Shown here: piece by piece, positions 1-60,027 of the stretch | How the letters are laid out: the number at the start of each line of letters is the position of its first letter | Numbering within the stretch: position 1 is the first letter of the stretch | Assembly: GCA_964585315.1 (NCBI GenBank) | Contig: CAZPDE010000001.1 | Location: 1 to 60,027 of the forward strand | Reading direction: 5' to 3' | Source: an uncultured Dehalococcoidales bacterium | Lineage (GTDB): Bacteria > Chloroflexota > Dehalococcoidia > GIF9 > AB-539-J10 | DNA: 60,027 nucleotides | The notes under the pieces: model-generated | What the model saw: only the letters and a program-made list of their open reading frames with translations | Told to the model about the DNA's origin: nothing | Database searches by the model: none | Translations under genes and position numbers: made by a program

Positions 1-1218
1 CAGTTTCTCGGCGACGGCGGCTGTTGTGCCGGAACCGCAGAAGAAATCTGCAACGATATCGCCTTCGTTGCTTGATGCTTTGATGATGCGCTCTACCAGG
101 GCTTCGGGTTTTTGGGTGGGGTAGCCAACTCTTTCTTTTGCAGTCGGCGCTAATAGAATGTCAGGCCATATTGATGGAGCAGCAACCCCAGGGCGTTCAT
201 CAAGATAGTACTTAATATAAGGTTGTCCAGTGCTGCTGTGGTACAGCTTTTCCTGCTTATCAAATTCCTCCATTTTTGCCTTTGAATATGCCCAAAATCG
301 TCCTTGTGGTGGCTTAACTCCTTTCCATTCGTAGGACGTATCACCGCCTGGCTTTGCAGCAGTAGGAGTAACTAGCCTATATCTACGTCCGTTTTCTATC
401 TTATTGTATTGCTGTTCAATTTGTGCATCGGAAAAAGGGATGTATTGGGTATTCCAAATAAATTGCTCAGGGTTCTTAGTGTAAAAACAAATGGAATCAT
501 GAACAATATCATATCTCCTTGCACCTTGTTTTGCATCACCATGTGCTGTTGTTCGCCGCCAGATTATCTCATTAGTAAAACCACTTTCACCAAACACCTC
601 ATCCAAAACCAACCGCATATAGCTATTCACCCGCCAGTCACAATGCACATAAATACTGCCATCCTCCGCCAATAAATCACGCATCAAAACCAACCGCTCA
701 TAAATCATGGCAATGAAACTGTCCGCCCCCCTGCCCCATGTATCACGGTAGGCGATTTCTTCCAGGATATTGGGCTTCTTGGTGAAGGTGTCGCCGCCAA
801 TCTCAATATCCATGGAAAAATCCGCACCCACATCAAATGGCGGGTCAATGTAGATTAGCTTGATGCCACCCTCCTTTTCGATTTCCTCACGGAGGGGTCC
901 GTTCTTGAGGCTGGATAGAATCAGTTTGTTATCGCCCCAGATGAGCTTGTTGGTCCAGCCCTTGAGCTGACGGCCGCGCTTGTCGATGTCAAAAAGCGCA
1001 AGCTGTATCCTGGTGTCCTTTTCGGCGCGAGGTTCGTCAACCTGTTCAATGACCTGAAAAGGCAACACTACATTGGAGACTTCATTAGTCTTGCCGTTCC
1101 ACACCAGCTCAACCTCCCGTTTCTCCTCAAACAGGAGAAACCGGTACTTGTCCGGCAACGGCTTCCCCGCTTCAAGGTATTGGGTGATGTCACGGATTTC
1201 ATTGTCAGTGAGTTTCAT
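1..1218 (-). CDS. DNA adenine methyltransferase, type III Mod-like / beta-class (partial, 3' end off window)
   Basis: Absent from the ORF track because no stop lies in the window. My minus-strand translation from ATG at 1218 gives [43 protein letters not shown]... Motif [12 protein letters not shown] comes first and motif [17 protein letters not shown] lies at the window edge (IV-before-I order). Confidence 0.8.
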
Positions 1219-1395
1219 ACGCTCCCCTGATTATGTATTATATCACTTGGCTGCCTGGTTTGGGGGGATAGGGCGCTGTGATAGCTGGGGGAATGTAACA
1301 TCCGAGTTCAGGCGCTGCACGGTGCTTGCAAAACCAGCCTTAATTTGAGGCTGTCCCTGGCGGTCGGAGTGCAAGGAGTTGTTAGACGGCCATCT

Positions 1396-2178
1396 TTAAT
1401 CAGTCTTTGACTCCAGTGACGTCTGCTCCTTGAGCTGTTTCAAGTAGTCAAGGATTGGTGTGTCGGGTAGACCATCTGCAATTGTTTGGCTATAGTCAAG
1501 GGCGGCTAGAAGTTCTTGGGCAGCAAGACTGGTGGTATCGCCATATGACTCCATCATTTGCATTGCTTGTTTTCGCAGATCCCCGATGGATTGCTTCATG
1601 GCTGGAATGATATCGGTGGGCATCCAGCCAGTTACATCACGTAGAATCTGACGTAGTTCAAGTTTCTGTTCTTTAGTGCCTTTGAACTTTTCTGGCCATT
1701 CCCATAGAAATCTTTGAAATTCAAGATAAAGGGCAAATACCCACGTCATGATAGGTTCGCCGCCTTCCACTGAGAAATCCATCATGCGTTGATCAAACAC
1801 AGTTGGCTGATAATGATACACCGTATTACGAAAGCGCCTTAACAAGCTGCAGTACTCTGGATAATCATTTAGCAATCCATCCACGACTTTGTCTCTATAC
1901 CCAAGATGTTGCCAGCCCTCAATGACGACCCACATACTCGCAAACCATTGAGCGCTAACTGCCACGAGATGCCACTCTGGGACCTCATCATCTGGTGGTA
2001 CCACATCGTTATGGTAGGAAATGAATCGGCGGCGCTGTAGGTCTGCCCAATACAGATACCTAGCCCACGAAACGAATCTATCGAATTCGATACTAAAATC
2101 AGTCTCCATCAGTAAAGCTCCACCGCTAGTTTCAGGCCGCCTAACGCCCGAATTCAGCCACCGCCAGGGAATATACAA
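1396..2178 (-). CDS. Hypothetical protein, no family recognised; likely true start METDFSIEF at 2109
   Basis: 260-aa ORF on the same strand directly upstream of the Mod-like gene. It is Trp/Tyr-rich and I can name no motif. Confidence 0.45.
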   Translation of the reverse strand: MYIPWRWLNSGVRRPETSGGALLMETDFSIEFDRFVSWARYLYWADLQRRRFISYHNDVVPPDDEVPEWHLVAVSAQWFASMWVVIEGWQHLGYRDKVVDGLLNDYPEYCSLLRRFRNTVYHYQPTVFDQRMMDFSVEGGEPIMTWVFALYLEFQRFLWEWPEKFKGTKEQKLELRQILRDVTGWMPTDIIPAMKQSIGDLRKQAMQMMESYGDTTSLAAQELLAALDYSQTIADGLPDTPILDYLKQLKEQTSLESKTD

Positions 2179-2362
2179 AACAACCCCTCGGTGGAACCAA
2201 CTCCAAATTCACCCAACCACAGTATAACCATCCAGAAGAGCGCTGACAAGCGACCTCCTTTGCCGTTCCGCCAGGGTGAATCGAAACTAAGTCACGACAG
2301 CAAGCCCAAGCCTATTTGGGGTCGCCCCTGGCGGTTGGAGTTCGTTGAGTTTGTTGGGTGGC

Positions 2363-2629
2363 TTACTCATAGTGAGTCCACATTCGGATCACCTTTACAA
2401 TCCGTTCCTCTTCAAGTATTTGATAGACCAAACGGTGCTGGATATTGATTCGACGGGAATAAGCTCCCGATAAATCTCCTACCAACTTTTCGAATGGCGG
2501 TGGCGTTTGAAAAGGGTCCGTGCAAAGTAAATCAATCAGTGGCGTTGCTTTGGACTTTAATCCGGCGGCTACCAGTTTTCGAGTATCCTTCTGAGCTTGT
2601 TTCGTGAAAACGACCTTCCAATTCACCAA
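2363..2629 (-). CDS. yoeB: Type II toxin YoeB/Txe (RelE fold)
   Basis: 88 aa with C-terminus RINIQHRLVYQILEEERIVKVIRMWTHYE, typical of YoeB. It overlaps the upstream antitoxin ORF by 7 nt. Confidence 0.85.
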   Translation of the reverse strand: MVNWKVVFTKQAQKDTRKLVAAGLKSKATPLIDLLCTDPFQTPPPFEKLVGDLSGAYSRRINIQHRLVYQILEEERIVKVIRMWTHYE

Positions 2630-2892
2630 TCAAGTTCCTCGGAGCATTCACTGACCGGCGTATTCAACCCTTCAATAATCGATTCTCGCATGCCTGGGGT
2701 CGAGAGCAGGTGCAAGGTCTCCTGAATTGAGCGCCAATCATCTTCTGCTACGAGAACCGCATTTGCCCGCTTCCCTGTTATGAGGACGGATTCGTGAGAT
2801 GTTGCTATCTCGTCGATTAATCGATAGAGTCTAGCTCTGGCATCCGTTGCTTTGAATGTAGTCATTATTAACCTCGTTATGAAATGTTTCAA
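2623..2892 (-). CDS. yefM: Type II antitoxin YefM/Phd family (probable start MTTFKATDARARL at 2862)
   Basis: The ORF contains ...ARARLYRLIDEIATSHESVLITGKRANAVLVAEDDWRSIQETLHLLS, the Phd/YefM pattern. It is paired with yoeB. Confidence 0.85.
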   Translation of the reverse strand: MKHFITRLIMTTFKATDARARLYRLIDEIATSHESVLITGKRANAVLVAEDDWRSIQETLHLLSTPGMRESIIEGLNTPVSECSEELDW

Positions 2893-2963
2893 AATGATGA
2901 TACGCTATAACGTACGCATTGTCAAGTAAGACTCTCACCCACTACACAAGCCTCTTAGCCTAT

Positions 2964-4055
2964 TTAGACATTAAATAAAAAGGTAACTATATCTCCATCC
3001 TGGACAATGCAATTCTTGCCTTCTGTTCTGAGTAAACCTCTTTTCCTCGCCTCAACAAGATTACCACACCTCTCCAAATCGCTGTAGCTGACTACCTCAG
3101 CTCGGATAAACCCCCTTTCCATATCGGAATGAACTTTCCCTGCCGCCTTCGGCGCAGCGCTACCACTATGTATAGTCCATGCTTTTAATTCAGCGGAGGC
3201 CGTGGTAAAGAAGGAGATTAAACCTAGAAGGTGATAGGAAAGGTCGATAACTCGGTCAAGCGCCGGTGTAGTTAGTCCCAATGCCTCACGGAATTCTTTG
3301 GCTTCAGTGTCGCTGAGCTGAGATAGCTCCATCTCCAGCTTGCCGCATAATGCTACCACAGCAAATTGGGGATAAAGTAACATTATCTCGCTCTCCAATT
3401 GTGCAGCTTGTGGTATTTGCGCCTCTCCAATGTTAAGGACAACCAGCAGCGGCTTCGCAGTGAGAAACTGGTAATTAGACAACATTTTAAGTTCATCCTC
3501 AGCTAAGCCCTGCTGCCTGATTGGTATTTCTTTCTCCAATTCTGCCTTAATCTTTTGCAATAGGACTTGCTCTTTCAGGTATAATCCGCGCTCCGTGGTT
3601 TTGGCTCCTTTTAGAGTTTTCTCCAGCCTCTCAAGTCTTCTTTCGATAATGGTTAAATCCGAGAAGGCGAGCTCTAAATCCAGGGTAGCCATATCTCGTT
3701 TGGGGTCTACGCTTCCTTCAGGATGGGGGGAATTCGCATCTTCAAAAATTCGAACTACTTGTATCAAAGCATCGGCGGTAATTAGATAGTTCAATAGCTC
3801 TCCTCTTATTCCTTCCTCAATGCCAAAAGTTTTGGGTGAGCCGGCAATATCTATATAATTTACTTCTGCAGGAACGGTCTTCTTAGGCTGAAATATATTT
3901 TCCAGCGTTGATAATCGTGGGTCAGGCACTTTAGCCACACCGGTGTTTGGGGCTAGGGAAGGAGAATAAGTGGCAACTTCAGCCTTGCCTCTGATTAAGG
4001 CATTAAAAATTGTTGTTTTGCCGCTCTTGGGCAGCCCGATAATGGCAATCTTCAC
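2964..4055 (-). CDS. ychF: Ribosome-binding ATPase YchF
   Basis: 363 aa with P-loop IIGLPKSGKTTIFNAL and a TGS-like C-terminus GKNCIVQDGDIVTFLFNV. Confidence 0.93.
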   Translation of the reverse strand: MKIAIIGLPKSGKTTIFNALIRGKAEVATYSPSLAPNTGVAKVPDPRLSTLENIFQPKKTVPAEVNYIDIAGSPKTFGIEEGIRGELLNYLITADALIQVVRIFEDANSPHPEGSVDPKRDMATLDLELAFSDLTIIERRLERLEKTLKGAKTTERGLYLKEQVLLQKIKAELEKEIPIRQQGLAEDELKMLSNYQFLTAKPLLVVLNIGEAQIPQAAQLESEIMLLYPQFAVVALCGKLEMELSQLSDTEAKEFREALGLTTPALDRVIDLSYHLLGLISFFTTASAELKAWTIHSGSAAPKAAGKVHSDMERGFIRAEVVSYSDLERCGNLVEARKRGLLRTEGKNCIVQDGDIVTFLFNV

Positions 4056-4105
4056 AGCTATATCCTATCATATTTTGGCTTTACCCTGATAAAATACTAC
4101 AGAGA

Positions 4106-5110
4106 ATGTTTTATATTTTCTACGGTCAGGATGATCTTTCTCGTTACCAAGCTGTAGAGGCAATTAAAAATGGCTTGGGCGACCAGGAAATGTTAGCGGT
4201 TAATACCACCAGTCTAGATGGTCAGCATCTAACTTTAAATGAGCTTAGGGATAAATGTGGCGCTGCTCCCTTTTTGTCCCCACACCGATTGGTTATAGTT
4301 AACGGCCTGCTACAACGTTTTGAGCCAAAGCGAGGCAGCTTGCGAGCTGGCAAACGCGCCGCCGCTGAACCTCAAAGCAAGTTGCGAGAGTGGCAAGATA
4401 TGGTTTCTTACATTGAGCAAATGCCCATGACCACTGTGTTGATATTAGTTGATGGCAAGATAAGTGGCTATAATCCCCTGTTAAAGAAAGTTTCGCCATT
4501 AGCTAAAGTGAAGACCTTCTCTTTGTTACAAGGCAAGAGCTTGAGAATCTGGATACAACAGCGAGTCAACAATGAAAGTGGCAGTATCACTCCTCAGGCA
4601 GTGAATTTGCTCGCTGAACTCATAGGGGGAAATCTATGGGCAATGAGTAATGAAATCCAGAAGCTGCTTCTTTATAGTCAAGGATGCGCTATCGATGAGG
4701 CTGATGTCAAGCAACTGGTGAGCTATGCCCAGGAAGCTAGCATCTTTCCCTTGGTGGATGCAGTTCTCGAAAGTCAAAGCAGGATAGCCCAAAGAATATT
4801 GCATCAACTATATCAGGAAGGCGCCGCCCCAGCCTATATTCTAGTCATGATTACCAGGCAGTTCCGCTTGATAGCATTAGCCAAGGGGTTGGAGCCTGGC
4901 CTATCCCATTTGCAGATTCAAAATAGGGTAGGCATATCGGGTTACGGTTTAGATAAAACACTCAGGCAAGCCAAATTGTATGATTTTAAGCGTATAAAAC
5001 AGGCTTACGCTAAGCTTTTGGAAACGGACATCGCTATCAAAACTGGTAAATATAATGAGAAATTAGCACTGGAACTTTTAGTAGCTGAGCTTGCCAGCCC
5101 ACGAGTCTAA
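4106..5110 (+). CDS. holA: DNA polymerase III delta subunit
   Basis: 334 aa. N-terminus MFYIFYGQDDLSRYQAVEAIK and overall length fit HolA. Confidence 0.8.
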   Translation: MFYIFYGQDDLSRYQAVEAIKNGLGDQEMLAVNTTSLDGQHLTLNELRDKCGAAPFLSPHRLVIVNGLLQRFEPKRGSLRAGKRAAAEPQSKLREWQDMVSYIEQMPMTTVLILVDGKISGYNPLLKKVSPLAKVKTFSLLQGKSLRIWIQQRVNNESGSITPQAVNLLAELIGGNLWAMSNEIQKLLLYSQGCAIDEADVKQLVSYAQEASIFPLVDAVLESQSRIAQRILHQLYQEGAAPAYILVMITRQFRLIALAKGLEPGLSHLQIQNRVGISGYGLDKTLRQAKLYDFKRIKQAYAKLLETDIAIKTGKYNEKLALELLVAELASPRV

Positions 5111-5173
5111 ACTATCTAGTTTTTAGTATTTGTAGATTCTTTTGATATTGGCTCACCTCCTTCTACATTTCTA

Positions 5174-5222
5174 GGCTGTTTAATTTTGTTTTTCTGTTCG
5201 ATTTTGGGCATTTTGGACTCTC
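5174..5222 (-). repeat. Family D copy D1 (core plus tail)
   Basis: The reverse complement reads gagagtccaaaatgcccaaaatcgaacagaaaaacaaaattaaacagcc. Confidence 0.8.
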
Positions 5223-5225
5223 ATG

Positions 5226-5288
5226 GCGGGGATAAACCCCGCCACTACAATTATAACGCCTCCGTAGGGTCGGGGCTTGTCCCCGACC
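5226..5288. repeat. Family E: two GC-rich hairpins
   Basis: ggcgggg-ataaa-ccccgcc and ggtcgggg-cttgt-ccccgacc. Confidence 0.8.
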
Positions 5289-5293
5289 AGTTT

Positions 5294-5357
5294 CCCTCGT
5301 TCAATCTTGGGCCTTTTGGAGAGTCTTCAGCCCCTAATTAAATCCTAAACTCTAAAC
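5294..5357 (-). repeat. Family D copy D2 (head plus core)
   Basis: The reverse complement reads gtttagagtttaggatttaattaggggctgaagactctccaaaaggcccaagattgaacgaggg. Confidence 0.85.
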
Positions 5358-5513
5358 AAATATCAAAAATCAAAGATAAAAAATTAAAATTACAGATTAA
5401 AACTCAAAATTTTTAGCTTAGCTTTGTCATTTTGCATTTTGACTTTTGACCTTTGATTTTTAATTTTCTTTTAGTATTTCTAGTCAATTAGGCAGCTACA
5501 TTTTTGAAACAGC
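5358..5513. repeat. Family C AT-rich module block
   Basis: 5426-5513 (gtcattttgcattttgacttttgacctttgatttttaattttcttttagtatttctagtcaatta...) is near-identical to 19831-19911. Confidence 0.85.
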
Positions 5514-6359
5514 TTACATTTTAGGAGGGCTATTGCCAAAGTAAACTTTAGTGTGAGGCCAGGGAATTTCAATTCCTTCCTTATCAAAGGTTCTCTTGAG
5601 CCTGAGGCGCAGTTCCCCCATTATGTCCCACTGGCGCATTGGTTTAGTGTTTCCCAGTATTTTAATGCCAATGCCTGAATCACCTAAGTTATCCACCCTG
5701 AGCACCTGTGGTGTATTGATAAAGTCTGCCTTCCATTTGGGGTCTTCCGCCATTTCTTTACACACTTTATTTATGATTTCAATAACATGATCAAGATCCT
5801 CTCCATAGGCTACCGAGATATTCATGTTTACCCTGGCATAATCCTTAGTAAAATTGCTGGCTATTTTAATTTCACTATTAGGTATGGAGTGCACTGTGCC
5901 ATCGAAATCTCTGAGAACAGTGCGTCTTAAATTTATTTCCTCAACTGACCCAGCAATGCCAGCAACTTTAACCCAGTCTCCTATCCTATATTGGTTTTCC
6001 AGCAGGATGAAAATACCGCTAAGCACATCCCTGATTAGACTCTGGGCGCCAAAGCCTACAGCAATGCCTATAATGCCCAGCCCGGCTAATATCGCACCAA
6101 TATTCACACCAAATTCAGGAAGTATGGTAATAATGGCAAAAATGGCAATGACGACTATGGCGGTATTAGTAAGAACCGAGGATAAAGTATTAACTCTCTT
6201 TTTAATCTCTTCTTCAGGCTGTCCTTTCATTCGTAGTGCCACTGTTCTTTTGACCAGTGGAGGCGCAAAATGACGTAGCAAAAAATATAAAGCGACAGCA
6301 AGAATAATGATAACGAGGACAGGAATGCCATGCGTGTTAAACCAATCAATCATGCTCAT
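5514..6359 (-). CDS. Small-conductance mechanosensitive channel (MscS family)
   Basis: 281 aa with N-terminal TM helices followed by NQYRIGDWVKVAGIAGSVEEINLRRTVLRDFDGTVHSIPNSEI, the MscS beta-domain signature. Confidence 0.9.
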   Translation of the reverse strand: MSMIDWFNTHGIPVLVIIILAVALYFLLRHFAPPLVKRTVALRMKGQPEEEIKKRVNTLSSVLTNTAIVVIAIFAIITILPEFGVNIGAILAGLGIIGIAVGFGAQSLIRDVLSGIFILLENQYRIGDWVKVAGIAGSVEEINLRRTVLRDFDGTVHSIPNSEIKIASNFTKDYARVNMNISVAYGEDLDHVIEIINKVCKEMAEDPKWKADFINTPQVLRVDNLGDSGIGIKILGNTKPMRQWDIMGELRLRLKRTFDKEGIEIPWPHTKVYFGNSPPKM

Positions 6360-6452
6360 TCTTCTGGGAAGCTTGTATTTACAAAGCCTCTTTGCCCAAT
6401 AACAATGTTTATGCTAGCATAGTTAAGGTTGGGCATCAATTGGCAGCTATAA

Positions 6453-9107
6453 ATGACCAGTGACGAAATTAGACAAACCTTTCTGGAGTTCTTTCGGGAT
6501 AGAGGTCATAAAATTATCCCTAGTTCCTCTCTAATCCCTTACCGAGATCCAACCTTACTGTTGACTACCGCTGGCATGGTACAAATCAAACCATATTTCC
6601 TGGGATTAGAAGTTCCCCCTAGCCAGCGCTTAGCTTCTTGCCAGAAGTGCTTTCGCACTACCGATATAGATTCGGTTGGTGATAGCAAGCATCTTACTTT
6701 CTTTGAGATGCTGGGAAACTTCAGCGTGGGTGATTACTTCAAGAAGGAAGCTATTTCCTGGGCATGGGAGTTTGTCACGCAAGAGCTGAAGTTAGCCGAA
6801 GAACGGCTGTGGGTGACTATTTATCTTGATGATGATGAGGCTTTTGCCTATTGGCGACAAATTGGAATTCCCGCTGAGAGGATATTGCGATTTGGCAAGG
6901 AGGATAATTTCTGGGGTCCGGCTGGCAATTCCGGACCTTGTGGACCATGCAGCGAAATCCATTATGACCTGGGGGAGGAATTCGGCTGCGGTAAGCCTGA
7001 ATGTCAGCCTAATTGCGATTGTGGTCGCTTCTCTGAAATCTGGAATCTGGTATTTACCCAGTATAATCAGGGCACGGATGGTAGTCGCACCCCTCTACCC
7101 AAGCCAAATATTGATACAGGGCTGGGCTTGGAAAGGACTGCGGCTGCTGTACAGGGTAAATCTTCAGTTTATGAAACTGACCTTTTAACACCATTGATTG
7201 AGCGAGTTTGCCAATTGGCGGGGAAAAACTATGGCAAGGACGAAGATATTGACCGAGCCATTAGAATTGTTGCTGAGCATAGTCGTGGCGCTGTTTTTCT
7301 TATTACTGATGGCGTTTCACCCTCTAATGAGGGAAGAGGCTATGTATTACGCCGAGTGTTGCGTCGCGCCTCTCTTTTCGGTAGAAGGCTGGGCTTGGAC
7401 AAGCCCTTTCTCAGCGAAATTGCCGAGGTGGCGATTGATAAAATGGGTCATATGTACCCTGAATTAGTTGCTAATCAAGGCTTGATTGGCGAGGTAATTA
7501 AAGCTGAGGAGGGAAAGTTTATTTTTACTTTGGATGCCGGGCTTAACCTGGTGGAAAGGCTTGTGGGTGAGGCTTTGGACCAAGGGAGGGAGTGGCTATC
7601 AGGTGAGGAAGTATTTAGGCTCTATGATACTCATGGTTTTCCCCCAGAACTAACTGCTGAAATTGCCAAGGAAAGAGGTCGTTCCGTAGATTCAAAGGGC
7701 TTTGAAGCTGAGATGGAAAAGCAGCGAGAAAGAGCCAGGGCAGCACATGCTTTTATTAAGCCGGGCGAAGTTAGAGAATTTATTAAGTCAGGTGAAATTA
7801 GAGAAATAGCATTAGCACCAACATTTTTTGTTGGCTACGAAAGCATTGCCTCGCAATCTAAGGTTCTTGAGCTTATAGTTAAGGGGAAGCCCGAGGAAGA
7901 AAGTGCTTATAAAGGCGAAGAGGTTGACATAATTCTGGACAAGACTCCTTTCTATGGCGAGATGGGTGGGCAAGTAGGCGATACTGGTGAAATCAGCAGC
8001 GATAGAGGAAAAGCCGCTATAACAAATACTATTAGAAATCCATCAAATGTGATAATCCATCAAGGAAAAGTTATCGAGGGCAACATTTCTGTTGGCGATG
8101 AAGTAGAGGCAACCATTGATATTGCTCGCCGTTGGGACATCGCTCGCAACCATACTGCCACTCATCTCCTCCATGCTGCTTTAAGGCAAATATTGGGCAG
8201 TCATGTTCAACAAAGAGGGTCGCTGGTAGAACCAGAAAGATTCAGATTCGACTTCTCTCACCTAGCATCTATAACTGAGGAGCAACTGATACAAGTCCAG
8301 GAATGGATTAACGAGAAAATACGCCAGAACTTGTCAGTGAGAGCAAAAAAGGATATCCCTTACAATCAAGCCATCGCCGAAGGTGCTATCGCTTTGTTTG
8401 AGGAAAAATATGGAGAAACGGTTCGGGTAGTGGAAATTGGTGAGCCAGCGGTAAGCAAGGAGCTTTGCGGTGGCACCCATATTAAGTCAACAGGGGAAAT
8501 AGGCTTTTTCCTTATAACCAGTGAAAGCAGCATTGGCACTGGACTTCGCCGCATTGAAGCCGTAACTGGCAGGGCTGCAGAATCTTTAACAGAGAGGCGC
8601 CTATTTGCTTTGCAAAGTGTTGCCAATCAAGTAGAGAGCTCAGTTGTAGAGGTTGATAATAAGGTGAAAAGCATTGTTAGTGAGCTAGAAATAGAGCGCA
8701 AGCACTCGCTGTGGCTAGAAAAGGAGCTATCACGCAAAATAGCTGAATCCTTGCTTCAGCAAACAGAGCAAGTCAACGATGTGACAGTGCTATCTGCTAA
8801 AGTGCCACCGCTAACTATGCCCATACTTAGAGAAATGGGCGACATACTGCGGGACAGGCTGAAGAGCGTCATAATAGTTCTGGCTACGGTTTACGATAAT
8901 AAGCCCAACTTTTTGGCCATGGTAACTCCTGACTTAGTGGCTAAGGGATTTCGTGCCGATAACATTGTTAGGCAAGTAGCTAAAGTTACCGGAGGTGGCG
9001 GCGGCGGCAAGGCAAGCATAGCTCAGGCAGGCGGCAAAGATATATCTAAAATTGACGAAGCTCTGAATTTAGTTAGTAAGCTGGTTCGAGGGAAAATGGT
9101 ATCTTGA
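6453..9107 (+). CDS. alaS: Alanine--tRNA ligase
   Basis: 884 aa with FLEFFRDRGHKIIPSSSLIP, FFEMLGNFSVGDYFK, the editing-domain HTATHLLHAAL motif and the C-terminal GGGGGGKASIAQAGG. Confidence 0.97.
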   Translation: MTSDEIRQTFLEFFRDRGHKIIPSSSLIPYRDPTLLLTTAGMVQIKPYFLGLEVPPSQRLASCQKCFRTTDIDSVGDSKHLTFFEMLGNFSVGDYFKKEAISWAWEFVTQELKLAEERLWVTIYLDDDEAFAYWRQIGIPAERILRFGKEDNFWGPAGNSGPCGPCSEIHYDLGEEFGCGKPECQPNCDCGRFSEIWNLVFTQYNQGTDGSRTPLPKPNIDTGLGLERTAAAVQGKSSVYETDLLTPLIERVCQLAGKNYGKDEDIDRAIRIVAEHSRGAVFLITDGVSPSNEGRGYVLRRVLRRASLFGRRLGLDKPFLSEIAEVAIDKMGHMYPELVANQGLIGEVIKAEEGKFIFTLDAGLNLVERLVGEALDQGREWLSGEEVFRLYDTHGFPPELTAEIAKERGRSVDSKGFEAEMEKQRERARAAHAFIKPGEVREFIKSGEIREIALAPTFFVGYESIASQSKVLELIVKGKPEEESAYKGEEVDIILDKTPFYGEMGGQVGDTGEISSDRGKAAITNTIRNPSNVIIHQGKVIEGNISVGDEVEATIDIARRWDIARNHTATHLLHAALRQILGSHVQQRGSLVEPERFRFDFSHLASITEEQLIQVQEWINEKIRQNLSVRAKKDIPYNQAIAEGAIALFEEKYGETVRVVEIGEPAVSKELCGGTHIKSTGEIGFFLITSESSIGTGLRRIEAVTGRAAESLTERRLFALQSVANQVESSVVEVDNKVKSIVSELEIERKHSLWLEKELSRKIAESLLQQTEQVNDVTVLSAKVPPLTMPILREMGDILRDRLKSVIIVLATVYDNKPNFLAMVTPDLVAKGFRADNIVRQVAKVTGGGGGGKASIAQAGGKDISKIDEALNLVSKLVRGKMVS

Positions 9108-9112
9108 ACAAA

Positions 9113-9140
9113 GTCATTGCGAGCGAAGCGAAGCAATCTC
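9113..9140 (+). repeat. Family A copy A1, minimal 28-nt unit, alaS-ruvX intergenic
   Basis: gtcattgcgagcgaagcgaagcaatctc, with attgc/gcaat inverted termini. Confidence 0.85.
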
Positions 9141-9158
9141 ATAGGATTTAATCTTAAA

Positions 9159-9713
9159 ATGCGCAGTTTAGGGCTGGATGTTGGGGATAGAAGAACTGGG
9201 GTGGCGATAAGTGACCCTCAAGGGCTTTTAGCTATTCCCTTAACCATTATTGACAACAAAGACGAAGATGCCACCATAGTCGATATTATTAACCTCGCTG
9301 AGCAATACCAGGTAGAGCGTATTGTAATTGGTTTACCTTATTCATTAGATGGTAACCTTGGGCGACAAGCCAATAAGGTAACAGCTTTTGCTGAGAAGCT
9401 CCAAAATGTCATTGCGGTGAGCCGAAGCCCTGAGCCCTCCGCTCCTTGTCATTCTGAGGGAGCGAAGCGACTGAAGAATCTTGCTCAGGATAAACCATGT
9501 AGTGAGCGAAACGAATCTATCAGCGAAGGGAAAACGAAGCAATCTAGTCTTGTCGGACTCGATATACAACTATGGGATGAGCGGCTGTCTACCAAAGCTG
9601 CTGATAAGCTAATGCTTGAAGCTGGGACCAAGAAAAACAAAAGGAAACAGCACCGTGATGCCATAGCTGCTGCCTTTATCCTTCAGGGATTCCTTGACAG
9701 CTTGCAAGATTAA
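9159..9713 (+). CDS. ruvX: Holliday-junction resolvase-like nuclease RuvX/YqgF carrying an in-frame repeat insert
   Basis: MRSLGLDVGDRRTGVAISD ... LWDERLSTKAA ... AAAFILQGFL. The track ORF starts at 9117 inside a repeat unit, so ATG 9159 is the more likely start. Confidence 0.85.
   Translation: MRSLGLDVGDRRTGVAISDPQGLLAIPLTIIDNKDEDATIVDIINLAEQYQVERIVIGLPYSLDGNLGRQANKVTAFAEKLQNVIAVSRSPEPSAPCHSEGAKRLKNLAQDKPCSERNESISEGKTKQSSLVGLDIQLWDERLSTKAADKLMLEAGTKKNKRKQHRDAIAAAFILQGFLDSLQD
9408..9547 (+). repeat. Family A copy A2, inside ruvX, in frame
   Basis: gtcattgcggtgagccgaagccctgagcc...cattctgagggagcgaagcgactgaagaatcttgctcaggataaaccatgtagtgagcgaa...gaagcaatct. It encodes VIAVSRSPEPSAPCHSEGAKRLKNLAQDKPCSERNESISEGKTKQS. 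Confidence 0.9.
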
Positions 9714-9719
9714 ACGAAG

Positions 9720-10592
9720 ATGCCCAAATTCATTAGTCTTATTGGTTATCCCCTGAAACATTCTATTTCCCCATACTTTCAGCAAGTAGCTCTGGACTAC
9801 TACCAATTTGATATTCGCTATGAAGCTTGGGAAATAAGCCCGGGGAAACTTGAGCCTGCAGTAAAGAAACTAAGAGAGCCTCAAAACCTCGGAGCTAATG
9901 TGACTGTTCCCTATAAAGAAGCAGTCTTGCCCTTATTAGACAAAGTTGATGGCATAGCAAATTTGATTGGAGCTGTTAATACTATAGTTAAAAGGGGTGA
10001 CAGACTTCTGGGTTTCAATACGGACGCCTATGGTTTTGTTGAGGCGCTATGTAAAGAGGGGCACTTTGAACCCAAAGATAAACAGGTGGTAATTCTTGGC
10101 GCTGGCGGAGCAGCCAGAGCTGTGAGCTTTGCTTTGGTGCAAAGGAAAATAAGCTCGCTCACCATCATTAACCGTACTTTTGAGCGAGCCAAGGCGCTAG
10201 CCGATAGCTTAAAGAGCTACATATCTGACACTAGCTTAGAGACTAAAGTTGATGCTATGCCTTGGCAAAACTTAAGCTCTCCCAAAACTTTCGACCATTG
10301 CCAGCTAATAGTCAATTGCACCACTATAGGAACGAAATACAGTTCCCAAGAAAGACAATCGCCTTTGAGTATCGAGGTGATTCCAAAAGGCATTTTGGTT
10401 TATGACTTAGTGTATAACCCCTGGCCAACACCTTTGTTACAGCTAGCGCAGGAAGCGGGAGCTAATATACTTGGCGGCTTAGCTATGTTAGCATATCAAG
10501 GAGCAGCCTCCTTTGAGTTATGGACAGGAAGGGAAGCCCCATTTGACATAATGTTCAATAACGCTAAAGAAGCGGTCCAAGAAAGCGATTAG
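9720..10592 (+). CDS. aroE: Shikimate dehydrogenase
   Basis: 290 aa with IGYPLKHSISPYFQ, NVTVPYKEAV, GAVNTIV and ILGAGGAARAV. Confidence 0.9.
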   Translation: MPKFISLIGYPLKHSISPYFQQVALDYYQFDIRYEAWEISPGKLEPAVKKLREPQNLGANVTVPYKEAVLPLLDKVDGIANLIGAVNTIVKRGDRLLGFNTDAYGFVEALCKEGHFEPKDKQVVILGAGGAARAVSFALVQRKISSLTIINRTFERAKALADSLKSYISDTSLETKVDAMPWQNLSSPKTFDHCQLIVNCTTIGTKYSSQERQSPLSIEVIPKGILVYDLVYNPWPTPLLQLAQEAGANILGGLAMLAYQGAASFELWTGREAPFDIMFNNAKEAVQESD

Positions 10593-10645
10593 CTTAATAC
10601 GAAAGCCCAAGTAGAATTGGTCATCATGAAAAAGGAGGCAAAATA

Positions 10646-11644
10646 GTGAACAATCCCTATCTTATTGATTGGCCAATTACTAATAGATGTAATCTTAGTT
10701 GCCTCCATTGTAGAGGGATGGCGCCTCAGGAACTTGATGGCGACAAGGTGTTACAGGTTGCAGAGGAGATACTTTTACTCAAGCCGAGATGGGTCATTAT
10801 CGAGGGAGGGGAACCGCTTTTACGCCAAGAGCTATTTGAAATCGTTGAAATCATTCATCGGGGTGGAATCAAGATTTATCTTATCAGCAATGGCATGTTT
10901 CTCGATGAGAATATAGCCAGGAGATTAGCTGAATTTGAAGTAAATCTCATGATAAGCATAGATGGAGCTGATAGAGAGAGCTACGAGGAAATAAGGAGAG
11001 GGGCAAGTTTTCAAAAGTTAAAAGAGTCGGTGGCAATTGCCAGCGAATATAAAATCCTCGATTCCTGTCCTGTGACTATAGGGAAACATAACTATGAACA
11101 AATCGGCAAAATATTTAAATTTGCCCATGAAATAGGATACAAAAAAATTACATTTTTGGGATTGAAGCCCTGTAAGGATTATGAAAGATATGCTTTGAGC
11201 GGAGAAGAATATGAGAATAGCTTCTTTTCTGTTGTTAAATATCAAAAGGAATACATGATGGATGTATATTTTGACGAGCCTTTTTTTAAACCATTTCTAA
11301 GGGAGCACGATATTGATTATTCCGCAGGCTCGGAAAATGGCATTATAGTTCCCGATACTTCCTCCTGCATCTTTGGTAGTTATATGTTTATTGAGACAAA
11401 CGGCGATGTAAAGCCCTGCACATTTGCGCCTGTAGTAATGGGCAATGTAAATGAAAAAAAACTGACCAAAATATGGGATGATATGCAAAATTCGGAACTA
11501 ATTAAAAAGATAAAGGATTTCGCTACAAGAGAAGGCAAGTGCCGAAAGTGTAAATATTTGTATGATTGTGGAGGCTGCCGGTCAAGGACATTTGCTTTAA
11601 CCGGAAGTTGGCTGGCATCGGACCCTTCTTGTCCATTGAGGTGA
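10646..11644 (+). CDS. Radical SAM protein with C-terminal SPASM domain
   Basis: CNLSCLHC (CX3CX2C) at residues ~15-22. The C-terminal 7-Cys pattern is C-X11-G-X4-C ... CRKCKYLYDCGGC ... DPSCP. GTG start is preceded by aaggagg. Confidence 0.85.
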   Translation: MNNPYLIDWPITNRCNLSCLHCRGMAPQELDGDKVLQVAEEILLLKPRWVIIEGGEPLLRQELFEIVEIIHRGGIKIYLISNGMFLDENIARRLAEFEVNLMISIDGADRESYEEIRRGASFQKLKESVAIASEYKILDSCPVTIGKHNYEQIGKIFKFAHEIGYKKITFLGLKPCKDYERYALSGEEYENSFFSVVKYQKEYMMDVYFDEPFFKPFLREHDIDYSAGSENGIIVPDTSSCIFGSYMFIETNGDVKPCTFAPVVMGNVNEKKLTKIWDDMQNSELIKKIKDFATREGKCRKCKYLYDCGGCRSRTFALTGSWLASDPSCPLR

Positions 11645-11646
11645 AA

Positions 11647-12654
11647 ATGAGAGTCGTAGGAATAGACCCCGGAACATATAGCTTCGACCTTTTCGGAATG
11701 GAAGATAATAGGGAAATTATAGTAGATGAATCTGTAAAGTCGGAGGACCTCTTCAACAATCCTTATATACTTATGCAAAAGCTTGAGAATTTAATGCCGC
11801 TAGACAGCATCAGCGGTCCCTCAGGGTGGGGAATACCGCTGAAAAGCATAAAGGATATGACAGAAAGCGATGTTGGGAAAATGATTCCTTTGGATACAAA
11901 GGTAGCAGTAAATGAGGGAATAAAGAATGTGCTTTTAGAGATGAAGGAAAGAGAAATGCCTGTTTATTTCACACCCGGTGTCGTTCATCTTAAAACCGTG
12001 CCCTCTTATAGGAAGTGGAATAAATTCGATATGGGAACAGCAGATAAAGTATGCTGTGTAGCATTAGGGATAAAGAATCAATCTGAGAGGTTAAGCATTT
12101 CCTTTGAAGAGACCTCCTTTATTTATGTAGAATTAGGTTATGGCTTTACCGCAGTACTCGGGGTTGAATCGGGGAGAATAGTCGATGGGATAGGGGGCAC
12201 AAATGGCGCATTGGGTTTTATCGCCTTAGGGGGCATGGATGCTGAAATTGCCATTAGATTAAAACCGCCGTTGACGCAGGATATCATTTTTAGGGGTGGC
12301 TTAAGGGATTTTGTTGGCAAAGACATTGAGCCGGAAGATCTAAAGGACTATAAAGAGGCGATGACTCTTTTAGGTGAAAGCGTGGAAAAAGATGTAGCTT
12401 CAATGTTTGTTTCTGTGCCTTACCCTAAAGAGATAATCCTATCCGGTAGGTTAATACAATATGAATTTATACAGAGGGAGCTTGCGGATAGACTTAAAAA
12501 GTATGGGAGGGTTATAAAGGTTGGGAGGCTATCGAGGACTGCTAAGGAAGCTGCTTGTGGCGCCTATATTATTGGAGAGGGATTGCTTGGCGGAAAATAC
12601 CATAAGCTTGTAGAAAATATGAAGATTAGCGATGGCGCCGAATATTCAAATTAA
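11647..12654 (+). CDS. ASKHA-fold ATPase-like protein, DUF1464-like
   Basis: MRVVGIDPGTYSFDLF (phosphate-1-like), DMGTADKV, GGTNGALGF. ATG at 11647 lies 2 nt after the rSAM stop. The track start 11566 overlaps the rSAM gene and is unlikely. Confidence 0.6.
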   Translation: MRVVGIDPGTYSFDLFGMEDNREIIVDESVKSEDLFNNPYILMQKLENLMPLDSISGPSGWGIPLKSIKDMTESDVGKMIPLDTKVAVNEGIKNVLLEMKEREMPVYFTPGVVHLKTVPSYRKWNKFDMGTADKVCCVALGIKNQSERLSISFEETSFIYVELGYGFTAVLGVESGRIVDGIGGTNGALGFIALGGMDAEIAIRLKPPLTQDIIFRGGLRDFVGKDIEPEDLKDYKEAMTLLGESVEKDVASMFVSVPYPKEIILSGRLIQYEFIQRELADRLKKYGRVIKVGRLSRTAKEAACGAYIIGEGLLGGKYHKLVENMKISDGAEYSN

Positions 12655-12726
12655 GGAGTTCGATGGAGATTTCAGTTGGCATAATGCTCAAAAGAGGGCA
12701 AGGAAGATACTAATAGGAGGAGAAAC

Positions 12727-13640
12727 ATGAAAAGGGGAAAAATAATAATTATTGGCTTGGCTATGTTACTGCTAGTTGTGATGTTGATTCCTACTAGCTG
12801 TATTCCAGCAGGGGATAAAATCGCCGTGATTTCTCTCAGCGGGACTATTACAGCTCAAAGCTCTTTCTTCGGCTCTGCCATTACACCGGAACTGGTAAAG
12901 GAGCAACTAGATAGAGCAGAGAAAGATGGGGCGGTAAAGGCGATCGTTCTCCGCATAGAGAGCCCTGGAGGGGTGGTGGCGCCTTGCCAGGAAATTTTAG
13001 AGGAAATAGAGAAAAGGTTAAGCAGACAAAACCCATTGTGGTCAGTATGGGGAGTATGGCTGCCTCTGGAGGCTATTATATTTCTTGTGAGGCGGATAAA
13101 ATCGTAGCTCTTCCCGGCACACTGACGGGAAGTATTGGGGTTATCTCTCAAATACCGAATGTTGAGGGGCTCTATGAGAAACTGGGGATTAAGATACAAA
13201 CCTTCAAAGGTGGCAAATATAAGGATATGTATTCTGGAATGAGAGAGCTAACATCTGAAGAGAAAGAAATCATGCAGCAGTTGACTGACGAATATTATGA
13301 GCAGTTCGTTGGAGTAGTGGCTGAGGGTAGGGGACTAAGCAAAGAGCAAGTTAGAAGTTTAGCTACAGGACAGCTTTATTCCGGTGCTGAAGCTAAAGAG
13401 CTAGGACTGGTTGATGAACTAGGCGGGCTGGATACAGCTATAGATTTGGCCGCCGAGCTAGCTGGCGTTGAGGCTCCAAAAGTGGAGTACTACCAACAAC
13501 CTCAACCGTCCTTAATGTCGCTATTGGGATTGGCTGATGCTATCCAGATGAGATTATTAGGATTGAGTGGAGAGGATATAGTATTATTGCAAACCTTAAA
13601 TCATACTTATCCCACACCTCAATATCTATATCAAAGCTAA
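12727..13640 (+). pseudogene. sppA: Signal peptide peptidase SppA (36K type), reading frame split by a 1-nt shift at an A-run
   Basis: Track ORFs 12727..13107 and 12984..13640 together read ...VLRIESPGGVVAPCQEILEEIEK / VKQTKPIVVSMGSMAASGGYYISCEADKIVALPGTLTGSIGV. The frames switch at gagaaaagg (A-run 13012-13015). Confidence 0.8.
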
Positions 13641-15154
13641 TGGGGCAGTTTCGCTTTTTCACCGCTGGAGAATCCCACGGAAAGGGATTGGTAGCCATAG
13701 TCGAGGGAATGGTAGCCGACCTCCCTTTGGAAGCGGAATATATCGATAAAGAACTCAAACGCCGCCAGCAAGGCTATGGACGTGGTCTTCGCATGAAGAT
13801 AGAACAAGACGAAGTTCAAATCATCTCCGGGATTCGCTATGGATTTACTATAGGCAGCCCTATTGCTCTCTATATCCCCAATCGAGATTGGCAAAACTGG
13901 CAGGAGAAGCTAAGCGTTGCACCATTAGAGAAGGAAGCCGAGCCTGTGACCTACCCTCGCCCGGGACACGCCGACCTGGCGGGAGTAACCAAATATGGGC
14001 TTAAAGATATCAGACCCATAATAGAAAGAGCCAGCGCCCGGGAGACAGCCGCCAGGGTAGCTGCCGGAGCTGTAGCTAAAAGGTTTCTGGAAGAACTTGG
14101 CATTGCCATTCACAGCCACACTACAGCAATTGGACATGTTAGCTGCGAGCCCTTCCCTTCTTCTGTCATTGCGGTGAGCCGAAGCCCTGAGCCAAAGTTG
14201 CGAGCCGAAGGCGTGGCAATCAGCGAAGGGGAAGCGAAGCAATCTCATCTCGCTCAGGATAAACCATGTAGTGAGCGAAGCGAATCTATCCGCGAAGCAA
14301 CCTCTATAACCTGGCAGCAAGTTGAAGCCTCCCCGGTCCGCTGCGCTGATGCTAAGCTAGAAAAGGAGATGATAGCAGCCATTGATGAAGCTAAAGCCAA
14401 TGGAGATACCTTGGGTGGCATTTTCGAGGTAATCGCCAGTGGAGTGCCTATAGGCTTGGGCAGCCATGTTAGTTGGGAGCGTCGCCTCGATGGCAGAATT
14501 GCCCAGGCTATAATGAGCATCAATGCCGTGAAGGGGGTGGAGATTGGCTCAGGTTTTGCCTTGGCTGAACTTAAAGGCTCACAAGCTCATGATGTTATTG
14601 AACCCAATCCTCCCGCTGTCATTGCGGTGAGCCAAAGCACTGAACCCTTCGCTCCTTGTCATTCTGAGCGTGTGAGCCGAAGCCCTGAACAGAGTGAAGG
14701 GGAAGAATCTCATGGCGCTCAGGACAGGCTCCGTGAAGGGGAAGAATCTCGTCTCGCTCAGGGTAAACCATGTAGTGAGCGAAGTGAATCTATCCGCGAA
14801 GAGGAAGCGACGAAGCAACCTCCTCTCCCCTGGCGCCACGCCACTAATCGCGCTGGTGGCATTGAAGGTGGTATTAGCAATGGGGATGACATAGTAGTCA
14901 AGGCTGCGGTTAAGCCTATTGCTACTTTAGCCAATCCTTTACCTTCTATAGACCTTCGCAGTGGCGAAGCAGTTAAGGCTCATTACGAGCGCAGCGATAT
15001 TTGCGTTGTCCCCGCTGCTGGAGTGATTGCCGAAGCTATGCTAGCCATCATTTTAGCTGACGCCTGCCTGGAGAAATTCGGCGGAGATAACCTAAAAGAA
15101 ACCCTGGCAAACTACCATAATTACCTGAATAACACATCCCGCTTGTGCCTCTAA
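13640..15154 (+). CDS. aroC: Chorismate synthase with two in-frame repeat inserts
   Basis: FTAGESHGKGLVAIVEGMVA, RPGHADLAG, NRAGGIEGGISNGDDIV and ERSDICVVPAAGVIAEAM. It is 504 aa against roughly 360-400 aa for typical AroC. Confidence 0.95.
   Translation: MGQFRFFTAGESHGKGLVAIVEGMVADLPLEAEYIDKELKRRQQGYGRGLRMKIEQDEVQIISGIRYGFTIGSPIALYIPNRDWQNWQEKLSVAPLEKEAEPVTYPRPGHADLAGVTKYGLKDIRPIIERASARETAARVAAGAVAKRFLEELGIAIHSHTTAIGHVSCEPFPSSVIAVSRSPEPKLRAEGVAISEGEAKQSHLAQDKPCSERSESIREATSITWQQVEASPVRCADAKLEKEMIAAIDEAKANGDTLGGIFEVIASGVPIGLGSHVSWERRLDGRIAQAIMSINAVKGVEIGSGFALAELKGSQAHDVIEPNPPAVIAVSQSTEPFAPCHSERVSRSPEQSEGEESHGAQDRLREGEESRLAQGKPCSERSESIREEEATKQPPLPWRHATNRAGGIEGGISNGDDIVVKAAVKPIATLANPLPSIDLRSGEAVKAHYERSDICVVPAAGVIAEAMLAIILADACLEKFGGDNLKETLANYHNYLNNTSRLCL
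14165..14304 (+). repeat. Family A copy A3, inside aroC, in frame
   Basis: It encodes VIAVSRSPEPKLRAEGVAISEGEAKQSHLAQDKPCSERSESIREA. Confidence 0.9.
14618..14822 (+). repeat. Family A copy A4, inside aroC, in frame
   Basis: It encodes VIAVSQSTEPFAPCHSERVSRSPEQSEGEESHGAQDRLREGEESRLAQGKPCSERSESIREEEATKQ. Confidence 0.9.
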
Positions 15155-15450
15155 GCTAGCGAGTATTTAAAGCTTAAACTCAAAGACTGTATGCTCGCCA
15201 TTTCGCTTGTGGCGAATGGAGAATGATCTCGGGTATTTTTGAACGCAATTCTTTCTCTAGCCTCTTTGCTGAAGGCGTTGCTTGAAGAATAAGATTGAAG
15301 CTACCTTCTGAAATTTCGGTATAAAAGCTGCTGTGAGGATTTCCTTCAGAATGCACCTCTGCCATAATCCTCAAGCAAGGTCTTACTGAACTTTTTTCTA
15401 TGACTTGGGAGCTGGCTATTATAGTTTGGTCTGTAATATAAGAAAGAGAG

Positions 15451-15527
15451 ACTGTTGCGTAAAGGGATTTCCTAAAGCTGACAGCCGTGCTACCTTAGCT
15501 TTGGCAGGTGGGTTTGTGCAACAAGCT
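15451..15527 (+). repeat. Family F structured ~75-nt element, copy 1 (possible ncRNA or palindromic MITE)
   Basis: actgttgcgtaaagggatttcctaaagctgacagccgtgctaccttagctttggcaggtgggtttgtgcaacaagctc. The outer 10-bp stem is gttgcgtaaa/tttgtgcaac and the inner 10-bp stem is ctaaagctga/ttagctttgg. Confidence 0.75.
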
Positions 15528-15647
15528 CAAGAGTCTTGACAAGAGAACAGAGCCAAAAGGTGTTGGTGTCGGTATAGAATGCTTAATGACGGAGGTGCCT
15601 ACGCCAGGAGCTTTTACAGGAGAATTAGGACATTACCAGACTGATGC

Positions 15648-15672
15648 TTGACTAGGGAACTTATGTTACAAT
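15648..15672 (+). promoter_or_regulatory. Candidate promoter (TTGACT, then extended -10 TGtTACAAT) upstream of the acyl-CoA synthetase
   Basis: ttgact at 15648-15653 and tgttacaat at 15664-15672. The 13-nt spacing to the -35-like box is short, so only the extended -10 is convincing. Confidence 0.3.
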
Positions 15673-15722
15673 ATTTTAGATAAAAACAAGGGAATCCCAA
15701 TTTATATTCGGAGGATAAAGAG

Positions 15723-17366
15723 ATGGCAATCGAAACTAATTTAACAGATGAAAGAATCGATAAACATATAACCGAAAGAAGCTGGCTAAACCTGACATGC
15801 AATGATTGGTTCGAACGGAATGTAAGGGCATGGCCAAACAAGTTAGCTGTAATTGATTACAGATCCCGAGTAACTAACGCCGAGTTAGATATAATGGTTA
15901 GAAGGATTGCTCTTAGTCTTCTTGAGTTCGGCATTAGGAAGGAAGATATAGTAGGCATCATGTTGCCCAATAGGATTGAGTATGTTGCTTCGTTACTTGC
16001 AATCCAGAAGATTAGCGCTGTCCCAATGCCCCTCAATTATGACTTTCGAGTCAGTGACTTGCATGCGCTTCTTTCATTTACTCAGCCCGTAGCCCTCATC
16101 ACTACTTCAGACTATAAGGGCCGTGACCTATCTAGAGTGGTTGAAGAGGCTCGTCAAGGAATTCCCAGTTTGGAATACGTCATACTCGATGGAGAGAATA
16201 TTCCCGAAGGAATGATCTCTTTCAAAGAACTAACACAAAAACCTATAGAAGGTAAATACCGAAGGAGCTATCTCGACTTATTTAAGTCTGGCCCCAACGA
16301 TATCTGTCTCATGTTGCTCACATCGGGAACTACTGGTATTCCCAAGGGCGCTCTCCATGTTCATAATGCTTTTGCCTCTGGCAGTTATGCTGCAACATGC
16401 TCTTGGGCAATCAGACCTGACGATGTTTATTTCTCCATGGTTCCATGGTTCGGCGGTTCTGGAAATTACGACATAGGTCAGGCATTAACTCAAGGAAACA
16501 CCCTAGTGGGGATCGACGGCTTTAGCGCTGAACATGCCCTAAAGATTATCGAAGGGGAGAGGCCAACCTATGCTTGGGCCGTTGCCACCCAATACATCGA
16601 TATACTTAATGACCCCGATTTTAAAGATTATGATGTCAGTTCATTGAGATTACTTGTCAGTGGCGGGGCTCCCCTTCACTCCGAAGTAGCAAAAAGGCTG
16701 GAAGAATCTTTTAATGCCAGAATCCTGCAGGGCTGGGGTACATCGGAAACCATGGGAACCACATCGACTCTTTACACTGATCCTCCAGAGGTGATCTGGG
16801 GCACAGTTGGTCGCCCCTTGCCCAATCAAGAGCTAAAGATTGTTGACCCCAAGGGTGAAGAGATACCTCCAAATGAGCCGGGGGAGATTATCACCAGGGG
16901 GCCTCTTAATTTTGTTGGCTATTTCAAGAATGCCGAGCTTAATAGAAAATGCATAGACTCTGAAGGCTGGTTCCATACCGGTGATGAAGGAATAGTCGAT
17001 GAAGAGGGAAATCTCAAGATTGTCGGCCGGATAACCGACATGATCCTCCGAGGAGGGGAAAATATCTACCCCCAGGAGATCGAGGGAATCTTGTGCAAGC
17101 ATCCCAAGGTAAAGGATGTAGCTGTTGTAGGCATGCCAGATGACAGGTTAGGTGAGAAAGTTTGCGTTTATATTGTCCCCAAATCCGGCGAAACGGTGAC
17201 TTTCGATGAGATGGTATCTTTCTTAAAAGACAAGGTGACGACTCACAAGATCCCGGAGAGACTGGAAATAATAGAGCGTTTCCCCATGACCGATGCTGGG
17301 AAGATATTAAAGACTAAACTACGAGAGGATATCGCTAATAAACTTAACGCTAAGAGAAAGGGATAA
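15723..17366 (+). CDS. AMP-dependent acyl-CoA synthetase/ligase
   Basis: 547 aa with AMP-binding motif LLTSGTTGIPKG, then GWGTSET, GDEGIVDEEGNLKIVGR and a C-terminal GKILK. Confidence 0.88.
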   Translation: MAIETNLTDERIDKHITERSWLNLTCNDWFERNVRAWPNKLAVIDYRSRVTNAELDIMVRRIALSLLEFGIRKEDIVGIMLPNRIEYVASLLAIQKISAVPMPLNYDFRVSDLHALLSFTQPVALITTSDYKGRDLSRVVEEARQGIPSLEYVILDGENIPEGMISFKELTQKPIEGKYRRSYLDLFKSGPNDICLMLLTSGTTGIPKGALHVHNAFASGSYAATCSWAIRPDDVYFSMVPWFGGSGNYDIGQALTQGNTLVGIDGFSAEHALKIIEGERPTYAWAVATQYIDILNDPDFKDYDVSSLRLLVSGGAPLHSEVAKRLEESFNARILQGWGTSETMGTTSTLYTDPPEVIWGTVGRPLPNQELKIVDPKGEEIPPNEPGEIITRGPLNFVGYFKNAELNRKCIDSEGWFHTGDEGIVDEEGNLKIVGRITDMILRGGENIYPQEIEGILCKHPKVKDVAVVGMPDDRLGEKVCVYIVPKSGETVTFDEMVSFLKDKVTTHKIPERLEIIERFPMTDAGKILKTKLREDIANKLNAKRKG

Positions 17367-17478
17367 AAATACCATTATTGTTACCATTATCCCAAAGATC
17401 AAAAATCTCCTGCAGTCTTGGGTTTAGAATTTGGGTGGAAAAGCACATCAAGATTGTGGAAATCCTCAAGCACAGCTC

Positions 17479-18768
17479 TTAATCCAGTTCTTTAGCTAAC
17501 TTGCCCTGCAGCGCCCAAGGGCTAGTTTTGCCAACTTTAACCTTCACCAGTTGACCAAGGCGCCAGTAGCTATCTTCAAAGAAGACCAGCTTATTACTCC
17601 TGGTGCGCCCATACCACTTTCCTTTCTTCTTGCCCTCCACCAATACCTCCACTGTCTTGCTCTGAAGCTGCGAGTTTATCTCAGCAGCGATGTGTGTCTG
17701 GAGTTCTTCAACTTTTTTAAGCCTTTCTTTCTTAATCTCTAAAGGCACATTATCTTTATACTTCCGCGAGGCGATAGTGCCAGAGCGAGGAGAGTAAGCT
17801 GCCACATGAACGACATCAAACCTTATTTCTTTGAGCAAAGAAAAGGTATTCTCAAATTGCTCCTCCGTTTCTCCAGGAAAGCCAACGATAACATCAGTGC
17901 TTAGAGATATTTCATGGATATGGCTCCGAACAGTATGGATAAGCTCACGGTATTGTTCCACGGTGTACCCTCGTCTCATAACCTTTAACATATCATCATC
18001 GCCCGCCTGAACAGCTAACTCCAGGTGTTCACAAACCTTATCCAGAGAAGCTACAGCTTTAACCAGCCTCAGGCTCATATCTTTAGGATGATTCGTCAGG
18101 AAGCGAATTCTGACTAAGCTATCCATGCCATTTAGCCTAGCCAGCAAATCAGCTAAATCAGGTTTCCCTGGCAAATCATGTCCATAGGAATCAACATTCT
18201 GCCCCAACAAAGTTACTTCCATTACACCCCGCCTCACCATTTCCTCAATCTCGCAGACTATCTCCTCCACAGGGCGACTTATCTCCCTGCCTCTCCTATA
18301 TGGAACAATACAATAAGAGCAGAAATTATCACAGCCCTGGATAATGGGAACAAAGGCAGATGTGGAAGGAATCTCCCAGCTGACTGCTGACTGCTGACTG
18401 CTGGCTGATGGGTGAATACCCTGCCCTTTAGCCCAGTCGATTAACTCGTGGTAAGCTCCGGGCTTAAAGAAAAAATCAACCTGGGAAAATCGCCCCTTCA
18501 ACCCTTCAATATCGGAATCGACAAAACAGCCAGTTACCAGTATAAAGAGATTTGGGCGTTTCCTTTTCAAGCCTTTTAACAGCTCCAGAGTGCCCAAGAC
18601 TTTGTCCTCGGCACTCTGCCTCACCACACAGGTATTAAGCACTATTAAATCGGCTTCTCGAAAGGAAGTCGCAGCTTGATAGCCAGCAGAATCCAAATAG
18701 CCAGCTATCCGCAATGATTCCGCCTTATTCATCTGGCAGCCTATAGTCCAAATGGAATAGCGAGGCAT
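17479..18768 (-). CDS. miaB: tRNA methylthiotransferase MiaB
   Basis: 429 aa with IWTIGCQMNKAES (UPF0004 domain), radical SAM CDNFCSYC and a TRAM-like C-terminus. Confidence 0.88.
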   Translation of the reverse strand: MPRYSIWTIGCQMNKAESLRIAGYLDSAGYQAATSFREADLIVLNTCVVRQSAEDKVLGTLELLKGLKRKRPNLFILVTGCFVDSDIEGLKGRFSQVDFFFKPGAYHELIDWAKGQGIHPSASSQQSAVSWEIPSTSAFVPIIQGCDNFCSYCIVPYRRGREISRPVEEIVCEIEEMVRRGVMEVTLLGQNVDSYGHDLPGKPDLADLLARLNGMDSLVRIRFLTNHPKDMSLRLVKAVASLDKVCEHLELAVQAGDDDMLKVMRRGYTVEQYRELIHTVRSHIHEISLSTDVIVGFPGETEEQFENTFSLLKEIRFDVVHVAAYSPRSGTIASRKYKDNVPLEIKKERLKKVEELQTHIAAEINSQLQSKTVEVLVEGKKKGKWYGRTRSNKLVFFEDSYWRLGQLVKVKVGKTSPWALQGKLAKELD

Positions 18769-18784
18769 TATGATAGTATTACTC

Positions 18785-19561
18785 CTATGCCAGATTGGTT
18801 GTCAGACCTCCATCGATAACCAAAGTCTGACCGGTTACATAAGATGAGGCATCAGATGCCAGATAAATAACCGCACCAACGATATCCTCAGGCTGTCCCA
18901 GCCGACCTAGCGGGGTAAGAGCAAGCCTCTCCTGCATCCTCTCTTTGGGCATATCCTTTTGCACTTGTAATATCCCTGTGGTAGCAATGTAACCTGGAGC
19001 AATAGCGTTAACTCGGATGTTATAAGGAGCCAAGTCGACCGACAATGTCTTAGTAAGGTTGATAATTCCAGCTTTAGCTGCTCCATAGGCAATATTATCA
19101 AGATAAGCCCTGAGACCTGCTATCGAGGCAATGCTAACGATGTTGCCTTTCTTTTGTTCTATCATCACTTTGGCTGCTGCTTTGGAGCACAAGAATACGC
19201 TCTTAAGATTTTCACGAACGATGGCATCCCAGCCACCCTCGCTTAACTCCATTGCAGAGGCGGTAAAGCTGCCCCCGGCATTGTTAACCAGAATATCAAT
19301 TCTTCCAAATTTGGCCATTGCTTTCTCTACCAAATTAGTCACTTGGTCGCTGAGGCGCACATCGGCAGGCACAGCTAAAGCCTTCCTGCCTTTGGCAATA
19401 ACTTCATTGGCAGTAATCTCAATGTCACTAGCAGTCCGAGCAGCGATTACAACATCAGCTCCAGCATCAGCTAAGCCCAGAGCTATAGCTTTCCCAATTC
19501 CACGGCCAGCCCCAGTTACAATAGCCACCTTACCCGCTAAGCTAAACAAAGATAAGCTCAC
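18785..19561 (-). CDS. Short-chain dehydrogenase/reductase (FabG-like)
   Basis: 258 aa with TGAGRGIGKAIA, NNAG and YGAAK. GTG start is preceded by aaggagg. Confidence 0.88.
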   Translation of the reverse strand: MSLSLFSLAGKVAIVTGAGRGIGKAIALGLADAGADVVIAARTASDIEITANEVIAKGRKALAVPADVRLSDQVTNLVEKAMAKFGRIDILVNNAGGSFTASAMELSEGGWDAIVRENLKSVFLCSKAAAKVMIEQKKGNIVSIASIAGLRAYLDNIAYGAAKAGIINLTKTLSVDLAPYNIRVNAIAPGYIATTGILQVQKDMPKERMQERLALTPLGRLGQPEDIVGAVIYLASDASSYVTGQTLVIDGGLTTNLA

Positions 19562-19571
19562 CTTTTACCTC

Positions 19572-19662
19572 CTTAAATTTTGACTTCCCGTTCAATTTTA
19601 GGCATTTTAGGGATATTTCACCCACCAATTAAATCCTAAACTCTAATTTCTAAACTCTAAAC
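19572..19662 (-). repeat. Family D copy D3, directly upstream of the SDR gene start
   Basis: The reverse complement reads gtttagagtttagaaattagagtttaggatttaattggtgggtgaaatatccctaaaatgcctaaaattgaacgggaagtcaaaattt, followed by aaggaggtaaaagGTG. Confidence 0.85.
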
Positions 19663-19915
19663 AAATCTCTTTGAAATGTAAAAGGCAAAAATAAAAATGC
19701 AAAATGACAGAGCCAAACTAAATAAAAGATTAAAATGCAAAATGAAAAAATACAAGGCAAAGGTAAAAATTTTTGAGTTTTGATTTGTAATTTTAAGTTT
19801 TGATTCTTGAATTTTGATTTTAGTTGAGTTGTCATTTTGACTTTTGACCTTTGATTTTTAATTTTCTTTTAGTATTTCTAATCAATTGGATAAATACATT
19901 TTTAAACAGCCTTTG
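19663..19915. repeat. Family C AT-rich module block
   Basis: It contains the cattttgcattttt unit (reverse complement of 19675-19765 matches 48990-49075) and the gtcattttgacttttgacctttgattttt unit. Confidence 0.85.
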
Positions 19916-19957
19916 TATAATTATAGTTAAAATATATAATTTAGTGAAACAAAGAGC

Positions 19958-20683
19958 ATGGAAGCTAAGAACCAAGAAGGACATAGGGAAAGGTTACGCG
20001 AGAAGTTCAACCAATCGGGGTTGGCAGCATTCCTCGACTACGAAATTGTGGAGTTGCTGCTAACTTTGGGGACAGCTCGCAAGGATTGCAAACCACAGGC
20101 AAAGGAAGCAATAGAGAGATTCAAAACCTTGAGAGGAGTTTTACAGGCTCCCCCGGAGGAACTGCAGAAAATTAAAGGAATTAGCTCTCATAATACTTTT
20201 GTCATCAAGTTTGTACAGGAGCTAGCCGGAGAGTTCCTCAAGGAACAAATTCTTAATAAACCCTATTGTAAGTCTTCCCAAGAGGTCTTTAACTACCTAT
20301 GCCACTCTATGCGAGACCTTAAGAAGGAGACCTTCAAAGTTATGTTCCTCAATGCCCAAAATCAGATTATCGAGGTGGAGAGCCTCTTTGAAGGAACATT
20401 AAATACCAGTGCTGTCTATGCCCGAGAAATTATTGAAAGGTCTATCAGGCATAATGCCGCCGCCCTGATTTTCGCCCACAACCACCCTTCAGGAAATCCC
20501 GCGCCCAGCGACAACGATAAACAAATAACTCAGGATTTAGTCTTCGCTGCCAACACTATGCAGATGAAGGTCTTAGACCACATCATTATAGGCGATAATA
20601 GCTATTTCAGCTTTGCCGACGAAGGGCTGATTGAGGAATACAACCTGAGCTCCTTAAACCTCAGAAGAGGAGGAAGTGCTTGA
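19958..20683 (+). CDS. radC: RadC-family JAB-domain protein
   Basis: 241 aa with HRERLREKF at the N-terminus and the JAMM motif AHNHPSGNPAPSDND. Confidence 0.9.
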   Translation: MEAKNQEGHRERLREKFNQSGLAAFLDYEIVELLLTLGTARKDCKPQAKEAIERFKTLRGVLQAPPEELQKIKGISSHNTFVIKFVQELAGEFLKEQILNKPYCKSSQEVFNYLCHSMRDLKKETFKVMFLNAQNQIIEVESLFEGTLNTSAVYAREIIERSIRHNAAALIFAHNHPSGNPAPSDNDKQITQDLVFAANTMQMKVLDHIIIGDNSYFSFADEGLIEEYNLSSLNLRRGGSA

Positions 20684-20694
20684 GACAACCATTC

Positions 20695-21054
20695 CTATCT
20701 TAGTCTATCAACAAGGTCTTTTTTGGGAATATTATTCCAGAGGCTCACTCTGGTAAGGATGTCATTTAGAGTCCCTTTGGCTAAAATCTTATATCTAGGC
20801 ACAGTGATAATATGCTCACCCAAAGGTGTGACCTTTCCCAGTCTAACGTAGCTCCCTCGTTGTCTAATGACTTCATACCCTAAATGTTGAAGGAGTTTAT
20901 AGTCAATTGCAAAATTCCTTATAATTCTCCCTCCCCTTGCGGGAGGGAGTTAGATGGAGGGGGAATTCACCCTCACCTTAATCCTCTCCCATCAAGGGAG
21001 AGGAATTTTATACGAGATTATGCGGTTAACTATAATTACATTAGCACCGCTCAC
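20695..21054 (-). pseudogene. hicA: HicA-like toxin gene split by a 99-nt hairpin MITE
   Basis: My minus-strand translation of 20695-20910 gives ...AIDYKLLQHLGYEVIRQRGSYVRLGKVTPLGEHIITVPRYKILAKGTLNDILTRVSLWNNIPKKDLVDRLR*. The same frame upstream of the MITE runs from GTG at 21054. Inside the MITE this frame hits tga and taa. Confidence 0.55.
20911..21009. repeat. Family B hairpin MITE (B1) with 9-nt terminal inverted repeats, inserted in hicA
   Basis: aaaattcct...aggaatttt termini. Internal hairpins are ctccctcc-ccttgcg-ggagggag and cctctccc-atca-agggagagg. Confidence 0.85.
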
Positions 21055-21292
21055 TTGCGGAAGCTTTGGCATTTGCTAGTTTTGCTTCGGATAGAGTCAA
21101 GTTTGTCTCTCCATAATGAATGGATACTGCTTCTTTAATATTTTGGTATAAATCATCCAAAGTATCGCCTTGAGTGAATATATCCTCTCCTATCCCTCGG
21201 GCACACCAAAATTCACCATCAAAATAAGTTTCTATCTTTACTAACATATTTACCTCTGCCTGAAACTTAACCTCATTATACCGGAAACCCAA
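21041..21292 (-). CDS. hicB: HicB-like antitoxin (probable start MLVKIETYFDGEFW at 21247)
   Basis: KIETYFDGEFWCARGIGEDIFTQGDTLDDLYQNIKEAV resembles the HicB N-terminal domain. It lies adjacent to the hicA remnant. Confidence 0.6.
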   Translation of the reverse strand: MGFRYNEVKFQAEVNMLVKIETYFDGEFWCARGIGEDIFTQGDTLDDLYQNIKEAVSIHYGETNLTLSEAKLANAKASASERC

Positions 21293-21334
21293 AATTTGGC
21301 TTGCCCTATTTCAACAACGCCTAAGTTCAGGTCA

Positions 21335-21402
21335 TTTTGTATCTGCCAGGTTCAGAAGGGGCAAAACTGCTCCCTAAGAAGGAAAGATTCTGAACTTTTA
21401 TA
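21335..21402 (+). repeat. Family G repeat, left copy, upstream of the YaaA-like gene
   Basis: attttgtatctgcca-GGTTCAGAA-ggggcaaaactgctccctaagaaggaaaga-TTCTGAAC-ttttataga. Confidence 0.6.
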
Positions 21403-21577
21403 GATGTGTGGTTTGTTGCCCATACTACTTCAGCAGGTTCAACGATATCCTTTCACGCCGATGACCCACCGCAAAGACGGTAACTACGCACATAAGAAGA
21501 AAACCCGCTCCTTGATATAATGTGCAAGCTGAAATATAATAACCCCTGAAATACGTCGTGGGGGAAGTAACCATACA

Positions 21578-22318
21578 ATGAGCTGTCCAGATGTTAAACA
21601 AAGACAAGGAACCCTATTCATTGTTACTTGTAGCGGAAGCAAATCTCAAAAGTCGGAGTTGGATTGGCATTGGTTTGATATCACCGCCGACAATCGCTAT
21701 TCCGGCTTTCAAGAATTTACCCCATTGCGAAGGGAACTATCAAGCTTCTATTCAAAGATTGAAAACCTTGAATACGCCCAAAAGGTGTATATAGGTTATA
21801 AGAGTCAGCAACCTAGCCGATTTAAGAAGGCATGGCAGACCAATAAGGCACTACCAATTTCACCTGCATGCCGCGCTATCTACCGCTACACAGGGCAGCT
21901 ATATCAAGAACTTGAACCATACATCAAGGATCTTCTAGCAGAAGGTATTATCCCAAATGTTCTTATCATTTCTGCTTTACATGGGCCAACTCTCCCCACT
22001 GATTATCTGCCTGACTATAACCTCACCATGAAAGATTACTACAAACACCCTTCTCAAGGGGGAAAGCACATTGGAGAGCTATGGCCCCGTTGGATTAGGG
22101 AATATGCCGGTGAGGCATTTAAAGCTTATCTTCAACAGTTTGATACTCTTCATATCATGACTGGCAAGGATTACAAAGCCACAGCCCAGGCTGTGAGAGA
22201 CTTAATGCCCTCGCTTAGGCACTGCTCTGAATCGCCCTCCTGTGGGAGTCAATCGAATAGGCAGTGGGGCACAGAACTTAATCACATTCTTTCGAACATG
22301 CAAGGAACCAAACGCTAG
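21578..22318 (+). CDS. Hypothetical protein with weak YaaA/DUF328-like motifs
   Basis: 246 aa. AIYRYTGQLYQEL and VLIISALHGPTLPTDYLPDYNLTM resemble the YaaA blocks (F.GDVYTGL; LSGLYGVLRPLD..PYRLEM). This is motif-level similarity only. Confidence 0.5.
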   Translation: MSCPDVKQRQGTLFIVTCSGSKSQKSELDWHWFDITADNRYSGFQEFTPLRRELSSFYSKIENLEYAQKVYIGYKSQQPSRFKKAWQTNKALPISPACRAIYRYTGQLYQELEPYIKDLLAEGIIPNVLIISALHGPTLPTDYLPDYNLTMKDYYKHPSQGGKHIGELWPRWIREYAGEAFKAYLQQFDTLHIMTGKDYKATAQAVRDLMPSLRHCSESPSCGSQSNRQWGTELNHILSNMQGTKR

Positions 22319-22406
22319 GCAAAGGGAACTTCTTGCGGAAGTTATGCCATAGTGTTCGAACTACAAGTACTTCGCTCTTGGGTAGTTTACAATTAGAAGT
22401 TTGGGC

Positions 22407-22476
22407 AATTTTCTATCTGCCAAATTTGGAAAAGGCGAGTTTACTCCCTGATCAAGATTCGAAATCATTCTATATG
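22407..22476 (+). repeat. Family G repeat, right copy, downstream of the YaaA-like gene
   Basis: aattttctatctgcca-AATTTGGAA-aaggcgagtttactccctgatcaaga-TTCGAAAT-cattctatatg. Confidence 0.6.
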
Positions 22477-22481
22477 CCCTC

Positions 22482-22715
22482 TTAGCTCTCGATAACCTCC
22501 TTGGTGCTTGGCACTCTGCCAATAATTCGCTCGTTAATGCGGGTAGCTGAATCTAAGGCTCGCCCTAAAGCTTTAAATAAGGCTTCAGCTTTGTGGTGGT
22601 CGTTAATGCCGCTGATTACTTTGGCATGGAGGTTAATTTTGGCTTCAGAGGCGAAAGAAACTAAGAAGTGGCGGACTAAATCTTCAGTCGTGTCCTGTAA
22701 GAATATTCTCGTCAT
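22482..22715 (-). pseudogene. Orphan 3' fragment of hisB (diverged duplicate of 24852-25085)
   Basis: The fragment reads [66 protein letters not shown]. Full HisB reads ...[66 protein letters not shown]. Confidence 0.85.
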
Positions 22716-22718
22716 GGT

Positions 22719-23066
22719 TTACTCGCCTAAGTCTTTCAACACACTTTGAATCAATGGTTTAAGTGACGGAATATCCTCTTTCGCAGTCTTCTATACCACC
22801 TTTAAGTCTACTCCAAAATACTCATGAATAACCTTATCTCGCATACTAGCCATATCTTTCCAAGGGATCTCTGGATATCTACCTCTGATTGATTTCGGAA
22901 TGTTCTTCGTCGCTTCACCAATAATCTCAATTCATCTTACCACAGCGAAAATCGTTTTTCTGTCTCTGGTAAAATCTTCGAATTTCATCCCTTTTATAAA
23001 TTCTTCAATAGCATTTATGGAATCCAAAACATCCTCGACATAATCACCATGTTCCCGATTTTTCAT
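22719..23066 (-). pseudogene. hepT: HepT (HEPN/DUF86) toxin gene with two in-frame nonsense codons
   Basis: My translation gives [116 protein letters not shown] is at 22932-22934 and TAG at 22791-22793. Its ATGA start/stop overlaps mntA. Confidence 0.8.
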
Positions 23067-23374
23067 ATGTATTTCACTTCCTCCAGGATGTGTCTACCTA
23101 TCCTTGGTTTTAATGCAGTTTTCATAACCAAGTCCACTTTTCCACCTACAAGCTCAGCTAAATATCTCTCCAAATCCATAAATTTAAAAAGCCCGATAGT
23201 CTCTTCAAACTCCACCAAAATATCCACATCGCTCCTTCCCCTTTGCTCACCTCTAACATACGAGCCAAATATCCCTATTTCTTTTACCTTATATCTTTGC
23301 TTTAGCTCCTGCTTATGCTCTGCCAAGGTATTTTTTATCTCATCAAGCGTTTTCATATTCCAATTCGAGCTCAT
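23063..23374 (-). CDS. mntA: MntA-type nucleotidyltransferase antitoxin
   Basis: GIFGSYVRGEQRGRSDVDILVEF is the minimal nucleotidyltransferase GS..RGE...DxD motif. Confidence 0.85.
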   Translation of the reverse strand: MSSNWNMKTLDEIKNTLAEHKQELKQRYKVKEIGIFGSYVRGEQRGRSDVDILVEFEETIGLFKFMDLERYLAELVGGKVDLVMKTALKPRIGRHILEEVKYI

Positions 23375-23512
23375 TATAACAAAAAGAGCAAATTCGGGGG
23401 CTTTACTTCGAGAGGGTCTCGATTCAGGCGATTTTATATCGGGGCTGGCTCAGACAAGGCAAAATTGCTCGGAGCTCTTTGCATAGATAGAGCCTTTGAA
23501 GTGATATTTGCT

Positions 23513-23911
23513 TTACTCCTCAAAGTCAACCCATCCCTTCCTTTCATCAAAGGTGATGCGAAATTCATCAAATATATCCATTCTTCCCATCAACATAGGA
23601 ACTCCTTCCACCAATGCCTATGCTATCCTTATTCTCAACTTTTTACCGTCCAATATTAAGATAGCATTCTTGAGGATGTAGGGAATACCTATCCCTGAAA
23701 CACCCCTGAGTTCTTGAATGGTATCTTTTTCTTCCTGCTTAAAACCAAGAGCTTCGCCAAAATGTAAGGGTATCATGGAAACATCGGCGCCGGAGTCTAT
23801 GTACATGGGCACTCTCACACTAAACCCATCTTTTTGTAAAATAACCTCAGCCACTGGACGAAGAACTTTTCCTAAGCTACTTCTTTCCTCTCTGAACCTA
23901 TGGCGTATCAT
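23513..23911 (-). pseudogene. Retropepsin-like aspartic protease with an in-frame TAG at codon 98
   Basis: The track ORF (97 aa) contains YIDSGADVSMIP, the D-S-G-A active-site motif. Past the TAG at 23618-23620 the same frame continues ALVEGVPMLMGRMDIFDEFRITFDERKGWVDFEE*, which is the expected C-terminal part of the fold. Confidence 0.65.
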
Positions 23912-24435
23912 AGGACTAGTATCCTTTCATCAGGAACTTTCGCCACAAAAGGTATTTCACGCGGATATTCTCGCTTCACCCTTTCAAGCATATCTTTAAT
24001 ATCTTCGCCTCTCGCTACCTCCTCCCCTTTCACAATGACCACATACTTGTTCTCCAGACCTCTCTTGTCAAGTCTAAGATACGCCTCGAAATCCCTGCTC
24101 ATGTCTTTTTCCTTCTTCTCAGCAAGCCATTCCGCTGGTAAATATGCCCAGCCTCCGCTCCCACCTTTGCCAGATTCAATAGCAAGTTTGTTAAGTGAGT
24201 TGCACGGCACTTTTACACCCCAAGGATTCCCCTTTCTCGTTGTCCTCCGTTCCGGAGTTAGCAATGGAAGAAGCCTTTTTGCTTCAACTTCACACCTCAA
24301 CCTGGTGTCCTTCTGGATGAAAACCATTGATTCTGCTTGCTCAAGGAGCGTACGACGAGCAAGACCAATATCCCACCAATATAAGAAACGCCCATCATGG
24401 CGCTCTGATTCAGCTACAGTTTTGGCTCGTGCCAT
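23908..24435 (-). CDS. Hypothetical protein with DUF5678-like C-terminal domain (alternative start MSRDFEAYL at 24102)
   Basis: The C-terminus is FEAYLRLDKRGLENKYVVIVKGEEVARGEDIKDMLERVKREYPREIPFVAKVP. It has a 4-nt ATGA overlap with the protease gene. Confidence 0.5.
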   Translation of the reverse strand: MARAKTVAESERHDGRFLYWWDIGLARRTLLEQAESMVFIQKDTRLRCEVEAKRLLPLLTPERRTTRKGNPWGVKVPCNSLNKLAIESGKGGSGGWAYLPAEWLAEKKEKDMSRDFEAYLRLDKRGLENKYVVIVKGEEVARGEDIKDMLERVKREYPREIPFVAKVPDERILVL

Positions 24436-24571
24436 CTTTCCCTCCTATAATAGCCGTATAAAGATTTAGTAAATTCTAAGGCTTTGAATAGGCTTCAGCT
24501 TTAACATACATGGACTTATTGCCTTAGAGATATAGTATATTCACACTCCACTGTATCATCATAGCACTCAT

Positions 24572-24832
24572 TTAATTGTAGAAACAAACAGTAATAGTTG
24601 GAGTCAAATGGGGTAAACACAAGAAGGCACTCCCAATAGGTGCCGACCCTTCGCATAGCGCCGATATCCCAGTAATCGGACGATTCACCATAAGACTTAC
24701 CGCGGGTTGGGGCTCCAGCCAAAAACTCTCCTCAAGAACAACTGGAGGGTTCTTTGCGCACCCACTTGCTATTGGTGTCAGCAGCAGAATTGTCACTAAG
24801 ATGATAATTACTCTTCCATTTGCCTTGCCCAT
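24572..24832 (-). CDS. Small putative lipoprotein
   Basis: An internal Met gives MGKANGRVIIILVTILLLTPIASGCAKNPP, a signal peptide plus lipobox IASGC. The longer track ORF would overlap hisB. Confidence 0.4.
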   Translation of the reverse strand: MGKANGRVIIILVTILLLTPIASGCAKNPPVVLEESFWLEPQPAVSLMVNRPITGISALCEGSAPIGSAFLCLPHLTPTITVCFYN

Positions 24833-24851
24833 TTTACCATCTTGCTCCCCC

Positions 24852-25442
24852 CTATCCCTCGATAATCTCCTTGGTGCTGGGGACTCTGCCCAGAATCCGC
24901 TCGTCAATGTGGGTGGCTGAGTCCAATGCTCGCCCTAAAGCTTTGAATAAGGCTTCGGCTTTGTGGTGGTCGTTGATGCCAACGAGCACTTTGGCATGGA
25001 GGTTGATTTTGGCTTCAGAGGCGAAGGAAACTAAGAAGTGACGGACTAAATCAGCACATAAGTCGCCTATATTAGCACTGCTGAAGGCTGCCTCGACTAC
25101 GCTATAAGCTCTACCACATATATCTACTGCTACCGCTGCTAGCGCTTCATCCATGGGCACGACAGCATGCGCCATTCGGGCGATGCCTCGTTTCTCGCCC
25201 AATGCCTGGTTGAAAGCCTTGCCCAATGAAATAGCTACATCCTCGACTATATGATGCTGGTCAGCGCCTGTAGCTGAGATTTTTATGTCGAATATCCCAT
25301 GCTGCGCTAGTTGAGTCAGAAAGTGGTCAAGCATCCTTATCCCGGTGGTAATCTCAAATTGACCACTGCCATCGATGTTTAGCTCTACTTTAACATTTGT
25401 CTCCGCAGTTTCACGAGTTACTGTTGCTTTTCTTTCCGCCAT
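24852..25442 (-). CDS. hisB: Imidazoleglycerol-phosphate dehydratase
   Basis: 196 aa with RETAETNVKVELNIDGSG, MLDHFL, DQHHIVEDVAI and [13 protein letters not shown]. Confidence 0.95.
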   Translation of the reverse strand: MAERKATVTRETAETNVKVELNIDGSGQFEITTGIRMLDHFLTQLAQHGIFDIKISATGADQHHIVEDVAISLGKAFNQALGEKRGIARMAHAVVPMDEALAAVAVDICGRAYSVVEAAFSSANIGDLCADLVRHFLVSFASEAKINLHAKVLVGINDHHKAEALFKALGRALDSATHIDERILGRVPSTKEIIEG

Positions 25443-25508
25443 GTTTAACCTCCATAATATTTTATTTCACCCTTACCTTTCATTAAGCCTGATAAATCAA
25501 GCAACTAC

Positions 25509-25538
25509 AATCCTCTCCTCTCAAGGGAGAGGGAAAAT
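25509..25538. repeat. Family B hairpin unit (B3) next to A5
   Basis: aatcctctcctctcaagggagagggaaaat, with arms cctctcc/ggagagg. Confidence 0.8.
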
Positions 25539-25542
25539 GGTC

Positions 25543-25681
25543 GAGATTGCTCCACTTCCCATTCGCGGATAGATTCGCTTCGCTCACTACATGGTTTATC
25601 CTGAGCAAGATTCTTCAGTCGCTTCGCTCCCTCAGAATGACAAAGAGCGAGGGGCTCAGGGCTTCGGCTCACCGCAATGAC
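25543..25681 (-). repeat. Family A copy A5, hisB-hisC intergenic, full composite
   Basis: The reverse complement reads gtcattgcggtgagccgaagccctgagcccctcgctctttgtcattctgagggagcgaagcgactgaagaatcttgctcaggataaaccatgtagtgagcgaagcgaatctatccgcgaatgggaagtggagcaatctc. Confidence 0.9.
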
Positions 25682-25724
25682 AGATGGGGGCAGCTCGTAG
25701 CTAACAAAGAGACCTATCACTAGC

Positions 25725-27056
25725 TTAACATAGCTTCTTTAAAGCCTCAATTAAGGCATCGGTGTCCTCAGGCTTGCCCACACTTATTCGCAGGCATTCT
25801 TTTAATCGTGGACTATCAAAGTAACGAACGAAAATGCCTTTCTTTTGTAATTGGCGCCAGATTCCTTTGGCGTGAGATTCTTCCCCTTCACGAATAGATT
25901 CGCTTCGCTCACTACATGGTTTACCCTGAGCAAGATTCTTCAGTCGCTTCGTTCCCTCAGAATGGCAAGGAGCGAAGGACTCAGAATGACGGTGTAAGGA
26001 GCAAAGAATAAAATTAGCGCTGGAGGGATAGGGCTTTAGCCAACGAGATTGCTCCGCTTCCCTTTCGCGGATAGATTCGCTTCGCTCACTACATGGTTTA
26101 TCCTGAGCAAGATTCTTCAGTCGCTTCGCTCCCTCAGAATGACAAGGAGCGAGGGGCTCAGGGCTTCGGCTCACCGCAATGACATTTAGTTTAGCAAATA
26201 ACCGCTCTCGTTCAGCCACTATCTTTGCTACATTATGTCGAAGGTAATCTATATCTGTCAGAGAGGCTAGCACGGCTGTTTGCGCCGCTGCATTAATATT
26301 ATATGGTGGCTTAATTTTCATTAGATAGCTAGCGACCTCGGTAGGGAAAAAGCCATAGCCTATTCTTAAGCCAGCTAGCCCTGCCCATTTGCTGAAGGTG
26401 CGCAGCACTATCAGGTTGGGATAGTTAGGCACCAAGTTAGCCATAGTTACACCGCTAAACTCAAAGTACGCCTCATCCACCACCACGATTCTCCCAGTAT
26501 CTACAAGCTCTACAATCTCTTGTTCACTACTGGTGTTGCCTGTAGGATTGTTAGGCGAGGCAACGAAAATAACCTTTGTTTTTCCATTTAGTGCCCCCTT
26601 TATACCCTTAATATCAAGGGCGAAATCTTCGTTTCTAGGCACATCAACCACCTTGCCTCCGCAAAGCTCAGTGTTAAAGGGATACATGCCAAATGTTGGT
26701 GAACAGTTGATAACTTTATCCCCAGGGTTAAGGAAAAGTCGCAGAATAAGGTCAATTAGCTCGTCACTACCGCTGCCGCAAACAATGTGTTCAATGCTTA
26801 AGCCGGTGTAGTTCTCCAGAGCTTGCCTCAACTCCCTTTGTTCCGGGTCAGGATAGATATTGTAGTAAGGGTAACTGGCTAGAGCTTGATAGACCTTGGG
26901 GGAGCAACCATAAGGATTTTCATTGCCATCGAGCTTTATTATTTTCCCACCAGCCCGCTGCTCCAAAATCTCTATAGGCTCAATAGGGGTATAGCTTTTC
27001 ATAGCTGCTAGTTCAGTCCTTATCAGCTTTTTTATGTCCACTTCAACTAAAACCAA
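25725..27056 (-). CDS. hisC: Histidinol-phosphate aminotransferase with two in-frame repeat inserts
   Basis: KLDGNENPYG, SPNNPTGN, RTFSKWAGLAGLRIGY and PSSANFIL. It is 443 aa against roughly 350-370 aa typical. Confidence 0.92.
   Translation of the reverse strand: MVLVEVDIKKLIRTELAAMKSYTPIEPIEILEQRAGGKIIKLDGNENPYGCSPKVYQALASYPYYNIYPDPEQRELRQALENYTGLSIEHIVCGSGSDELIDLILRLFLNPGDKVINCSPTFGMYPFNTELCGGKVVDVPRNEDFALDIKGIKGALNGKTKVIFVASPNNPTGNTSSEQEIVELVDTGRIVVVDEAYFEFSGVTMANLVPNYPNLIVLRTFSKWAGLAGLRIGYGFFPTEVASYLMKIKPPYNINAAAQTAVLASLTDIDYLRHNVAKIVAERERLFAKLNVIAVSRSPEPLAPCHSEGAKRLKNLAQDKPCSERSESIREREAEQSRWLKPYPSSANFILCSLHRHSESFAPCHSEGTKRLKNLAQGKPCSERSESIREGEESHAKGIWRQLQKKGIFVRYFDSPRLKECLRISVGKPEDTDALIEALKKLC
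25874..25990 (-). repeat. Family A copy A6, inside hisC, in frame
   Basis: It encodes HSESFAPCHSEGTKRLKNLAQGKPCSERSESIREGEESH. Confidence 0.9.
26045..26183 (-). repeat. Family A copy A7, inside hisC, in frame
   Basis: It encodes VIAVSRSPEPLAPCHSEGAKRLKNLAQDKPCSERSESIREREAEQS. Confidence 0.9.
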
Positions 27057-27140
27057 AAGTTAAAAATAAAAAGTCAAAATGACAAGTCAAGATGCAAAAC
27101 TTTTTGTTTTTGCTTTGTATTTTTGCCTTTTAATACTTCA
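27057..27140. repeat. Family C fragment, hisD-hisC intergenic
   Basis: aaaaataaaaagtcaaaatgacaagtcaagatgcaaaac...gctttgtatttttgcctttt. Confidence 0.7.
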
Positions 27141-27158
27141 TTCAGCTCTCATCCATTT

Positions 27159-28691
27159 TTATGGAGATGGTTTAGATTGCTTCGCTTCCCCTTCACGGAT
27201 AGATTCGCTTTGCTCACTACATGGTTTATCCTGAGCGCAGTGAGATTCTTCGCGGAGTTTACCCTGAACGGTATGAGATTCTTCGCTACGCTCAGAATGA
27301 CAGGAAGTGAAGGGCTCAGAATGACAAGAAGCGAAGGGTTCAGTGCTTCGGCTAACCGCAATGACAGAGGGGCTCGCAATGACACGGAGGGCTATTGCTT
27401 GAGCGTGAGCATCCAACCCTTCAGCTCTGGCTATTACCATAGCTGCCTGGCTTAGTTCTTGCATAGCAGGCTCATCCAAAGCGACGATATTGCTAACCTT
27501 TAGGAAATCAGCAACACCCAAAGGAGAGCTGAAGCGAGCGCTACCCTGGGTAGGCAAGACATGGCTGGGACCAGCAACATAATCACCCAAAACCACGGGT
27601 GAATTTTCACCAATGAAGATACAGCCAGCGTTACAAATTCGGGGAACCAAAGAAGAGGCATTGGCTACCATGAGGGAAAGATGCTCCGGGGCAAAAAGGT
27701 TCACCAATTCGATTGCTTCATCAGTGTTACGGACAATTACAATCATTCCGGTATCAATAGCCTTTCTAGCAATGGAATGCCGCTTTAATTTTCCCAGTTG
27801 CCTCTCAATTTCCTTATCCACCCGATTGGCTAATTCAGATGAGGTAGTGACTAAAATCACTGATGCCAAGGAGTCATGCTCAGCTTGAGCTAAAAGGTCA
27901 GCAGCACAAAGGGTAGGGTTGGCTTTCCCATCGGCTACGAGCATTAGCTCACTCGGACCTTCGAGACCATCAACGCCTACTGCGCCATAAACCATTTTCT
28001 TAGCTAAGGTTACAAAGATGTTGCCAGGACCACAAATTTTATCCACTCTGGGTATTGACTCAGTGCCAAAAGCTAAAGCAGCAATAGCCTGAGCGCCACC
28101 AACTTTGAAAATACGGTTGACCTCAGCGATGCCAGCAGCTACTAAGGTAGGCGCAGGGATGCCTCCATCTTTGCCAGGCGGTGAAGCCACAATGATTTCC
28201 TTTACACCTGCTACCTTGGCCGGTATAGCCGTCATCAACACTGTGGATGGGTAAGCAGCAGTGCCACCGGGAACATATAGACCCACCCTATCTAAGGGAC
28301 GAATCTGTTGTCCCAGGTGCTTGTCAATGGGAAACACGCCAGTCTTATGTCCACAAGCAAGGTGGAAATCTTGTATTCTTTTGGCAGCCAGTTCCAGCGC
28401 CGAGACGAGTTCCTTGTCCACTTTGTCGTAGGCTGCGGCGACTTCCTGCTTACTTACTTCAAGGGAATCAAGCGCGACGCCATCCAGTTTCTTGGTGTAA
28501 TCAAAGAGGGCTTCATCGCCTTTACGCCGAACTTCACTTATGATAAGGTCAACTGTCTGTTGAGGAGAAAGCTCCTTCCCGAAAGTTTGCTTTATTTGTG
28601 CTGCCACCCCTGACGAGGCGGCAAAAGATTCCAGAAAGTCTTTCCTGGCCAACAATTGTTTTGCTTTAGCAAATCCTTCGACTCGTATCAT
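27159..28691 (-). CDS. hisD: Histidinol dehydrogenase with a repeat-derived C-terminal extension
   Basis: LYVPGGTAAYPSTVLM, AQAEHD and HVLPTQGSARFSSPLGV. The canonical end ...AHAQAIALRV is followed by about 75 aa of repeat-encoded sequence. Confidence 0.93.
   Translation of the reverse strand: MIRVEGFAKAKQLLARKDFLESFAASSGVAAQIKQTFGKELSPQQTVDLIISEVRRKGDEALFDYTKKLDGVALDSLEVSKQEVAAAYDKVDKELVSALELAAKRIQDFHLACGHKTGVFPIDKHLGQQIRPLDRVGLYVPGGTAAYPSTVLMTAIPAKVAGVKEIIVASPPGKDGGIPAPTLVAAGIAEVNRIFKVGGAQAIAALAFGTESIPRVDKICGPGNIFVTLAKKMVYGAVGVDGLEGPSELMLVADGKANPTLCAADLLAQAEHDSLASVILVTTSSELANRVDKEIERQLGKLKRHSIARKAIDTGMIVIVRNTDEAIELVNLFAPEHLSLMVANASSLVPRICNAGCIFIGENSPVVLGDYVAGPSHVLPTQGSARFSSPLGVADFLKVSNIVALDEPAMQELSQAAMVIARAEGLDAHAQAIALRVIASPSVIAVSRSTEPFASCHSEPFTSCHSERSEESHTVQGKLREESHCAQDKPCSEQSESIREGEAKQSKPSP
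27173..27383 (-). repeat. Family A copy A8, forms the 3' end of the hisD ORF
   Basis: It encodes (R)VIASPSVIAVSRSTEPFASCHSEPFTSCHSERSEESHTVQGKLREESHCAQDKPCSEQSESIREGEAKQS. Confidence 0.9.
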
Positions 28692-30154
28692 GATAACCCC
28701 GACTGAAATGCCTGAGTAAGAAATTCAATCCTCCCTTTTTTATCATGGGAGTCAAGACTATCTTTGTTGCCAATTAGACAAGCTGTGGACTGGAAAAGCA
28801 CATCGATAATCTTCAAGTTGTGCTGTGCCAATGTCTTTCCTGTTTGAGCATTATCTATAAGCAAATCGGCATCTTCAGGCAAAAAAGCCTCGCTTGCCCC
28901 CCAGGTTGGTATTAGCTTATATGGGCTAATATGATTATCTCGAAGATATTTATCGGCGATATTTATGTACTCCGAGGCTACCCTAAGAGGAGCAAACTCG
29001 CCATTTTGAACAAGCGACCTGAGTTCAGCAATATTGGCAACGGGTATATCCGGACTTACTGCGGCTACAATTTTTACCTCTCCAAAGCCGAGAACCAGCA
29101 ACTTTGCCACCGGACTTGAAGGAAAACGATAGAGGTGTTCCAGCAGCCAATCCTCACCAGTCACAGCTAAGTCGAAATTGCCATTGGCTACCTGAAGAGG
29201 CATATCTTGAGGTCTGATGACTTTTATGCCCAGCCAATCTAAATTGATAGAAGGGCGGCGATTCAGCACCTTGCCAGAATACCCCTGGAGATTGAGTCCG
29301 GCTCGCTGCAAAAATTGCGAAGTAGGTGAGAGCTGATGTCCATCGGGCAATGCCAGCTTGATCTCCTTTGCCTGCCACTGAGATTGCTGCATCACTTCCC
29401 CTTCCTCTTCACCGAGGTCCGAGGTCATATGACAGACATTGGACATAGGACATTGGACATAGGACTGGCTTGTGCTAACACTGCTTAAACAAGTCAGTAC
29501 TTGACTCAGATTTTTACTCTCTAAGCTTTCCCGATTGGCAATCAGAAAAGTAGTAACAGGAAATAAGCTCATTAAAGGAATCACGCCTTGAGCCTTCAGG
29601 TCACTTTCATTCCCTCCCCACAATACAGCCAGGTCGGCATTCTCCGGGGGATAAACTTCAGCAGCTCCCCACACAGGGAAAATCTTGAACCTTCTCATTC
29701 TATTTTTTAAGGCGAATGCCTCAGCCAAATTAGGATACTCGCTTACTATGCGCCAATCATTTTGTCTAGTTAATAACTCATCGAGCCTGTAGAATCCCGC
29801 TTGATTGCTGGCTACCACATACACACTGCCCTCACCGTAATTTAGACTTGATATTTTTACCAGAGCGCCCGCAGGATATTTCACTATAAATTCTTCGATC
29901 CAATCCAAACCGCAAATACCCAGGTCATAATTCCCTATAGCTACCTGTATGGGAATATCTTTTTCTTGAAATATCTTGGCTGAAAGATAAGGAAATCTCA
30001 CCGACCGAAGGCGATATTGTCTTGTTTTGCTACTATAACGGCTAAAGCCCAGGTCTATCTCACCAAGCAAATTGGCTGTAGGCGATAGAAACCTACCTTT
30101 AGGCAAAGCAAGCTTGACAGGTTGATTTTCCATTTTGTTAGCTATGAGGAGCAT
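28688..30154 (-). CDS. hisG: ATP phosphoribosyltransferase, tandem fusion of two short-form HisG-like halves
   Basis: The N-half has LALPKGRF...DLGICGLDWIEE...EYPNLA but a degenerate PRPP loop (DLAVLWGGNESDL). The C-half has LALPDGHQ...DLAVTGEDWLLE...DLLIDNAQTGKTLAQHNL. ATGA overlaps hisD. Confidence 0.85.
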   Translation of the reverse strand: MLLIANKMENQPVKLALPKGRFLSPTANLLGEIDLGFSRYSSKTRQYRLRSVRFPYLSAKIFQEKDIPIQVAIGNYDLGICGLDWIEEFIVKYPAGALVKISSLNYGEGSVYVVASNQAGFYRLDELLTRQNDWRIVSEYPNLAEAFALKNRMRRFKIFPVWGAAEVYPPENADLAVLWGGNESDLKAQGVIPLMSLFPVTTFLIANRESLESKNLSQVLTCLSSVSTSQSYVQCPMSNVCHMTSDLGEEEGEVMQQSQWQAKEIKLALPDGHQLSPTSQFLQRAGLNLQGYSGKVLNRRPSINLDWLGIKVIRPQDMPLQVANGNFDLAVTGEDWLLEHLYRFPSSPVAKLLVLGFGEVKIVAAVSPDIPVANIAELRSLVQNGEFAPLRVASEYINIADKYLRDNHISPYKLIPTWGASEAFLPEDADLLIDNAQTGKTLAQHNLKIIDVLFQSTACLIGNKDSLDSHDKKGRIEFLTQAFQSGLS

Positions 30155-30236
30155 GATTCCTCGCTTGTCATTGCGAGGCTGACAAAGTCAGCCGAAGCAA
30201 TCTCAGGACAAGCTCGGAACAAGCTCCGAAATCTCT
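30155..30236 (+). repeat. Family A copy A9 (subtype with aagctcggaacaagctcc module), hisZ-hisG intergenic
   Basis: gattcctcgcttgtcattgcgaggctgacaaagtcagccgaagcaatctcaggacaagctcggaacaagctccgaaatctc. Confidence 0.85.
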
Positions 30237-31486
30237 CATCCTTCACCTAACATATCAAGAAGCTCTGCTACAGAAGCTACATCTCGCTGTCGCTTTTCCT
30301 GGCGGTCACTAAGCACAAATGGAGATGGTTCCTTTCCTGAAACCGATATAATCCACCGATAATCAGATTTCCCCCACCCAGCAAGACCAAGCTCTGCCAT
30401 ATGTCCGGCATCACGAAGTGATTGAGCCAAAGCGAAGCATCTTCTTGCTATTTCTGGAGTTAGCTCCTCACCTTTGACTAAAATCTCGGGTTCATTCTTC
30501 CCTACCCCCTCTGATGGAAGAATCTTAGCTACGGAGTCAACATATAGAGCAAATCCACAAGCGGGGATATTCCCTCCACCCATAAGAGGCACAAGGTTAT
30601 CATACCTCCCTCCACCACCTATTTTCCCCCCATCAGCCGATAACTGAAAACAGGCTCCGCTATAATACTCAAAACCCTGTATTGCCGTGATATCGATTTC
30701 ATAAGCACAATTTAGGCTGTCTAACAACATGGCGATATTTATGAAATCGTCCAGACTAGACTTGAAGTCCGATGAAGCTTGTGGGGATAAAGCTCTTACA
30801 TTCTGTAAAAAGCTACTCGATTTTCCCTTGAGGCTCAGAAGCTGAGATAGAAGTCCACCGACATCTGAGAACTGACAACTATCAGCTATCAGCGTTAATG
30901 CCTGCCAATCTCCTTCCACAACGCGGCTTGTCACCTTGGCTTCTTCAGCGGAGCTAAGTTTAAGCTCTCTAATCATCGCCCTCACCAATCCAGCGTGAGA
31001 CAATTGCAATTTAACACTATTAAGGCCAAGTCTACGCACAACCTCTCTAGCTAACAGAATTATCTCCACATCCGTGGCAAATTTAGCCCCACCGAGAAAT
31101 TCGGCACCGCATTGCCATCGCTCTCTATTCTCCCTGCCTGTTTCCTCAAATGCAAAGATGTTAGTCACATAGAAAAGCCTGGCTATTTCATGCTCGCTTA
31201 GATTATCGATATAGAGCCTGGCTACGGGAATAGTGCCATCTGGTCGCAAGACTACCCTCTCGCCACTCCAGCCATCCCAATCAAGAAAGGAATACACTTT
31301 GCCCAACTTGCTTGGAGTAAGCGTTCCTGTAGCTGTAAATAAATGGAGATACTCTAAAGTTGGCGTTCTTACCTCCTGGTATCCCCATTCACGACAACAA
31401 CTTCGGAAGACATCCTCAATACGGCGGAACCTCAGCATATCCTTGGGGAGCAAATCTTGCATTCCTTTACATCTTTGGCTTTGCAT
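30236..31486 (-). CDS. hisZ: HisZ (HisRS-like regulatory subunit of ATP phosphoribosyltransferase)
   Basis: It has a class-II aaRS-like core (GMQDLLP, LRPDGTIPVAR, GFEYYSG, GGGRYDNL). The HisRS motif-2 arginine context is degenerate (IFAFEETGRENRERWQCGAEFLG). It lies at the head of the his operon. Confidence 0.78.
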   Translation of the reverse strand: MQSQRCKGMQDLLPKDMLRFRRIEDVFRSCCREWGYQEVRTPTLEYLHLFTATGTLTPSKLGKVYSFLDWDGWSGERVVLRPDGTIPVARLYIDNLSEHEIARLFYVTNIFAFEETGRENRERWQCGAEFLGGAKFATDVEIILLAREVVRRLGLNSVKLQLSHAGLVRAMIRELKLSSAEEAKVTSRVVEGDWQALTLIADSCQFSDVGGLLSQLLSLKGKSSSFLQNVRALSPQASSDFKSSLDDFINIAMLLDSLNCAYEIDITAIQGFEYYSGACFQLSADGGKIGGGGRYDNLVPLMGGGNIPACGFALYVDSVAKILPSEGVGKNEPEILVKGEELTPEIARRCFALAQSLRDAGHMAELGLAGWGKSDYRWIISVSGKEPSPFVLSDRQEKRQRDVASVAELLDMLGEG

Positions 31487-31542
31487 CCTTAGCCTATTCT
31501 ACACCAAGTTACATTTAGCTTCAATTCAGTTGACAACTAAAT

Positions 31543-31571
31543 TTGTTGCTTTTAACTGCTTAGGTTATAAT
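31543..31571 (+). promoter_or_regulatory. Candidate sigma70-type promoter for nfeD (TTGTTG-N17-TATAAT)
   Basis: ttgttg at 31543-31548 and tataat at 31566-31571 with a 17-nt spacer. gagga lies at 31579 and the ATG at 31593. Confidence 0.4.
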
Positions 31572-31592
31572 TAGCTTGAGGATTAAGGATAG

Positions 31593-32915
31593 ATGTGTAG
31601 GATTTTATTTAGGATTTTCTTTCTTGCTTTGTTTGCGCTCTCGATAGTCGGGATTGTGGGAGGCAGCATAATTAGCGCCTATAGCCCGACGATTGAAGTC
31701 CTCCATGTAGAAGGCACTATCGTGCCTGTAGTGAAGGACTATCTCGAGCGGGGCATCAACCATGCTGAAGATGAGAATGCTACTGTTTGCATTATCGAGC
31801 TAAATACACCGGGAGGGGTTCTCGATACCACTGATAAGATGGTCAGCAAAATCATGAATGCCAAAGTGCCTATTGTAGTTTATGTTTCCCCGGTAAACGC
31901 TTGGGCTGCTTCGGCGGGAACTTTCATTACTTTATCCGCCCATATAGCTGCTATGACGCCGGGCACTACCATTGGCGCTGCCCACCCTGTAGCTGGTGGG
32001 GGGCAGGAAATACCAGAGGACTACAAGAAAAAGATAACTGAATTCTCAGCTAAGTGGATGGAGACCATTGCTGAGGAGCGTGGTCGCAACATAGAAGAAG
32101 CAAGGCTGGCAGTAACGGAAAGTAAATCCTTCACTGATGTTGAGGCGCTGGAATATAATCTTATCGACCTGCGAGCTGATAGCTTAGAAAGCCTTATTTC
32201 TCAAATCAACGGCTGGAAAGTTACTTTAGCCAATGGCGCAGAAGTTACCATCGATACTACAGGCTATAAGCCCGGGGATGAGAACAAGAATGAGATGAAT
32301 GCCATCGAGAAGTTCCTGCAAGTCATCAGCGACCCCAATATCGCCTATCTCCTGTTTACCCTGGCTACAATAGGGATAATCACCGAAGTGAGCAACCCGG
32401 GGATGATTTTCCCTGGAGTAATTGGTGGCATTAGCTTATTCCTGGCGTTCTACTCTTTGGGTGTGCTCCATGCTAACTATGCAGGCATAGCGCTCATTTT
32501 GCTTGCTATGGGACTTTTCATCGCCGAGTATTTCACCACCACTTTCGGATTATTGACTGTCGGTGGTGTAGTCTCGCTAGTTATGGGCTCGCTGATTTTG
32601 TTCACTGGCTCAGAAGTAGGAGAGGTCAATCGTGGACTGATTGCTGGGGTAACTGCTGCTATCACTGCCTTTTCTATCTTTGTCATCGGCGCTATTATTA
32701 GAGGACAAAGAAGACGCAAGGCTACCGGCGCTGAGGGCATGATAGGGAGTGTAGCCATAGTAAAAACACCACTTGCTCCTACAGGCACGGTTCTGGCTCA
32801 AGGCGAACTATGGACAGCTACAACGGAAAAGGATAGAATAGACCGAGGTGAGGAGGTGATAATAAGCAAGGTAGAGGAGCTAAAATTATGGGTGAAAAGA
32901 AAATCAAAAAAGTAG
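31593..32915 (+). CDS. Membrane-bound ClpP-class serine protease NfeD
   Basis: 440 aa with ELNTPGGVLD, AASAGTFI, multiple TM helices and a C-terminal OB-like GELWTATTEKDRIDRGEEVII. Confidence 0.85.
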   Translation: MCRILFRIFFLALFALSIVGIVGGSIISAYSPTIEVLHVEGTIVPVVKDYLERGINHAEDENATVCIIELNTPGGVLDTTDKMVSKIMNAKVPIVVYVSPVNAWAASAGTFITLSAHIAAMTPGTTIGAAHPVAGGGQEIPEDYKKKITEFSAKWMETIAEERGRNIEEARLAVTESKSFTDVEALEYNLIDLRADSLESLISQINGWKVTLANGAEVTIDTTGYKPGDENKNEMNAIEKFLQVISDPNIAYLLFTLATIGIITEVSNPGMIFPGVIGGISLFLAFYSLGVLHANYAGIALILLAMGLFIAEYFTTTFGLLTVGGVVSLVMGSLILFTGSEVGEVNRGLIAGVTAAITAFSIFVIGAIIRGQRRRKATGAEGMIGSVAIVKTPLAPTGTVLAQGELWTATTEKDRIDRGEEVIISKVEELKLWVKRKSKK

Positions 32916-32928
32916 GAAGGAAGTATCA

Positions 32929-33252
32929 ATGGAAATAATAGGCCCAGTGGAAATGACAGGCCCGATTATTATAGCTATAATCTGCGCCGTTGCTTTTATT
33001 ATCTTTGTCATTTATGCTATTGTCAAAGCTCAGAAGCGAAAGCTCGCTACTGGCATTGAGGATATGATAGGGAAGGAAGCTATAGCACAAACCACCCTCA
33101 ACCCCAAAGGCATGGTTTTAGCTGAAGGTGAGTTATGGACAGCTATTGCCGGAAGTGATAAGATAGAACCTGGAGAGGAGGTGATTATAACTAAAGTAAA
33201 TGGGTTAAAATTATGGGTGGCAAAAAAATCTAAAGAAAAGGAGGAGAAATGA
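32929..33252 (+). CDS. Short NfeD-like protein (TM helix plus OB-fold C-terminal domain)
   Basis: GMVLAEGELWTAIAGSDKIEPGEEVIITKVNGLKLWV parallels the C-terminus of the preceding NfeD. Confidence 0.65.
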   Translation: MEIIGPVEMTGPIIIAIICAVAFIIFVIYAIVKAQKRKLATGIEDMIGKEAIAQTTLNPKGMVLAEGELWTAIAGSDKIEPGEEVIITKVNGLKLWVAKKSKEKEEK

Positions 33253-34031
33253 GCGCACTTATCTATGTCATCATCGCTGTAGTAGTAATAATACTTCTAG
33301 CACAAGCTATCAAAATCGTTCAGGAGTATGAAAGAGGAACTGTTTTCCGCCTGGGCAGATTTGTTGGCCTTAGAGGACCAGGGCTGGTCTTCCTGATACC
33401 ATTTGTTGAGCGTATGTGGAAGATTGACCTCCGTGTAGTTACTATGGATGTGCCACAGCAAGAGTGCATGACCATGGACAATGTTACTGTCACGGTTGAT
33501 GCAGTAATTTACTTCCGAGTGGTTGATGCCGCAGATGCTATACTTAAAGTAGCTGATTATAGAAAAGCAACTCACTTGCTTGGTCAGACTACCTTAAGAA
33601 ATGTCGTGGGACAATCGGAATTAGATGATCTGCTGTCCCACCGAGACCGGCTTAATGAAAAAATCCAGGTAACTGTTGATGAGGGCACAAATCCCTGGGG
33701 AATAAAGGTAAGCATGGTAGAGGTTAAGGATGTAGAATTGCCCGACTCAATGAAGCGGGCTATGGCAGCCCAGGCTGAGGCTGAAAGAGAAAGAAGAGCC
33801 AAGGTTGTTCATGCCGAGGGTGAATACCAGGCAGCAGAAAAAATAACTGAAGCTGCTCGCATCATTTCCGCTGAGCCTGCAGCCCTGCAACTCCGCTATC
33901 TGCAAGCACTGACCAGCATTGCTACGGAAAGAACCAATACTATACTGTTCCCATTGCCCCTAGATATGGTGACTCCGTTTTTGAGCCGAGCTAATCGAGA
34001 TTTGAGCAAAGGCGACCCTGAGAAAAAGTAA
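33249..34031 (+). CDS. SPFH/band-7 (stomatin-like) protein
   Basis: IVQEYERGTVFRLGRF, TLRNVVGQSELDDLLS, MAAQAEAERERRAKV. ATGA overlaps the upstream gene. Confidence 0.92.
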   Translation: MSALIYVIIAVVVIILLAQAIKIVQEYERGTVFRLGRFVGLRGPGLVFLIPFVERMWKIDLRVVTMDVPQQECMTMDNVTVTVDAVIYFRVVDAADAILKVADYRKATHLLGQTTLRNVVGQSELDDLLSHRDRLNEKIQVTVDEGTNPWGIKVSMVEVKDVELPDSMKRAMAAQAEAERERRAKVVHAEGEYQAAEKITEAARIISAEPAALQLRYLQALTSIATERTNTILFPLPLDMVTPFLSRANRDLSKGDPEKK

Positions 34032-34039
34032 AGGGCATT

Positions 34040-34291
34040 ATGGCATTAAAGCCCAAGGTTTTGGGCATTGCCGGCAGCCCTCGCCGTGGCGGCGATACTA
34101 ACTTTTTGCTGCAAGAGGCGATGCTTGGCGCCGGTAGGCAAGGAGCTGAAACAAAGATAGTCATCATCGATGAGCTTAATATAGCTCCTTGCCGCCATTG
34201 TGATAAGCGCTTGCCCACAGGCAAATGCGCTGTAGTTGCCCAATCTACTGGGCAATTTTGCCTGATTCATCAGGCAACTACAAAGATTTGG
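34040..34291 (+). pseudogene. N-terminal remnant of an NADPH-dependent FMN reductase / iron-sulfur flavoprotein
   Basis: [65 protein letters not shown] matches only the first third of the family. Homology stops where a family-D repeat begins. Confidence 0.55.
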
Positions 34292-34348
34292 GGGGTGAAG
34301 ACTCTGCAAAATGCCCGAATTTGAACGAAAAAACAAAATTAAACAGCC
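34290..34348 (+). repeat. Family D copy D4, directly upstream of mutase paralog 1 start
   Basis: ggggggtgaagactctgcaaaatgcccgaatttgaacgaaaaaacaaaattaaacagcc, followed by tacttctaagagggaggtcgagtGTG. Confidence 0.85.
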
Positions 34349-34371
34349 TACTTCTAAGAGGGAGGTCGAGT

Positions 34372-36027
34372 GTGCCAAGTAAAGCTAAGCAAGAATGGCG
34401 TGAAGCTACATTATCTCCGATATTAAAGCGTTCCCCTGAACGACAGGATAAGTTTGAAACCACTTCGGGCATAGAGTTGGATACTGTTTATACCCCCGAA
34501 GATATGCCAAACTTTGATTATGCTACAGAGTTAGGACACCCCGGAGAGTACCCCTTTACTCGGGGAGTCCAACCCAATATGTATCGAGGCAAAATATGGA
34601 CGATACGTCAGTATGCTGGGTTTGGCTCTGCTGAGGAGACTAATCAGCGTTACCGCTACCTCCTAGAGCAAGGGCAAACTGGGCTAAGCGTGGCATTCGA
34701 CTTGCCCACGCAGATTGGCTATGATTCCGACCACCCCCTAGCCAGAGGTGAAGTAGGCAAAGTTGGCGTCGCCATAGATAGCCTTGGGGACATGGAGACC
34801 CTTTTCCATGGCATTCCTTTGGATAAGGTAAGCACATCAATGACCATAAACGCCCCTGCTCCTATTCTTCTCGCTATGTATATTGCTCTAGGCAAAAAAC
34901 AAGGAATTGACTCAGCCAAGTTAAGCGGCACTATTCAAAATGACATACTTAAGGAATATATTGCCCGAGGCACTTATATCTTTCCCCCTCGCCCATCAAT
35001 GAGACTGACCACTGATATATTTGCTTATTGCGCCAAACATGTCCCTCGCTGGAATACTATTAGCATCAGTGGTTATCATATACGAGAAGCGGGCTCTACT
35101 GCGGCTCAAGAAATTGGCTTCACGCTGGCTAATGGCATCACTTATGTCCAGTCAACTATCGATGCTGGGCTTGATGTGGATGCCTTTGCCCCCAGACTAT
35201 CGTTCTTTTTCAATAGCCATGTAAACTTCTTTGATGAAGTTGCCAAATTCAGAGCAGCGCGGCGTCTTTGGGCAAAGATAATGGCAGAAAGATTTGGAGC
35301 TAAAGACCCACGCTCCTTGATGCTTCGCTTCCATACTCAAACTGCAGGATGCAGCCTTACTGCACCACAGCCACATAACAATATCGTGAGGACAACTGTA
35401 GAAGCCTTAGCAGCCGTTTTGGGAGGCACCCAATCACTACACACTAACTCTTTCGACGAAGCTTATGCGCCACCCTCTGAGGAAGCAGTGACAGTCGCTG
35501 TGCGAACTCAACAAATCCTAGCCCACGAAAGTAGTGTTGCTGATGTTGTCGATCCCTTCGGTGGCTCTTACTATGTAGAATCTCTCACTAACAGGCTGGA
35601 AAAGGAAGCCAGCGAATACATCGCTAAAATCGATAGGCTCGGCGGCGCTGTAGCTGCTATCGAACAAGGGTATCAACAAAGAGAAATTCAGGATGCTTCT
35701 TACCGCTACCAAAAGGAAATCGAAAATGGTAAACGCACTGTGGTAGGGGTAAACAAATTTATTTCCCCCTATCCTAAAATAACTGGCCTGCTTCGAGTTA
35801 ACCAGGGGGTAGAAAGCAAACAAAAGGAGAGAACAGCACGAGTTAAGAAACAAAGAGATAATAGTAAAGTGAATCAAACGCTTAAGAGGTTAAAAGAGAT
35901 AGCTCAAAACAGGGATAATACAATGCCAGTCTTTCTTGAATGCGTAGAAGCCTATGCCACTTTAGGCGAGATGTGTGATGTGTTGCGTGAAGTTTTTGGC
36001 GTCCAGAAGGAATTTTTGGTTTTTTAG
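34372..36027 (+). CDS. Methylmalonyl-CoA mutase catalytic (large) subunit, paralog 1
   Basis: [64 protein letters not shown] start at 34372 after gagggagg parallels the paralog 2 N-terminus. The track start 34225 lies in the upstream pseudogene/repeat. Confidence 0.9.
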
Positions 36028-36180
36028 AGGCAGCTAGCTGTGGCATTGCCGCTACATTTAGCAAATTTATGATAGAATAATTTTTTGGTTGGAAAAAGAT
36101 GTCATCCGTTTAAAAATGTAGTTGCCCAAACGAGAAGCCAAATTTAATTAAACAACCTCGATGTCAAATGGAGATTAGGC

Positions 36181-37833
36181 ATGGCGAGCAAAAACAAGCA
36201 GAAATGGCGTGAAACCACTTTAGCCTCAACATTAAAGCGTTCTCCCGAGCGACAGGATAAATTTGAAACAAGTTCAAATATAGAAGTTGATACTGTCTAT
36301 GCTCCTGAGGACTTAGCAAACTTTGATTGCTTTAGAGATTTGGGCTATCCCGGTGAATATCCCTTTACTCGAGGCGTCCAACCCAATATGTATCGAGGCA
36401 AAATATGGACGATACGTCAGTATGCTGGTTTTGGCTCTGCTGAGGAGACTAACCAACGTTACCGCTACCTCTTAGAGCAAGGACAAACTGGCTTAAGTGT
36501 AGCTTTCGACTTACCCACACAGATTGGTTACGACTCAGATCACCCTTTAGCCAGAGGCGAAGTGGGCAAAGTCGGCGTTGCTGTGGATAGCCTCCGAGAT
36601 ATGGAGATTATATTTGATGGCATTCCTTTAGACAAGATTAGCACCTCGATGACCATAAATGCCCCATGTGCTCCAATTCTCGCCATGTATATTGCCGTAG
36701 CTAAAAAACAAGGAGTTGAACTAGCTAAATTGGATGGCACTACTCAAAATGATGTTTTAAAAGAGTATATTGCTCGGGGCACTTATATTTTCCCGCCCAA
36801 GCCTTCGATACGCTTAATCGCCGATACAGCAGCATACTGCAGCAAATATCTTCCTCGCTGGAATTACATTAATATTGCTGGCTATCACATACGAGAGGCG
36901 GGTTCTACAGCGGCTCAGGAAGTTGGCTTTACATTAGCTGATGCCATTGAGTATGTCCAAGCAATCATTGACACTGGGCTGGATGTAGATTCTTTTGCCC
37001 CAAGAATATCCTGGATTTTCCAAACTCATAACAACTTCTTTGAAGAAATAGCCAAGCTAAGAGTATTGCGGCGTCTCTGGGCGAAGATAATGAGAGAGAG
37101 GTTCAAGGCTAAGAATCCTCGCTCGTGGATGTTCCGCACCCATGTCCAAACTGGGGGCGTAACCCTTACTAGTCAACAGCCTATGAATAATATTGTCAGA
37201 GCTACAGTTCAGGCATTAGCCGCAGTGTTGGGAGGTGTGCAGTCTCTGGCAAGCTCTTGCTATGATGAAGGACATTGCATTCCTACCGAGGATGCAGTTC
37301 GACAATCGCTACGTCTGCAGCAAATCCTAGCCTATGAAAGCGGTGTTGCTGATGTCGTTGACCCCCTCGGCGGTTCCTACTACATGGAATCCCTCACCAA
37401 TAAACTAGAGGAAGAGGCAAGCAAATATATTGCTAAAATTGATAGCCTTGGTGGCGCTGCATCTGCTATCGAACAAGGATATCAGCAAAGGGAAATTCAG
37501 GAGGCTTCCTATCGCTACCAGCAAGAAATTGAAAGTGGTAAGCGTGTTATAGTCGGGGTTAATAAATTTATCTCGCCTTCTCCTAAAATAACCTTATCGA
37601 GAGTGGGACCAGAGGTAGAGATAAATCAAAAGAAAAAACTGGCTCAGCTTAAGAAGGAGAGGGATGATGCCAAGGTAAGCCACGCACTTAAGCGCTTAGA
37701 GGATGTAGCCCTGGACAAAGATAATACTATGCCTGCCTTCCTTGAATGTGTAGAGTCCTATGTTACTCTAGGCGAGATGTGCAATGTACTGCGTAAAGTT
37801 TTTGGCGCCCAAAAGGAATTCTTAGCTTTCTAA
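36181..37833 (+). CDS. Methylmalonyl-CoA mutase-like catalytic subunit, paralog 2 (diverged)
   Basis: It has the same N-terminal blocks as paralog 1. [18 protein letters not shown] is replaced by SLASSCYDEGHCIPTEDA. Confidence 0.88.
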   Translation: MASKNKQKWRETTLASTLKRSPERQDKFETSSNIEVDTVYAPEDLANFDCFRDLGYPGEYPFTRGVQPNMYRGKIWTIRQYAGFGSAEETNQRYRYLLEQGQTGLSVAFDLPTQIGYDSDHPLARGEVGKVGVAVDSLRDMEIIFDGIPLDKISTSMTINAPCAPILAMYIAVAKKQGVELAKLDGTTQNDVLKEYIARGTYIFPPKPSIRLIADTAAYCSKYLPRWNYINIAGYHIREAGSTAAQEVGFTLADAIEYVQAIIDTGLDVDSFAPRISWIFQTHNNFFEEIAKLRVLRRLWAKIMRERFKAKNPRSWMFRTHVQTGGVTLTSQQPMNNIVRATVQALAAVLGGVQSLASSCYDEGHCIPTEDAVRQSLRLQQILAYESGVADVVDPLGGSYYMESLTNKLEEEASKYIAKIDSLGGAASAIEQGYQQREIQEASYRYQQEIESGKRVIVGVNKFISPSPKITLSRVGPEVEINQKKKLAQLKKERDDAKVSHALKRLEDVALDKDNTMPAFLECVESYVTLGEMCNVLRKVFGAQKEFLAF

Positions 37834-37845
37834 AAAATAGAGGCC

Positions 37846-37933
37846 GTTTAGAAATTAGAGTTTAGGATTTAATTAGGGGGTGAAGACTCTCCAAAATGCC
37901 CGAAATCGAACGGAAATTCAAAATTAAACAGCC
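37846..37933 (+). repeat. Family D copy D5 (full), directly upstream of the epimerase start
   Basis: gtttagaaattagagtttaggatttaattagggggtgaagactctccaaaatgcccgaaatcgaacggaaattcaaaattaaacagcc, followed by taaaataaaaaggcggaggttaaattaagcATG. Confidence 0.88.
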
Positions 37934-37963
37934 TAAAATAAAAAGGCGGAGGTTAAATTAAGC

Positions 37964-38362
37964 ATGGTCAAAGGAGTTAATCATATAGGAATTCTGGTCA
38001 GGAATTTGGATGAGACACTGCAGCTTTACCAGAACTTATTTGGCGCCAAACCGGGCAAGATTGAAGCTGCGACTGCGCAAGGACTCAAAGCAGTGATGCT
38101 TGACATAGGTGGGGACACTAAACTTGAGATACTAGAGCCACTGCCGGGAAGTGGCATGGCTAAAACCCTGGAGAAAAGGGGGGAGGGTGTACAACACATA
38201 TGTTTTGAAGTCGATAATATCGAGCAAGAGTTAGCCTCTTTATCCCAAAAAGGAGCGGAATTAATCGATAAGAAAGCACGTCGCGGCTTAGAGGGCGCGA
38301 TCGCCTTTGTCCATCCTAAATCGACTAAAGGTGTGCTTGTTGAACTTTGTCAATTGGATTAG
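37964..38362 (+). CDS. mce: Methylmalonyl-CoA epimerase (VOC/glyoxalase fold)
   Basis: 132 aa with VNHIGILVRNLDETL ... VQHICFEVDNIEQEL ... IAFVHPKSTKGVLVEL. Confidence 0.85.
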   Translation: MVKGVNHIGILVRNLDETLQLYQNLFGAKPGKIEAATAQGLKAVMLDIGGDTKLEILEPLPGSGMAKTLEKRGEGVQHICFEVDNIEQELASLSQKGAELIDKKARRGLEGAIAFVHPKSTKGVLVELCQLD

Positions 38363-38380
38363 CAAGGAGGAAGCTGAAAT

Positions 38381-38803
38381 ATGCCGAAGGAAGACAAAAT
38401 TCGCGTTCTCATAGCCAAACCGGGATTAGACGGGCACGATCGCGGTGCCAAAGTTGTAGCAAGGGCTCTGCGAGATGCTGGTATGGAGGTGATTTATACT
38501 GGCATCCGACAGACCCCAGAAATGATTACTGCGACAGCTATTCAGGAGGATGTGGATGTTGTTGGGCTGAGCATCCTGTCGGGGGCTCACCTGGAGATTT
38601 TCCCCCTTATCACGGACGGCTTAAGAGAAAAAGGGAAAGGTGATGCACTGATTATCGCCGGTGGCATAATACCCGAGGATGATATTCCAGCTTTACAACA
38701 ATTGGGCGTCAAAGCTGCTTTTGGCCCAGGCACTCCAACAAGTAACATTGTAAGCTTTATCCAAAAGGAATTAGCTGCGCAGAAAATTAAAAATTCAATT
38801 TGA
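38381..38803 (+). CDS. Methylmalonyl-CoA mutase B12-binding (small) subunit
   Basis: [34 protein letters not shown] carries the DxHxxG cobalamin-binding motif. Confidence 0.92.
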
Positions 38804-38822
38804 TTCGTGGCGAAGCGAAAAG

Positions 38823-39005
38823 CTAACGAGCTGCTTTATATTGAGTACGCAGGCACCGAGTGCATATATTGACTTTCCTTTTGCTCCCATCCACAATAAT
38901 TGTAGCCCGATGAATATTAGGTAACCACCGTCGCTTGGTATGTCTCTTGGAGTGGCTTACACTATGCCCAAATTGAGGCTTTTTACCACAAATATCACAC
39001 TTCAC
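38823..39005 (-). CDS. rpmB: 50S ribosomal protein L28
   Basis: MKCDICGKKPQFGHSVSHSKRHTKRRWLPNIH... Confidence 0.9.
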   Translation of the reverse strand: MKCDICGKKPQFGHSVSHSKRHTKRRWLPNIHRATIIVDGSKRKVNICTRCLRTQYKAAR

Positions 39006-39096
39006 AGGAAATTTTTATCCCCCTTTACTAAAAGTTACATTCTAGAGTATTATACTAATGATACCATAATAAGCATGTGAGGCAAAGGGAAAGAAA

Positions 39097-40875
39097 ATGG
39101 AGACTAATCTAGCTGATGGTCAACTCTTAAAAGAGATATTTGCATCAGGTACTACCTGGCTGGAGAAAAGCGTTCCTGATATCAATGCTATAAATGTTTT
39201 CCCTGTCCCCGATGGTGATACAGGAACCAATATGCTGCTTACTATGCGCTCCGCCATGGAAGAGGCAACTGGAAACTCAGATAGCGACGCCTCCTCAGTA
39301 GTCAAATCACTAGCTTATGGCGCTTTAATGGGGGCTCGGGGTAATTCGGGAGTAATCCTATCTCAATTCTGGCGCGGCTTAGCTAGGGGGTTGGAGGACA
39401 AGAGTTCCTTTGACGGTAAAGATTTCGCCAAGGCATTAGCTGAAGCATCACAAGCTGCCTATGAAGGAATTATCCACCCTGTAGAAGGCACTATGTTAAC
39501 AGTGCTTAAAGATGCCGCCGAAGCTGCTGATAAGGCTGCCAAAGCCTGTCCTGAGCAAGATTCTTCGGTCGCGGAGCCTGCCCTGAGCGGTGAGATTCCT
39601 CGCGGAGTTTACCCTGAGCAAGATTCTTCGGTCGCTTTGCTCCCTCAGAATGACATGAAACGAAGGGCTCAGAATGACATGAAGCGAAGGATTGATTCTG
39701 AAAGCTTGGTTTCGGTGCTAGAGGCTGCAGTAGAGGCAGCCAGGGATTCAGTAGCTCGAACACCTACCCTGTTAGCGGTATTAAAGGAGGCCGGTGTAGT
39801 GGACGCTGGTGGGCAAGGCATTTATGTTCTGCTGGATGGCGCTCTTCGCCATCTTAAAGGGGAACAGGGTAAGATGCAGTATCGGCGACCAAGGCTGGTT
39901 GCTGCTGATTTGCCCCTGACCCCAAAGATGGCTCCCATGGGCACTGAGGTTGAAGTACCTTACGGATATTGCACCAATTTTGTGTTGAAAGGGCAAAGTC
40001 TTGACTTGAAAAAGATCAAGGGAGACCTAAAGAAGAAAGGACAATCTCTAATTGTTACTGGTGATAAATCCTTAGTTCGAGTCCACATTCATAGCTTCGA
40101 GCCCGGCGAGATCATCAACTATGCTGCACATCTAGGCACTTTGCATCAGATAAATATCAATAATATGGATGACCAATATGTCGAATTTATTAAGATGCAA
40201 AAAGAAAGGTTGCCCACGGCGGACATCGCCATAGTAGCAGTCGCCTCAGGGGACGGCTTTTTTGAGGTATTTAATAGCTTGGGCACGGCAATCATTGTCC
40301 CTGGTGGCCAAACAATGAACCCTAGCGTTCGTCAGCTAGTTCAAGCTGTGGAATCAGCACCTTCAAATAATGTTATTCTGCTGCCTAATAACAAAAATAT
40401 CATCCTTACCGCTTCCCAAGTTGAGCCTCTAACTTCCAAGAAGGTAAAGGTAGTCCCTACCAAAACTGTCCCTCAGGGCATAGCAGCATTTCTTGCCTTC
40501 AGTTACGAGATGAATCTAGAGGAAAATGCGCAAGCTATGGAAGAGACAATAACCGCAATACAGACTATAGAAATTACTAAAGCAGTGCGCAAGACGCAGC
40601 TCAATGGCTTGAAGATAAAAAGGGGGCAATTCATTGCTATTCTAAATGATGGGAGCTTAATAGCTAGTGGCAAAAACATATCGGAAGTTATTTTTGAAGC
40701 TCTACCAGAAGCAGATATTGATAGTGCTGCGGTGATGACTATCTACTACGGTGCTGAAACTCAAGCTAGCGAAGCTGAAAGCATAGCTTGGAAAATTCAG
40801 GATAAATATTCTATACAGGTTGAAATAGTTCGCGGGGGGCAACCATATTATAATTATATAATCTCGCTGGAATAA
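39097..40875 (+). CDS. DAK2-domain protein (YloV-like) with an in-frame antisense repeat insert
   Basis: INVFPVPDGDTGTNMLLT, GARGNSGVILSQ, GVVDAGGQG. It is 592 aa. Confidence 0.87.
   Translation: METNLADGQLLKEIFASGTTWLEKSVPDINAINVFPVPDGDTGTNMLLTMRSAMEEATGNSDSDASSVVKSLAYGALMGARGNSGVILSQFWRGLARGLEDKSSFDGKDFAKALAEASQAAYEGIIHPVEGTMLTVLKDAAEAADKAAKACPEQDSSVAEPALSGEIPRGVYPEQDSSVALLPQNDMKRRAQNDMKRRIDSESLVSVLEAAVEAARDSVARTPTLLAVLKEAGVVDAGGQGIYVLLDGALRHLKGEQGKMQYRRPRLVAADLPLTPKMAPMGTEVEVPYGYCTNFVLKGQSLDLKKIKGDLKKKGQSLIVTGDKSLVRVHIHSFEPGEIINYAAHLGTLHQININNMDDQYVEFIKMQKERLPTADIAIVAVASGDGFFEVFNSLGTAIIVPGGQTMNPSVRQLVQAVESAPSNNVILLPNNKNIILTASQVEPLTSKKVKVVPTKTVPQGIAAFLAFSYEMNLEENAQAMEETITAIQTIEITKAVRKTQLNGLKIKRGQFIAILNDGSLIASGKNISEVIFEALPEADIDSAAVMTIYYGAETQASEAESIAWKIQDKYSIQVEIVRGGQPYYNYIISLE
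39548..39697 (-). repeat. Family A copy A10, inside the DAK2 gene, antisense orientation, in frame
   Basis: cctgagcaagattcttcggtcgc occurs twice, followed by ctccctcagaatgaca. It encodes CPEQDSSVAEPALSGEIPRGVYPEQDSSVALLPQNDMKRRAQNDMKRR. Confidence 0.88.
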
Positions 40876-40883
40876 TGATATTG

Positions 40884-41016
40884 GAGATTCTTCGGTCGCG
40901 GAGCCTGTCCTGAGCGAGATTCTTCCCATTCACTCTGTTCAGGGCTTCGGCTCACACGCTCAGAATGACATGGGGAGCGAAGGGCTCTCTCAGAACAACA
41001 GTGATTTAGAATGACA
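40884..41016 (-). repeat. Family A copy A11, DAK2-degV intergenic
   Basis: Its reverse complement matches recG copy A12 with 2 mismatches over about 104 nt by my alignment. Confidence 0.9.
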
Positions 41017-41032
41017 AAGGGAGAATTGTATA

Positions 41033-41869
41033 ATGGTTAAGATTGTAACTGATAGCTGCTCTGATATTACTCCTGAGCTAGCCCAGGAGTATGGGATTAT
41101 GGTGGTGCCGTTGTATATCCAGTTTGGTGAGGAGGTTTACCGCGATAATGTTGACTTAGCTACTGGGGAATTCTACCGTAAGCTAGTGAAGAGCAAGATT
41201 ATTCCTACTACTTCAACTGTCACTCCTGATTTTTTTGCCGAACTTTTTACTGAGTTAGCTAAAGAAACAAACGAAATCCTAACTATAACGCTCTCTGAAA
41301 TGTATAGTGGCACTTATGGCAGTGCACTTCAAGGCAAAGCTATGGTTAAAAACAAATGCCATATCGAGGTCATTGATTGTCAGTTAGCGATAGGTGGACA
41401 ACTGCTTCTAACTATAACAGCGGCTGAGATGGCTCGGAATGGAGCTAATTTAGACCAGATTGCTCAATGGGTGAAGGAAGCAATACCCAGGATTCATGTA
41501 CGTGTGTCCTTCGACACATTAGAATATCTGAGAAGAGGCGGACGAATCGGCAAGGCACAAGCATTCTTAGGCAGTTTATTAAAGGTAAATCCTGTTTGCT
41601 CCATAAAGGATGGCACCACCTTCCCCATTGCCCGACCTCGCAATCGAGCCCAGGCCATGGATTTTCTGGTGAATTTTGCTAAAAGTTTCCACCATATCGA
41701 AGCCTTAGTTATTGAAGATGCCACTACCCCTGACGAATTAGAGATATTAGCCCAGCGTCTTAAGAATTTAGTCCCTGCAGAGAGGTTCTTTCGCTCCAAG
41801 ATAAGCCCTGTAGTAGGAACTCATGTCGGTCCCCATGTTCTGGCTGTTTCCATCCTTGAAAGTGAATAG
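41033..41869 (+). CDS. DegV-family fatty-acid-binding protein
   Basis: MVKIVTDSCSDITPELAQEYGIMVVPL ... TSTVTP ... GTHVGPHVLAV. Confidence 0.9.
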   Translation: MVKIVTDSCSDITPELAQEYGIMVVPLYIQFGEEVYRDNVDLATGEFYRKLVKSKIIPTTSTVTPDFFAELFTELAKETNEILTITLSEMYSGTYGSALQGKAMVKNKCHIEVIDCQLAIGGQLLLTITAAEMARNGANLDQIAQWVKEAIPRIHVRVSFDTLEYLRRGGRIGKAQAFLGSLLKVNPVCSIKDGTTFPIARPRNRAQAMDFLVNFAKSFHHIEALVIEDATTPDELEILAQRLKNLVPAERFFRSKISPVVGTHVGPHVLAVSILESE

Positions 41870-42016
41870 TAAATCCAGTAGGTTGAGTTTATTTAGTAAC
41901 TCTACCTGTAGGCTCTGAATAAAGAACTTAGGGACACTTCATTATAGCCAGTGTGACAATCAAGTAGCTTGATAGATTTGCAAGTCGCATCCAGTGAAGA
42001 TTATTATTACTAGTGA

Positions 42017-42095
42017 GCCTGTTGCGTAAAGGGATTTCCTAAAGCTGGCAGCCATGCTACCTTAGCTTTGGCAGATGGGTTTATGCAACAAGCTC
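42017..42095 (+). repeat. Family F structured element, copy 2, just upstream of recG
   Basis: gcctgttgcgtaaagggatttcctaaagctggcagccatgctaccttagctttggcagatgggtttatgcaacaagctc. Confidence 0.75.
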
Positions 42096-42110
42096 TAGTG
42101 GGCTTTTTAA

Positions 42111-44852
42111 ATGGTAAATATCGACTCGCTGCGAAATGTTCTTGAATTGGAATGCAAGAAAGGTTATGCCGATAAAGCAGTTATCGGCGGGCTAGATAAA
42201 TATCTCCACAAGCAGGCGGAGCGAATCATGCAAAGCGTAGCCGACCCACAACTTTTAGCTGACTTTGATAAGCTTGGCTTGGCTAGCTATAACTACAGTT
42301 CCCATAGTATAGATGAGCGCCAGAGATGGATAACAAGCATCTTCACATGGTTAGATAAGTTAGAGAAGGAAAGGGCTCCTATTTGTCATCCTGAGGGAGC
42401 CCTTCGCTCCCCCTGTCATTCTGAGCGTGTGAGCCGAAGCCCTGAACAGAGTGAGTGGGAAGAATCTCGCTCAGGACAGGCTCCGCGACCGAAGAATCTT
42501 GCTCAGGGTGGACTCCGTGAAAAATCCATAGCCCCTTCGCTACCGCTCAGGGTGACAGCAGTAGCTAAGTCGCGTCCTGAAAAGAGAAGTGAAGGGTTAG
42601 ATTCACCAATAACTATAATCAAGGGCATAACGCCTAAGGTATCTGCTAAATTCGCCAAACTAAATGTGCGGACAGTGCATGACTTGCTTTATTTTTTCCC
42701 ACGACGCTATGTTGATTATAGCCAGAGGAAATTCATCGCTGAACTTAGGGAAGGTGAGGAGCAAACTATTGTAGCCGTAGTATGGCAAGCCAGAGTAGCC
42801 ATTTTGGGTGGCCGGCGGGGCACAGAGACAATTGTGGGTGATGAAACTGGAAACATCAGGGTGGTTTGGTTTAACCAACCTTACCTGGCCAAGAACCTCC
42901 CCACCAATGCCAAAGTGGTAATTAGCGGCACAGTAAGCTCATTTAAAGGACAGAATGTTTTCGAATCTCCGGAATGGGAATTGCTTGAAGACAAAGAATT
43001 AATTCACACTGGACGCTTGGTTCCCGTTTATCCTCTCACTCAAGGCTTATACCCCAGGCAAGTGAGGAAATGGACCAAGGAAGTTATTGACGGCTGCCTA
43101 TGGCAAGTGAGTGATTTCTTGCCCCAAAAAACAAAAGGCCACTGCCAACTACTGGACCTCCCTGAGGCAATCAAGCAAGCTCATTACCCTGATAGCCAAT
43201 TGGTAGTAGAGAAAGCAAAAGAGAGGTTAGCTTTTGATGAGTTATTCCTTCTCCAACTAGGTGTTCTAGGCAAAAAGCGAGATTGGCAAGAAAGTCAGCC
43301 GGGCAATGCCTTTAATGTAGACCAAGAGCTTATTGACAAATTTTTACATTGTTTGCCCTTTACCCTGACCCAGGCTCAAGAGCAAGTATTGGAGGAGATT
43401 TTATCTGACCTCTCTCGTCCAAAAGCTATGTCGCGCCTTCTTCAAGGCGAGGTAGGTAGCGGTAAAACCATAATCGCTACTTTGGCTCTACTGGTAGCTG
43501 TTGCCAATGGCTATCAGGGAGCGTTAATGGCGCCCACCGAGGTGCTAGCCGAACAGCATTTCAACAATTTTTGCGACTATCTGTCTAAAGTTAGTATCCA
43601 AACCTATCATTGTGAGGAACGAGATTCCTCGCCTGTCATTGTGAGGAACGAGATTCCTCGCTTGTCTTTGCGAGGAGCGGAGCGACGAAGCAATCTCATG
43701 AGAAGCTCGGAACAAGCTCCACAATCTCATGAGAAGCTCGGAACAAGCTCCACAATCTCACTCAAGCTAGGCAACATTGCATCCTATGCAGGATTTCTCC
43801 CACGACCGCTTACCATCGCCCTTCTCATCGGTAGCCTTAAGGAAAGCGAAAAGGGAGATTTACGCAGCAGAATTGCGCAAGGCGAAATTGATATTGTTAT
43901 TGGCACCCACGCACTCATTCAAAAGGATGTAGAATTTAACAAGCTAGGTCTGGCGGTGATAGACGAGCAACATCGCTTTGGTGTGTTGCAACGCCAGAAG
44001 CTACGGCAAAAAGGGTTCAACCCTCATGTGTTGGTTATGACAGCCACGCCTATTCCTCGAACCATGGCGCTGACACTTTATGGAGACCTCGACCTTTCAG
44101 TTATCGATGAATTGCCTCCAGGGCGGCAGGTGGTAAAAACAAAGTGTATTGAGCCACGATATAGAGGAAAGGCTTATGGCTTCCTCCACCGCCAGGTTAG
44201 CAATGGCGGACAAGCTTTCATTATTTGCCCCTTAATCCAAGAATCCGAATTACTTGAGGCAAAGGCTGCTATAACAGAGTATGAGCGTTTATCTAAAGAG
44301 GTTTTCCCAGATCTAAGGCTAGGATTGCTTCATGGTCAAATGCACGCTGATGACAAAGAGGAAGTAATGCGCCATTTTCGTGCTGGGGAGCTTGATATCC
44401 TGGTGTCGACATCAGTAGTGGAAGTCGGCATCGATGTCCCTAGAGCTACAGTCATGGTAATAGAAGGCGCTGAGCGTTTTGGGTTATCGCAGCTTCATCA
44501 ATTCAGAGGGAGAGTAGGTCGCGACAAGGAGCAAGGCTACTGTATACTTATTTCGGAGAAACTTTCGCCTGAGGTACGGAAGCGCCTAAAGCTGATGGAA
44601 AAAATTCATAACGGCTTCGCTCTAGCTGAGAAAGACTTAGAGCTAAGAGGTCCGGGGGAGTTTTTTGGCACTCAGCAAAGTGGTTTGCCCGACCTTAAAG
44701 TGGCTAAGCTATCCAACTTGCATCTTTTGGAGTTGGCTCGGCAAGAGGCAATAAGTGTTTTCCAAAGCGATCCTTATTTGAAAAAGACGGAACATCAACT
44801 TTTAGGTCAGCAACTGAGCCAAGTGTGGTCCAATGGAGTCGAATGGAGCTAA
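42111..44852 (+). CDS. recG: ATP-dependent DNA helicase RecG with two in-frame repeat inserts
   Basis: LPFTLTQAQEQVL, GEVGSGKT, VIDEQHRFGV, MTATPIPRT, QLHQFRGRVGR. It is 913 aa. Confidence 0.93.
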   Translation: MVNIDSLRNVLELECKKGYADKAVIGGLDKYLHKQAERIMQSVADPQLLADFDKLGLASYNYSSHSIDERQRWITSIFTWLDKLEKERAPICHPEGALRSPCHSERVSRSPEQSEWEESRSGQAPRPKNLAQGGLREKSIAPSLPLRVTAVAKSRPEKRSEGLDSPITIIKGITPKVSAKFAKLNVRTVHDLLYFFPRRYVDYSQRKFIAELREGEEQTIVAVVWQARVAILGGRRGTETIVGDETGNIRVVWFNQPYLAKNLPTNAKVVISGTVSSFKGQNVFESPEWELLEDKELIHTGRLVPVYPLTQGLYPRQVRKWTKEVIDGCLWQVSDFLPQKTKGHCQLLDLPEAIKQAHYPDSQLVVEKAKERLAFDELFLLQLGVLGKKRDWQESQPGNAFNVDQELIDKFLHCLPFTLTQAQEQVLEEILSDLSRPKAMSRLLQGEVGSGKTIIATLALLVAVANGYQGALMAPTEVLAEQHFNNFCDYLSKVSIQTYHCEERDSSPVIVRNEIPRLSLRGAERRSNLMRSSEQAPQSHEKLGTSSTISLKLGNIASYAGFLPRPLTIALLIGSLKESEKGDLRSRIAQGEIDIVIGTHALIQKDVEFNKLGLAVIDEQHRFGVLQRQKLRQKGFNPHVLVMTATPIPRTMALTLYGDLDLSVIDELPPGRQVVKTKCIEPRYRGKAYGFLHRQVSNGGQAFIICPLIQESELLEAKAAITEYERLSKEVFPDLRLGLLHGQMHADDKEEVMRHFRAGELDILVSTSVVEVGIDVPRATVMVIEGAERFGLSQLHQFRGRVGRDKEQGYCILISEKLSPEVRKRLKLMEKIHNGFALAEKDLELRGPGEFFGTQQSGLPDLKVAKLSNLHLLELARQEAISVFQSDPYLKKTEHQLLGQQLSQVWSNGVEWS
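42384..42556 (+). repeat. Family A copy A12, inside recG, in frame
   Basis: It encodes CHPEGALRSPCHSERVSRSPEQSEWEESRSGQAPRPKNLAQGGLREKS... Confidence 0.9.
43607..43760 (+). repeat. Family A copy A13 (A9-like subtype) with internal tandem duplications, inside recG, in frame
   Basis: cattgtgaggaacgagattcctcgc occurs twice, then tgtctttgcgaggagcggagcgacgaagcaatctc, then atgagaagctcggaacaagctccacaatctc twice. It encodes HCEERDSSPVIVRNEIPRLSLRGAERRSNLMRSSEQAPQSHEKLGTSSTIS. Confidence 0.9.
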
Positions 44853-45112
44853 GCAATGACTGAAATAAAAATGCAAAATGACAAAGCAAAATATGACAAA
44901 TCCTAAGCGCGAAATTCGAAATACTAAACAATATCGAAGCACTAATGACCAAAATCCAAAACTCAAAACAATCAGAGTTTTGGTATTTGAGTTTTGGATT
45001 TGTTTAGGATTTATAATTTAGATATTAGAAATTGAAAAAAAGGAGATATTTTTGAATTTTGATTTGTCATTTTGATGTTTTACCTTTGATTTTTAATATT
45101 TGTTAGGATTTA
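44853..45112. repeat. Family C AT-rich module block incl. a perfect 15-bp AT-rich hairpin (44953-45000), recG-argS intergenic
   Basis: aatccaaaactcaaa ... tttgagttttggatt. The part at 45040-45110 is the reverse complement of the block at 48895-48985. Confidence 0.8.
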
Positions 45113-46819
45113 TTGATTATGCTTAAGGAAAAGTTAGCTACCTGTCTGCGAGAGGCAGTGTTCGAAGCGCAACAACAAGGCGATCTTGTTGCTACAACAT
45201 TACCTGAAATAACCGTGGAACATCCCCAAAACCCGGAGCACGGAGACTTTGCCTCAAGTCTCCCCCTGAAGCTAGCTCGTGGCATGAGGATGTCTCCTAT
45301 GGCTATAGCTGAAAGAATATGCGAACATGTATCGCCTCCTTCCGAATTCGATAAGGTTACGATTGCCTCGCCGGGCTTTATCAACTTCACTTTGCGGAAT
45401 GACTGGCTATGCAGGCAAGTGGAATTAATTCTGCAGGTTGGCAAGTCTTATGGAGACAGCCAAATAGACAAGGGTAGTCGTGTTCAACTTGAATTCGTTA
45501 GTGTCAACCCCACCGGGCCTCTCCATGTAGGTCATGGCCGTGGCGCTGTTTTAGGTAGCACCCTGGCTAATGTGCTCGGCGCTGCTGGTTACTCAGTGGA
45601 AAAGGAATATTATATAAATGATATGGGCAATCAGATAGATAACTTTGGCCGCTCCCTCTATGCACGCTACCAACAGTGCATGGGCAAAAAAATTACCATG
45701 CCCACAGATAGCTACCTCGGTAATTACATGATTGATTTGGCGAAGGAAATTGTTCAGGAGCAAGGCGATAGATTTTCCCTCTCCCTCGAAGGGAGAGGAT
45801 TGGGTGAGGATGAATCGTCATTGCGAGCCAAAGGCGAAGCAATCGCAGCATTAGCTAAAATTGGGTTTGCCATGATAATGCAGGGAATTAAAGATGACCT
45901 TAAGTTACTAAATGTTGATTTTGATGTTTGGTTTAGTGAAAAAAGCCTTTATCAGGGTGAGCAATACCGTAAAGCTATGGCATTGCTACAAAGCGGAGGC
46001 TATGTAGCTAAAAAGGAGAACGCCACTTGGTTTGAATCGAGCGCCTTGGGTGGGGATAAAGATAATGTTCTGGTCCGTAGTGATGGCTCTCCTACTTATT
46101 TTGCCTCTGACATCGCCTATCACTACAACAAATTCTTGGAGCGAAAATTCGATACCGTGATTGATATTTGGGGGGCCGACCACCAGGGACATGTTCCTAG
46201 GATGAAAGCAGTGATGAGAGCTTTGGGGTTAGACCCGGAACAGCTCAAGGTGATAATCTGTCAGTTAGTTACCTTGCGGCGTGGGGAAGAAATGGTCAAG
46301 GTGTCCAAGCGCAGCGGTGATATTATTACCTTGCGGGAGCTAATAGATGAAGTAGGGCCAGATGTTTGCCGCTTCTTCTTCCTTTCTCACTCTGCTGATA
46401 GCCAGATGGACTTCGATATAGAGCTTGCTAAGAAGCAATCAGTAGATAATCCTGTGTATTATGTCCAGTATGCTCATGCTCGAATCGCCAGCATCCTTCG
46501 CTTAGCTCAGCAGCGGAAGATAGATTATAGTCAGGGCGATGTTTCCTTGCTCTCATCTGAGCCGGAGCTAACTTTAATTCGCCGTTTAATGTTCCTACCG
46601 GAAATAATAGAACAGGTAGCAATTACCCTCGAACCTCATCATCTCCCCTACTATGCTCAAGATTTAGCTACCGTTTTTCACAGTTTTTACAAGCAATGCA
46701 GGGTGGTTTCTGATGATGAGGCATTGACCAAAGCTCGACTCAAGCTAGTTAAGGCGACTCAGATTGTTTTGGCTAAGATTCTTCACCTCATGGACATGAC
46801 CACACCAGAAAGAATGTGA
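45113..46819 (+). CDS. argS: Arginine--tRNA ligase with a short in-frame repeat insert
   Basis: EFVSVNPTGPLHVGHGRGA (HIGH), GADHQGH, the KMSKS-like VKVSKRSG and a C-terminal DALR domain. Confidence 0.95.
   Translation: MIMLKEKLATCLREAVFEAQQQGDLVATTLPEITVEHPQNPEHGDFASSLPLKLARGMRMSPMAIAERICEHVSPPSEFDKVTIASPGFINFTLRNDWLCRQVELILQVGKSYGDSQIDKGSRVQLEFVSVNPTGPLHVGHGRGAVLGSTLANVLGAAGYSVEKEYYINDMGNQIDNFGRSLYARYQQCMGKKITMPTDSYLGNYMIDLAKEIVQEQGDRFSLSLEGRGLGEDESSLRAKGEAIAALAKIGFAMIMQGIKDDLKLLNVDFDVWFSEKSLYQGEQYRKAMALLQSGGYVAKKENATWFESSALGGDKDNVLVRSDGSPTYFASDIAYHYNKFLERKFDTVIDIWGADHQGHVPRMKAVMRALGLDPEQLKVIICQLVTLRRGEEMVKVSKRSGDIITLRELIDEVGPDVCRFFFLSHSADSQMDFDIELAKKQSVDNPVYYVQYAHARIASILRLAQQRKIDYSQGDVSLLSSEPELTLIRRLMFLPEIIEQVAITLEPHHLPYYAQDLATVFHSFYKQCRVVSDDEALTKARLKLVKATQIVLAKILHLMDMTTPERM
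45774..45846 (+). repeat. Composite of a family-B hairpin plus the family-A minimal unit (A14), inside argS, in frame
   Basis: ttttccctctccctcgaagggagaggattgggtgagg, then gtcattgcgagccaaaggcgaagcaatcgc. It encodes FSLSLEGRGLGEDESSLRAKGEAIA. Confidence 0.85.
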
Positions 46820-46833
46820 ACTATTCTTGCCTG

Positions 46834-47355
46834 CTAGCGCCCTTGCTCTTTATATTTCTCAGCTAGCTTGGGATAAACTTCTGGATTGTGCTGTGTCCAC
46901 CATAACTGTTCTGCTGAGGCCTCTCTTTTAATCTCTCCAGGCACGCCAGCAACGAATGACATGTCTGGGATTTTCATTCCTTGCTTTACCAAACAGCCAG
47001 CAGCAACTACACAAAAATCACCAATTTCAACATCATGGAGAATGGTAGCGTTCATGCCTATAAGAACGCTATTTCCAATCCTGTGGCAATTAAGAACAGC
47101 GCCGTGACCGATAACTACATTATCCCCAATCACAGTATCTCCCACTCCAGAGGGTGACCCTGAATGGATAACGCAGTTGTCTTCCACCGCGGTATTCTTG
47201 CCAATTTTTATCTTGCCGAAATCACCTCTGATTACAGCTCCAGGCCACACGCTGGAATTCTCACCAATTTCCACATCCCCAACAATATAAGCTGCCTCGC
47301 TGACAAAAGCCGACACCGCTATTTTGGGTGCCTTGCCATTTAAACTCCTAATCAT
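46834..47355 (-). CDS. Gamma-class carbonic anhydrase-like / hexapeptide-repeat protein
   Basis: 173 aa with left-handed beta-helix hexapeptide repeats (VWPGAVIRGD, IGKNTAVEDNCVIH, IGDNVVIGHGAVL). Confidence 0.85.
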   Translation of the reverse strand: MIRSLNGKAPKIAVSAFVSEAAYIVGDVEIGENSSVWPGAVIRGDFGKIKIGKNTAVEDNCVIHSGSPSGVGDTVIGDNVVIGHGAVLNCHRIGNSVLIGMNATILHDVEIGDFCVVAAGCLVKQGMKIPDMSFVAGVPGEIKREASAEQLWWTQHNPEVYPKLAEKYKEQGR

Positions 47356-47375
47356 TTTGCCTCCTGTTGATAACT

Positions 47376-47462
47376 AGATTACATCGCTTCGACTCACCAG
47401 GATAAACTCCGCGAAGAGTCTAAAAAAGATTCTTCGCCCGTAGGGCTCAGAATGACAAATGG
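47376..47462 (-). repeat. Family A copy A15, degenerate, between the gamma-CA-like gene and thiC
   Basis: ...cgcttcgactcaccaggataaactccgcgaagagtctaaaaaagattcttcgcccgtagggctcagaatgacaa. Confidence 0.7.
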
Positions 47463-47596
47463 ATTGCTAAACAATCTCCATCCCTCAATTTGCATCTGGG
47501 AGTAATTTTATGCTAAATTTATCTTCTAAAGCTTATATGAAATATTTCCGTAATGCAAATCGGAGTCATCTTTAGAATAAGAACGGTGTATAGGAA

Positions 47597-48880
47597 ATGA
47601 CTCAATTAGAGCTAGCTCGAAACGGCGTTGTCTCACCTCAAGTAAAGCATGTGGCTGAAAAGGAAGAGGTAGAGACTGATTTTATCCTACAAGGCTTGAG
47701 CACGGGTAAAATCATAATCCCAGCCAATGCCAATCATATAAATTTAAGCCCTTGCGGCATAGGCAAAGGACTAAAGACAAAGGTCAATGCTAATATAGGC
47801 ACATCATCTGACTTTTTTGATATAGACACAGAACTTAAAAAATTACAGGCTGCTATCGCCTCTGGCAGCGACACAGTCATGGATTTGAGCACCGGGGGTG
47901 ATATATCAGCTATCAGAAGAGCTATCATTGGCGCTAGCACAGTGCCTATAGGGACTGTGCCTATTTATCAAGCCGGCATCGAAGCCATTGAGAAGCATGG
48001 AGCCATCGTGAACATGGCTGAAGATGAGATTTTCGATGCAATCGAAGAACAAGCCGAAGACGGCGTTGATTTCATGACCGTTCATTGTGGGGTAACTCAG
48101 GCATCAGTGGCAAGACTTAGAAACCAAGGTAGAATAAGCGATATAGTCTCTCGAGGAGGTGCCTTTCTCACTGGCTGGATGCTACACAATGAGAGGGAAA
48201 ATCCCTTATACCAATATTATGACCGTTTGTTGGACTTAGCTCGTAAATATGATTTCGCCTTGAGTCTGGGTGATGGACTACGCCCAGGATGCCTCGCCGA
48301 TGCCACCGATAGGGCTCAAGTTGAAGAGCTAATCATCCTTGGCGAGTTGGTGAAGCGTGCCACAGAAGCTGGCGTTCAGGCTATGGTAGAAGGACCAGGA
48401 CATTTGCCGCTGGACCAAGTAGCTGCTAATGTTCAACTAGAAAAGAGCCTTTGCCACGGAGCGCCTTTCTATGTCCTGGGCCCCCTGGTGACCGATATAG
48501 GCGCTGGCTATGACCATATTACTGGCGCCATCGGGGGAGCCGTCGCTGCTGCTGCCGGCGTAGATTTCCTGTGCTATGTTACTCCCACAGAGCACCTCGC
48601 CCTTCCCGATGTAGAGGATGTAAAACAAGGAGTAATCGCCTCCCGCATAGCCGCTCATGCTGGTGATATTGTTAAGGGAGTAAAAGGTGCTTGGGAACAA
48701 GATGAAAAAATGGCCCGGGCTCGCAAGACCTTTGATTGGGAGACTCAAGCTAAATTGTCTTTAGACCCAGAGCGCTCACGACAAGTTCACAGCAAGATTC
48801 CCAGTTCTGGAAACACTTGCAGCATGTGTGGCAAATATTGTGCCATGGCGATAGTACAGAAATATTTAGCTCATCCTTAA
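47597..48880 (+). CDS. thiC: Phosphomethylpyrimidine synthase
   Basis: 427 aa with NANIGTS, DLSTGGD, TVHCGV, EGPGH and C-terminal CSMCGKYCA. Confidence 0.95.
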
Positions 48881-48889
48881 ATGAGGAAT

Positions 48890-49075
48890 GTGAAATCCTA
48901 AACAAAAATCGATTTTACAGTTCAAGTAAAATCAAAAATCAAAAATGAAACATCAAAATGACAAATCAAAATTCAAAGTTTTAATTTTTGCTCTGTATTT
49001 TTGCATTTTGCATTTTTATCTTTTATTTAGCGTTGCTGTGTCATTTTGCATTTTTATTTTTGCTTTTTCCCATAG
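48890..49075. repeat. Family C AT-rich module block, thiC-speD intergenic
   Basis: aaatcctaaacaaaaatcgatttt...catcaaaatgacaaatcaaaattcaaag, then tgctctgtatttttgcattttgcatttttatcttttatttagcg...gtcattttgcatttttatttttgc. Confidence 0.8.
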
Positions 49076-49083
49076 GAGGTCTG

Positions 49084-49497
49084 ATGCACTTAATTATAGA
49101 TGGCTATTCTAGTAATCAAAAAATCCTCAAGGATGAGGATTATCTCCGTAATTGGCTGGAAAGCTACCCTTCCAGAATTGGCATGACCAGGATTTCAGCA
49201 CCCTATGTGCTTAGATATGTAGGACCAGACCCTTCGCTTGGCTTAGGAGAGGATTGGGGAATATCGGGTTTTGTTTTTATTGCTGAGAGCCATATTAGCA
49301 TCCATACCTTCGTTGAGCAGAATTATGTTAATATAGATGTTTTCTCTTGCAAGGATTTTGATGCCGAGAAGGCGATTAAGGACTTTCAAGACGGATTCCA
49401 ACTAATTAAATCACGAACCTGCCTAATTGATAGAGAATGGCCACAAGCAGAACTTGCAACTAGTAATGTGGTAAATTTTGTTTACCATGGGGAATGA
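49084..49497 (+). CDS. Pyruvoyl-dependent decarboxylase of the SpeD/AdoMetDC family (substrate uncertain)
   Basis: MHLIIDGYSS... with FIAESHISIHTF, the E-S self-cleavage motif. ATG at 49084 follows ggagg. The track start 48988 lies in an AT-rich repeat. Confidence 0.75.
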   Translation: MHLIIDGYSSNQKILKDEDYLRNWLESYPSRIGMTRISAPYVLRYVGPDPSLGLGEDWGISGFVFIAESHISIHTFVEQNYVNIDVFSCKDFDAEKAIKDFQDGFQLIKSRTCLIDREWPQAELATSNVVNFVYHGE

Positions 49498-50374
49498 AGA
49501 AGAGGCATTCTTGTCACGAGTGTTCGCTGGATTATCACCTCCTTTCTCGGATTTGGAAAAGGCTACGGCTGTAATCTTGCCTGTCCCCTACGAAGGCACT
49601 ACTGAGTGGCGAAGTGGGACTCGTGATGGCCCTCAAGCTATTATCGATGCCTCTCAATATTTGGAATTCTATGATATGGAACTAGACCGAGAAATATATA
49701 AAGTTGGTATTCATACACGACCTCAGGTAGAGCCAGTGCTGAGTAGTCCTGAAGATATGATAGAAAGGGTCTATAACATAAGCAAGGATTTAATACAAAA
49801 AGGGAAATTCGTGGTAATGCTAGGCGGAGAACATTCCCTCTCTCTGGGCATAGTTAGAGCCTTTAAAGAGGCATTCCCCCAGCTTTCCGTGTTACAACTG
49901 GATGCTCACGCTGACCTTCGAGATAAATATCTGGGCACCAAATATGGTCAGGCCTGTGTTATGCGCCGCATCTTCGAGCTTTGCCCCATTGTCCAGGCAG
50001 GAGTTCGCAGCCTTAGCTGGGAAGAAAAACAATTTTTAACCCAGAACAAGGTGCCCCCCTTCTATATGTCTGAATTGGTATCAACCGCAACTTCTACGAA
50101 GAAAATAGTGGACTCGCTTAGCCAGGATGTCTATGTCACTATAGATGCTGATGTTCTAGACCCCTCAATTATGCCAGCAGTAGGCACTCCTGAACCTGAT
50201 GGTATGCAATGGCAGCATCTCTTGGACATAATAAAATCGGTAGCCCTTCATAAGCATATAGTCGGTTTTGATTTAATGGAATTCTGCCCTCGAGAGGGTC
50301 CAGCGGCTTGCGCTTTTCTATTGGCTAAACTGGCTTACAAGTTCATTGGTTATGCTGTGCCACAAGTAGGATAG
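49478..50374 (+). CDS. speB: Agmatinase (ureohydrolase family)
   Basis: GGEHSLS, LDAHADL and IDADVLDP are the Mn-binding ureohydrolase motifs. It overlaps the speD-like gene. Confidence 0.88.
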   Translation: MFTMGNEEEAFLSRVFAGLSPPFSDLEKATAVILPVPYEGTTEWRSGTRDGPQAIIDASQYLEFYDMELDREIYKVGIHTRPQVEPVLSSPEDMIERVYNISKDLIQKGKFVVMLGGEHSLSLGIVRAFKEAFPQLSVLQLDAHADLRDKYLGTKYGQACVMRRIFELCPIVQAGVRSLSWEEKQFLTQNKVPPFYMSELVSTATSTKKIVDSLSQDVYVTIDADVLDPSIMPAVGTPEPDGMQWQHLLDIIKSVALHKHIVGFDLMEFCPREGPAACAFLLAKLAYKFIGYAVPQVG

Positions 50375-50387
50375 AGCTTAAGATTGA

Positions 50388-50452
50388 GATTCACCCCGTG
50401 AAATACTATTTCACGTGGTGAATCCTCTCCCATTGAGGGACAGGAATTTTAT
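50388..50452. repeat. Family B-related unit (B2) with an 18-bp hairpin directly after the speB stop
   Basis: gattcaccccgtgaaata-c-tatttcacgtggtgaatc (1 mismatch), then ctctcccattgagggacaggaatttta. Confidence 0.8.
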
Positions 50453-50459
50453 GCCGAAG

Positions 50460-51194
50460 TTCTACAGTTTGGATTTTGGGCTAGCTTTGGAGAGCAGCGG
50501 CTCTAGCTTCGAGTTCCGTTTTCGGAGCCAAAATGTGGTGCTAAATTTATTAGTTTTATTGTATCGACATACCAGGTTAGTAGTGATACAATATGCGGTG
50601 TCTAAGAAGGGAGCGCCACATGTTTGTTCGAGTCAAGGGAACTGAGCCTTACCGCTACCTCCAGATCGTGGAGAACTACCGGGTGGGTAAGCATACCAGG
50701 CAAAGGGTGCTTTGCACCTTGGGAAGAGTAGAGCGCCTAATCGCTAACGGGAGCACCGATGCCTTACTCAGGTCCCTGTCCCGTTTCGGTCAGCAAGTAC
50801 AGTTGGTAGAGGAGTATAAGAGTGGTCAACTGGAAGCAAGGGCAGTAAGGCAAATTCCATCAGTGGGATGCTACAATCGGGGGTCATGTGTTCTGCTCCT
50901 TCCTAGCGCTGGTGCTGTTCGATGAACTGAAACATTGTCTGGCATCACGGGGTTGGGATTTGGAATGGAACGATATTCGGCATGACCTGCAGTCATTAAG
51001 CGAGGTTGAAGTCAGAGAGGGGGAGAACATCTATCTGTTGCGCACTCCGCTGCAAGGCGTAGCGGGAAAAGTGCTTCAAGCAGTGGGTGTGGCCATACCA
51101 CCGACGGTGCGACCTGCCTGAGGTGTGGTGCCAAAGATTTCGCATGCCCTCAATCCTCGTTCAAAATCCTCCGTTTTTCTGACAAACTGTAGAA
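50460..51194 (+). mobile_element. Internally deleted IS1634-like (IS4-superfamily) insertion sequence remnant
   Basis: Terminal inverted repeats are ttctacagtttg (50460-50471) and caaactgtagaa (51183-51194). The transposase N-terminus MFVRVKGTEPYRYLQIVENYRVGKHTRQRVLCTLGR (from 50620) is joined out of frame to the C-terminus ...FCSFLALVLFDELKHCL...VLQAVGVAIPP (to 51121). Confidence 0.6.
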
Positions 51195-52366
51195 GATGGG
51201 TCAAGGACCGCCCGGGAGCTAATGTGCGTCAGAAAGTAATAAGCCAGGTCTTTTCCTCCATAGAGAGGACAAAGATTGATACCGAGCGTAACCTGCTGGA
51301 CATCCTGGATAGAATCCACCAACTGAAAACTGAGCAAGTGGAGGAGACTCACATGTTCACCCTCTCGCAGGTTTATGAGGGACTGCTTCAGAAGATGGGA
51401 GAGAAGAACAACGATGGCGGTCAGTTTTTTACACCGAGGCAAATTATCAAAGCAATGGTACAGGCGGTAGGTCCCAAATTGGGGCAAACAGTTTATGACC
51501 CCTGCTGCGGCACTGGCGGATTTCTAGCTCAAGCCTACTCATACATGAGCGCTCAGGCGGGGAGCGCAGAAGATATCGAAATCCTCAAGGTCAGTGCCTT
51601 TTATGGGCGCGAGAAGGAAGACCTTGTTTATCCTATCACGCTAGCCAACCTTATACTTCAGGGAATAGACGAGCCGCATATTTGGCATGGAAATACCCTC
51701 ACGGGGCAGGAGGCCTACGGTGGGCTTTTTGCCAGCGCACCAGCTCTTTTTGATGTTGTTTTAACCAATCCGCCCTTCGGCGGCAAGGAAGGGAAAGATG
51801 CTCAAACCCACTTCGCTTACAAGACCAGAGCTACACAGGCGCTCTTCCTCCAGCATGTCATTGATAGCCTTAACATTGGAGGACGGTGTGGTATAGTGAT
51901 GGATGAAGGAACTCTCTTTCGCACTACCGAAAATGCCTTTGTTCAGACTAAACGCAAGCTTCTCAATGAGTGTAACTTGTGGTGCATTGTCAGTCTTCCC
52001 GCCGGCGTATTTATAAATGCTGGGGCAGCGAGCAAAACCAATCTCCTGTTTTTCACTAAAGGAGAGCCAAAAAAGGAGGTCTGGTACTACGACCTTTCCG
52101 ACATCAATGTCACCAAGAAACAGCCGCTCACAGTAGAGCACCTTGAGGAATTCTTTAGGCTGTTCCCCGAGCGAGCTTCAAGCGAGCATTCTTGGCGTGT
52201 GCCGATAGAAGAAATCAAAGATAAGAATTATGACCTTAAAGCAGTCAACCCAAACCGAAAACAGGAGGAAGACACACGAACACCTGAAGACCTCCTTTCG
52301 CTGATAGAGGCACAGGAGAAGGAGATATCGAATGCTCTTTTATCCTTACGGGATAAAGGTGTGTGA
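51125..52366 (+). CDS. N6-adenine DNA methyltransferase, HsdM-like, N-terminal region missing or replaced at the IS remnant
   Basis: QVYEGLLQKMGEKNNDGGQFFTPRQIIKAMV, motif I DPCCGTGGFL, motif IV NPPFGG. The first ~23 codons of the track ORF lie inside the IS right end. No hsdS or hsdR is adjacent. Confidence 0.75.
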   Translation: MVPKISHALNPRSKSSVFLTNCRRWVKDRPGANVRQKVISQVFSSIERTKIDTERNLLDILDRIHQLKTEQVEETHMFTLSQVYEGLLQKMGEKNNDGGQFFTPRQIIKAMVQAVGPKLGQTVYDPCCGTGGFLAQAYSYMSAQAGSAEDIEILKVSAFYGREKEDLVYPITLANLILQGIDEPHIWHGNTLTGQEAYGGLFASAPALFDVVLTNPPFGGKEGKDAQTHFAYKTRATQALFLQHVIDSLNIGGRCGIVMDEGTLFRTTENAFVQTKRKLLNECNLWCIVSLPAGVFINAGAASKTNLLFFTKGEPKKEVWYYDLSDINVTKKQPLTVEHLEEFFRLFPERASSEHSWRVPIEEIKDKNYDLKAVNPNRKQEEDTRTPEDLLSLIEAQEKEISNALLSLRDKGV

Positions 52367-52444
52367 GTACAAGCAGCTTACTTATATAGCTCTTAGCCTC
52401 GGACGCTATACACCGTTCAATGCTATAATAACCTTTGAATCTCC

Positions 52445-54616
52445 ATGGACATTTTAGCTGCGCTTAATCCTGCCCAGAGAAAGGCAGCAGAAATAACGGA
52501 AGGGCCTGTGCTTATTTTAGCTGGTCCTGGCAGCGGCAAGACCAGAGTAATTGCACACCGGGTTGCTTATCTGATTAAGATCTGCGGCGTTAATCCCTAT
52601 CACATCATGGCGGTTACCTTCACTAATAAAGCCGCCCGAGAAATGAAGGAAAGGTTAGAGCAGCTCCTGGGGCAGGCAGTGGAGGCTTTAACTCTGGGCA
52701 CCTTTCATGCCATCTGTGCCCGAATTCTCCGCCGTGAGGGTGAAGTTATAGGCTTAGATTCCAGCTTTGTTATTTATGATGAAGAGGACCAGTTAAGCTT
52801 GATAAAACAAGCTCTGGAAGAATTGAGCCTCGACCCTAAGCAGTATGCTCCACGCTCTTTACACTCAGCTATTAGCGCTGTCAAAAGCCGCCTTATCAGT
52901 CCTCAAAGCTATGCCCAGCGAATTAGTAGTTATTTTGAGGAGATAGCGCACAGGGTTTATCAGCGCTATCAAGGATTGCTCACTCAAAGTCAGGCAGTGG
53001 ATTTCGATGACTTATTAATGAAGACAGTGCAGCTATTCGATGATAATCCCAAGATTCTTAGCAGATACCAGTCACACTATGTTCATATATTAGTTGACGA
53101 ATTTCAGGATACCAATATTGCCCAGTATATGCTTATGAAGCAATTGGCAGGGAAGTACCATAATATCTGCGTGGTTGGCGACCCCGACCAATCCATCTAC
53201 TCCTGGAGGTTTGCTGATTTACACAATATCCTGAACTTTGAAAAGGATTATCCTGAAGCCAAAGTAGTGAAGTTGGAACAAAATTACCGCTCCACCAAGA
53301 CTATTCTGGAGGTGGCTTCAGATATTATCTCAACGAATGTGCAGCGCAAGCCAAAGGAGCTATGGACTGAAAATGAAGCTGTCTCTAAAGTCTCCATCAT
53401 AGAAAATTATAGCGAGGAAGAAGAAGCCCAATTCGTGGTGAGCGAGGCAGAGAAGCTGGTTAGCCAGGACAAAATCTCGCTCAAAGATTGCGCTGTGATG
53501 TACCGGGTCAATGCCCAGTCACGGGTGTTAGAGGAAACCTTTATGAGGTATGGTGTGCCTTACAGGCTTGTTGGCGGCACTCGCTTTTACCAAAGGCGGG
53601 AGGTTAAGGACATCATTGCCTATCTCAGACTTATTCATAATCCACAGGACAATGTTAGCCTGGCCAGAGTGATAAATGTGCCTGGGCGGGGCATTGGGCA
53701 ACGTACCTTGGGTCACCTCCAAAGCTGGGCAAGGGCTCATGATGCTTCCCTTTACGAGGCTTCAGGGCAAGCCGCAGAAGAGAAAGTTCTTCGTTCACAT
53801 ATCAATCAAGTCTTGATAGGATTTTCCGCTCTCATCCATGAGCTTATCGCCCAAAAGCGTGAGCTAAGTCTCGTTGAGCTATTAGCTGAGATATTGGAGC
53901 GTACCAAGTATAGGGAATATATTCAGGGGAAGGAGGGTGGAGAGGAGAGGTGGGAAAATGTAATGGAGCTAAAGAGTGTTGCCAGGGAATATGATGAGCT
54001 TAACCCTGAAGAGGCATTAGCCACCTTCTTAGAGAAGGTCAGTCTGGTATCGGATATAGATGAATTAGATGAAAAGGCTGACGCCGTAACCCTAATTACC
54101 TTGCATAAAGCTAAAGGCTTAGAGTTTCCCGTGGTTTTTATCGTGGGCATGGAAGAAGGAATTCTCCCCTACAGGAAATCTTTTGATGCTCCAGAGGAAA
54201 TGGAGGAAGAACGTCGCCTGTGCTATGTCGGCGTGACCCGAGCTAAGAAGCGGCTCTACCTCCTTCGCAGCCATCGTCGCAGCTTATTTGGCAGTAGCTC
54301 AGCAAATCTGCCGTCTCGCTTTCTTAAGGATATTTCACCACATCTAGTGACTACCAAGGGACTATGGGAGGAGCCGAGTTTGATAGCTCCTCAAACTTCA
54401 CTGAAAGCTGATAGCTGTCAGCTGATAGCTCTCAGTTTAAGGGTTGGAGATTGGGTTCGCCACCCGAAATTTGGCGATGGCATAGTGATGAATTGCTCCC
54501 CAAGCAGGGGCGACCACGAGGTGACCGTAGCATTTGAAGAAGCGGGGGGTAAGAAGCTTCTGCTCAGCCTGGCAAAATTGGAGAAAATCGAGAAAGAAAT
54601 AGATTTTCACTCATAA
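52445..54616 (+). CDS. pcrA: ATP-dependent DNA helicase PcrA/UvrD
   Basis: LNPAQRKAAE, AGPGSGKT, VDEFQDTN, YRSTKTIL, LHKAKGLEFPVVF, CYVGVTRAK. Confidence 0.93.
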   Translation: MDILAALNPAQRKAAEITEGPVLILAGPGSGKTRVIAHRVAYLIKICGVNPYHIMAVTFTNKAAREMKERLEQLLGQAVEALTLGTFHAICARILRREGEVIGLDSSFVIYDEEDQLSLIKQALEELSLDPKQYAPRSLHSAISAVKSRLISPQSYAQRISSYFEEIAHRVYQRYQGLLTQSQAVDFDDLLMKTVQLFDDNPKILSRYQSHYVHILVDEFQDTNIAQYMLMKQLAGKYHNICVVGDPDQSIYSWRFADLHNILNFEKDYPEAKVVKLEQNYRSTKTILEVASDIISTNVQRKPKELWTENEAVSKVSIIENYSEEEEAQFVVSEAEKLVSQDKISLKDCAVMYRVNAQSRVLEETFMRYGVPYRLVGGTRFYQRREVKDIIAYLRLIHNPQDNVSLARVINVPGRGIGQRTLGHLQSWARAHDASLYEASGQAAEEKVLRSHINQVLIGFSALIHELIAQKRELSLVELLAEILERTKYREYIQGKEGGEERWENVMELKSVAREYDELNPEEALATFLEKVSLVSDIDELDEKADAVTLITLHKAKGLEFPVVFIVGMEEGILPYRKSFDAPEEMEEERRLCYVGVTRAKKRLYLLRSHRRSLFGSSSANLPSRFLKDISPHLVTTKGLWEEPSLIAPQTSLKADSCQLIALSLRVGDWVRHPKFGDGIVMNCSPSRGDHEVTVAFEEAGGKKLLLSLAKLEKIEKEIDFHS

Positions 54617-54658
54617 ACTATTGACAGAATACACGAAAGCGTGTAGCATATAATTCAA

Positions 54659-56347
54659 ATGCCTATTAAAGTTTTAGCGCCAGAGCTAGCCTCCAAGATT
54701 GCCGCTGGGGAGGTGGTTGAGAGACCAGCTTCAGTGGTGAAGGAGTTGGTGGAGAACTCTTTGGATGCCGGAGCCAGCCAAATTAGCGTTGAAGTCCAAG
54801 GCGGTGGCATAGGTCTGATTAAGGTAAGTGATAATGGAGCAGGTATCCCGGCGCCGGAGGTGGAGCTTGCCTTCTGTCGCTATGCTACGAGCAAGATTAG
54901 CAACTTAGCCGATTTAGAGGGTATCGGCAGCCTCGGCTTTCGGGGCGAAGCTCTGCCCAGTATTGCTGCTGTGGCTGAAGTGGAAATTTTCACAAGAAAC
55001 AAGTCGGAGGCTGTTGGCAGCTACATGTATTTGAGAAATGGCGACATAGCTCGCAGAGAGAGTCGCGCTAGACCCCAAGGCACTACCGTAACTGTACACC
55101 GGCTATTCCGTTACTTCCCGGCTCGACTCAAGTTCCTGAAATCAGTAAATACCGAAAATAGCCATATCGCCTATGTGGCAAGTCAATACGCGCTGGCTTT
55201 CCCTGAGGTTAGATTCAGGTTGCTCCTGGATAAGCGCCTTAGTTTCAATACTCCCGGCAATGGTGACCTGCGAGATGTAGTAAATCAGCTATATGGTCTA
55301 GATGTGGCGCAGAGGATGCTGAAGGTAGCGGGGATAGATAGCTACCTCCATATCAGTGGTCTAGTAAGTCCCCCTTCCTTGGCTCGCTCCAATCGCAGTT
55401 ATCTCAGCTTCTTTGTCAACCAACGATGGGTGCGCAGCCCTCTGCTGACCAGAGCTGCTGAGCAGGCTTATCATGGATTGCTTATGGAGGGCAAGCATCC
55501 CATGGCTATAATCAACATTTCATTGCCCGCCGAGGAGGTTGATGTTAATGTCCATCCCACCAAAGCCCAAGTAAAGTTTTGCCACGAGCAGGCTGTTTTC
55601 GCCAGCGTAGAAGAGACAATAAAGGGAGCATTATCTCAGATGCCTATAGCTACTACCAAAGCTGTGTCCTTTTCAACTACTTCGTGGCAGGAGATTGCTT
55701 CGTTGCCCTCGCAAAGACTGGGGACGATAAGCGACAACGAGCCGACTTTTATCACTCCGTTGCCTACTATCAGGTTGCCTGTTTTGCGTGTGGTGGGACA
55801 GCTAGCCAATACTTACATTATTGCTGAGGGACCTGATGGGCTTTACCTCATCGACCAGCATGCGGCACATGAGCGTATATTCTATGAGAGAATTTTAGCC
55901 CAATGGGCACAAAAGGAAATTGAAGTTCAGGGGTTACTCCAACCAATAACCATAGAGCTTAGCCCCGGAGAGGAGGGAACCCTGAAAGCTAACGAAGAGA
56001 TTCTAGCTCAATTTGGCTTCGCTATTGAGTCTTTTGGAAGCAGAAGTTACTTGGTACGTGCTGTGCCAGCATTAATAGCAAAGGCAAATCTCGTTGAGAC
56101 ATTAAGTGAGTTGCTTGATAACCTCGCGAGCAAAGAAAACTACTCTCCGTGGGAAGAAAAGATAGCCGCGTCCCTTGCTTGCCATAGCGCCATCAGGGCA
56201 GGGCAGCAGTTAAGCAATGATGAGATGCGAGAGCTAATAAAGCAACTAGAAGAAGCCCATCAGCCGCGCACTTGCCCTCATGGCAGGCCAACCATGATTC
56301 ACCTGAGCTCGCATCAACTGGAGAAGGAGTTTGGCAGGATAAGCTAG
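54659..56347 (+). CDS. mutL: DNA mismatch repair protein MutL
   Basis: IAAGEVVERPASVVKELVENSLDAGA, GFRGEAL, and C-terminal DQHAAHERI ... CPHGRP. Confidence 0.95.
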   Translation: MPIKVLAPELASKIAAGEVVERPASVVKELVENSLDAGASQISVEVQGGGIGLIKVSDNGAGIPAPEVELAFCRYATSKISNLADLEGIGSLGFRGEALPSIAAVAEVEIFTRNKSEAVGSYMYLRNGDIARRESRARPQGTTVTVHRLFRYFPARLKFLKSVNTENSHIAYVASQYALAFPEVRFRLLLDKRLSFNTPGNGDLRDVVNQLYGLDVAQRMLKVAGIDSYLHISGLVSPPSLARSNRSYLSFFVNQRWVRSPLLTRAAEQAYHGLLMEGKHPMAIINISLPAEEVDVNVHPTKAQVKFCHEQAVFASVEETIKGALSQMPIATTKAVSFSTTSWQEIASLPSQRLGTISDNEPTFITPLPTIRLPVLRVVGQLANTYIIAEGPDGLYLIDQHAAHERIFYERILAQWAQKEIEVQGLLQPITIELSPGEEGTLKANEEILAQFGFAIESFGSRSYLVRAVPALIAKANLVETLSELLDNLASKENYSPWEEKIAASLACHSAIRAGQQLSNDEMRELIKQLEEAHQPRTCPHGRPTMIHLSSHQLEKEFGRIS

Positions 56348-56595
56348 TCTTAACCTCTTGCAAGTTTGTGTTCATGATAGCTCAGAAATCGATCAATAGC
56401 TTTAGCGGCGTTGCCTATCGAGGGATAGACAGGAATACCAGCTTCGTAAAACTTCCTCCCGACTTCCTACATTTTCAGGGAAATTAGATACGGCTTCCCG
56501 AAATCAGGGCGCTACATCGAGGTTCTAGCGATTTCCCTACCTGGAGCTTACCCCAAATCCCCTCTTTCGTAGGAAGTCGGGAGACAAGACCAATC

Positions 56596-56736
56596 ATGTC
56601 GGGAAATTTTGATGAGCAGCCGGCAATGAAACTTTTTCCCTACCGCAAAGTGGGAGGTTTACCCAACTCAAGGGTTATTATGCGTAATTCGTTCTTCTTC
56701 GGAAATCACCCTGGCATTACTCAAGAGGAACGATAG
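56596..56736 (+). pseudogene. C-terminal fragment of a DegT/RfbH-type sugar aminotransferase/dehydratase
   Basis: My translation gives ...KLFPYRKVGGLPNSRVIMRNSFFFGNHPGITQEER*, resembling the conserved C-terminus (LPN.d.im.n.FwiGvyPgl). There is no upstream body. Confidence 0.35.
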
Positions 56737-56747
56737 GCAATTGTGTA

Positions 56748-57080
56748 TTATTTTAGTGAATTTATGAAATAGACATCCAGTCCACCGTTTGAGTATAACT
56801 TATCTACAGTGGTATCATAACTTACCCTTTCGAAGTCCTGCGGTAAAAACCGGATCTCTGCCATCCTTGGATGAATGTCCCTGTAGATAGATTTATCCCT
56901 GCCAGCCAGCACCATGTAAGTATTTTGAGCATATGACTGTCCTAAAGTTGAGTACTTATCATAGCCAAAATGCCAGGAAGGACGAAGATCCTCTCTGATC
57001 ATCCCTCGAGTGGTCATTATATCTTGCCGTCGGCTGCGCTCTTCCTGAGTTAGTAAAAACCGGGCAACCTGTCCAGGCAT
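56748..57080 (-). CDS. Hypothetical protein or gene fragment (native start MPGQVARF at 57080)
   Basis: The N-terminal 42 codons of the track ORF 56748..57206 lie inside the IS3 element. Removing the IS leaves an ATG at 57080 with a stop just upstream. Confidence 0.35.
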   Translation of the reverse strand: MPGQVARFLLTQEERSRRQDIMTTRGMIREDLRPSWHFGYDKYSTLGQSYAQNTYMVLAGRDKSIYRDIHPRMAEIRFLPQDFERVSYDTTVDKLYSNGGLDVYFINSLK

Positions 57081-57172
57081 AATTGATTGAGGTGGTCCCA
57101 GAAATTTGGACAGGTTGTTAAGAGCGGGTTCTGCTCCTAGAATAAAATAGACCAAAGAAGGAGGAGCAGGAC

Positions 57173-57457
57173 ATGAAACAGAACCGAAGGAAACACAGCC
57201 CATCATTTAAAGCCAAGGTAGCCCTGGAAGCGCTAAAGTGCGAGGAGACAACAGCCGAACTGGACGGCCGTTTTGAGGTTCACCCGAGCCAAATACGTAG
57301 CTGGAAGAATGTCCTGGCTGAAGGTGCATCTGGCATCTTCGGTGATAACCAGTATCAGAAGAAGAAAGATGTTGAGGCCCTCACTGCTCAGCTGTATCAG
57401 CAGATAGGCCAGCTCAAGGTAGAGCGGGATTTCTTGGAGCGCAGCTTGGGTCGCTGA
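57173..57457 (+). CDS. IS3 transposase OrfA (HTH)
   Basis: RRKHSPSFKAKVALEALKCEETTAELDGRFEVHPSQIRSWKN plus a leucine-zipper-like tail. Confidence 0.9.
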   Translation: MKQNRRKHSPSFKAKVALEALKCEETTAELDGRFEVHPSQIRSWKNVLAEGASGIFGDNQYQKKKDVEALTAQLYQQIGQLKVERDFLERSLGR

Positions 57458-57459
57458 AC

Positions 57460-58383
57460 GTGGAGCGGCGGCGTGCCGTGGTCGACCGCCGGCATCCGTC
57501 GCTCTCAATAGTCCGTCGGTGCGCCTTGCTGGATATCAGCCGTTTCGGCCTGTACTACCAGTCAATAGGAATCTCTGAGGAGGATCTCACCTTTATGAAG
57601 CTGCTCGACCGTCAATACCTTGCCACGCCGTTCTATGGGGCACGCCGGATGGCCGTGTGGCTGAATAAGCAGGATTATAAGGTTAACCGTAAACGCGTCC
57701 TGAGACTCATGCGAATAATGAGGCTCCATGCTATCTACCGACACCCCAGGACCAGCAAGCCGGTGCCAGGTCATAAAATCTACCCCTACCTGCTCAGTAA
57801 TATGAAGATAACACGACCAAACCAGGTATGGGCAGCGGATATCACCTACATTCCCATGGCGCGGGGATTTCTGTGCCTGGTAGCCATAATAGACTGGTAC
57901 AGCCGGTATGTGCTTTCCTGGAGGCTATCGAACACCATGGACGCCGGTTTCTGTGTCGAGGCTCTGGAGGAGGCGTTCAAGAAGAGTAAACCGGATATCT
58001 TCAACACCGACCAGGGTGCCCAGTTCACCAGTGAGGACTTCACCGGGTTTCTGGTGCAGCACGGAGTCAGGATCAGTATGGATGGGAAAGGAAGTTATAA
58101 TGACAATCTGTTTATAGAGCGGCTGTGGCGGTCAGTAAAGCACGAGGATGTGTATTTGAAAGCATATCAGGATGGAAAAGATGCCAGGGTTGGAATCGGT
58201 GACTACTTCTGTTTCTATAACACCGAACGCCCTCACCAGGCTCTGGGCTACCGGACACCGGCTGAAGTATTCATCTCAAGCCCGGTGGAAGCTATCCATG
58301 GAGTTATGGTAGAATCCTTAACACCAGACCACTTGAGGATAGCGGGACCCAATCTTAACATAGTCCCTATTCTGTCTAAATGA
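57460..58383 (+). CDS. IS3 transposase OrfB (DDE/rve domain), -1 frame relative to OrfA
   Basis: WAADITYIPM, FNTDQGAQFTS and NLFIERLWRSVKHE form the D, D, E triad. It ends YNTERPHQALGYRTPAEVF. Confidence 0.9.
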   Translation: MERRRAVVDRRHPSLSIVRRCALLDISRFGLYYQSIGISEEDLTFMKLLDRQYLATPFYGARRMAVWLNKQDYKVNRKRVLRLMRIMRLHAIYRHPRTSKPVPGHKIYPYLLSNMKITRPNQVWAADITYIPMARGFLCLVAIIDWYSRYVLSWRLSNTMDAGFCVEALEEAFKKSKPDIFNTDQGAQFTSEDFTGFLVQHGVRISMDGKGSYNDNLFIERLWRSVKHEDVYLKAYQDGKDARVGIGDYFCFYNTERPHQALGYRTPAEVFISSPVEAIHGVMVESLTPDHLRIAGPNLNIVPILSK

Positions 58384-58398
58384 TGGGGTCCACCTCAG

Positions 58399-58632
58399 AT
58401 ACCTGAAGTAAAGGAATTTATAAAGCTGGAATTTGGAGAGAAGAGGACGATTGAGTCGGAGGTTATGCTCGAGTTTCTGACGAATGGATTTGAGCAAAAG
58501 CTACAGGAATTATATGAGGAGTTCCAGCGGGGTGAGTGTAGCTTGGAATATCTGGCTGACCAATTAGGTCTTAGCGCTTGGGAGATTTCGGATCTTCTTG
58601 AAGTTAGGGGATTAAAAACAACAAACCTATAG
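58399..58632 (+). CDS. UPF0175-like small HTH protein, 5' end abutting the IS3 insertion
   Basis: My translation gives IPEVKEFIKLEFGEKRTIESEVMLEFLTNGFEQKLQELYEEFQRGECSLEYLADQLGLSAWEISDLLEVRGLKTTNL*. The internal ATG is at 58465. The tail resembles the 59682 ORF. Confidence 0.4.
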   Translation: MPEVKEFIKLEFGEKRTIESEVMLEFLTNGFEQKLQELYEEFQRGECSLEYLADQLGLSAWEISDLLEVRGLKTTNL

Positions 58633-58834
58633 AACCTAGAACTTAGAACAATGAAGGAAATTCAAGAAACTCAACAAACTCTAGGAACTCTCCCGACTCC
58701 GTTGAGAGTCGTTGTTGCCATCCCTTGCTTCAACGCCGAGTCCTTTATTGCAGACGGCACAGCAGAGACAGCGAGAGCCATCGGGGTAATAGCGCCCTTT
58801 ACAGTGTCAGAAGGAAAGGTATTTCCACGAGATT

Positions 58835-59191
58835 TTGGGTTATAATTATCGCATGACCGATATAGCAGCAGCTATTGGCATTTGCCAGCTAAAGAAGTTG
58901 GATGAGTTCACGCGTAAAAGGATTGAGGACGCCAAGTTCCTGACCAAAGGAATTAGCAAAATTAGAGGGTTAAGTCCGCCCCTTGTAGCTCCAAATGTAA
59001 AACATGTTTTTCATCAATTTACCATCAAAGTAGCCAGGGATTTCCATTTGTCAAGAAATGAATTGCGCCAGAGGTTAAACGAGAATGTAATAGGCAGCGC
59101 TATATACTACCCGCTCCCAATATATAAACAGCCACTCTACCAGAAGCTGGGATATAATGACCATTTACCGATTTTCGAAAAAGTCGCTTAG
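58835..59191 (+). pseudogene. C-terminal third of a DegT/DnrJ/EryC1-family aminotransferase
   Basis: [35 protein letters not shown] is the conserved block after the PLP lysine region. The N-terminal two thirds are missing. Confidence 0.65.
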
Positions 59192-59258
59192 CAGGCGCTT
59201 TCCTTACTTACGGTAAAGGCACGATATGGCAAGGATTTCCCAAAAGGGGTGAAATAAA

Positions 59259-59495
59259 ATGAGGATAGAATATGACTCGGTGAGAGACCTCCTTTATATG
59301 TACTTCGCATCTCTGGAGGCAAAGGCAGCAGAAACTATAACAGTAGCCCCTGGTGTGCATGCCGATTTTGGCAGAAACGGGAAGTTGTTGGGGATAGAGG
59401 TCATTGATGCTTCAGATATTATAGGTAAAGAGATAGAGTTTGGGCTCCCTGAGACTGTCAACTTAGCGCCAAAAGTTAAAGTCAAGAAAGGATAA
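59259..59495 (+). CDS. DUF2283-family small protein
   Basis: MRIEYDSVRDLLYMYF...GVHADFGRNGKLLGIEVIDAS. Confidence 0.65.
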   Translation: MRIEYDSVRDLLYMYFASLEAKAAETITVAPGVHADFGRNGKLLGIEVIDASDIIGKEIEFGLPETVNLAPKVKVKKG

Positions 59496-59681
59496 TTCCT
59501 CTGAATGCATTGCAAGGAATGTCATCAGGGCTTACTATGAGAGGTATAGGGAAAATTCAAACAGTTTGAGATAGTTTGAAAGTCATTTGGTGGTGGGAAG
59601 GTAGCAACATAGTTATAATTGCAATGCGGTTTGGTGTGATAGACAGCAAATACAAGTTTTAGTAATGAGGAGGGTCACATA

Positions 59682-59945
59682 ATGAGCATAAATGCTACGG
59701 TAGCAAGGTTTCCCTTATTTAGAGGTTATGAGGAGAAACAAAGATTTTTAACAGTGTTAGGGATGCTTTATTCAAGGCAGATAACGCTTTCAAGAGCAGC
59801 AGAGCTGCTAGATATGGATAGAGATGAGCTTGCAGTAATATTAAAAAGCTTGAATCTTGAATATAGTTATCTAACGAAAGACGAATCAGAGAAAGAGCTA
59901 AAAGCTGCGAAGGCAGTAATAGAATCTGTTGCTCAAACCTGTTAG
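59682..59945 (+). CDS. UPF0175-family small HTH protein (antitoxin-like)
   Basis: ITLSRAAELLDMDRDELAVILKSLNL pattern. Confidence 0.55.
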   Translation: MSINATVARFPLFRGYEEKQRFLTVLGMLYSRQITLSRAAELLDMDRDELAVILKSLNLEYSYLTKDESEKELKAAKAVIESVAQTC

Positions 59946-60027
59946 TGATAATCTCAATCGGCGGTCTCCACTTAACACCGCAAATATAACATGATTAATT
60001 TTGCGGCGCTTTCTGCATCATAGGCTT

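Follow-up and report, generated by a model that had tools for sequence, protein, structure and literature searches.

Repeat-derived inserts in two loops of a Dehalococcoidales chorismate synthase

The aroC gene and its enzyme core

Gene aroC (chorismate synthase) occupies positions 13640..15154 on the forward strand of the window (i.e. the whole stretch of 60,027 nt analysed here) and codes for 504 aa in a single stop-free frame that runs across two inserts. Profile searches assigned its product to PF01264 (E=5.5e-118, 393.9 bits for a cut-off of 27) and placed it above the equivalog cut-offs of NF003793 (421.6 bits vs 321) and TIGR00033 (394.9 vs 212.2). This was the only PF01264 locus in the assembled genome (1.16 Mb, completeness 73%), and the second, insert-free aroC that, according to an earlier note on this DNA, would weaken its claim was not found in that assembly; another copy may lie outside the assembled part. 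Genes aroA and aroE were intact in the same genome.

Residues H13, H110 and D453 of AroC aligned with H10, H110 and D339 of Streptococcus pneumoniae chorismate synthase, which are catalytic (PMC3509576), and every column invariant across an alignment of 120 sequences was conserved. Catalytic and signature residues were all present, as the earlier note had stated for the catalytic blocks. In a tree of the 120 homologues, the end branch of this AroC measured 0.066 and was not flagged as long. An AF2 model built from 120 close homologues recovered the fold with low overall confidence (mean pLDDT 55). All 28 PDB entries matched to this model by Foldseek at E <= 0.001 were chorismate synthases, the best of them reaching a TM (target-normalised) of ~0.68, a value to be read together with the low confidence of the model.

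Alignment with the Aquifex structure 1Q1L fell into three blocks (q4-172/9-178, q226-320/195-289 and q398-499/298-398), a pattern that recurred with the M. tuberculosis, B. longum and S. pneumoniae enzymes. Compared with 1Q1L (A. aeolicus), 2O12 (M. tuberculosis) and 1QXO (S. pneumoniae), AroC was alike in core sequence and catalytic residues but displayed ~46 and ~65 extra residues where the loops of the solved structures count 10-16 and 1-9 residues, respectively. From these comparisons the AroC core looks functional, and the enzyme, predicted to convert EPSP into chorismate with reduced FMN, probably keeps working with the two loops as passengers.

Two composite inserts in length-variable loops

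Family-level relatives of this AroC are 389-400 aa long, and its excess is located at residues ~171-218 (+46 aa) and ~323-392 (+58 to +65 aa). These sizes were deduced from anchor spacings exceeding those of the relatives: 59 residues separate anchors G165 and W225 (site 1), compared with 13 in family-level relatives, and 77 separate I320 and W398 (site 2), compared with 12, or 17-19 where a mini element is present. The values of about 46 and 68 aa proposed earlier were thereby largely recovered, and the limits given were exact: GTCATTGCGG of insert 1 starts at position 14165, and ...GCAACCTC of insert 2 finishes at 14822. The 361-aa E. coli enzyme, used as yardstick on that occasion, was not the appropriate one, the proper reference being the AroC type of ~390-400 aa encountered in Aquifex, Mycobacterium and Dehalococcoidia. 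Insert 2 ends ~10 residues ahead of the invariant N403-x2-G406-G407-x-E409-G410-G411; its placement before the FMN-binding block in the earlier note agrees with this, as a proximity in sequence. The nearness of site 2 to this glycine-rich motif was counted against the explanation preferred below.

Both sites correspond to gaps between aligned blocks in the five best-matching solved structures among the alignments shown, and to length-variable loops among the 120 homologues. Length variation in homologues and solved structures together suggests that the two sites may be surface-exposed; no information on these loops was provided by a review on the shikimate enzymes of M. tuberculosis. Within the AF2 model, which is weak as a whole, the inserts displayed pLDDT values of 24-35 and no secondary structure, and 77-79% of their residues are S, E, R, A, G, Q, P, K or D. 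They are predicted to be unstructured.

At site 1, DNA alignment with orthologues uncovered the 5' half of a founder mini element (CATGTTAGCTGCGAGC, 14135..14150, + strand), whose homologues in G017 and G010 (CATCATTGCAAGC and CAACATAGCTGGGAGC, respectively) occupy the same position. Its 3' half (GAAGCAACCTC, 14294..14304, +) is common to G007, G017 and G010. Insert 1 proper (14151..14293, +) lies between the two halves and represents a net gain of 138 nt (46 codons) relative to orthologues that carry the founder only. It is composed of a lead-in, CCTTC..CTTCT (14151-14163, +), an 84-nt unit (14164-14247, +) sharing 82 of its 84 positions with C19:13227-13310, and a 46-nt GCTCAGGATAAACCATGTAGTGAGCGAAGCGAATCTATCCGC unit (14248-14293, +) that, together with its flanks, was 95% identical to C16:20955-21080. 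At the protein level, the site 1 loop 'HVSCE..' resembles 'TCHCERSEAISIN' and like loops in 82 of the 120 homologues.

Site 2 displayed a comparable organization. The 5' end of its founder mini element (GTCATTGCG, 14618..14626, +) is common to G007 and G017, and its 3' end (AGCGACGAAGCAACCTC, 14806..14822, +) includes a founder-specific GAC triplet that occurs in G007, G017 and G024 and is absent from the other long-form copies of this genome. The intervening insert 2 proper (14627..14805, +) is a composite of the ~165-nt 'long form' found in this genome, with modules GTGAGCC.., CCTTCGCTCCTTGTCATTCTGAG, CGTGTGAGCCGAAGCCCTGAACAGAGTGAAGGGGAAGAATCTC, GCTCAGG.. and CATGTAGTGAGCGAAG..ATCCGCGAAG. 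One internal gap aside, it was 90-93% identical to C7:9050-9216, C7:12128-12291 and C19:17034-17196. Insert 2 further contains an in-frame tandem duplication of 39 nt, or 13 codons (14694-14732 and 14733-14771, +; 90% identity), which is missing from other long-form copies and appears as a gap of ~37 nt in alignments to the C7 copies. The aroC copies were 92-98% identical to others in the genome, and alignments with donor-like copies gave 98% identity for a stretch of 84 nt, 95% for one of 113 nt and 90-93% for ~163 nt. The earlier proposal that the two inserts are separate events held in part: they occupy two sites and differ in module make-up, but each is a composite and not the product of a single event, and one 67-nt module is common to both (90% identity).

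Among the 120 homologues, the site 1 loop was 13 aa long in 82 sequences and longer (15-64 aa) in the other 38, while the site 2 loop counted 12 aa in 49 and ranged from 10 to 77 aa, the aroC described here being the extreme case of loop length. A tree computed without the insert columns required at least 20 changes of length class per site, including supported sister pairs unlike in state. Each insert is nested in a founder element common to other genera in the same loop (G007, G017, G010, G024). As judged from these sequences, both loops are apparent hot spots where repeats were gained and lost throughout the AroC clade.

A modular repeat family inside and between genes

The repeat origin of the inserts, already recognized in the earlier note, was borne out by the frequency of 21- and 24-nt cores, which occurred 6-7 times in the window for an expectation of 0.00-0.01. 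What that note missed is that the inserts are not specific to AroC but belong to a repeat spread over the whole genome and present in frame in many housekeeping genes. The modular dispersed family to which they belong counts ~180 loci in the 1.16 Mb genome, 84 of which (~45%) are located in long ORFs coding for conserved proteins (for these genome-wide statistics, genes were crudely called as the longest ORFs with a minimum of 120 aa). In the window, one copy is in frame within ruvX (9117..9713; copy at 9407..9546, +), two are in frame within hisC (25725..27056, -; copies at 25873..26184, -) and another forms the C-terminal tail of hisD (27159..28691, -; copy at 27170..27390, -). A further copy between hisC and hisB (25542..25684, -) was 97.9% identical to a hisC copy 500 nt away, and its sense frame is open as well. 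Profile searches identified RuvX, HisC, HisD, Mfd, TilS, PdxT, FolC, DnaE, FtsY and an MtaB-like protein as in-frame hosts.

Composite elements have only one sense and one antisense frame open, the sense frame being hydrophilic. Orientation and spacing differed between copies inside and outside genes. Motif TGTCATTCTGAG was found in sense orientation 36 times and in antisense five times inside ORFs, compared with 18 same and 35 opposite orientations between co-directional genes (Fisher p = 1e-7 vs in-ORF copies). Spacings between repeat cores broke the frame in 1/27 cases in ORFs and in 17/47 cases in intergenic DNA (p = 0.0016), and 67 of the 77 in-ORF matches were read in the aroC frame. Repeat density reached 0.37/kb in intergenic DNA vs 0.045/kb in coding DNA (~8-fold). 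Mismatch rates at the three codon positions were 3.8/5.6/6.2% in ORFs and 4.7/4.6/6.0% between genes, and therefore pointed to no peptide-level constraint on the repeat.

The closest copies are neighbours (100% identical at a distance of 3 kb, 97.9% at 0.5 kb). Beyond this genome, core motifs were present in 77 of the 201 sampled genomes of the class. Exact matches to the 28-nt mini element were encountered in many bacterial phyla, and in phyla other than this one it occurs as inverted pairs flanking a short spacer. Literature searches returned no paper that dealt with the core strings or with repeats of this kind in Dehalococcoidia, and matches for GTCATTCTGAG were unrelated (cloning vectors, beta-lactamase, mammalian and yeast work).

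Origin of the inserts and comparison with known repeat systems

The best explanation, to which we attribute a probability of about 0.8, is that the aroC inserts are tolerated selfish DNA of this modular dispersed repeat family, translated as disordered loops. An ancestor of the AroC clade would have gained 28-36-nt mini elements in two loops of variable length. These would have served as landing pads, and homology-driven gene conversion or template switching would then have copied longer family members in between the conserved ends of the pads, a site-specific transposase being less likely. Local slippage may have generated the 39-nt tandem duplication. Selection would purge versions that break the frame, bring a stop or encode the hydrophobic antisense peptide, and the remainder would give rise to disordered, tolerated loops rich in Ser, Glu, Arg and Ala. 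Weighing against this explanation, the homology arms at the aroC sites are short (9-19 nt), no target-site duplication was observed and the single RAYT gene (see below) is not flanked by the family. Moreover, the module count of the inserts could be mis-assembled, the repeat lying in a short-read MAG.

A more ambitious reading, rather unlikely in our opinion, is that the family represents an undescribed coding-compatible and self-targeting repeat. Its 28-nt mini element would seed intragenic landing pads that longer members overwrite or extend via common ends, without a dedicated transposase, giving fast-evolving disordered loops in core enzymes of Dehalococcoidia. If this were true, AroC would show the process at two loops. 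AroC offers an unusually clear record of this history, since its orthologues make it possible to read the founder, its nested growth, the tandem duplication and the recurrent gains and losses. The landing-pad model, if correct, would explain how repeats can generate disordered loops of variable length in conserved proteins. In practice, such inserts lengthen proteins, split profile matches and give rise to spurious ORFs when MAGs are annotated.

Among the alternatives, the one that survived best, albeit as an improbable one, is that the loops are adaptive, i.e. acidic disordered segments recruited for solubility, partner binding, regulated turnover or condensates and kept by selection in AroC and other enzymes. 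The family consensus retains one open hydrophilic frame, intergenic copies included, repeat-derived sequence occurs in the same two AroC loops in many lineages, and inserts in other hosts lie at inter-domain linkers or termini, all of which would fit with recruitment. Yet ORF copies displayed no excess of third-codon-position substitutions relative to intergenic ones and, as mentioned above, copies are far denser outside genes. Moreover, insert length and modules vary even between supported sisters, many close relatives are devoid of inserts, and similarity resides at the DNA level, where it peaks between neighbouring copies.

It is very improbable that aroC is a decaying pseudogene or codes for an insertion-crippled enzyme in an organism that obtains aromatic compounds elsewhere. 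The small genome, the frameshift in the adjacent sppA and the vicinity of insert 2 to the conserved glycine-rich motif could be read in this way, but the 504 codons contain no stop, profile scores exceed the equivalog cut-offs, catalytic residues and all invariant columns are kept, the end branch is not long, and aroE and aroA are intact. Besides, dnaE, ftsY, tilS and others hold the same repeat and cannot all be dead.

Even less probable is an artefact in which repeat copies were falsely joined into aroC during metagenome assembly. Repeats of 140-200 nt are indeed poorly handled by short-read assemblers, but the flanks of each insert stay in the aroC frame, the length gained at each site relative to orthologues is divisible by three, repeat-derived inserts recur at both sites in related organisms that were assembled independently, and the founder-specific ends match the orthologues instead of the other copies of this genome. 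Finally, removal of the inserts before the enzyme is made (intron-like, intein-like or by bypass) was the least credible proposal: nothing more than their position inside a gene speaks for it, while they are in frame and stop-free (138 and ~200 nt), no Rfam family reached its gathering score in the whole window (chance-level matches only in 14100-14900), most segments fold no better than shuffled sequence, and the inserts harbour no protein domain, are too short for inteins and are devoid of intein block residues.

Tolerated repeat DNA inside genes invites comparison with several known systems. REP/REPIN elements are likewise very short, high-copy and mostly intergenic, and the inverted pairs formed by the mini element in other phyla add to the resemblance. 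The present family differs from them by a terminal stem of only ~5 bp, by the ~45% of its loci that occur in ORFs and by some genomes that hold 32-91 copies without a REP-associated tyrosine transposase (RAYT). The genome studied here has one RAYT (NF047646, 104.7 bits, C51:3897-4589). It was considered as a mobiliser and rejected, the gene being flanked by two private hairpins, each found at that locus only and not belonging to the family. Across 201 genomes, repeat abundance was weakly associated with RAYT presence (odds ratio 2.6, p = 0.002), and up to 91 copies occur in genus g36, which is devoid of RAYT.

Intragenic MITEs (ERIC, BOX, Correia and cyanobacterial MITEs, reviewed in PMC10969869) resemble the family as small non-autonomous repeats sometimes fused in frame with host ORFs. 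Their hallmarks were not encountered here: terminal inverted repeats of useful length were absent (complementary ends of ~5 nt), no target-site duplication was observed at either aroC junction by comparison with founder-only orthologues, and no parent IS of the family was identified.

The closest parallel is provided by the Rickettsia palindromic elements (RPEs), described by Ogata et al. 2000 (Science 290:347) and Ogata et al. 2002 and outlined in PMC10969869. Both RPEs and this family are short dispersed repeats with many in-frame insertions in unrelated conserved genes, have an intrinsic open frame and reside in a small genome; the extra peptide segments that they encode are compatible with the fold of the host protein in RPEs and probably also in this family. 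RPEs are palindromic, whereas this family is not as a whole (RNA fold z values of -0.07, -0.78, -2.4, +0.2 and +1.0). A palindrome or structured RNA was accordingly discarded for the family, since whole elements folded no better than shuffles and a single sub-segment reached z = -2.4; no long inverted repeat was found within the aroC inserts. RPEs further form discrete families of ~100-150 bp, in contrast to the 24-50-nt modules in variable order described here, and, unlike them, this family grows by nesting in copies already present at a site, occurs in another phylum and has most of its copies between genes. By analogy, the aroC inserts would be a case of Rickettsia-like selfish DNA inside genes, and not a new feature of the enzyme.

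The chorismate synthase gene and its two inserts

Gene aroC (13640..15154, + strand) was a single open frame coding for a chorismate synthase of 504 aa, which matched PF01264 in a profile search (E = 5.5e-118) and scored 421.6 bits with NF003793 (cut-off 321) and 394.9 with TIGR00033 (cut-off 212). Solved structures aligned to it in three blocks, leaving two stretches unaligned (query residues 4-172, 226-320 and 398-499 with residues 9-178, 195-289 and 298-398 of A. aeolicus 1Q1L). These breaks were identical for the M. tuberculosis, B. longum and S. pneumoniae enzymes, and the Pfam match was also interrupted, at profile position 247. An earlier note had described inserts of 46 and 68 aa within 14165-14822. 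Both sizes and coordinates were right, since anchor-to-anchor counts gave 59 residues for G165-W225 versus 13 in same-family relatives, and 77 for I320-W398 versus 12 in relatives, or 17-19 where these carry the mini element (the 28-36-nt member of the repeat family described below). The note's finding that this AroC exceeds the E. coli enzyme (361 aa) held as such, but this yardstick overstated the excess because the query belongs to a clade of ~390-400-aa AroC proteins (389-400 aa in same-family relatives).

All columns invariant among the 120 closest homologues were present in the query, and its H13, H110 and D453 aligned with H10, H110 and D339 of the S. pneumoniae enzyme, which are catalytic (PMC3509576). 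The end branch of the query measured 0.066, the median being 0.034, and treekit reported no overlong end branches. In all five best-matching solved structures (those with alignments shown), both sites coincided with alignment breaks where loop length varied (10-16 residues at site 1, 1-9 at site 2). Along the sequence, both sites were separate from the segments bearing H13, H110 and D453, and site 2 ended about 10 residues ahead of the invariant N403..G406-G407..E409-G410-G411. Gene aroE lies within the window and an intact aroA on another contig; protein and profile searches of the genome assembly (~73% complete) found no second chorismate synthase.

Directly upstream of aroC, sppA (12727-13640) consisted of two overlapping ORFs of 126 and 218 aa, separated by what looked like a 1-nt shift in the AAAAGG run near 13013-13018. 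In relatives, sppA is undivided and codes for 307-326 aa. Either a sequencing error or genuine pseudogene formation may account for the split. The interval between aroE and sppA (10646-12654) contained a radical-SAM/SPASM gene whose top match was AhbD/NirJ-like, below the equivalog cut-off, and a 362-aa protein without NCBIfam match.

A modular repeat family and the history of the two sites

The two inserts shared a 67-nt segment of 90% identity and were assembled from motifs recurring across the window, such as GTCATTGCGGTGAGCCGAAGC (6 occurrences versus 0.01 expected) and TGTAGTGAGCGAAGCGAATCTATC (7 versus 0.00). Other in-frame copies in the window were found in ruvX, hisC (two) and the C-terminus of hisD, and one was intergenic between hisC and hisB. 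The genome was placed in the class Dehalococcoidia on the basis of the names borne by its AroC homologues. Short-word BLAST on the whole assembly (1.16 Mb, 72 contigs, 45% GC, estimated ~73% complete) recovered ~180 family loci, 84 of them within long open frames. Further host proteins, upheld as conserved by profile searches, were Mfd, TilS, PdxT, FolC, DnaE, FtsY and an MtaB-like radical-SAM enzyme, where the repeats mostly occupied inter-domain or terminal positions. The aroC inserts are real and one instance of a genome-wide phenomenon. Family architecture was modular, with 24-50-nt units in variable order: a head GTCATT[GC][CT]GAG, a spacer CCCTTCGCT.C.T, the units GTGAGCCGAAGCCCTGAAC..GTGAAGGGGAAGAATCTC, GCTCAGG[AG][TC]A.. 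and CATGTAGTGAGCGAAGCGAATCTATCCGCGAAG, and a tail GAAGC[AG]AAGCAATCTC.

Some hosts contained several copies, among them mfd (contig C9:~170-3550) and the MtaB-like gene (C71:~3800-4380). Mfd also displayed copies read in the antisense frame (..LWLRASAHRND.., ..LLRFARNH..), a sign that the hydrophobic reading is tolerated at times. In a genome of the same genus, the HisC open frame (C17:61710-62936) measured 415 aa and was 84% identical to the 443-aa frame here; congeners therefore differ in repeat content. No aroC was found in that assembly (82% complete).

DNA alignments with orthologues from other genera of the family showed that these carry a small founder element at each site, and that its two ends flank the aroC insert of the query. 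At site 1, where genomes G017 and G007 displayed CATCATTGCAAGCAAAGCGAAGCAACCTC and GTCATTGCGAGCGAAGCGAAGCAATCTC, respectively, the query had CATGTTAGCTGCGAGC (14135-14150), then 143 nt, then GAAGCAACCTC (14294-14304), a net gain of 138 nt. At site 2, G017 displayed GTCATTGCGAGGAGCGTTAGCGACGAAGCAATCTC and the query GTCATTGCG (14618-14626), then ~180 nt, then AGCGACGAAGCAACCTC (14806-14822); a founder-type GAC triplet was retained here that is absent from the genome's other long copies. The first unit of insert 1 (84 nt) was identical to C19:13227-13310 at 82/84 positions, and the second displayed 95% identity with C16:20955-21080. Insert 2 was a ~165-nt long form that shared 90-93% identity with C7:9050-9216, C7:12128-12291 and C19:17034-17196, and contained an in-frame 39-nt tandem duplication (14694-14771). 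No target-site duplication was seen at either site, and genome-wide the most nearly identical copies were neighbours (100% at 3 kb, 97.9% at 0.5 kb). The founder ends, the genome matches, the missing duplication and the likeness of neighbours together fit a process in which family members would be copied into one another through common ends, by gene conversion or template switching, with slippage as a possible additional source of growth. The homology arms available for such copying are short. Spread by a site-specific enzyme appears less likely than copying through common ends.

The two C7 long-form copies (9050-9216, +; 12128-12291, -) were identical over 162 nt, inverted and 2.9 kb apart; they bracket three genes, and one lies within an ORF. 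This pair may reflect recent conversion or be a potential inversion substrate.

Loop turnover and probable selection on reading frame

Among the 120 homologues, site 1 measured 13 aa in 82, often as TCHCERSEAISIN, a translated mini element; the remaining 38 had 15-64 aa there. At site 2, 49 homologues had 12 aa, 29 had 17 aa (..SVIASEAKQ..) and 13 had 28 aa, while only the query reached 77 aa. On a tree built without insert columns, the expanded state changed at least 20 times per site, a rough count since the tree came from a quick FastTree run and many of its forks were weak. Supported sisters differed at sites 1 and 2 (P0004, 64 and 27 aa, versus P0118, 13 and 12; P0020, 43 and 19, versus P0036, 13 and 28). 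Such comparisons clearly point to frequent turnover at both loops, which are hot spots across the clade, with the query at the extreme of a continuum.

Six-frame translation of composites gave two open frames only: the hydrophilic sense frame used in aroC (VIAVSRSPEP..CHSE..AQDKPCSERSESIRE..) and an antisense frame with abundant Phe, Leu, Trp and Arg. With crude gene calls, which underlie the orientation, density and spacing figures alike, core TGTCATTCTGAG occurred 36 times in sense and 5 in antisense within genes, versus 18 in the same and 35 in the opposite orientation between co-directional genes (Fisher p = 1e-7). The in-gene sense bias is therefore not due to the mode of arrival. Copy density was 0.37/kb outside genes versus 0.045/kb within (~8-fold), and frame-breaking core-to-core spacings numbered 1/27 in ORFs versus 17/47 outside (p = 0.0016). 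Substitutions relative to the aroC copies, by codon position, reached 3.8, 5.6 and 6.2% in ORFs versus 4.7, 4.6 and 6.0% outside, a spread without sign of peptide-level constraint. This pattern supports a selection filter, not a function. The insert peptides consisted of 77-79% S/E/R/A/G/Q/P/K/D, with net charges of 0 and -6. An AlphaFold2 model, weak overall (mean pLDDT 55), gave them no secondary structure and pLDDT values of 24-35. When the core of this model was compared with the PDB, each of the 28 significant matches (E <= 0.001) was a chorismate synthase. The best explanation for the aroC inserts is selfish repeat DNA that is tolerated and translated into disordered loops of a predicted working enzyme.

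Distribution and comparison with known repeat systems

Of 201 genomes sampled from the class, 77 contained the 14-mer TGTCATTCTGAGSG, and reversed-pattern controls gave no occurrences; its 89 copies here (76 per Mb) approximate the density of the richest sampled genome. The 28-nt mini element GTCATT[GC][CT]GAGCGAAGCGAAG[AC]AATCTC, for which neither an Rfam family nor a paper was found, had exact matches in more than 120 contigs (e.g. L022:5306-5389, L029:2645-2740, L070:7214-7307 and L075:3701-3728, among loci L018-L097). These covered many phyla, including Chloroflexota, Planctomycetota, Omnitrophota, several proteobacterial classes, Bacteroidota and Nitrospirae, as well as a CPR genome, a Thermoplasmata MAG and cultured Sphingopyxis, Chryseobacterium and Thiomicrospira. 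In some contigs, two inverted copies enclosed a 28-45-nt spacer directly downstream of a gene.

No Rfam family matched the repeat family and the literature search found no paper describing it. Hallmarks of MITEs (terminal inverted repeats, target duplication) were not seen at the aroC sites. The single REP-associated tyrosine transposase (RAYT) of the genome (C51:3897-4589, NF047646, 104.7 bits) was flanked not by the repeat family but by private hairpins (AGGTCT...GACCT and GCAGACCTGAAGGTCTGC, the same pair at 3864-3904 and at 4477-4517, on both sides of the RAYT core) that occurred nowhere else in the genome. Across the 201 genomes, RAYT and motif presence were only loosely linked (odds ratio 2.6), and genomes without RAYT contained up to 91 motif copies. 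The Rickettsia palindromic element is a ~150-bp repeat with its own open frame, found in frame in many unrelated genes (PMC10969869). Membership in this group is not claimed because the present family is not palindromic (fold z-scores -0.07, -0.78, -2.4, +0.2 and +1.0), is modular, grows by nesting and has a host of a different phylum. Yet it behaves alike, and the Rickettsia element is its closest analogue.

What the first reader, a model, noticed from the sequence alone, without database searches (positions are those of the whole stretch)
25874..26183. HisC carries two separate repeat inserts flanking its conserved PS.ANF block
In gene sense the sequence reads ...RERLFAKLN [46-aa insert A7] WLKPYPSSANFILCSLHR [39-aa insert A6] AKGIWRQLQKKGIFVRYF... 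Only 18 native residues separate the two inserts, and those residues are a conserved HisC motif. The inserts differ in their start modules (gtcattgcgg versus gtcattctgag), so they are independent events in the same loop region. A further full copy (A5) lies just downstream in the hisB-hisC spacer.
Basis: partly seen in the sequence, partly recalled or inferred. Interest (0 to 1): 0.6.

Follow-up and report, generated by a model that had tools for sequence, protein, structure and literature searches.

The report
Two repeat inserts inside HisC
An uncultured cold-seep Dehalococcoidia bacterium has two copies of a small "junk DNA" repeat sitting in frame inside its histidine-pathway enzyme HisC; the gene still looks functional, so this is a new example of a known oddity (selfish repeats translated as floppy protein loops), not a new kind of system.

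Summary
hisC (25725-27041/27056, minus strand) carries two in-frame, stop-free copies of a modular GC-rich repeat in its C-terminal small domain. They are separated by a conserved 16-residue beta-hairpin (WLKPYPSSANFILCSL). A third copy, 98% identical to insert 1, lies in the hisC-hisB spacer.

Compared with insert-free orthologues, insert 1 puts 48 residues in place of 4, and insert 2 puts 41 in place of 4. The native part shows no decay: dN/dS is 0.07-0.13, and the PLP lysine and the three substrate arginines are kept. AlphaFold gives both inserts pLDDT below 50.

The two inserts have different histories. Site 2 is occupied in about 60% of 103-114 relatives, by several unrelated repeat types. 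Site 1 is occupied in only four. Both inserts share a recently copied interior inside different outer shells.

The same repeat is in frame in RuvX, AroC, RecG, FakA and the HisD tail. My reading is selfish REP/RPE-like DNA that survives where it lands in permissive loops.

The parts
25725..27041 (-). hisC coding sequence (histidinol-phosphate aminotransferase). The mechanical ORF extends to a TTG at 27056. The GTG at 27041 gives MDIKKLIR as in relatives. Residue numbers in this report count from 27056.
   Evidence: TIGR01141 328 bits against cutoff 276.55. Best PDB match is HISN6 8bj4, E 1.5e-85. Syntenic hisZ-hisG-hisD-hisC-hisB order as in relatives.
26043..26186 (-). Module order: X-shell start, S, inner Y hairpin, R, G, X-shell end.
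   Evidence: 97.9% identical to A5 and 94% to the ruvX copy. Empty sites seen in L002, L007 and L006. pLDDT below 50 for residues 297-337. Module order.
25995..26042 (-). Native beta-hairpin W339-L354 (WLKPYPSSANFILCSL) between the two inserts.
   Evidence: Aligns to 8bj4 residues 295-310. Predicted strands 340-343 and 349-354. N348, F349 and C352 are invariant in 115 sequences.
25872..25994 (-). Module order: outer Y shell (CGTC-tagged), inner Y hairpin, R, G, Y-shell end.
   Evidence: 92% identical to A7 over 105 nt. The orthologous insert in L001 lacks the 30-nt G module. pLDDT below 50 for residues 357-391.
25542..25682 (-). A5: a full intergenic copy of the composite repeat in the hisC-hisB spacer. 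It is absent in relatives L001 and L002, where hisC and hisB overlap.
27162..27383 (-). C-terminal tail of HisD, about 74 aa, built from nested copies of the same modules (X( X( S Y( Y( Y) R Y) R G ...).
   Evidence: The HisD profile ends at residue 436-437 of 510. Module order. HisD is 440 aa in L002 and 449 aa in L001.
24852..25442 (-). hisB (imidazoleglycerol-phosphate dehydratase), the downstream operon partner.
   Evidence: NF002116 288 bits.

Best explanation
This is the organism's working, operon-encoded hisC. Two surface loops of its C-terminal small domain have been colonised by a family of short, modular, hairpin-containing DNA repeats: TGTC/CGTC-tagged, REP-like and nested inside one another. 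The repeats are not removed. They are transcribed and translated as hydrophilic, probably disordered, loops of 48 and 41 residues.

They persist for three reasons. First, the composite has one open forward frame and module lengths that are multiples of three. Second, only copies that land in frame in tolerant loops survive selection on an essential enzyme. Third, the two loops, and in relatives the C-terminus, are permissive, so related lineages carry various repeat types at the same places.

The outer shells are old, because they are shared with relatives. The interiors are young. They were recently copied or homogenised from other copies in the same genome, such as A5 only 360 nt downstream, by nested insertion or gene conversion.

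Shown here: the anatomy, the frame, conservation of the native part, occupancy in relatives, and the spread of the same repeat to unrelated genes. Inferred: translation of the inserts, retained activity, neutrality, and the copying mechanism, whose enzyme is unknown.
For: - **Frame.** Both inserts are in frame and stop-free. The composite is open in only one forward and one reverse frame.
- **Same family in other genes.** It is in frame in RuvX, AroC (twice), RecG (twice), FakA (reverse orientation) and the HisD tail. The insert-1 peptide also occurs in Mur ligase, FtsY, a MiaB-like radical-SAM protein, DUF2851 and guanylate kinase of close relatives.
- **Native HisC under purifying selection.** dN/dS is 0.13 against L001 and 0.07 against L002. 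It is 0.13 for the 64 native codons around the inserts. The inserts give about 0.56.
- **Key residues kept.** K223, R231, R411 and R423 align to E. coli K214, R222, R322 and R335. They are invariant in 115 relatives.
- **Structure and composition.** AF2 keeps the native helix, two strands and helix around the inserts and gives both inserts pLDDT below 50. The inserts are hydrophilic: GRAVY -1.1 and -1.5, with 70-80% polar or Pro/Gly residues.
- **Relatives.** Site 2 is empty in 45 of 114 and holds inserts of +7 to +50 aa in 69, of several unrelated types. At least 13 state changes are needed on the tree, 5 of them forced by well-supported branches. Site 1 is occupied in 4.
- **Independent assembly.** Relative L001, about 84% identical in DNA, has inserts at both sites with the same shells but different interiors.
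- **Recent copying.** A7 and A5 are 98% identical although dS to L001 is 0.55.
- **No splicing signal.** There is no Rfam family and no intein or intron signal.
Against: - There is no transcript or peptide evidence. No RNA run holds the locus.
- Logan unitigs of three cold-seep runs are too fragmented to confirm the junctions around the 16-aa block at 99% identity.
- The only identical contig found (L128) is the same assembly.
- A second sample's assembly of the same organism (L004, protein P0002) lacks the 502 nt between A7 and A5 and would truncate HisC. This is either an assembler collapse or a real deletion allele.
- The inserts replace about 12 nt of loop codons rather than simply adding DNA, and no target-site duplication is seen. 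The insertion mechanism is therefore not explained.
- By topology, site 2 lies at the C-terminal end of beta-2. That is the same sheet edge as the substrate-binding R411 if beta-2 and beta-3 are parallel (inference). An effect on activity cannot be excluded.
- AF2 models are only moderate (mean pLDDT 66-67).
Confidence: 0.75

Rival explanations
1. The inserts have been co-opted. As flexible, charged loops on the small domain they would provide something useful, such as solubility, a tether or partner-binding site, regulation of domain closure, or a Cys/His metal site formed by the two CH...C motifs. That would explain why site 2 is kept occupied in most relatives.
For: Site 2 is occupied in about 60% of relatives across several clades. 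Each insert carries C-H-x15-C. The two insertion points flank one beta-hairpin, so the inserts should emerge side by side (inference).
Against: - Site-2 content is not conserved. Lengths run from +7 to +50 aa, several unrelated repeat types occur, and near-identical genomes (97.8% DNA identity) differ by a whole-module swap.
- 45 of 114 relatives do without any insert.
- dN/dS of the inserts is about 0.56, against 0.13 for the native part.
- The Cys and His residues are by-products of the conserved TGTC and TGTAG tags read in this frame.
- The identical peptide sits in unrelated enzymes.
Confidence: 0.1
2. This hisC copy is a decaying or non-functional gene, and histidinol-phosphate transamination is done by another aminotransferase, an insert-free paralogue elsewhere in the genome.
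For: There are two large inserts in a small domain that carries substrate-binding arginines. A deletion form lacking the C-terminal 105 residues exists in another assembly of the same organism. A paralogue search was impossible.
Against: - dN/dS is 0.07-0.13 over 350 native codons, including the C-terminal part.
- All invariant and catalytic residues are kept.
- The frame is open over 443 codons.
- The gene sits in the conserved hisZ-G-D-C-B operon position, as in relatives.
- Relative L001 keeps both inserts with an intact frame after dS of about 0.55.
- There is no second hisC-like sequence in the 60-kb window.
Confidence: 0.05
3. The inserts are removed before the mature protein is made, by RNA excision, translational bypassing or protein splicing.
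For: The elements contain local hairpins. No expression data contradict it.
Against: - Every genic copy examined keeps the frame and has no stop, which would be unnecessary if the copies were removed.
- Nothing in the window reached Rfam gathering thresholds.
- There is no intein domain, and the junction residues are wrong: the insert starts with Val and is followed by Trp or Ala, not Cys, Ser or Thr.
- Whole-element fold energies are no better than shuffles, with z from -1.15 to +1.13.
- Boundaries and lengths vary freely among relatives.
Confidence: 0.04
4. The two-insert arrangement is an assembly artefact, a chimeric path through dispersed repeats in a short-read metagenome.
For: The repeats are 125-141 nt, close to read length. 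Another assembly of the same organism takes a different path, an A7/A5 collapse. Unitigs do not bridge the junctions at 99% identity.
Against: - A different organism (L001) assembled independently has inserts at exactly the same two sites.
- Dozens of relatives from JGI, ENA, NCBI and Logan assemblies have site-2 inserts.
- The segment between the repeats is the genuine orthologous HisC C-terminus under purifying selection, and it is in frame on both sides.
Confidence: 0.03

Closest known systems
Rickettsia palindromic elements (RPE; Ogata et al. 2000, as summarised in PMC3184786 and PMC3733652)
   Same: These are repeats of about 100-150 nt found both between genes and in frame inside many unrelated housekeeping genes. 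They add a peptide without destroying the host protein, and some genes are hit twice. They are read as selfish DNA that survives in permissive sites.
   Different: The lineage differs: free-living, anaerobic, cold-seep Dehalococcoidia rather than an obligate intracellular alphaproteobacterium. The element here is a nested mosaic of 24-35-nt modules rather than one long palindrome, and its whole-element fold is no better than shuffles. Sequence relatedness to RPEs was not tested.
CGTC/TGTC-tagged REP superfamily, including intragenic REPs (Di Nocera, De Gregorio & Rocco 2013, PMC3733652)
   Same: The modules start with an unpaired CGTC or TGTC tag followed by a stem that begins with A-T pairs (CGTC-ATTCT...AGAAT-CTC; TGTC-ATTGC...GCAAT-CTC). 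They have a short 3' tail and no transposase is known. Intragenic copies encode 20-30 aa, and some ORFs are hit twice. The Y shell occurs in many phyla.
   Different: Stems here are only about 5 bp contiguous, against the 8-9 bp defined for the superfamily. Loops are 12 to more than 100 nt because further modules sit inside them, against 4-5 nt. The tail is CTC rather than CCA. No sequence of the paper's families could be matched, because the figures are not held and the supplements gave no hit.
NTS/SRM hairpin repeats recognised by Ssn GIY-YIG single-strand nucleases (Chenal et al. 2025, PMC11893778)
   Same: These are oriented hairpin repeats beginning CGTCAT..., present in hundreds of copies across phyla. 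The paper proposes them as possibly mobile or domesticated units.
   Different: The published SRM pattern has no match in the window, and no GIY-YIG-motif ORF is present in the 60 kb. NTS repeats are rarely inside genes: the paper reports 2% in N. meningitidis.
BIMEs (mosaic clusters of REP units) and MITEs inserted in ORFs (Nezha, ERIC/RU elements; reviewed in PMC3184786 and PMC10969869)
   Same: The repeats show mosaic combinations of short palindromic units, and repeat ORFs are fused in frame to chromosomal ORFs or extend their 3' ends, as in the HisD tail here.
   Different: There is no target-site duplication and there are no long terminal inverted repeats. The modules are nested rather than tandem. 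The location is predominantly intragenic in this window.

Membership tests
HisC, histidinol-phosphate transaminase (TIGR01141) | Whole-protein score above the curated cutoff of the equivalog model | tested here: met
   328.3 bits against cutoff 276.55. The match is split into two stretches by the inserts.
HisC, histidinol-phosphate transaminase (TIGR01141) | PLP-binding lysine and substrate-binding arginines (E. coli K214, R222, R322, R335; residue roles are from my own knowledge of the 1FG3/1GEX structures) | tested here: met
   K223, R231, R411 and R423 align to them and are invariant in 115 relatives.
HisC, histidinol-phosphate transaminase (TIGR01141) | his-operon context | tested here: met
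   The order hisZ-like, hisG, hisD, hisC, hisB is the same as in L001, L002 and L005.
HisC, histidinol-phosphate transaminase (TIGR01141) | Enzyme activity with the inserts present | not testable with these tools
   Needs expression and assay, or complementation.
CGTC/TGTC-tagged REPs (PMC3733652) | Unpaired terminal CGTC (or TGTC/CCTC) tag | tested here: met
   A6 starts caCCGTCATTCTGAG, the inner module is cTTGTCATTCTGAG, and A7 starts aaTGTCATTGCGG.
CGTC/TGTC-tagged REPs (PMC3733652) | Stem of 8-9 bp whose first two pairs are A-T | tested here: not met
   Stems begin with AT (ATTCT/AGAAT, ATTGC/GCAAT) but only about 5 bp are contiguous.
CGTC/TGTC-tagged REPs (PMC3733652) | Loop of 4-5 nt and a 3-nt tail near CCA | tested here: not met
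   The smallest module seen (L005 site 1) has a 12-nt interior. Here the interiors are about 25 to over 100 nt and hold further modules. The tail is CTC.
CGTC/TGTC-tagged REPs (PMC3733652) | No dedicated flanking transposase | not testable with these tools
No GIY-YIG motif is present in the window.
Ssn-related motifs (SRM; PMC11893778) | Match to HGTCWYN(0-2)YYVSBRHN(0-5)WNVSBRGN(0-2)RNCYNB | tested here: not met
   0 matches in the window on either strand. Shuffles averaged 0.34.
Rickettsia palindromic elements (RPE) | In-frame presence in unrelated protein genes as well as between genes | tested here: met
Rickettsia palindromic elements (RPE) | Whole element folds as one long palindrome; sequence homology to RPE-1 to RPE-8 | tested here: inconclusive
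   Fold z-scores run from -1.15 to +1.13, so no exceptional whole-element hairpin. Homology to RPE sequences was not tested because none were at hand.
MITE | Terminal inverted repeats plus target-site duplication at filled versus empty sites | tested here: not met
   Filled and empty comparisons (the window, L001 and L005 against L002, L006 and L007) show about 12 nt replaced and no direct repeat.
Intein or self-splicing intron | Intein splicing residues or domains; group I/II intron RNA structure | tested here: not met
   Pfam finds only aminotransferase-type PLP-enzyme domains and no intein domain. Rfam gathering gives nothing. Junction residues are Val...Arg|Trp and His...His|Ala.

The most novel reading that the evidence does not exclude
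The repeats may not be passive survivors of random transposition. They could be spread by a dedicated, still unknown, hairpin-directed DNA process that does two things: it places small modules (24-35 nt, mostly multiples of three) into the loops of existing modules, giving nested shells, and it repeatedly rewrites the same few protein loops by replacing about 12 nt without a target-site duplication.

That would be a 'coding-adapted' class of mobile DNA shared across Dehalococcoidia, with shells that occur in many phyla. HisC sites 1 and 2 would then be preferred landing pads and not merely permissive loops.
Probability: 0.15. Interest if true: 0.7.

Novelty: new variant of a known kind. Interest (0 to 1): 0.4.

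Why it matters
- **A natural tolerance map for HisC.** The data show which positions of a fold-type-I aminotransferase small domain accept 7-50 extra residues: the helix-to-beta-1 loop, the beta-2-to-helix loop and the C-terminus. This is useful for protein engineering and for understanding how loops evolve.
- **Annotation.** These repeats split HMM matches, inflate protein lengths and create false hypothetical ORFs.
- **Assembly.** One assembly of this same organism lost the last 105 residues of HisC through a collapse, or a real deletion, between two repeat copies. Metabolic reconstructions of Dehalococcoidia MAGs, including histidine auxotrophy calls, can be misled by this.
- **Biology of the repeats.** In-frame colonisation of housekeeping genes by REP-like DNA, classically a Rickettsia curiosity, appears to be common and evolutionarily dynamic in a free-living, environmentally important lineage. 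I found no paper describing it there.

Tried and rejected
- **Whole-genome search.** The window itself holds no second hisC.
- **RNA evidence.** No RNA run holds the locus.
- **Read-level check of the junctions.** Logan unitigs of three cold-seep runs break at the repeats. At 99% identity nothing covers 25958-26062. At 90% identity the repeat bins reach depths of 1000-9700 against about 10 for unique sequence, which sums many organisms. This is uninformative about the arrangement.
- **Rfam.** Nothing in the window reached gathering thresholds.
- **Whole-element RNA folding.** Not better than shuffles, so I dropped the idea of one long palindrome.
- **SRM and Ssn.** The published SRM pattern has no hit and there is no GIY-YIG motif ORF in the window.
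- **Di Nocera 2013 text and supplements.** No hits for these module sequences or peptides.
- **Full-text search for the module sequences.** It returned only unrelated primers and vectors.
- **The HISN6 structure paper.** It is not in the library, so distances from the insertion points to the active site were not obtained. AF2 coordinates are not exposed.
- **Exact-protein look-up of the 443-aa ORF.** It found nothing. The 425-aa version found only the same contig.
- **Inversion hypothesis.** I considered that the L005/L006 module difference at site 2 was an inversion. The reverse complement, compared by eye, does not match, so it is a replacement.
Full report
**What is there.**
The minus-strand ORF 25725..27056 encodes 443 aa. 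It is histidinol-phosphate aminotransferase: TIGR01141 scores 328 bits against a cutoff of 276.55, and the match is split into two stretches. The gene sits in a hisZ-like, hisG, hisD, hisC, hisB cluster. Relatives start MDIKKLIR, so the real start is probably the GTG at 27041. Residue numbers below count from 27056.

The order is KLN, a 47-aa repeat-derived stretch, WLKPYPSSANFILCSL, a 41-aa repeat-derived stretch, then AKGIWRQLQKKGIFVRYF.

**More than chance.**
- Insert 1 (A7, 26044-26184) is 97.9% identical over 141 nt to the copy in the hisC-hisB spacer (A5, 25542-25682).
- It is 94% identical to a copy inside ruvX.
- Insert 2 (A6) matches A7 at 92% over 105 nt, with E values from 1e-37 to 1e-76.
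- The start motif GTCATTSYGNG occurs 17 times in 60 kb against 0.22 expected. The end motif GAAGMAATCT occurs 8 times against 0.55.

**Exact boundaries.**
I fetched the DNA of orthologues. L002, from an NCBI MAG, and L007 have neither insert. L001 has both.
- At site 1 the empty alleles read cta-AGAGAGCTAGAT-tgg (KL-RELD-W). The window has cta-AAT GTCATTGCGG...GAGCAATCTCGT-tgg.
- At site 2 the empty alleles read tgc-TCTGTCCTTAATGGCAAA-gca (C-SVLNGK-A). The window has tgc-TCCTTACACCGTCATTCTGAG...GAAGAATCTCAC-gcc.

So 48 residues stand where relatives have 4 (net +44), and 41 where relatives have 4 (net +37). No target-site duplication is visible. About 12 nt of loop codons are replaced rather than split.

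**Where the inserts lie in the fold.**
Against plant HISN6 (8bj4), query residues 292, 339, 354 and 399 align to chain residues 292, 295, 310 and 319. Two AlphaFold runs, with 31 and 115 aligned sequences, gave mean pLDDT 66-67. Both give the same layout:
- a long helix, 269-295;
- insert 1, with pLDDT below 50 for 297-337;
- strands 340-343 and 349-354;
- insert 2, with pLDDT below 50 for 357-391;
- a helix, 395-405.

Foldseek's best hits are HisC structures. The inserts therefore occupy two different loops on either side of a beta-hairpin in the small domain. Because the start of beta-1 and the end of beta-2 are neighbours in a hairpin, the two inserts should emerge side by side; this is an inference. 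Both are strongly hydrophilic, with GRAVY -1.06 and -1.49 against -0.04 for the native part.

**Is the gene decaying?**
No.
- Over 350 native codons dN/dS is 0.13 against L001 (dS 0.56), 0.07 against L002 and 0.17 against L007.
- The 64 native codons around and after the inserts give 0.13.
- The insert codons give about 0.56, from only 59 codons, so this value is noisy.
- The PLP lysine and the arginines that bind substrate in E. coli HisC align to K223, R231, R411 and R423. The roles of K214, R222, R322 and R335 are from my own knowledge of the 1FG3/1GEX structures. All four are invariant in 115 relatives.
- The window has no second hisC.

**Relatives with zero, one or two inserts.**
The 120 best database relatives are Dehalococcoidia or Chloroflexota MAG proteins, 59-77% identical over the best local alignment and 71-84% over aligned columns.
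- At site 2, 45 of 114 scorable proteins have the empty 17-residue form. The other 69 carry inserts of +7 to +50 residues.
- The site-2 content is very diverse. There are Y-type CHSEG..KNL modules, X-type VIASEAKQS modules, the same module in another frame (SLRG..RSNL), and an unrelated LPSPFEGEGLGEG repeat.
- On a tree built from native columns only, site-2 occupancy needs at least 13 changes. Five of these are forced by well-supported branches.
- Site 1 is occupied in only four proteins: the window, P0001, P0013 and P0033.
- A repeat-derived C-terminal tail (LPVIAS...KQS) occurs in 30 of 103, with 16 changes.

The left edge of the Y shell at site 2 is at the same codon in distant clades. A single old colonisation followed by reworking and recombination is therefore possible for that repeat type. 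The unrelated types at the same loop argue for repeated hits or a strong survivorship filter.

**Old shells, young interiors.**
A module parse gives these orders:
- A7 = X( S Y( Y) R G X)
- A6 = Y( Y( Y) R G Y)
- the FakA copy = Y( Y( Y) R Y)

The interiors are shared and the outer shells differ. L001 has the same shells at both sites. Its site-1 interior is a different module, however. That module is 96.5% identical to the window's AroC insert, although the flanking genes are only about 84% identical. L001's site-2 insert lacks the 30-nt G module. L001 and L002 also lack the spacer copy A5, because hisC and hisB overlap there.

A7 and A5 differ at 3 of 141 positions, yet dS to L001 is 0.55. 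Copying or gene conversion among copies in this genome is therefore far more recent than the split from L001.

A near-identical genome pair, L005 and L006 (97.8% DNA identity), differs in two ways. One has the 33-nt site-1 insert and the other does not, with a cluster of substitutions just upstream that suggests an imported patch. They also differ by a swap of an equal-length module at site 2. Turnover is fast.

**The wider phenomenon.**
In this window the same family is in frame in:
- RuvX;
- chorismate synthase, at two sites;
- RecG, at two sites;
- a FakA/DAK2 protein, in reverse orientation;
- the 74-aa tail of HisD.

The insert-1 peptide is also found in Mur ligase, FtsY, a MiaB-like radical-SAM enzyme, DUF2851 and guanylate kinase of close relatives. 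The full composite is open in only one forward and one reverse frame. This explains why genic copies share a frame, and it means roughly a third of random hits would keep an ORF open.

The Y shell (GTCATTCTGAG..CGAAGCGA..GAAGAATCT) occurs in more than 120 stretches from many phyla. The composite with the G module is confined to three cold-seep Dehalococcoidia or Chloroflexota MAGs among species representatives.

**Mechanism and rivals.**
The best reading is selfish, REP/RPE-like DNA translated as disordered loops in permissive positions of a functional enzyme (confidence 0.75).
- **Removal at the RNA or protein level is unlikely.** All genic copies keep the frame and lack stops. Rfam finds nothing. 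There are no intein features. The elements do not fold better than shuffles.
- **Co-option is possible but unsupported.** Content is not conserved and many relatives lack the inserts.
- **Assembly artefact is unlikely.** An independently assembled relative and dozens of others share the sites.
- **A caution on assembly.** A second sample's assembly of this organism (L004, 99.96% identical) lacks exactly the 502 nt between A7 and A5, and its gene call (P0002, 331 aa) is truncated. This is either a collapse or a real deletion allele.

**Comparison with what is known.**
In-frame repeats in housekeeping genes are established for three groups: Rickettsia RPEs, GTAG/CGTC-tagged REPs (including ORFs hit twice), and several MITEs (PMC3184786, PMC3733652).
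- The modules here carry the CGTC/TGTC tag and AT-first stems. They fail the defined stem length of 8-9 bp and loop length of 4-5 nt.
- They do not match the SRM pattern of the Ssn nuclease system (PMC11893778). No GIY-YIG motif ORF is in the window.
- I found no paper describing such repeats in Dehalococcoidia.
- Earlier notes of this scan report similar cases in other Dehalococcoidia genomes. I used them as leads only.

**Verdict.**
This is a new variant, nested and mosaic and in a new lineage, of a known kind of in-frame selfish repeat. Interest is moderate at 0.4. The hot-spot turnover at two HisC loops and the insertion without target-site duplication, by replacement, are the parts most worth following up.

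Noticed in passing
L004 (ENA ERZ4220366 NODE_1650) versus window 25683-26184: Another sample's assembly of the same organism (99.96-99.98% identical) lacks exactly the 502 nt between repeat copies A7 and A5. hisC is then called as a 331-aa protein (P0002) without its C-terminal 105 residues. This is either an assembler collapse across a 141-nt repeat or a real recombination-deletion allele.
   Followed up: partly
window 27162-27383 (-): HisD carries a C-terminal extension of about 74 aa made only of nested copies of the same repeat modules. HisD is 440 aa in L002, 449 aa in L001 and 510 aa here.
   Followed up: partly
window 27049-27149; also 5359-5508, 19676-19906, 44863-45101, 48928-49075: A second, AT-rich repeat family (units like AAATAAAAATGCAAAATGACA / TTGTCATTTTGACTTTTGA) fills intergenic spacers. 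These include the 102-nt hisD-hisC spacer (27% GC), where hisD and hisC overlap in relative L002. It could be a promoter-like element or another mobile repeat.
   Followed up: no
window 22477-22682 versus 24847-25052: The last ~66 codons of hisB are duplicated (87% identity) about 2.4 kb downstream. They bracket a small island of short ORFs, including a DUF5678 protein, plus a nucleotidyltransferase (Polbeta/NTP_transf_2) called in the same interval of L004. This looks like the scar of an element that integrated into the 3' end of hisB.
   Followed up: partly
window 28688-30154 (-): The hisG ORF is 488 aa and matches the 183-position HisG model in two stretches. Relatives have 475-513 aa, so this clade seems to have a doubled or fused HisG.
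   Followed up: no
window 39549-39678 (in the FakA/DAK2 gene 39097-40875, +) and 42415-42509, 43613-43759 (in recG 42111-44852, +): The same repeat family is translated from the opposite strand inside FakA (…PEQDSSVALLPQNDMKRR…). It also occurs at two separate sites of RecG, one of them inside the helicase core between the DEAD and Helicase_C domains.
   Followed up: partly
L005 versus L006 (JGI 3300048653 and ENA ERZ27247683), hisC 3' part: Two genomes 97.8% identical in DNA differ in two ways. One has a 33-nt site-1 insert and the other does not, with a cluster of substitutions just upstream. They also differ by the exchange of a site-2 module of about 63-66 nt for an unrelated one of equal length.
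   Followed up: partly
L001 4858-4942 versus window 14164-14248: The site-1 insert of the relative's hisC is 96.5% identical to the window's aroC insert. The orthologous genes around them are only about 84% identical, so repeat copies are more alike between genomes than the genes are.
   Followed up: no
window 34225-36027 and 36181-37833 (+): Two adjacent genes of 600 and 550 aa are tandem paralogues, with 72-79% DNA identity over several blocks at an offset of about 1809 nt. I did not examine their function.
   Followed up: no
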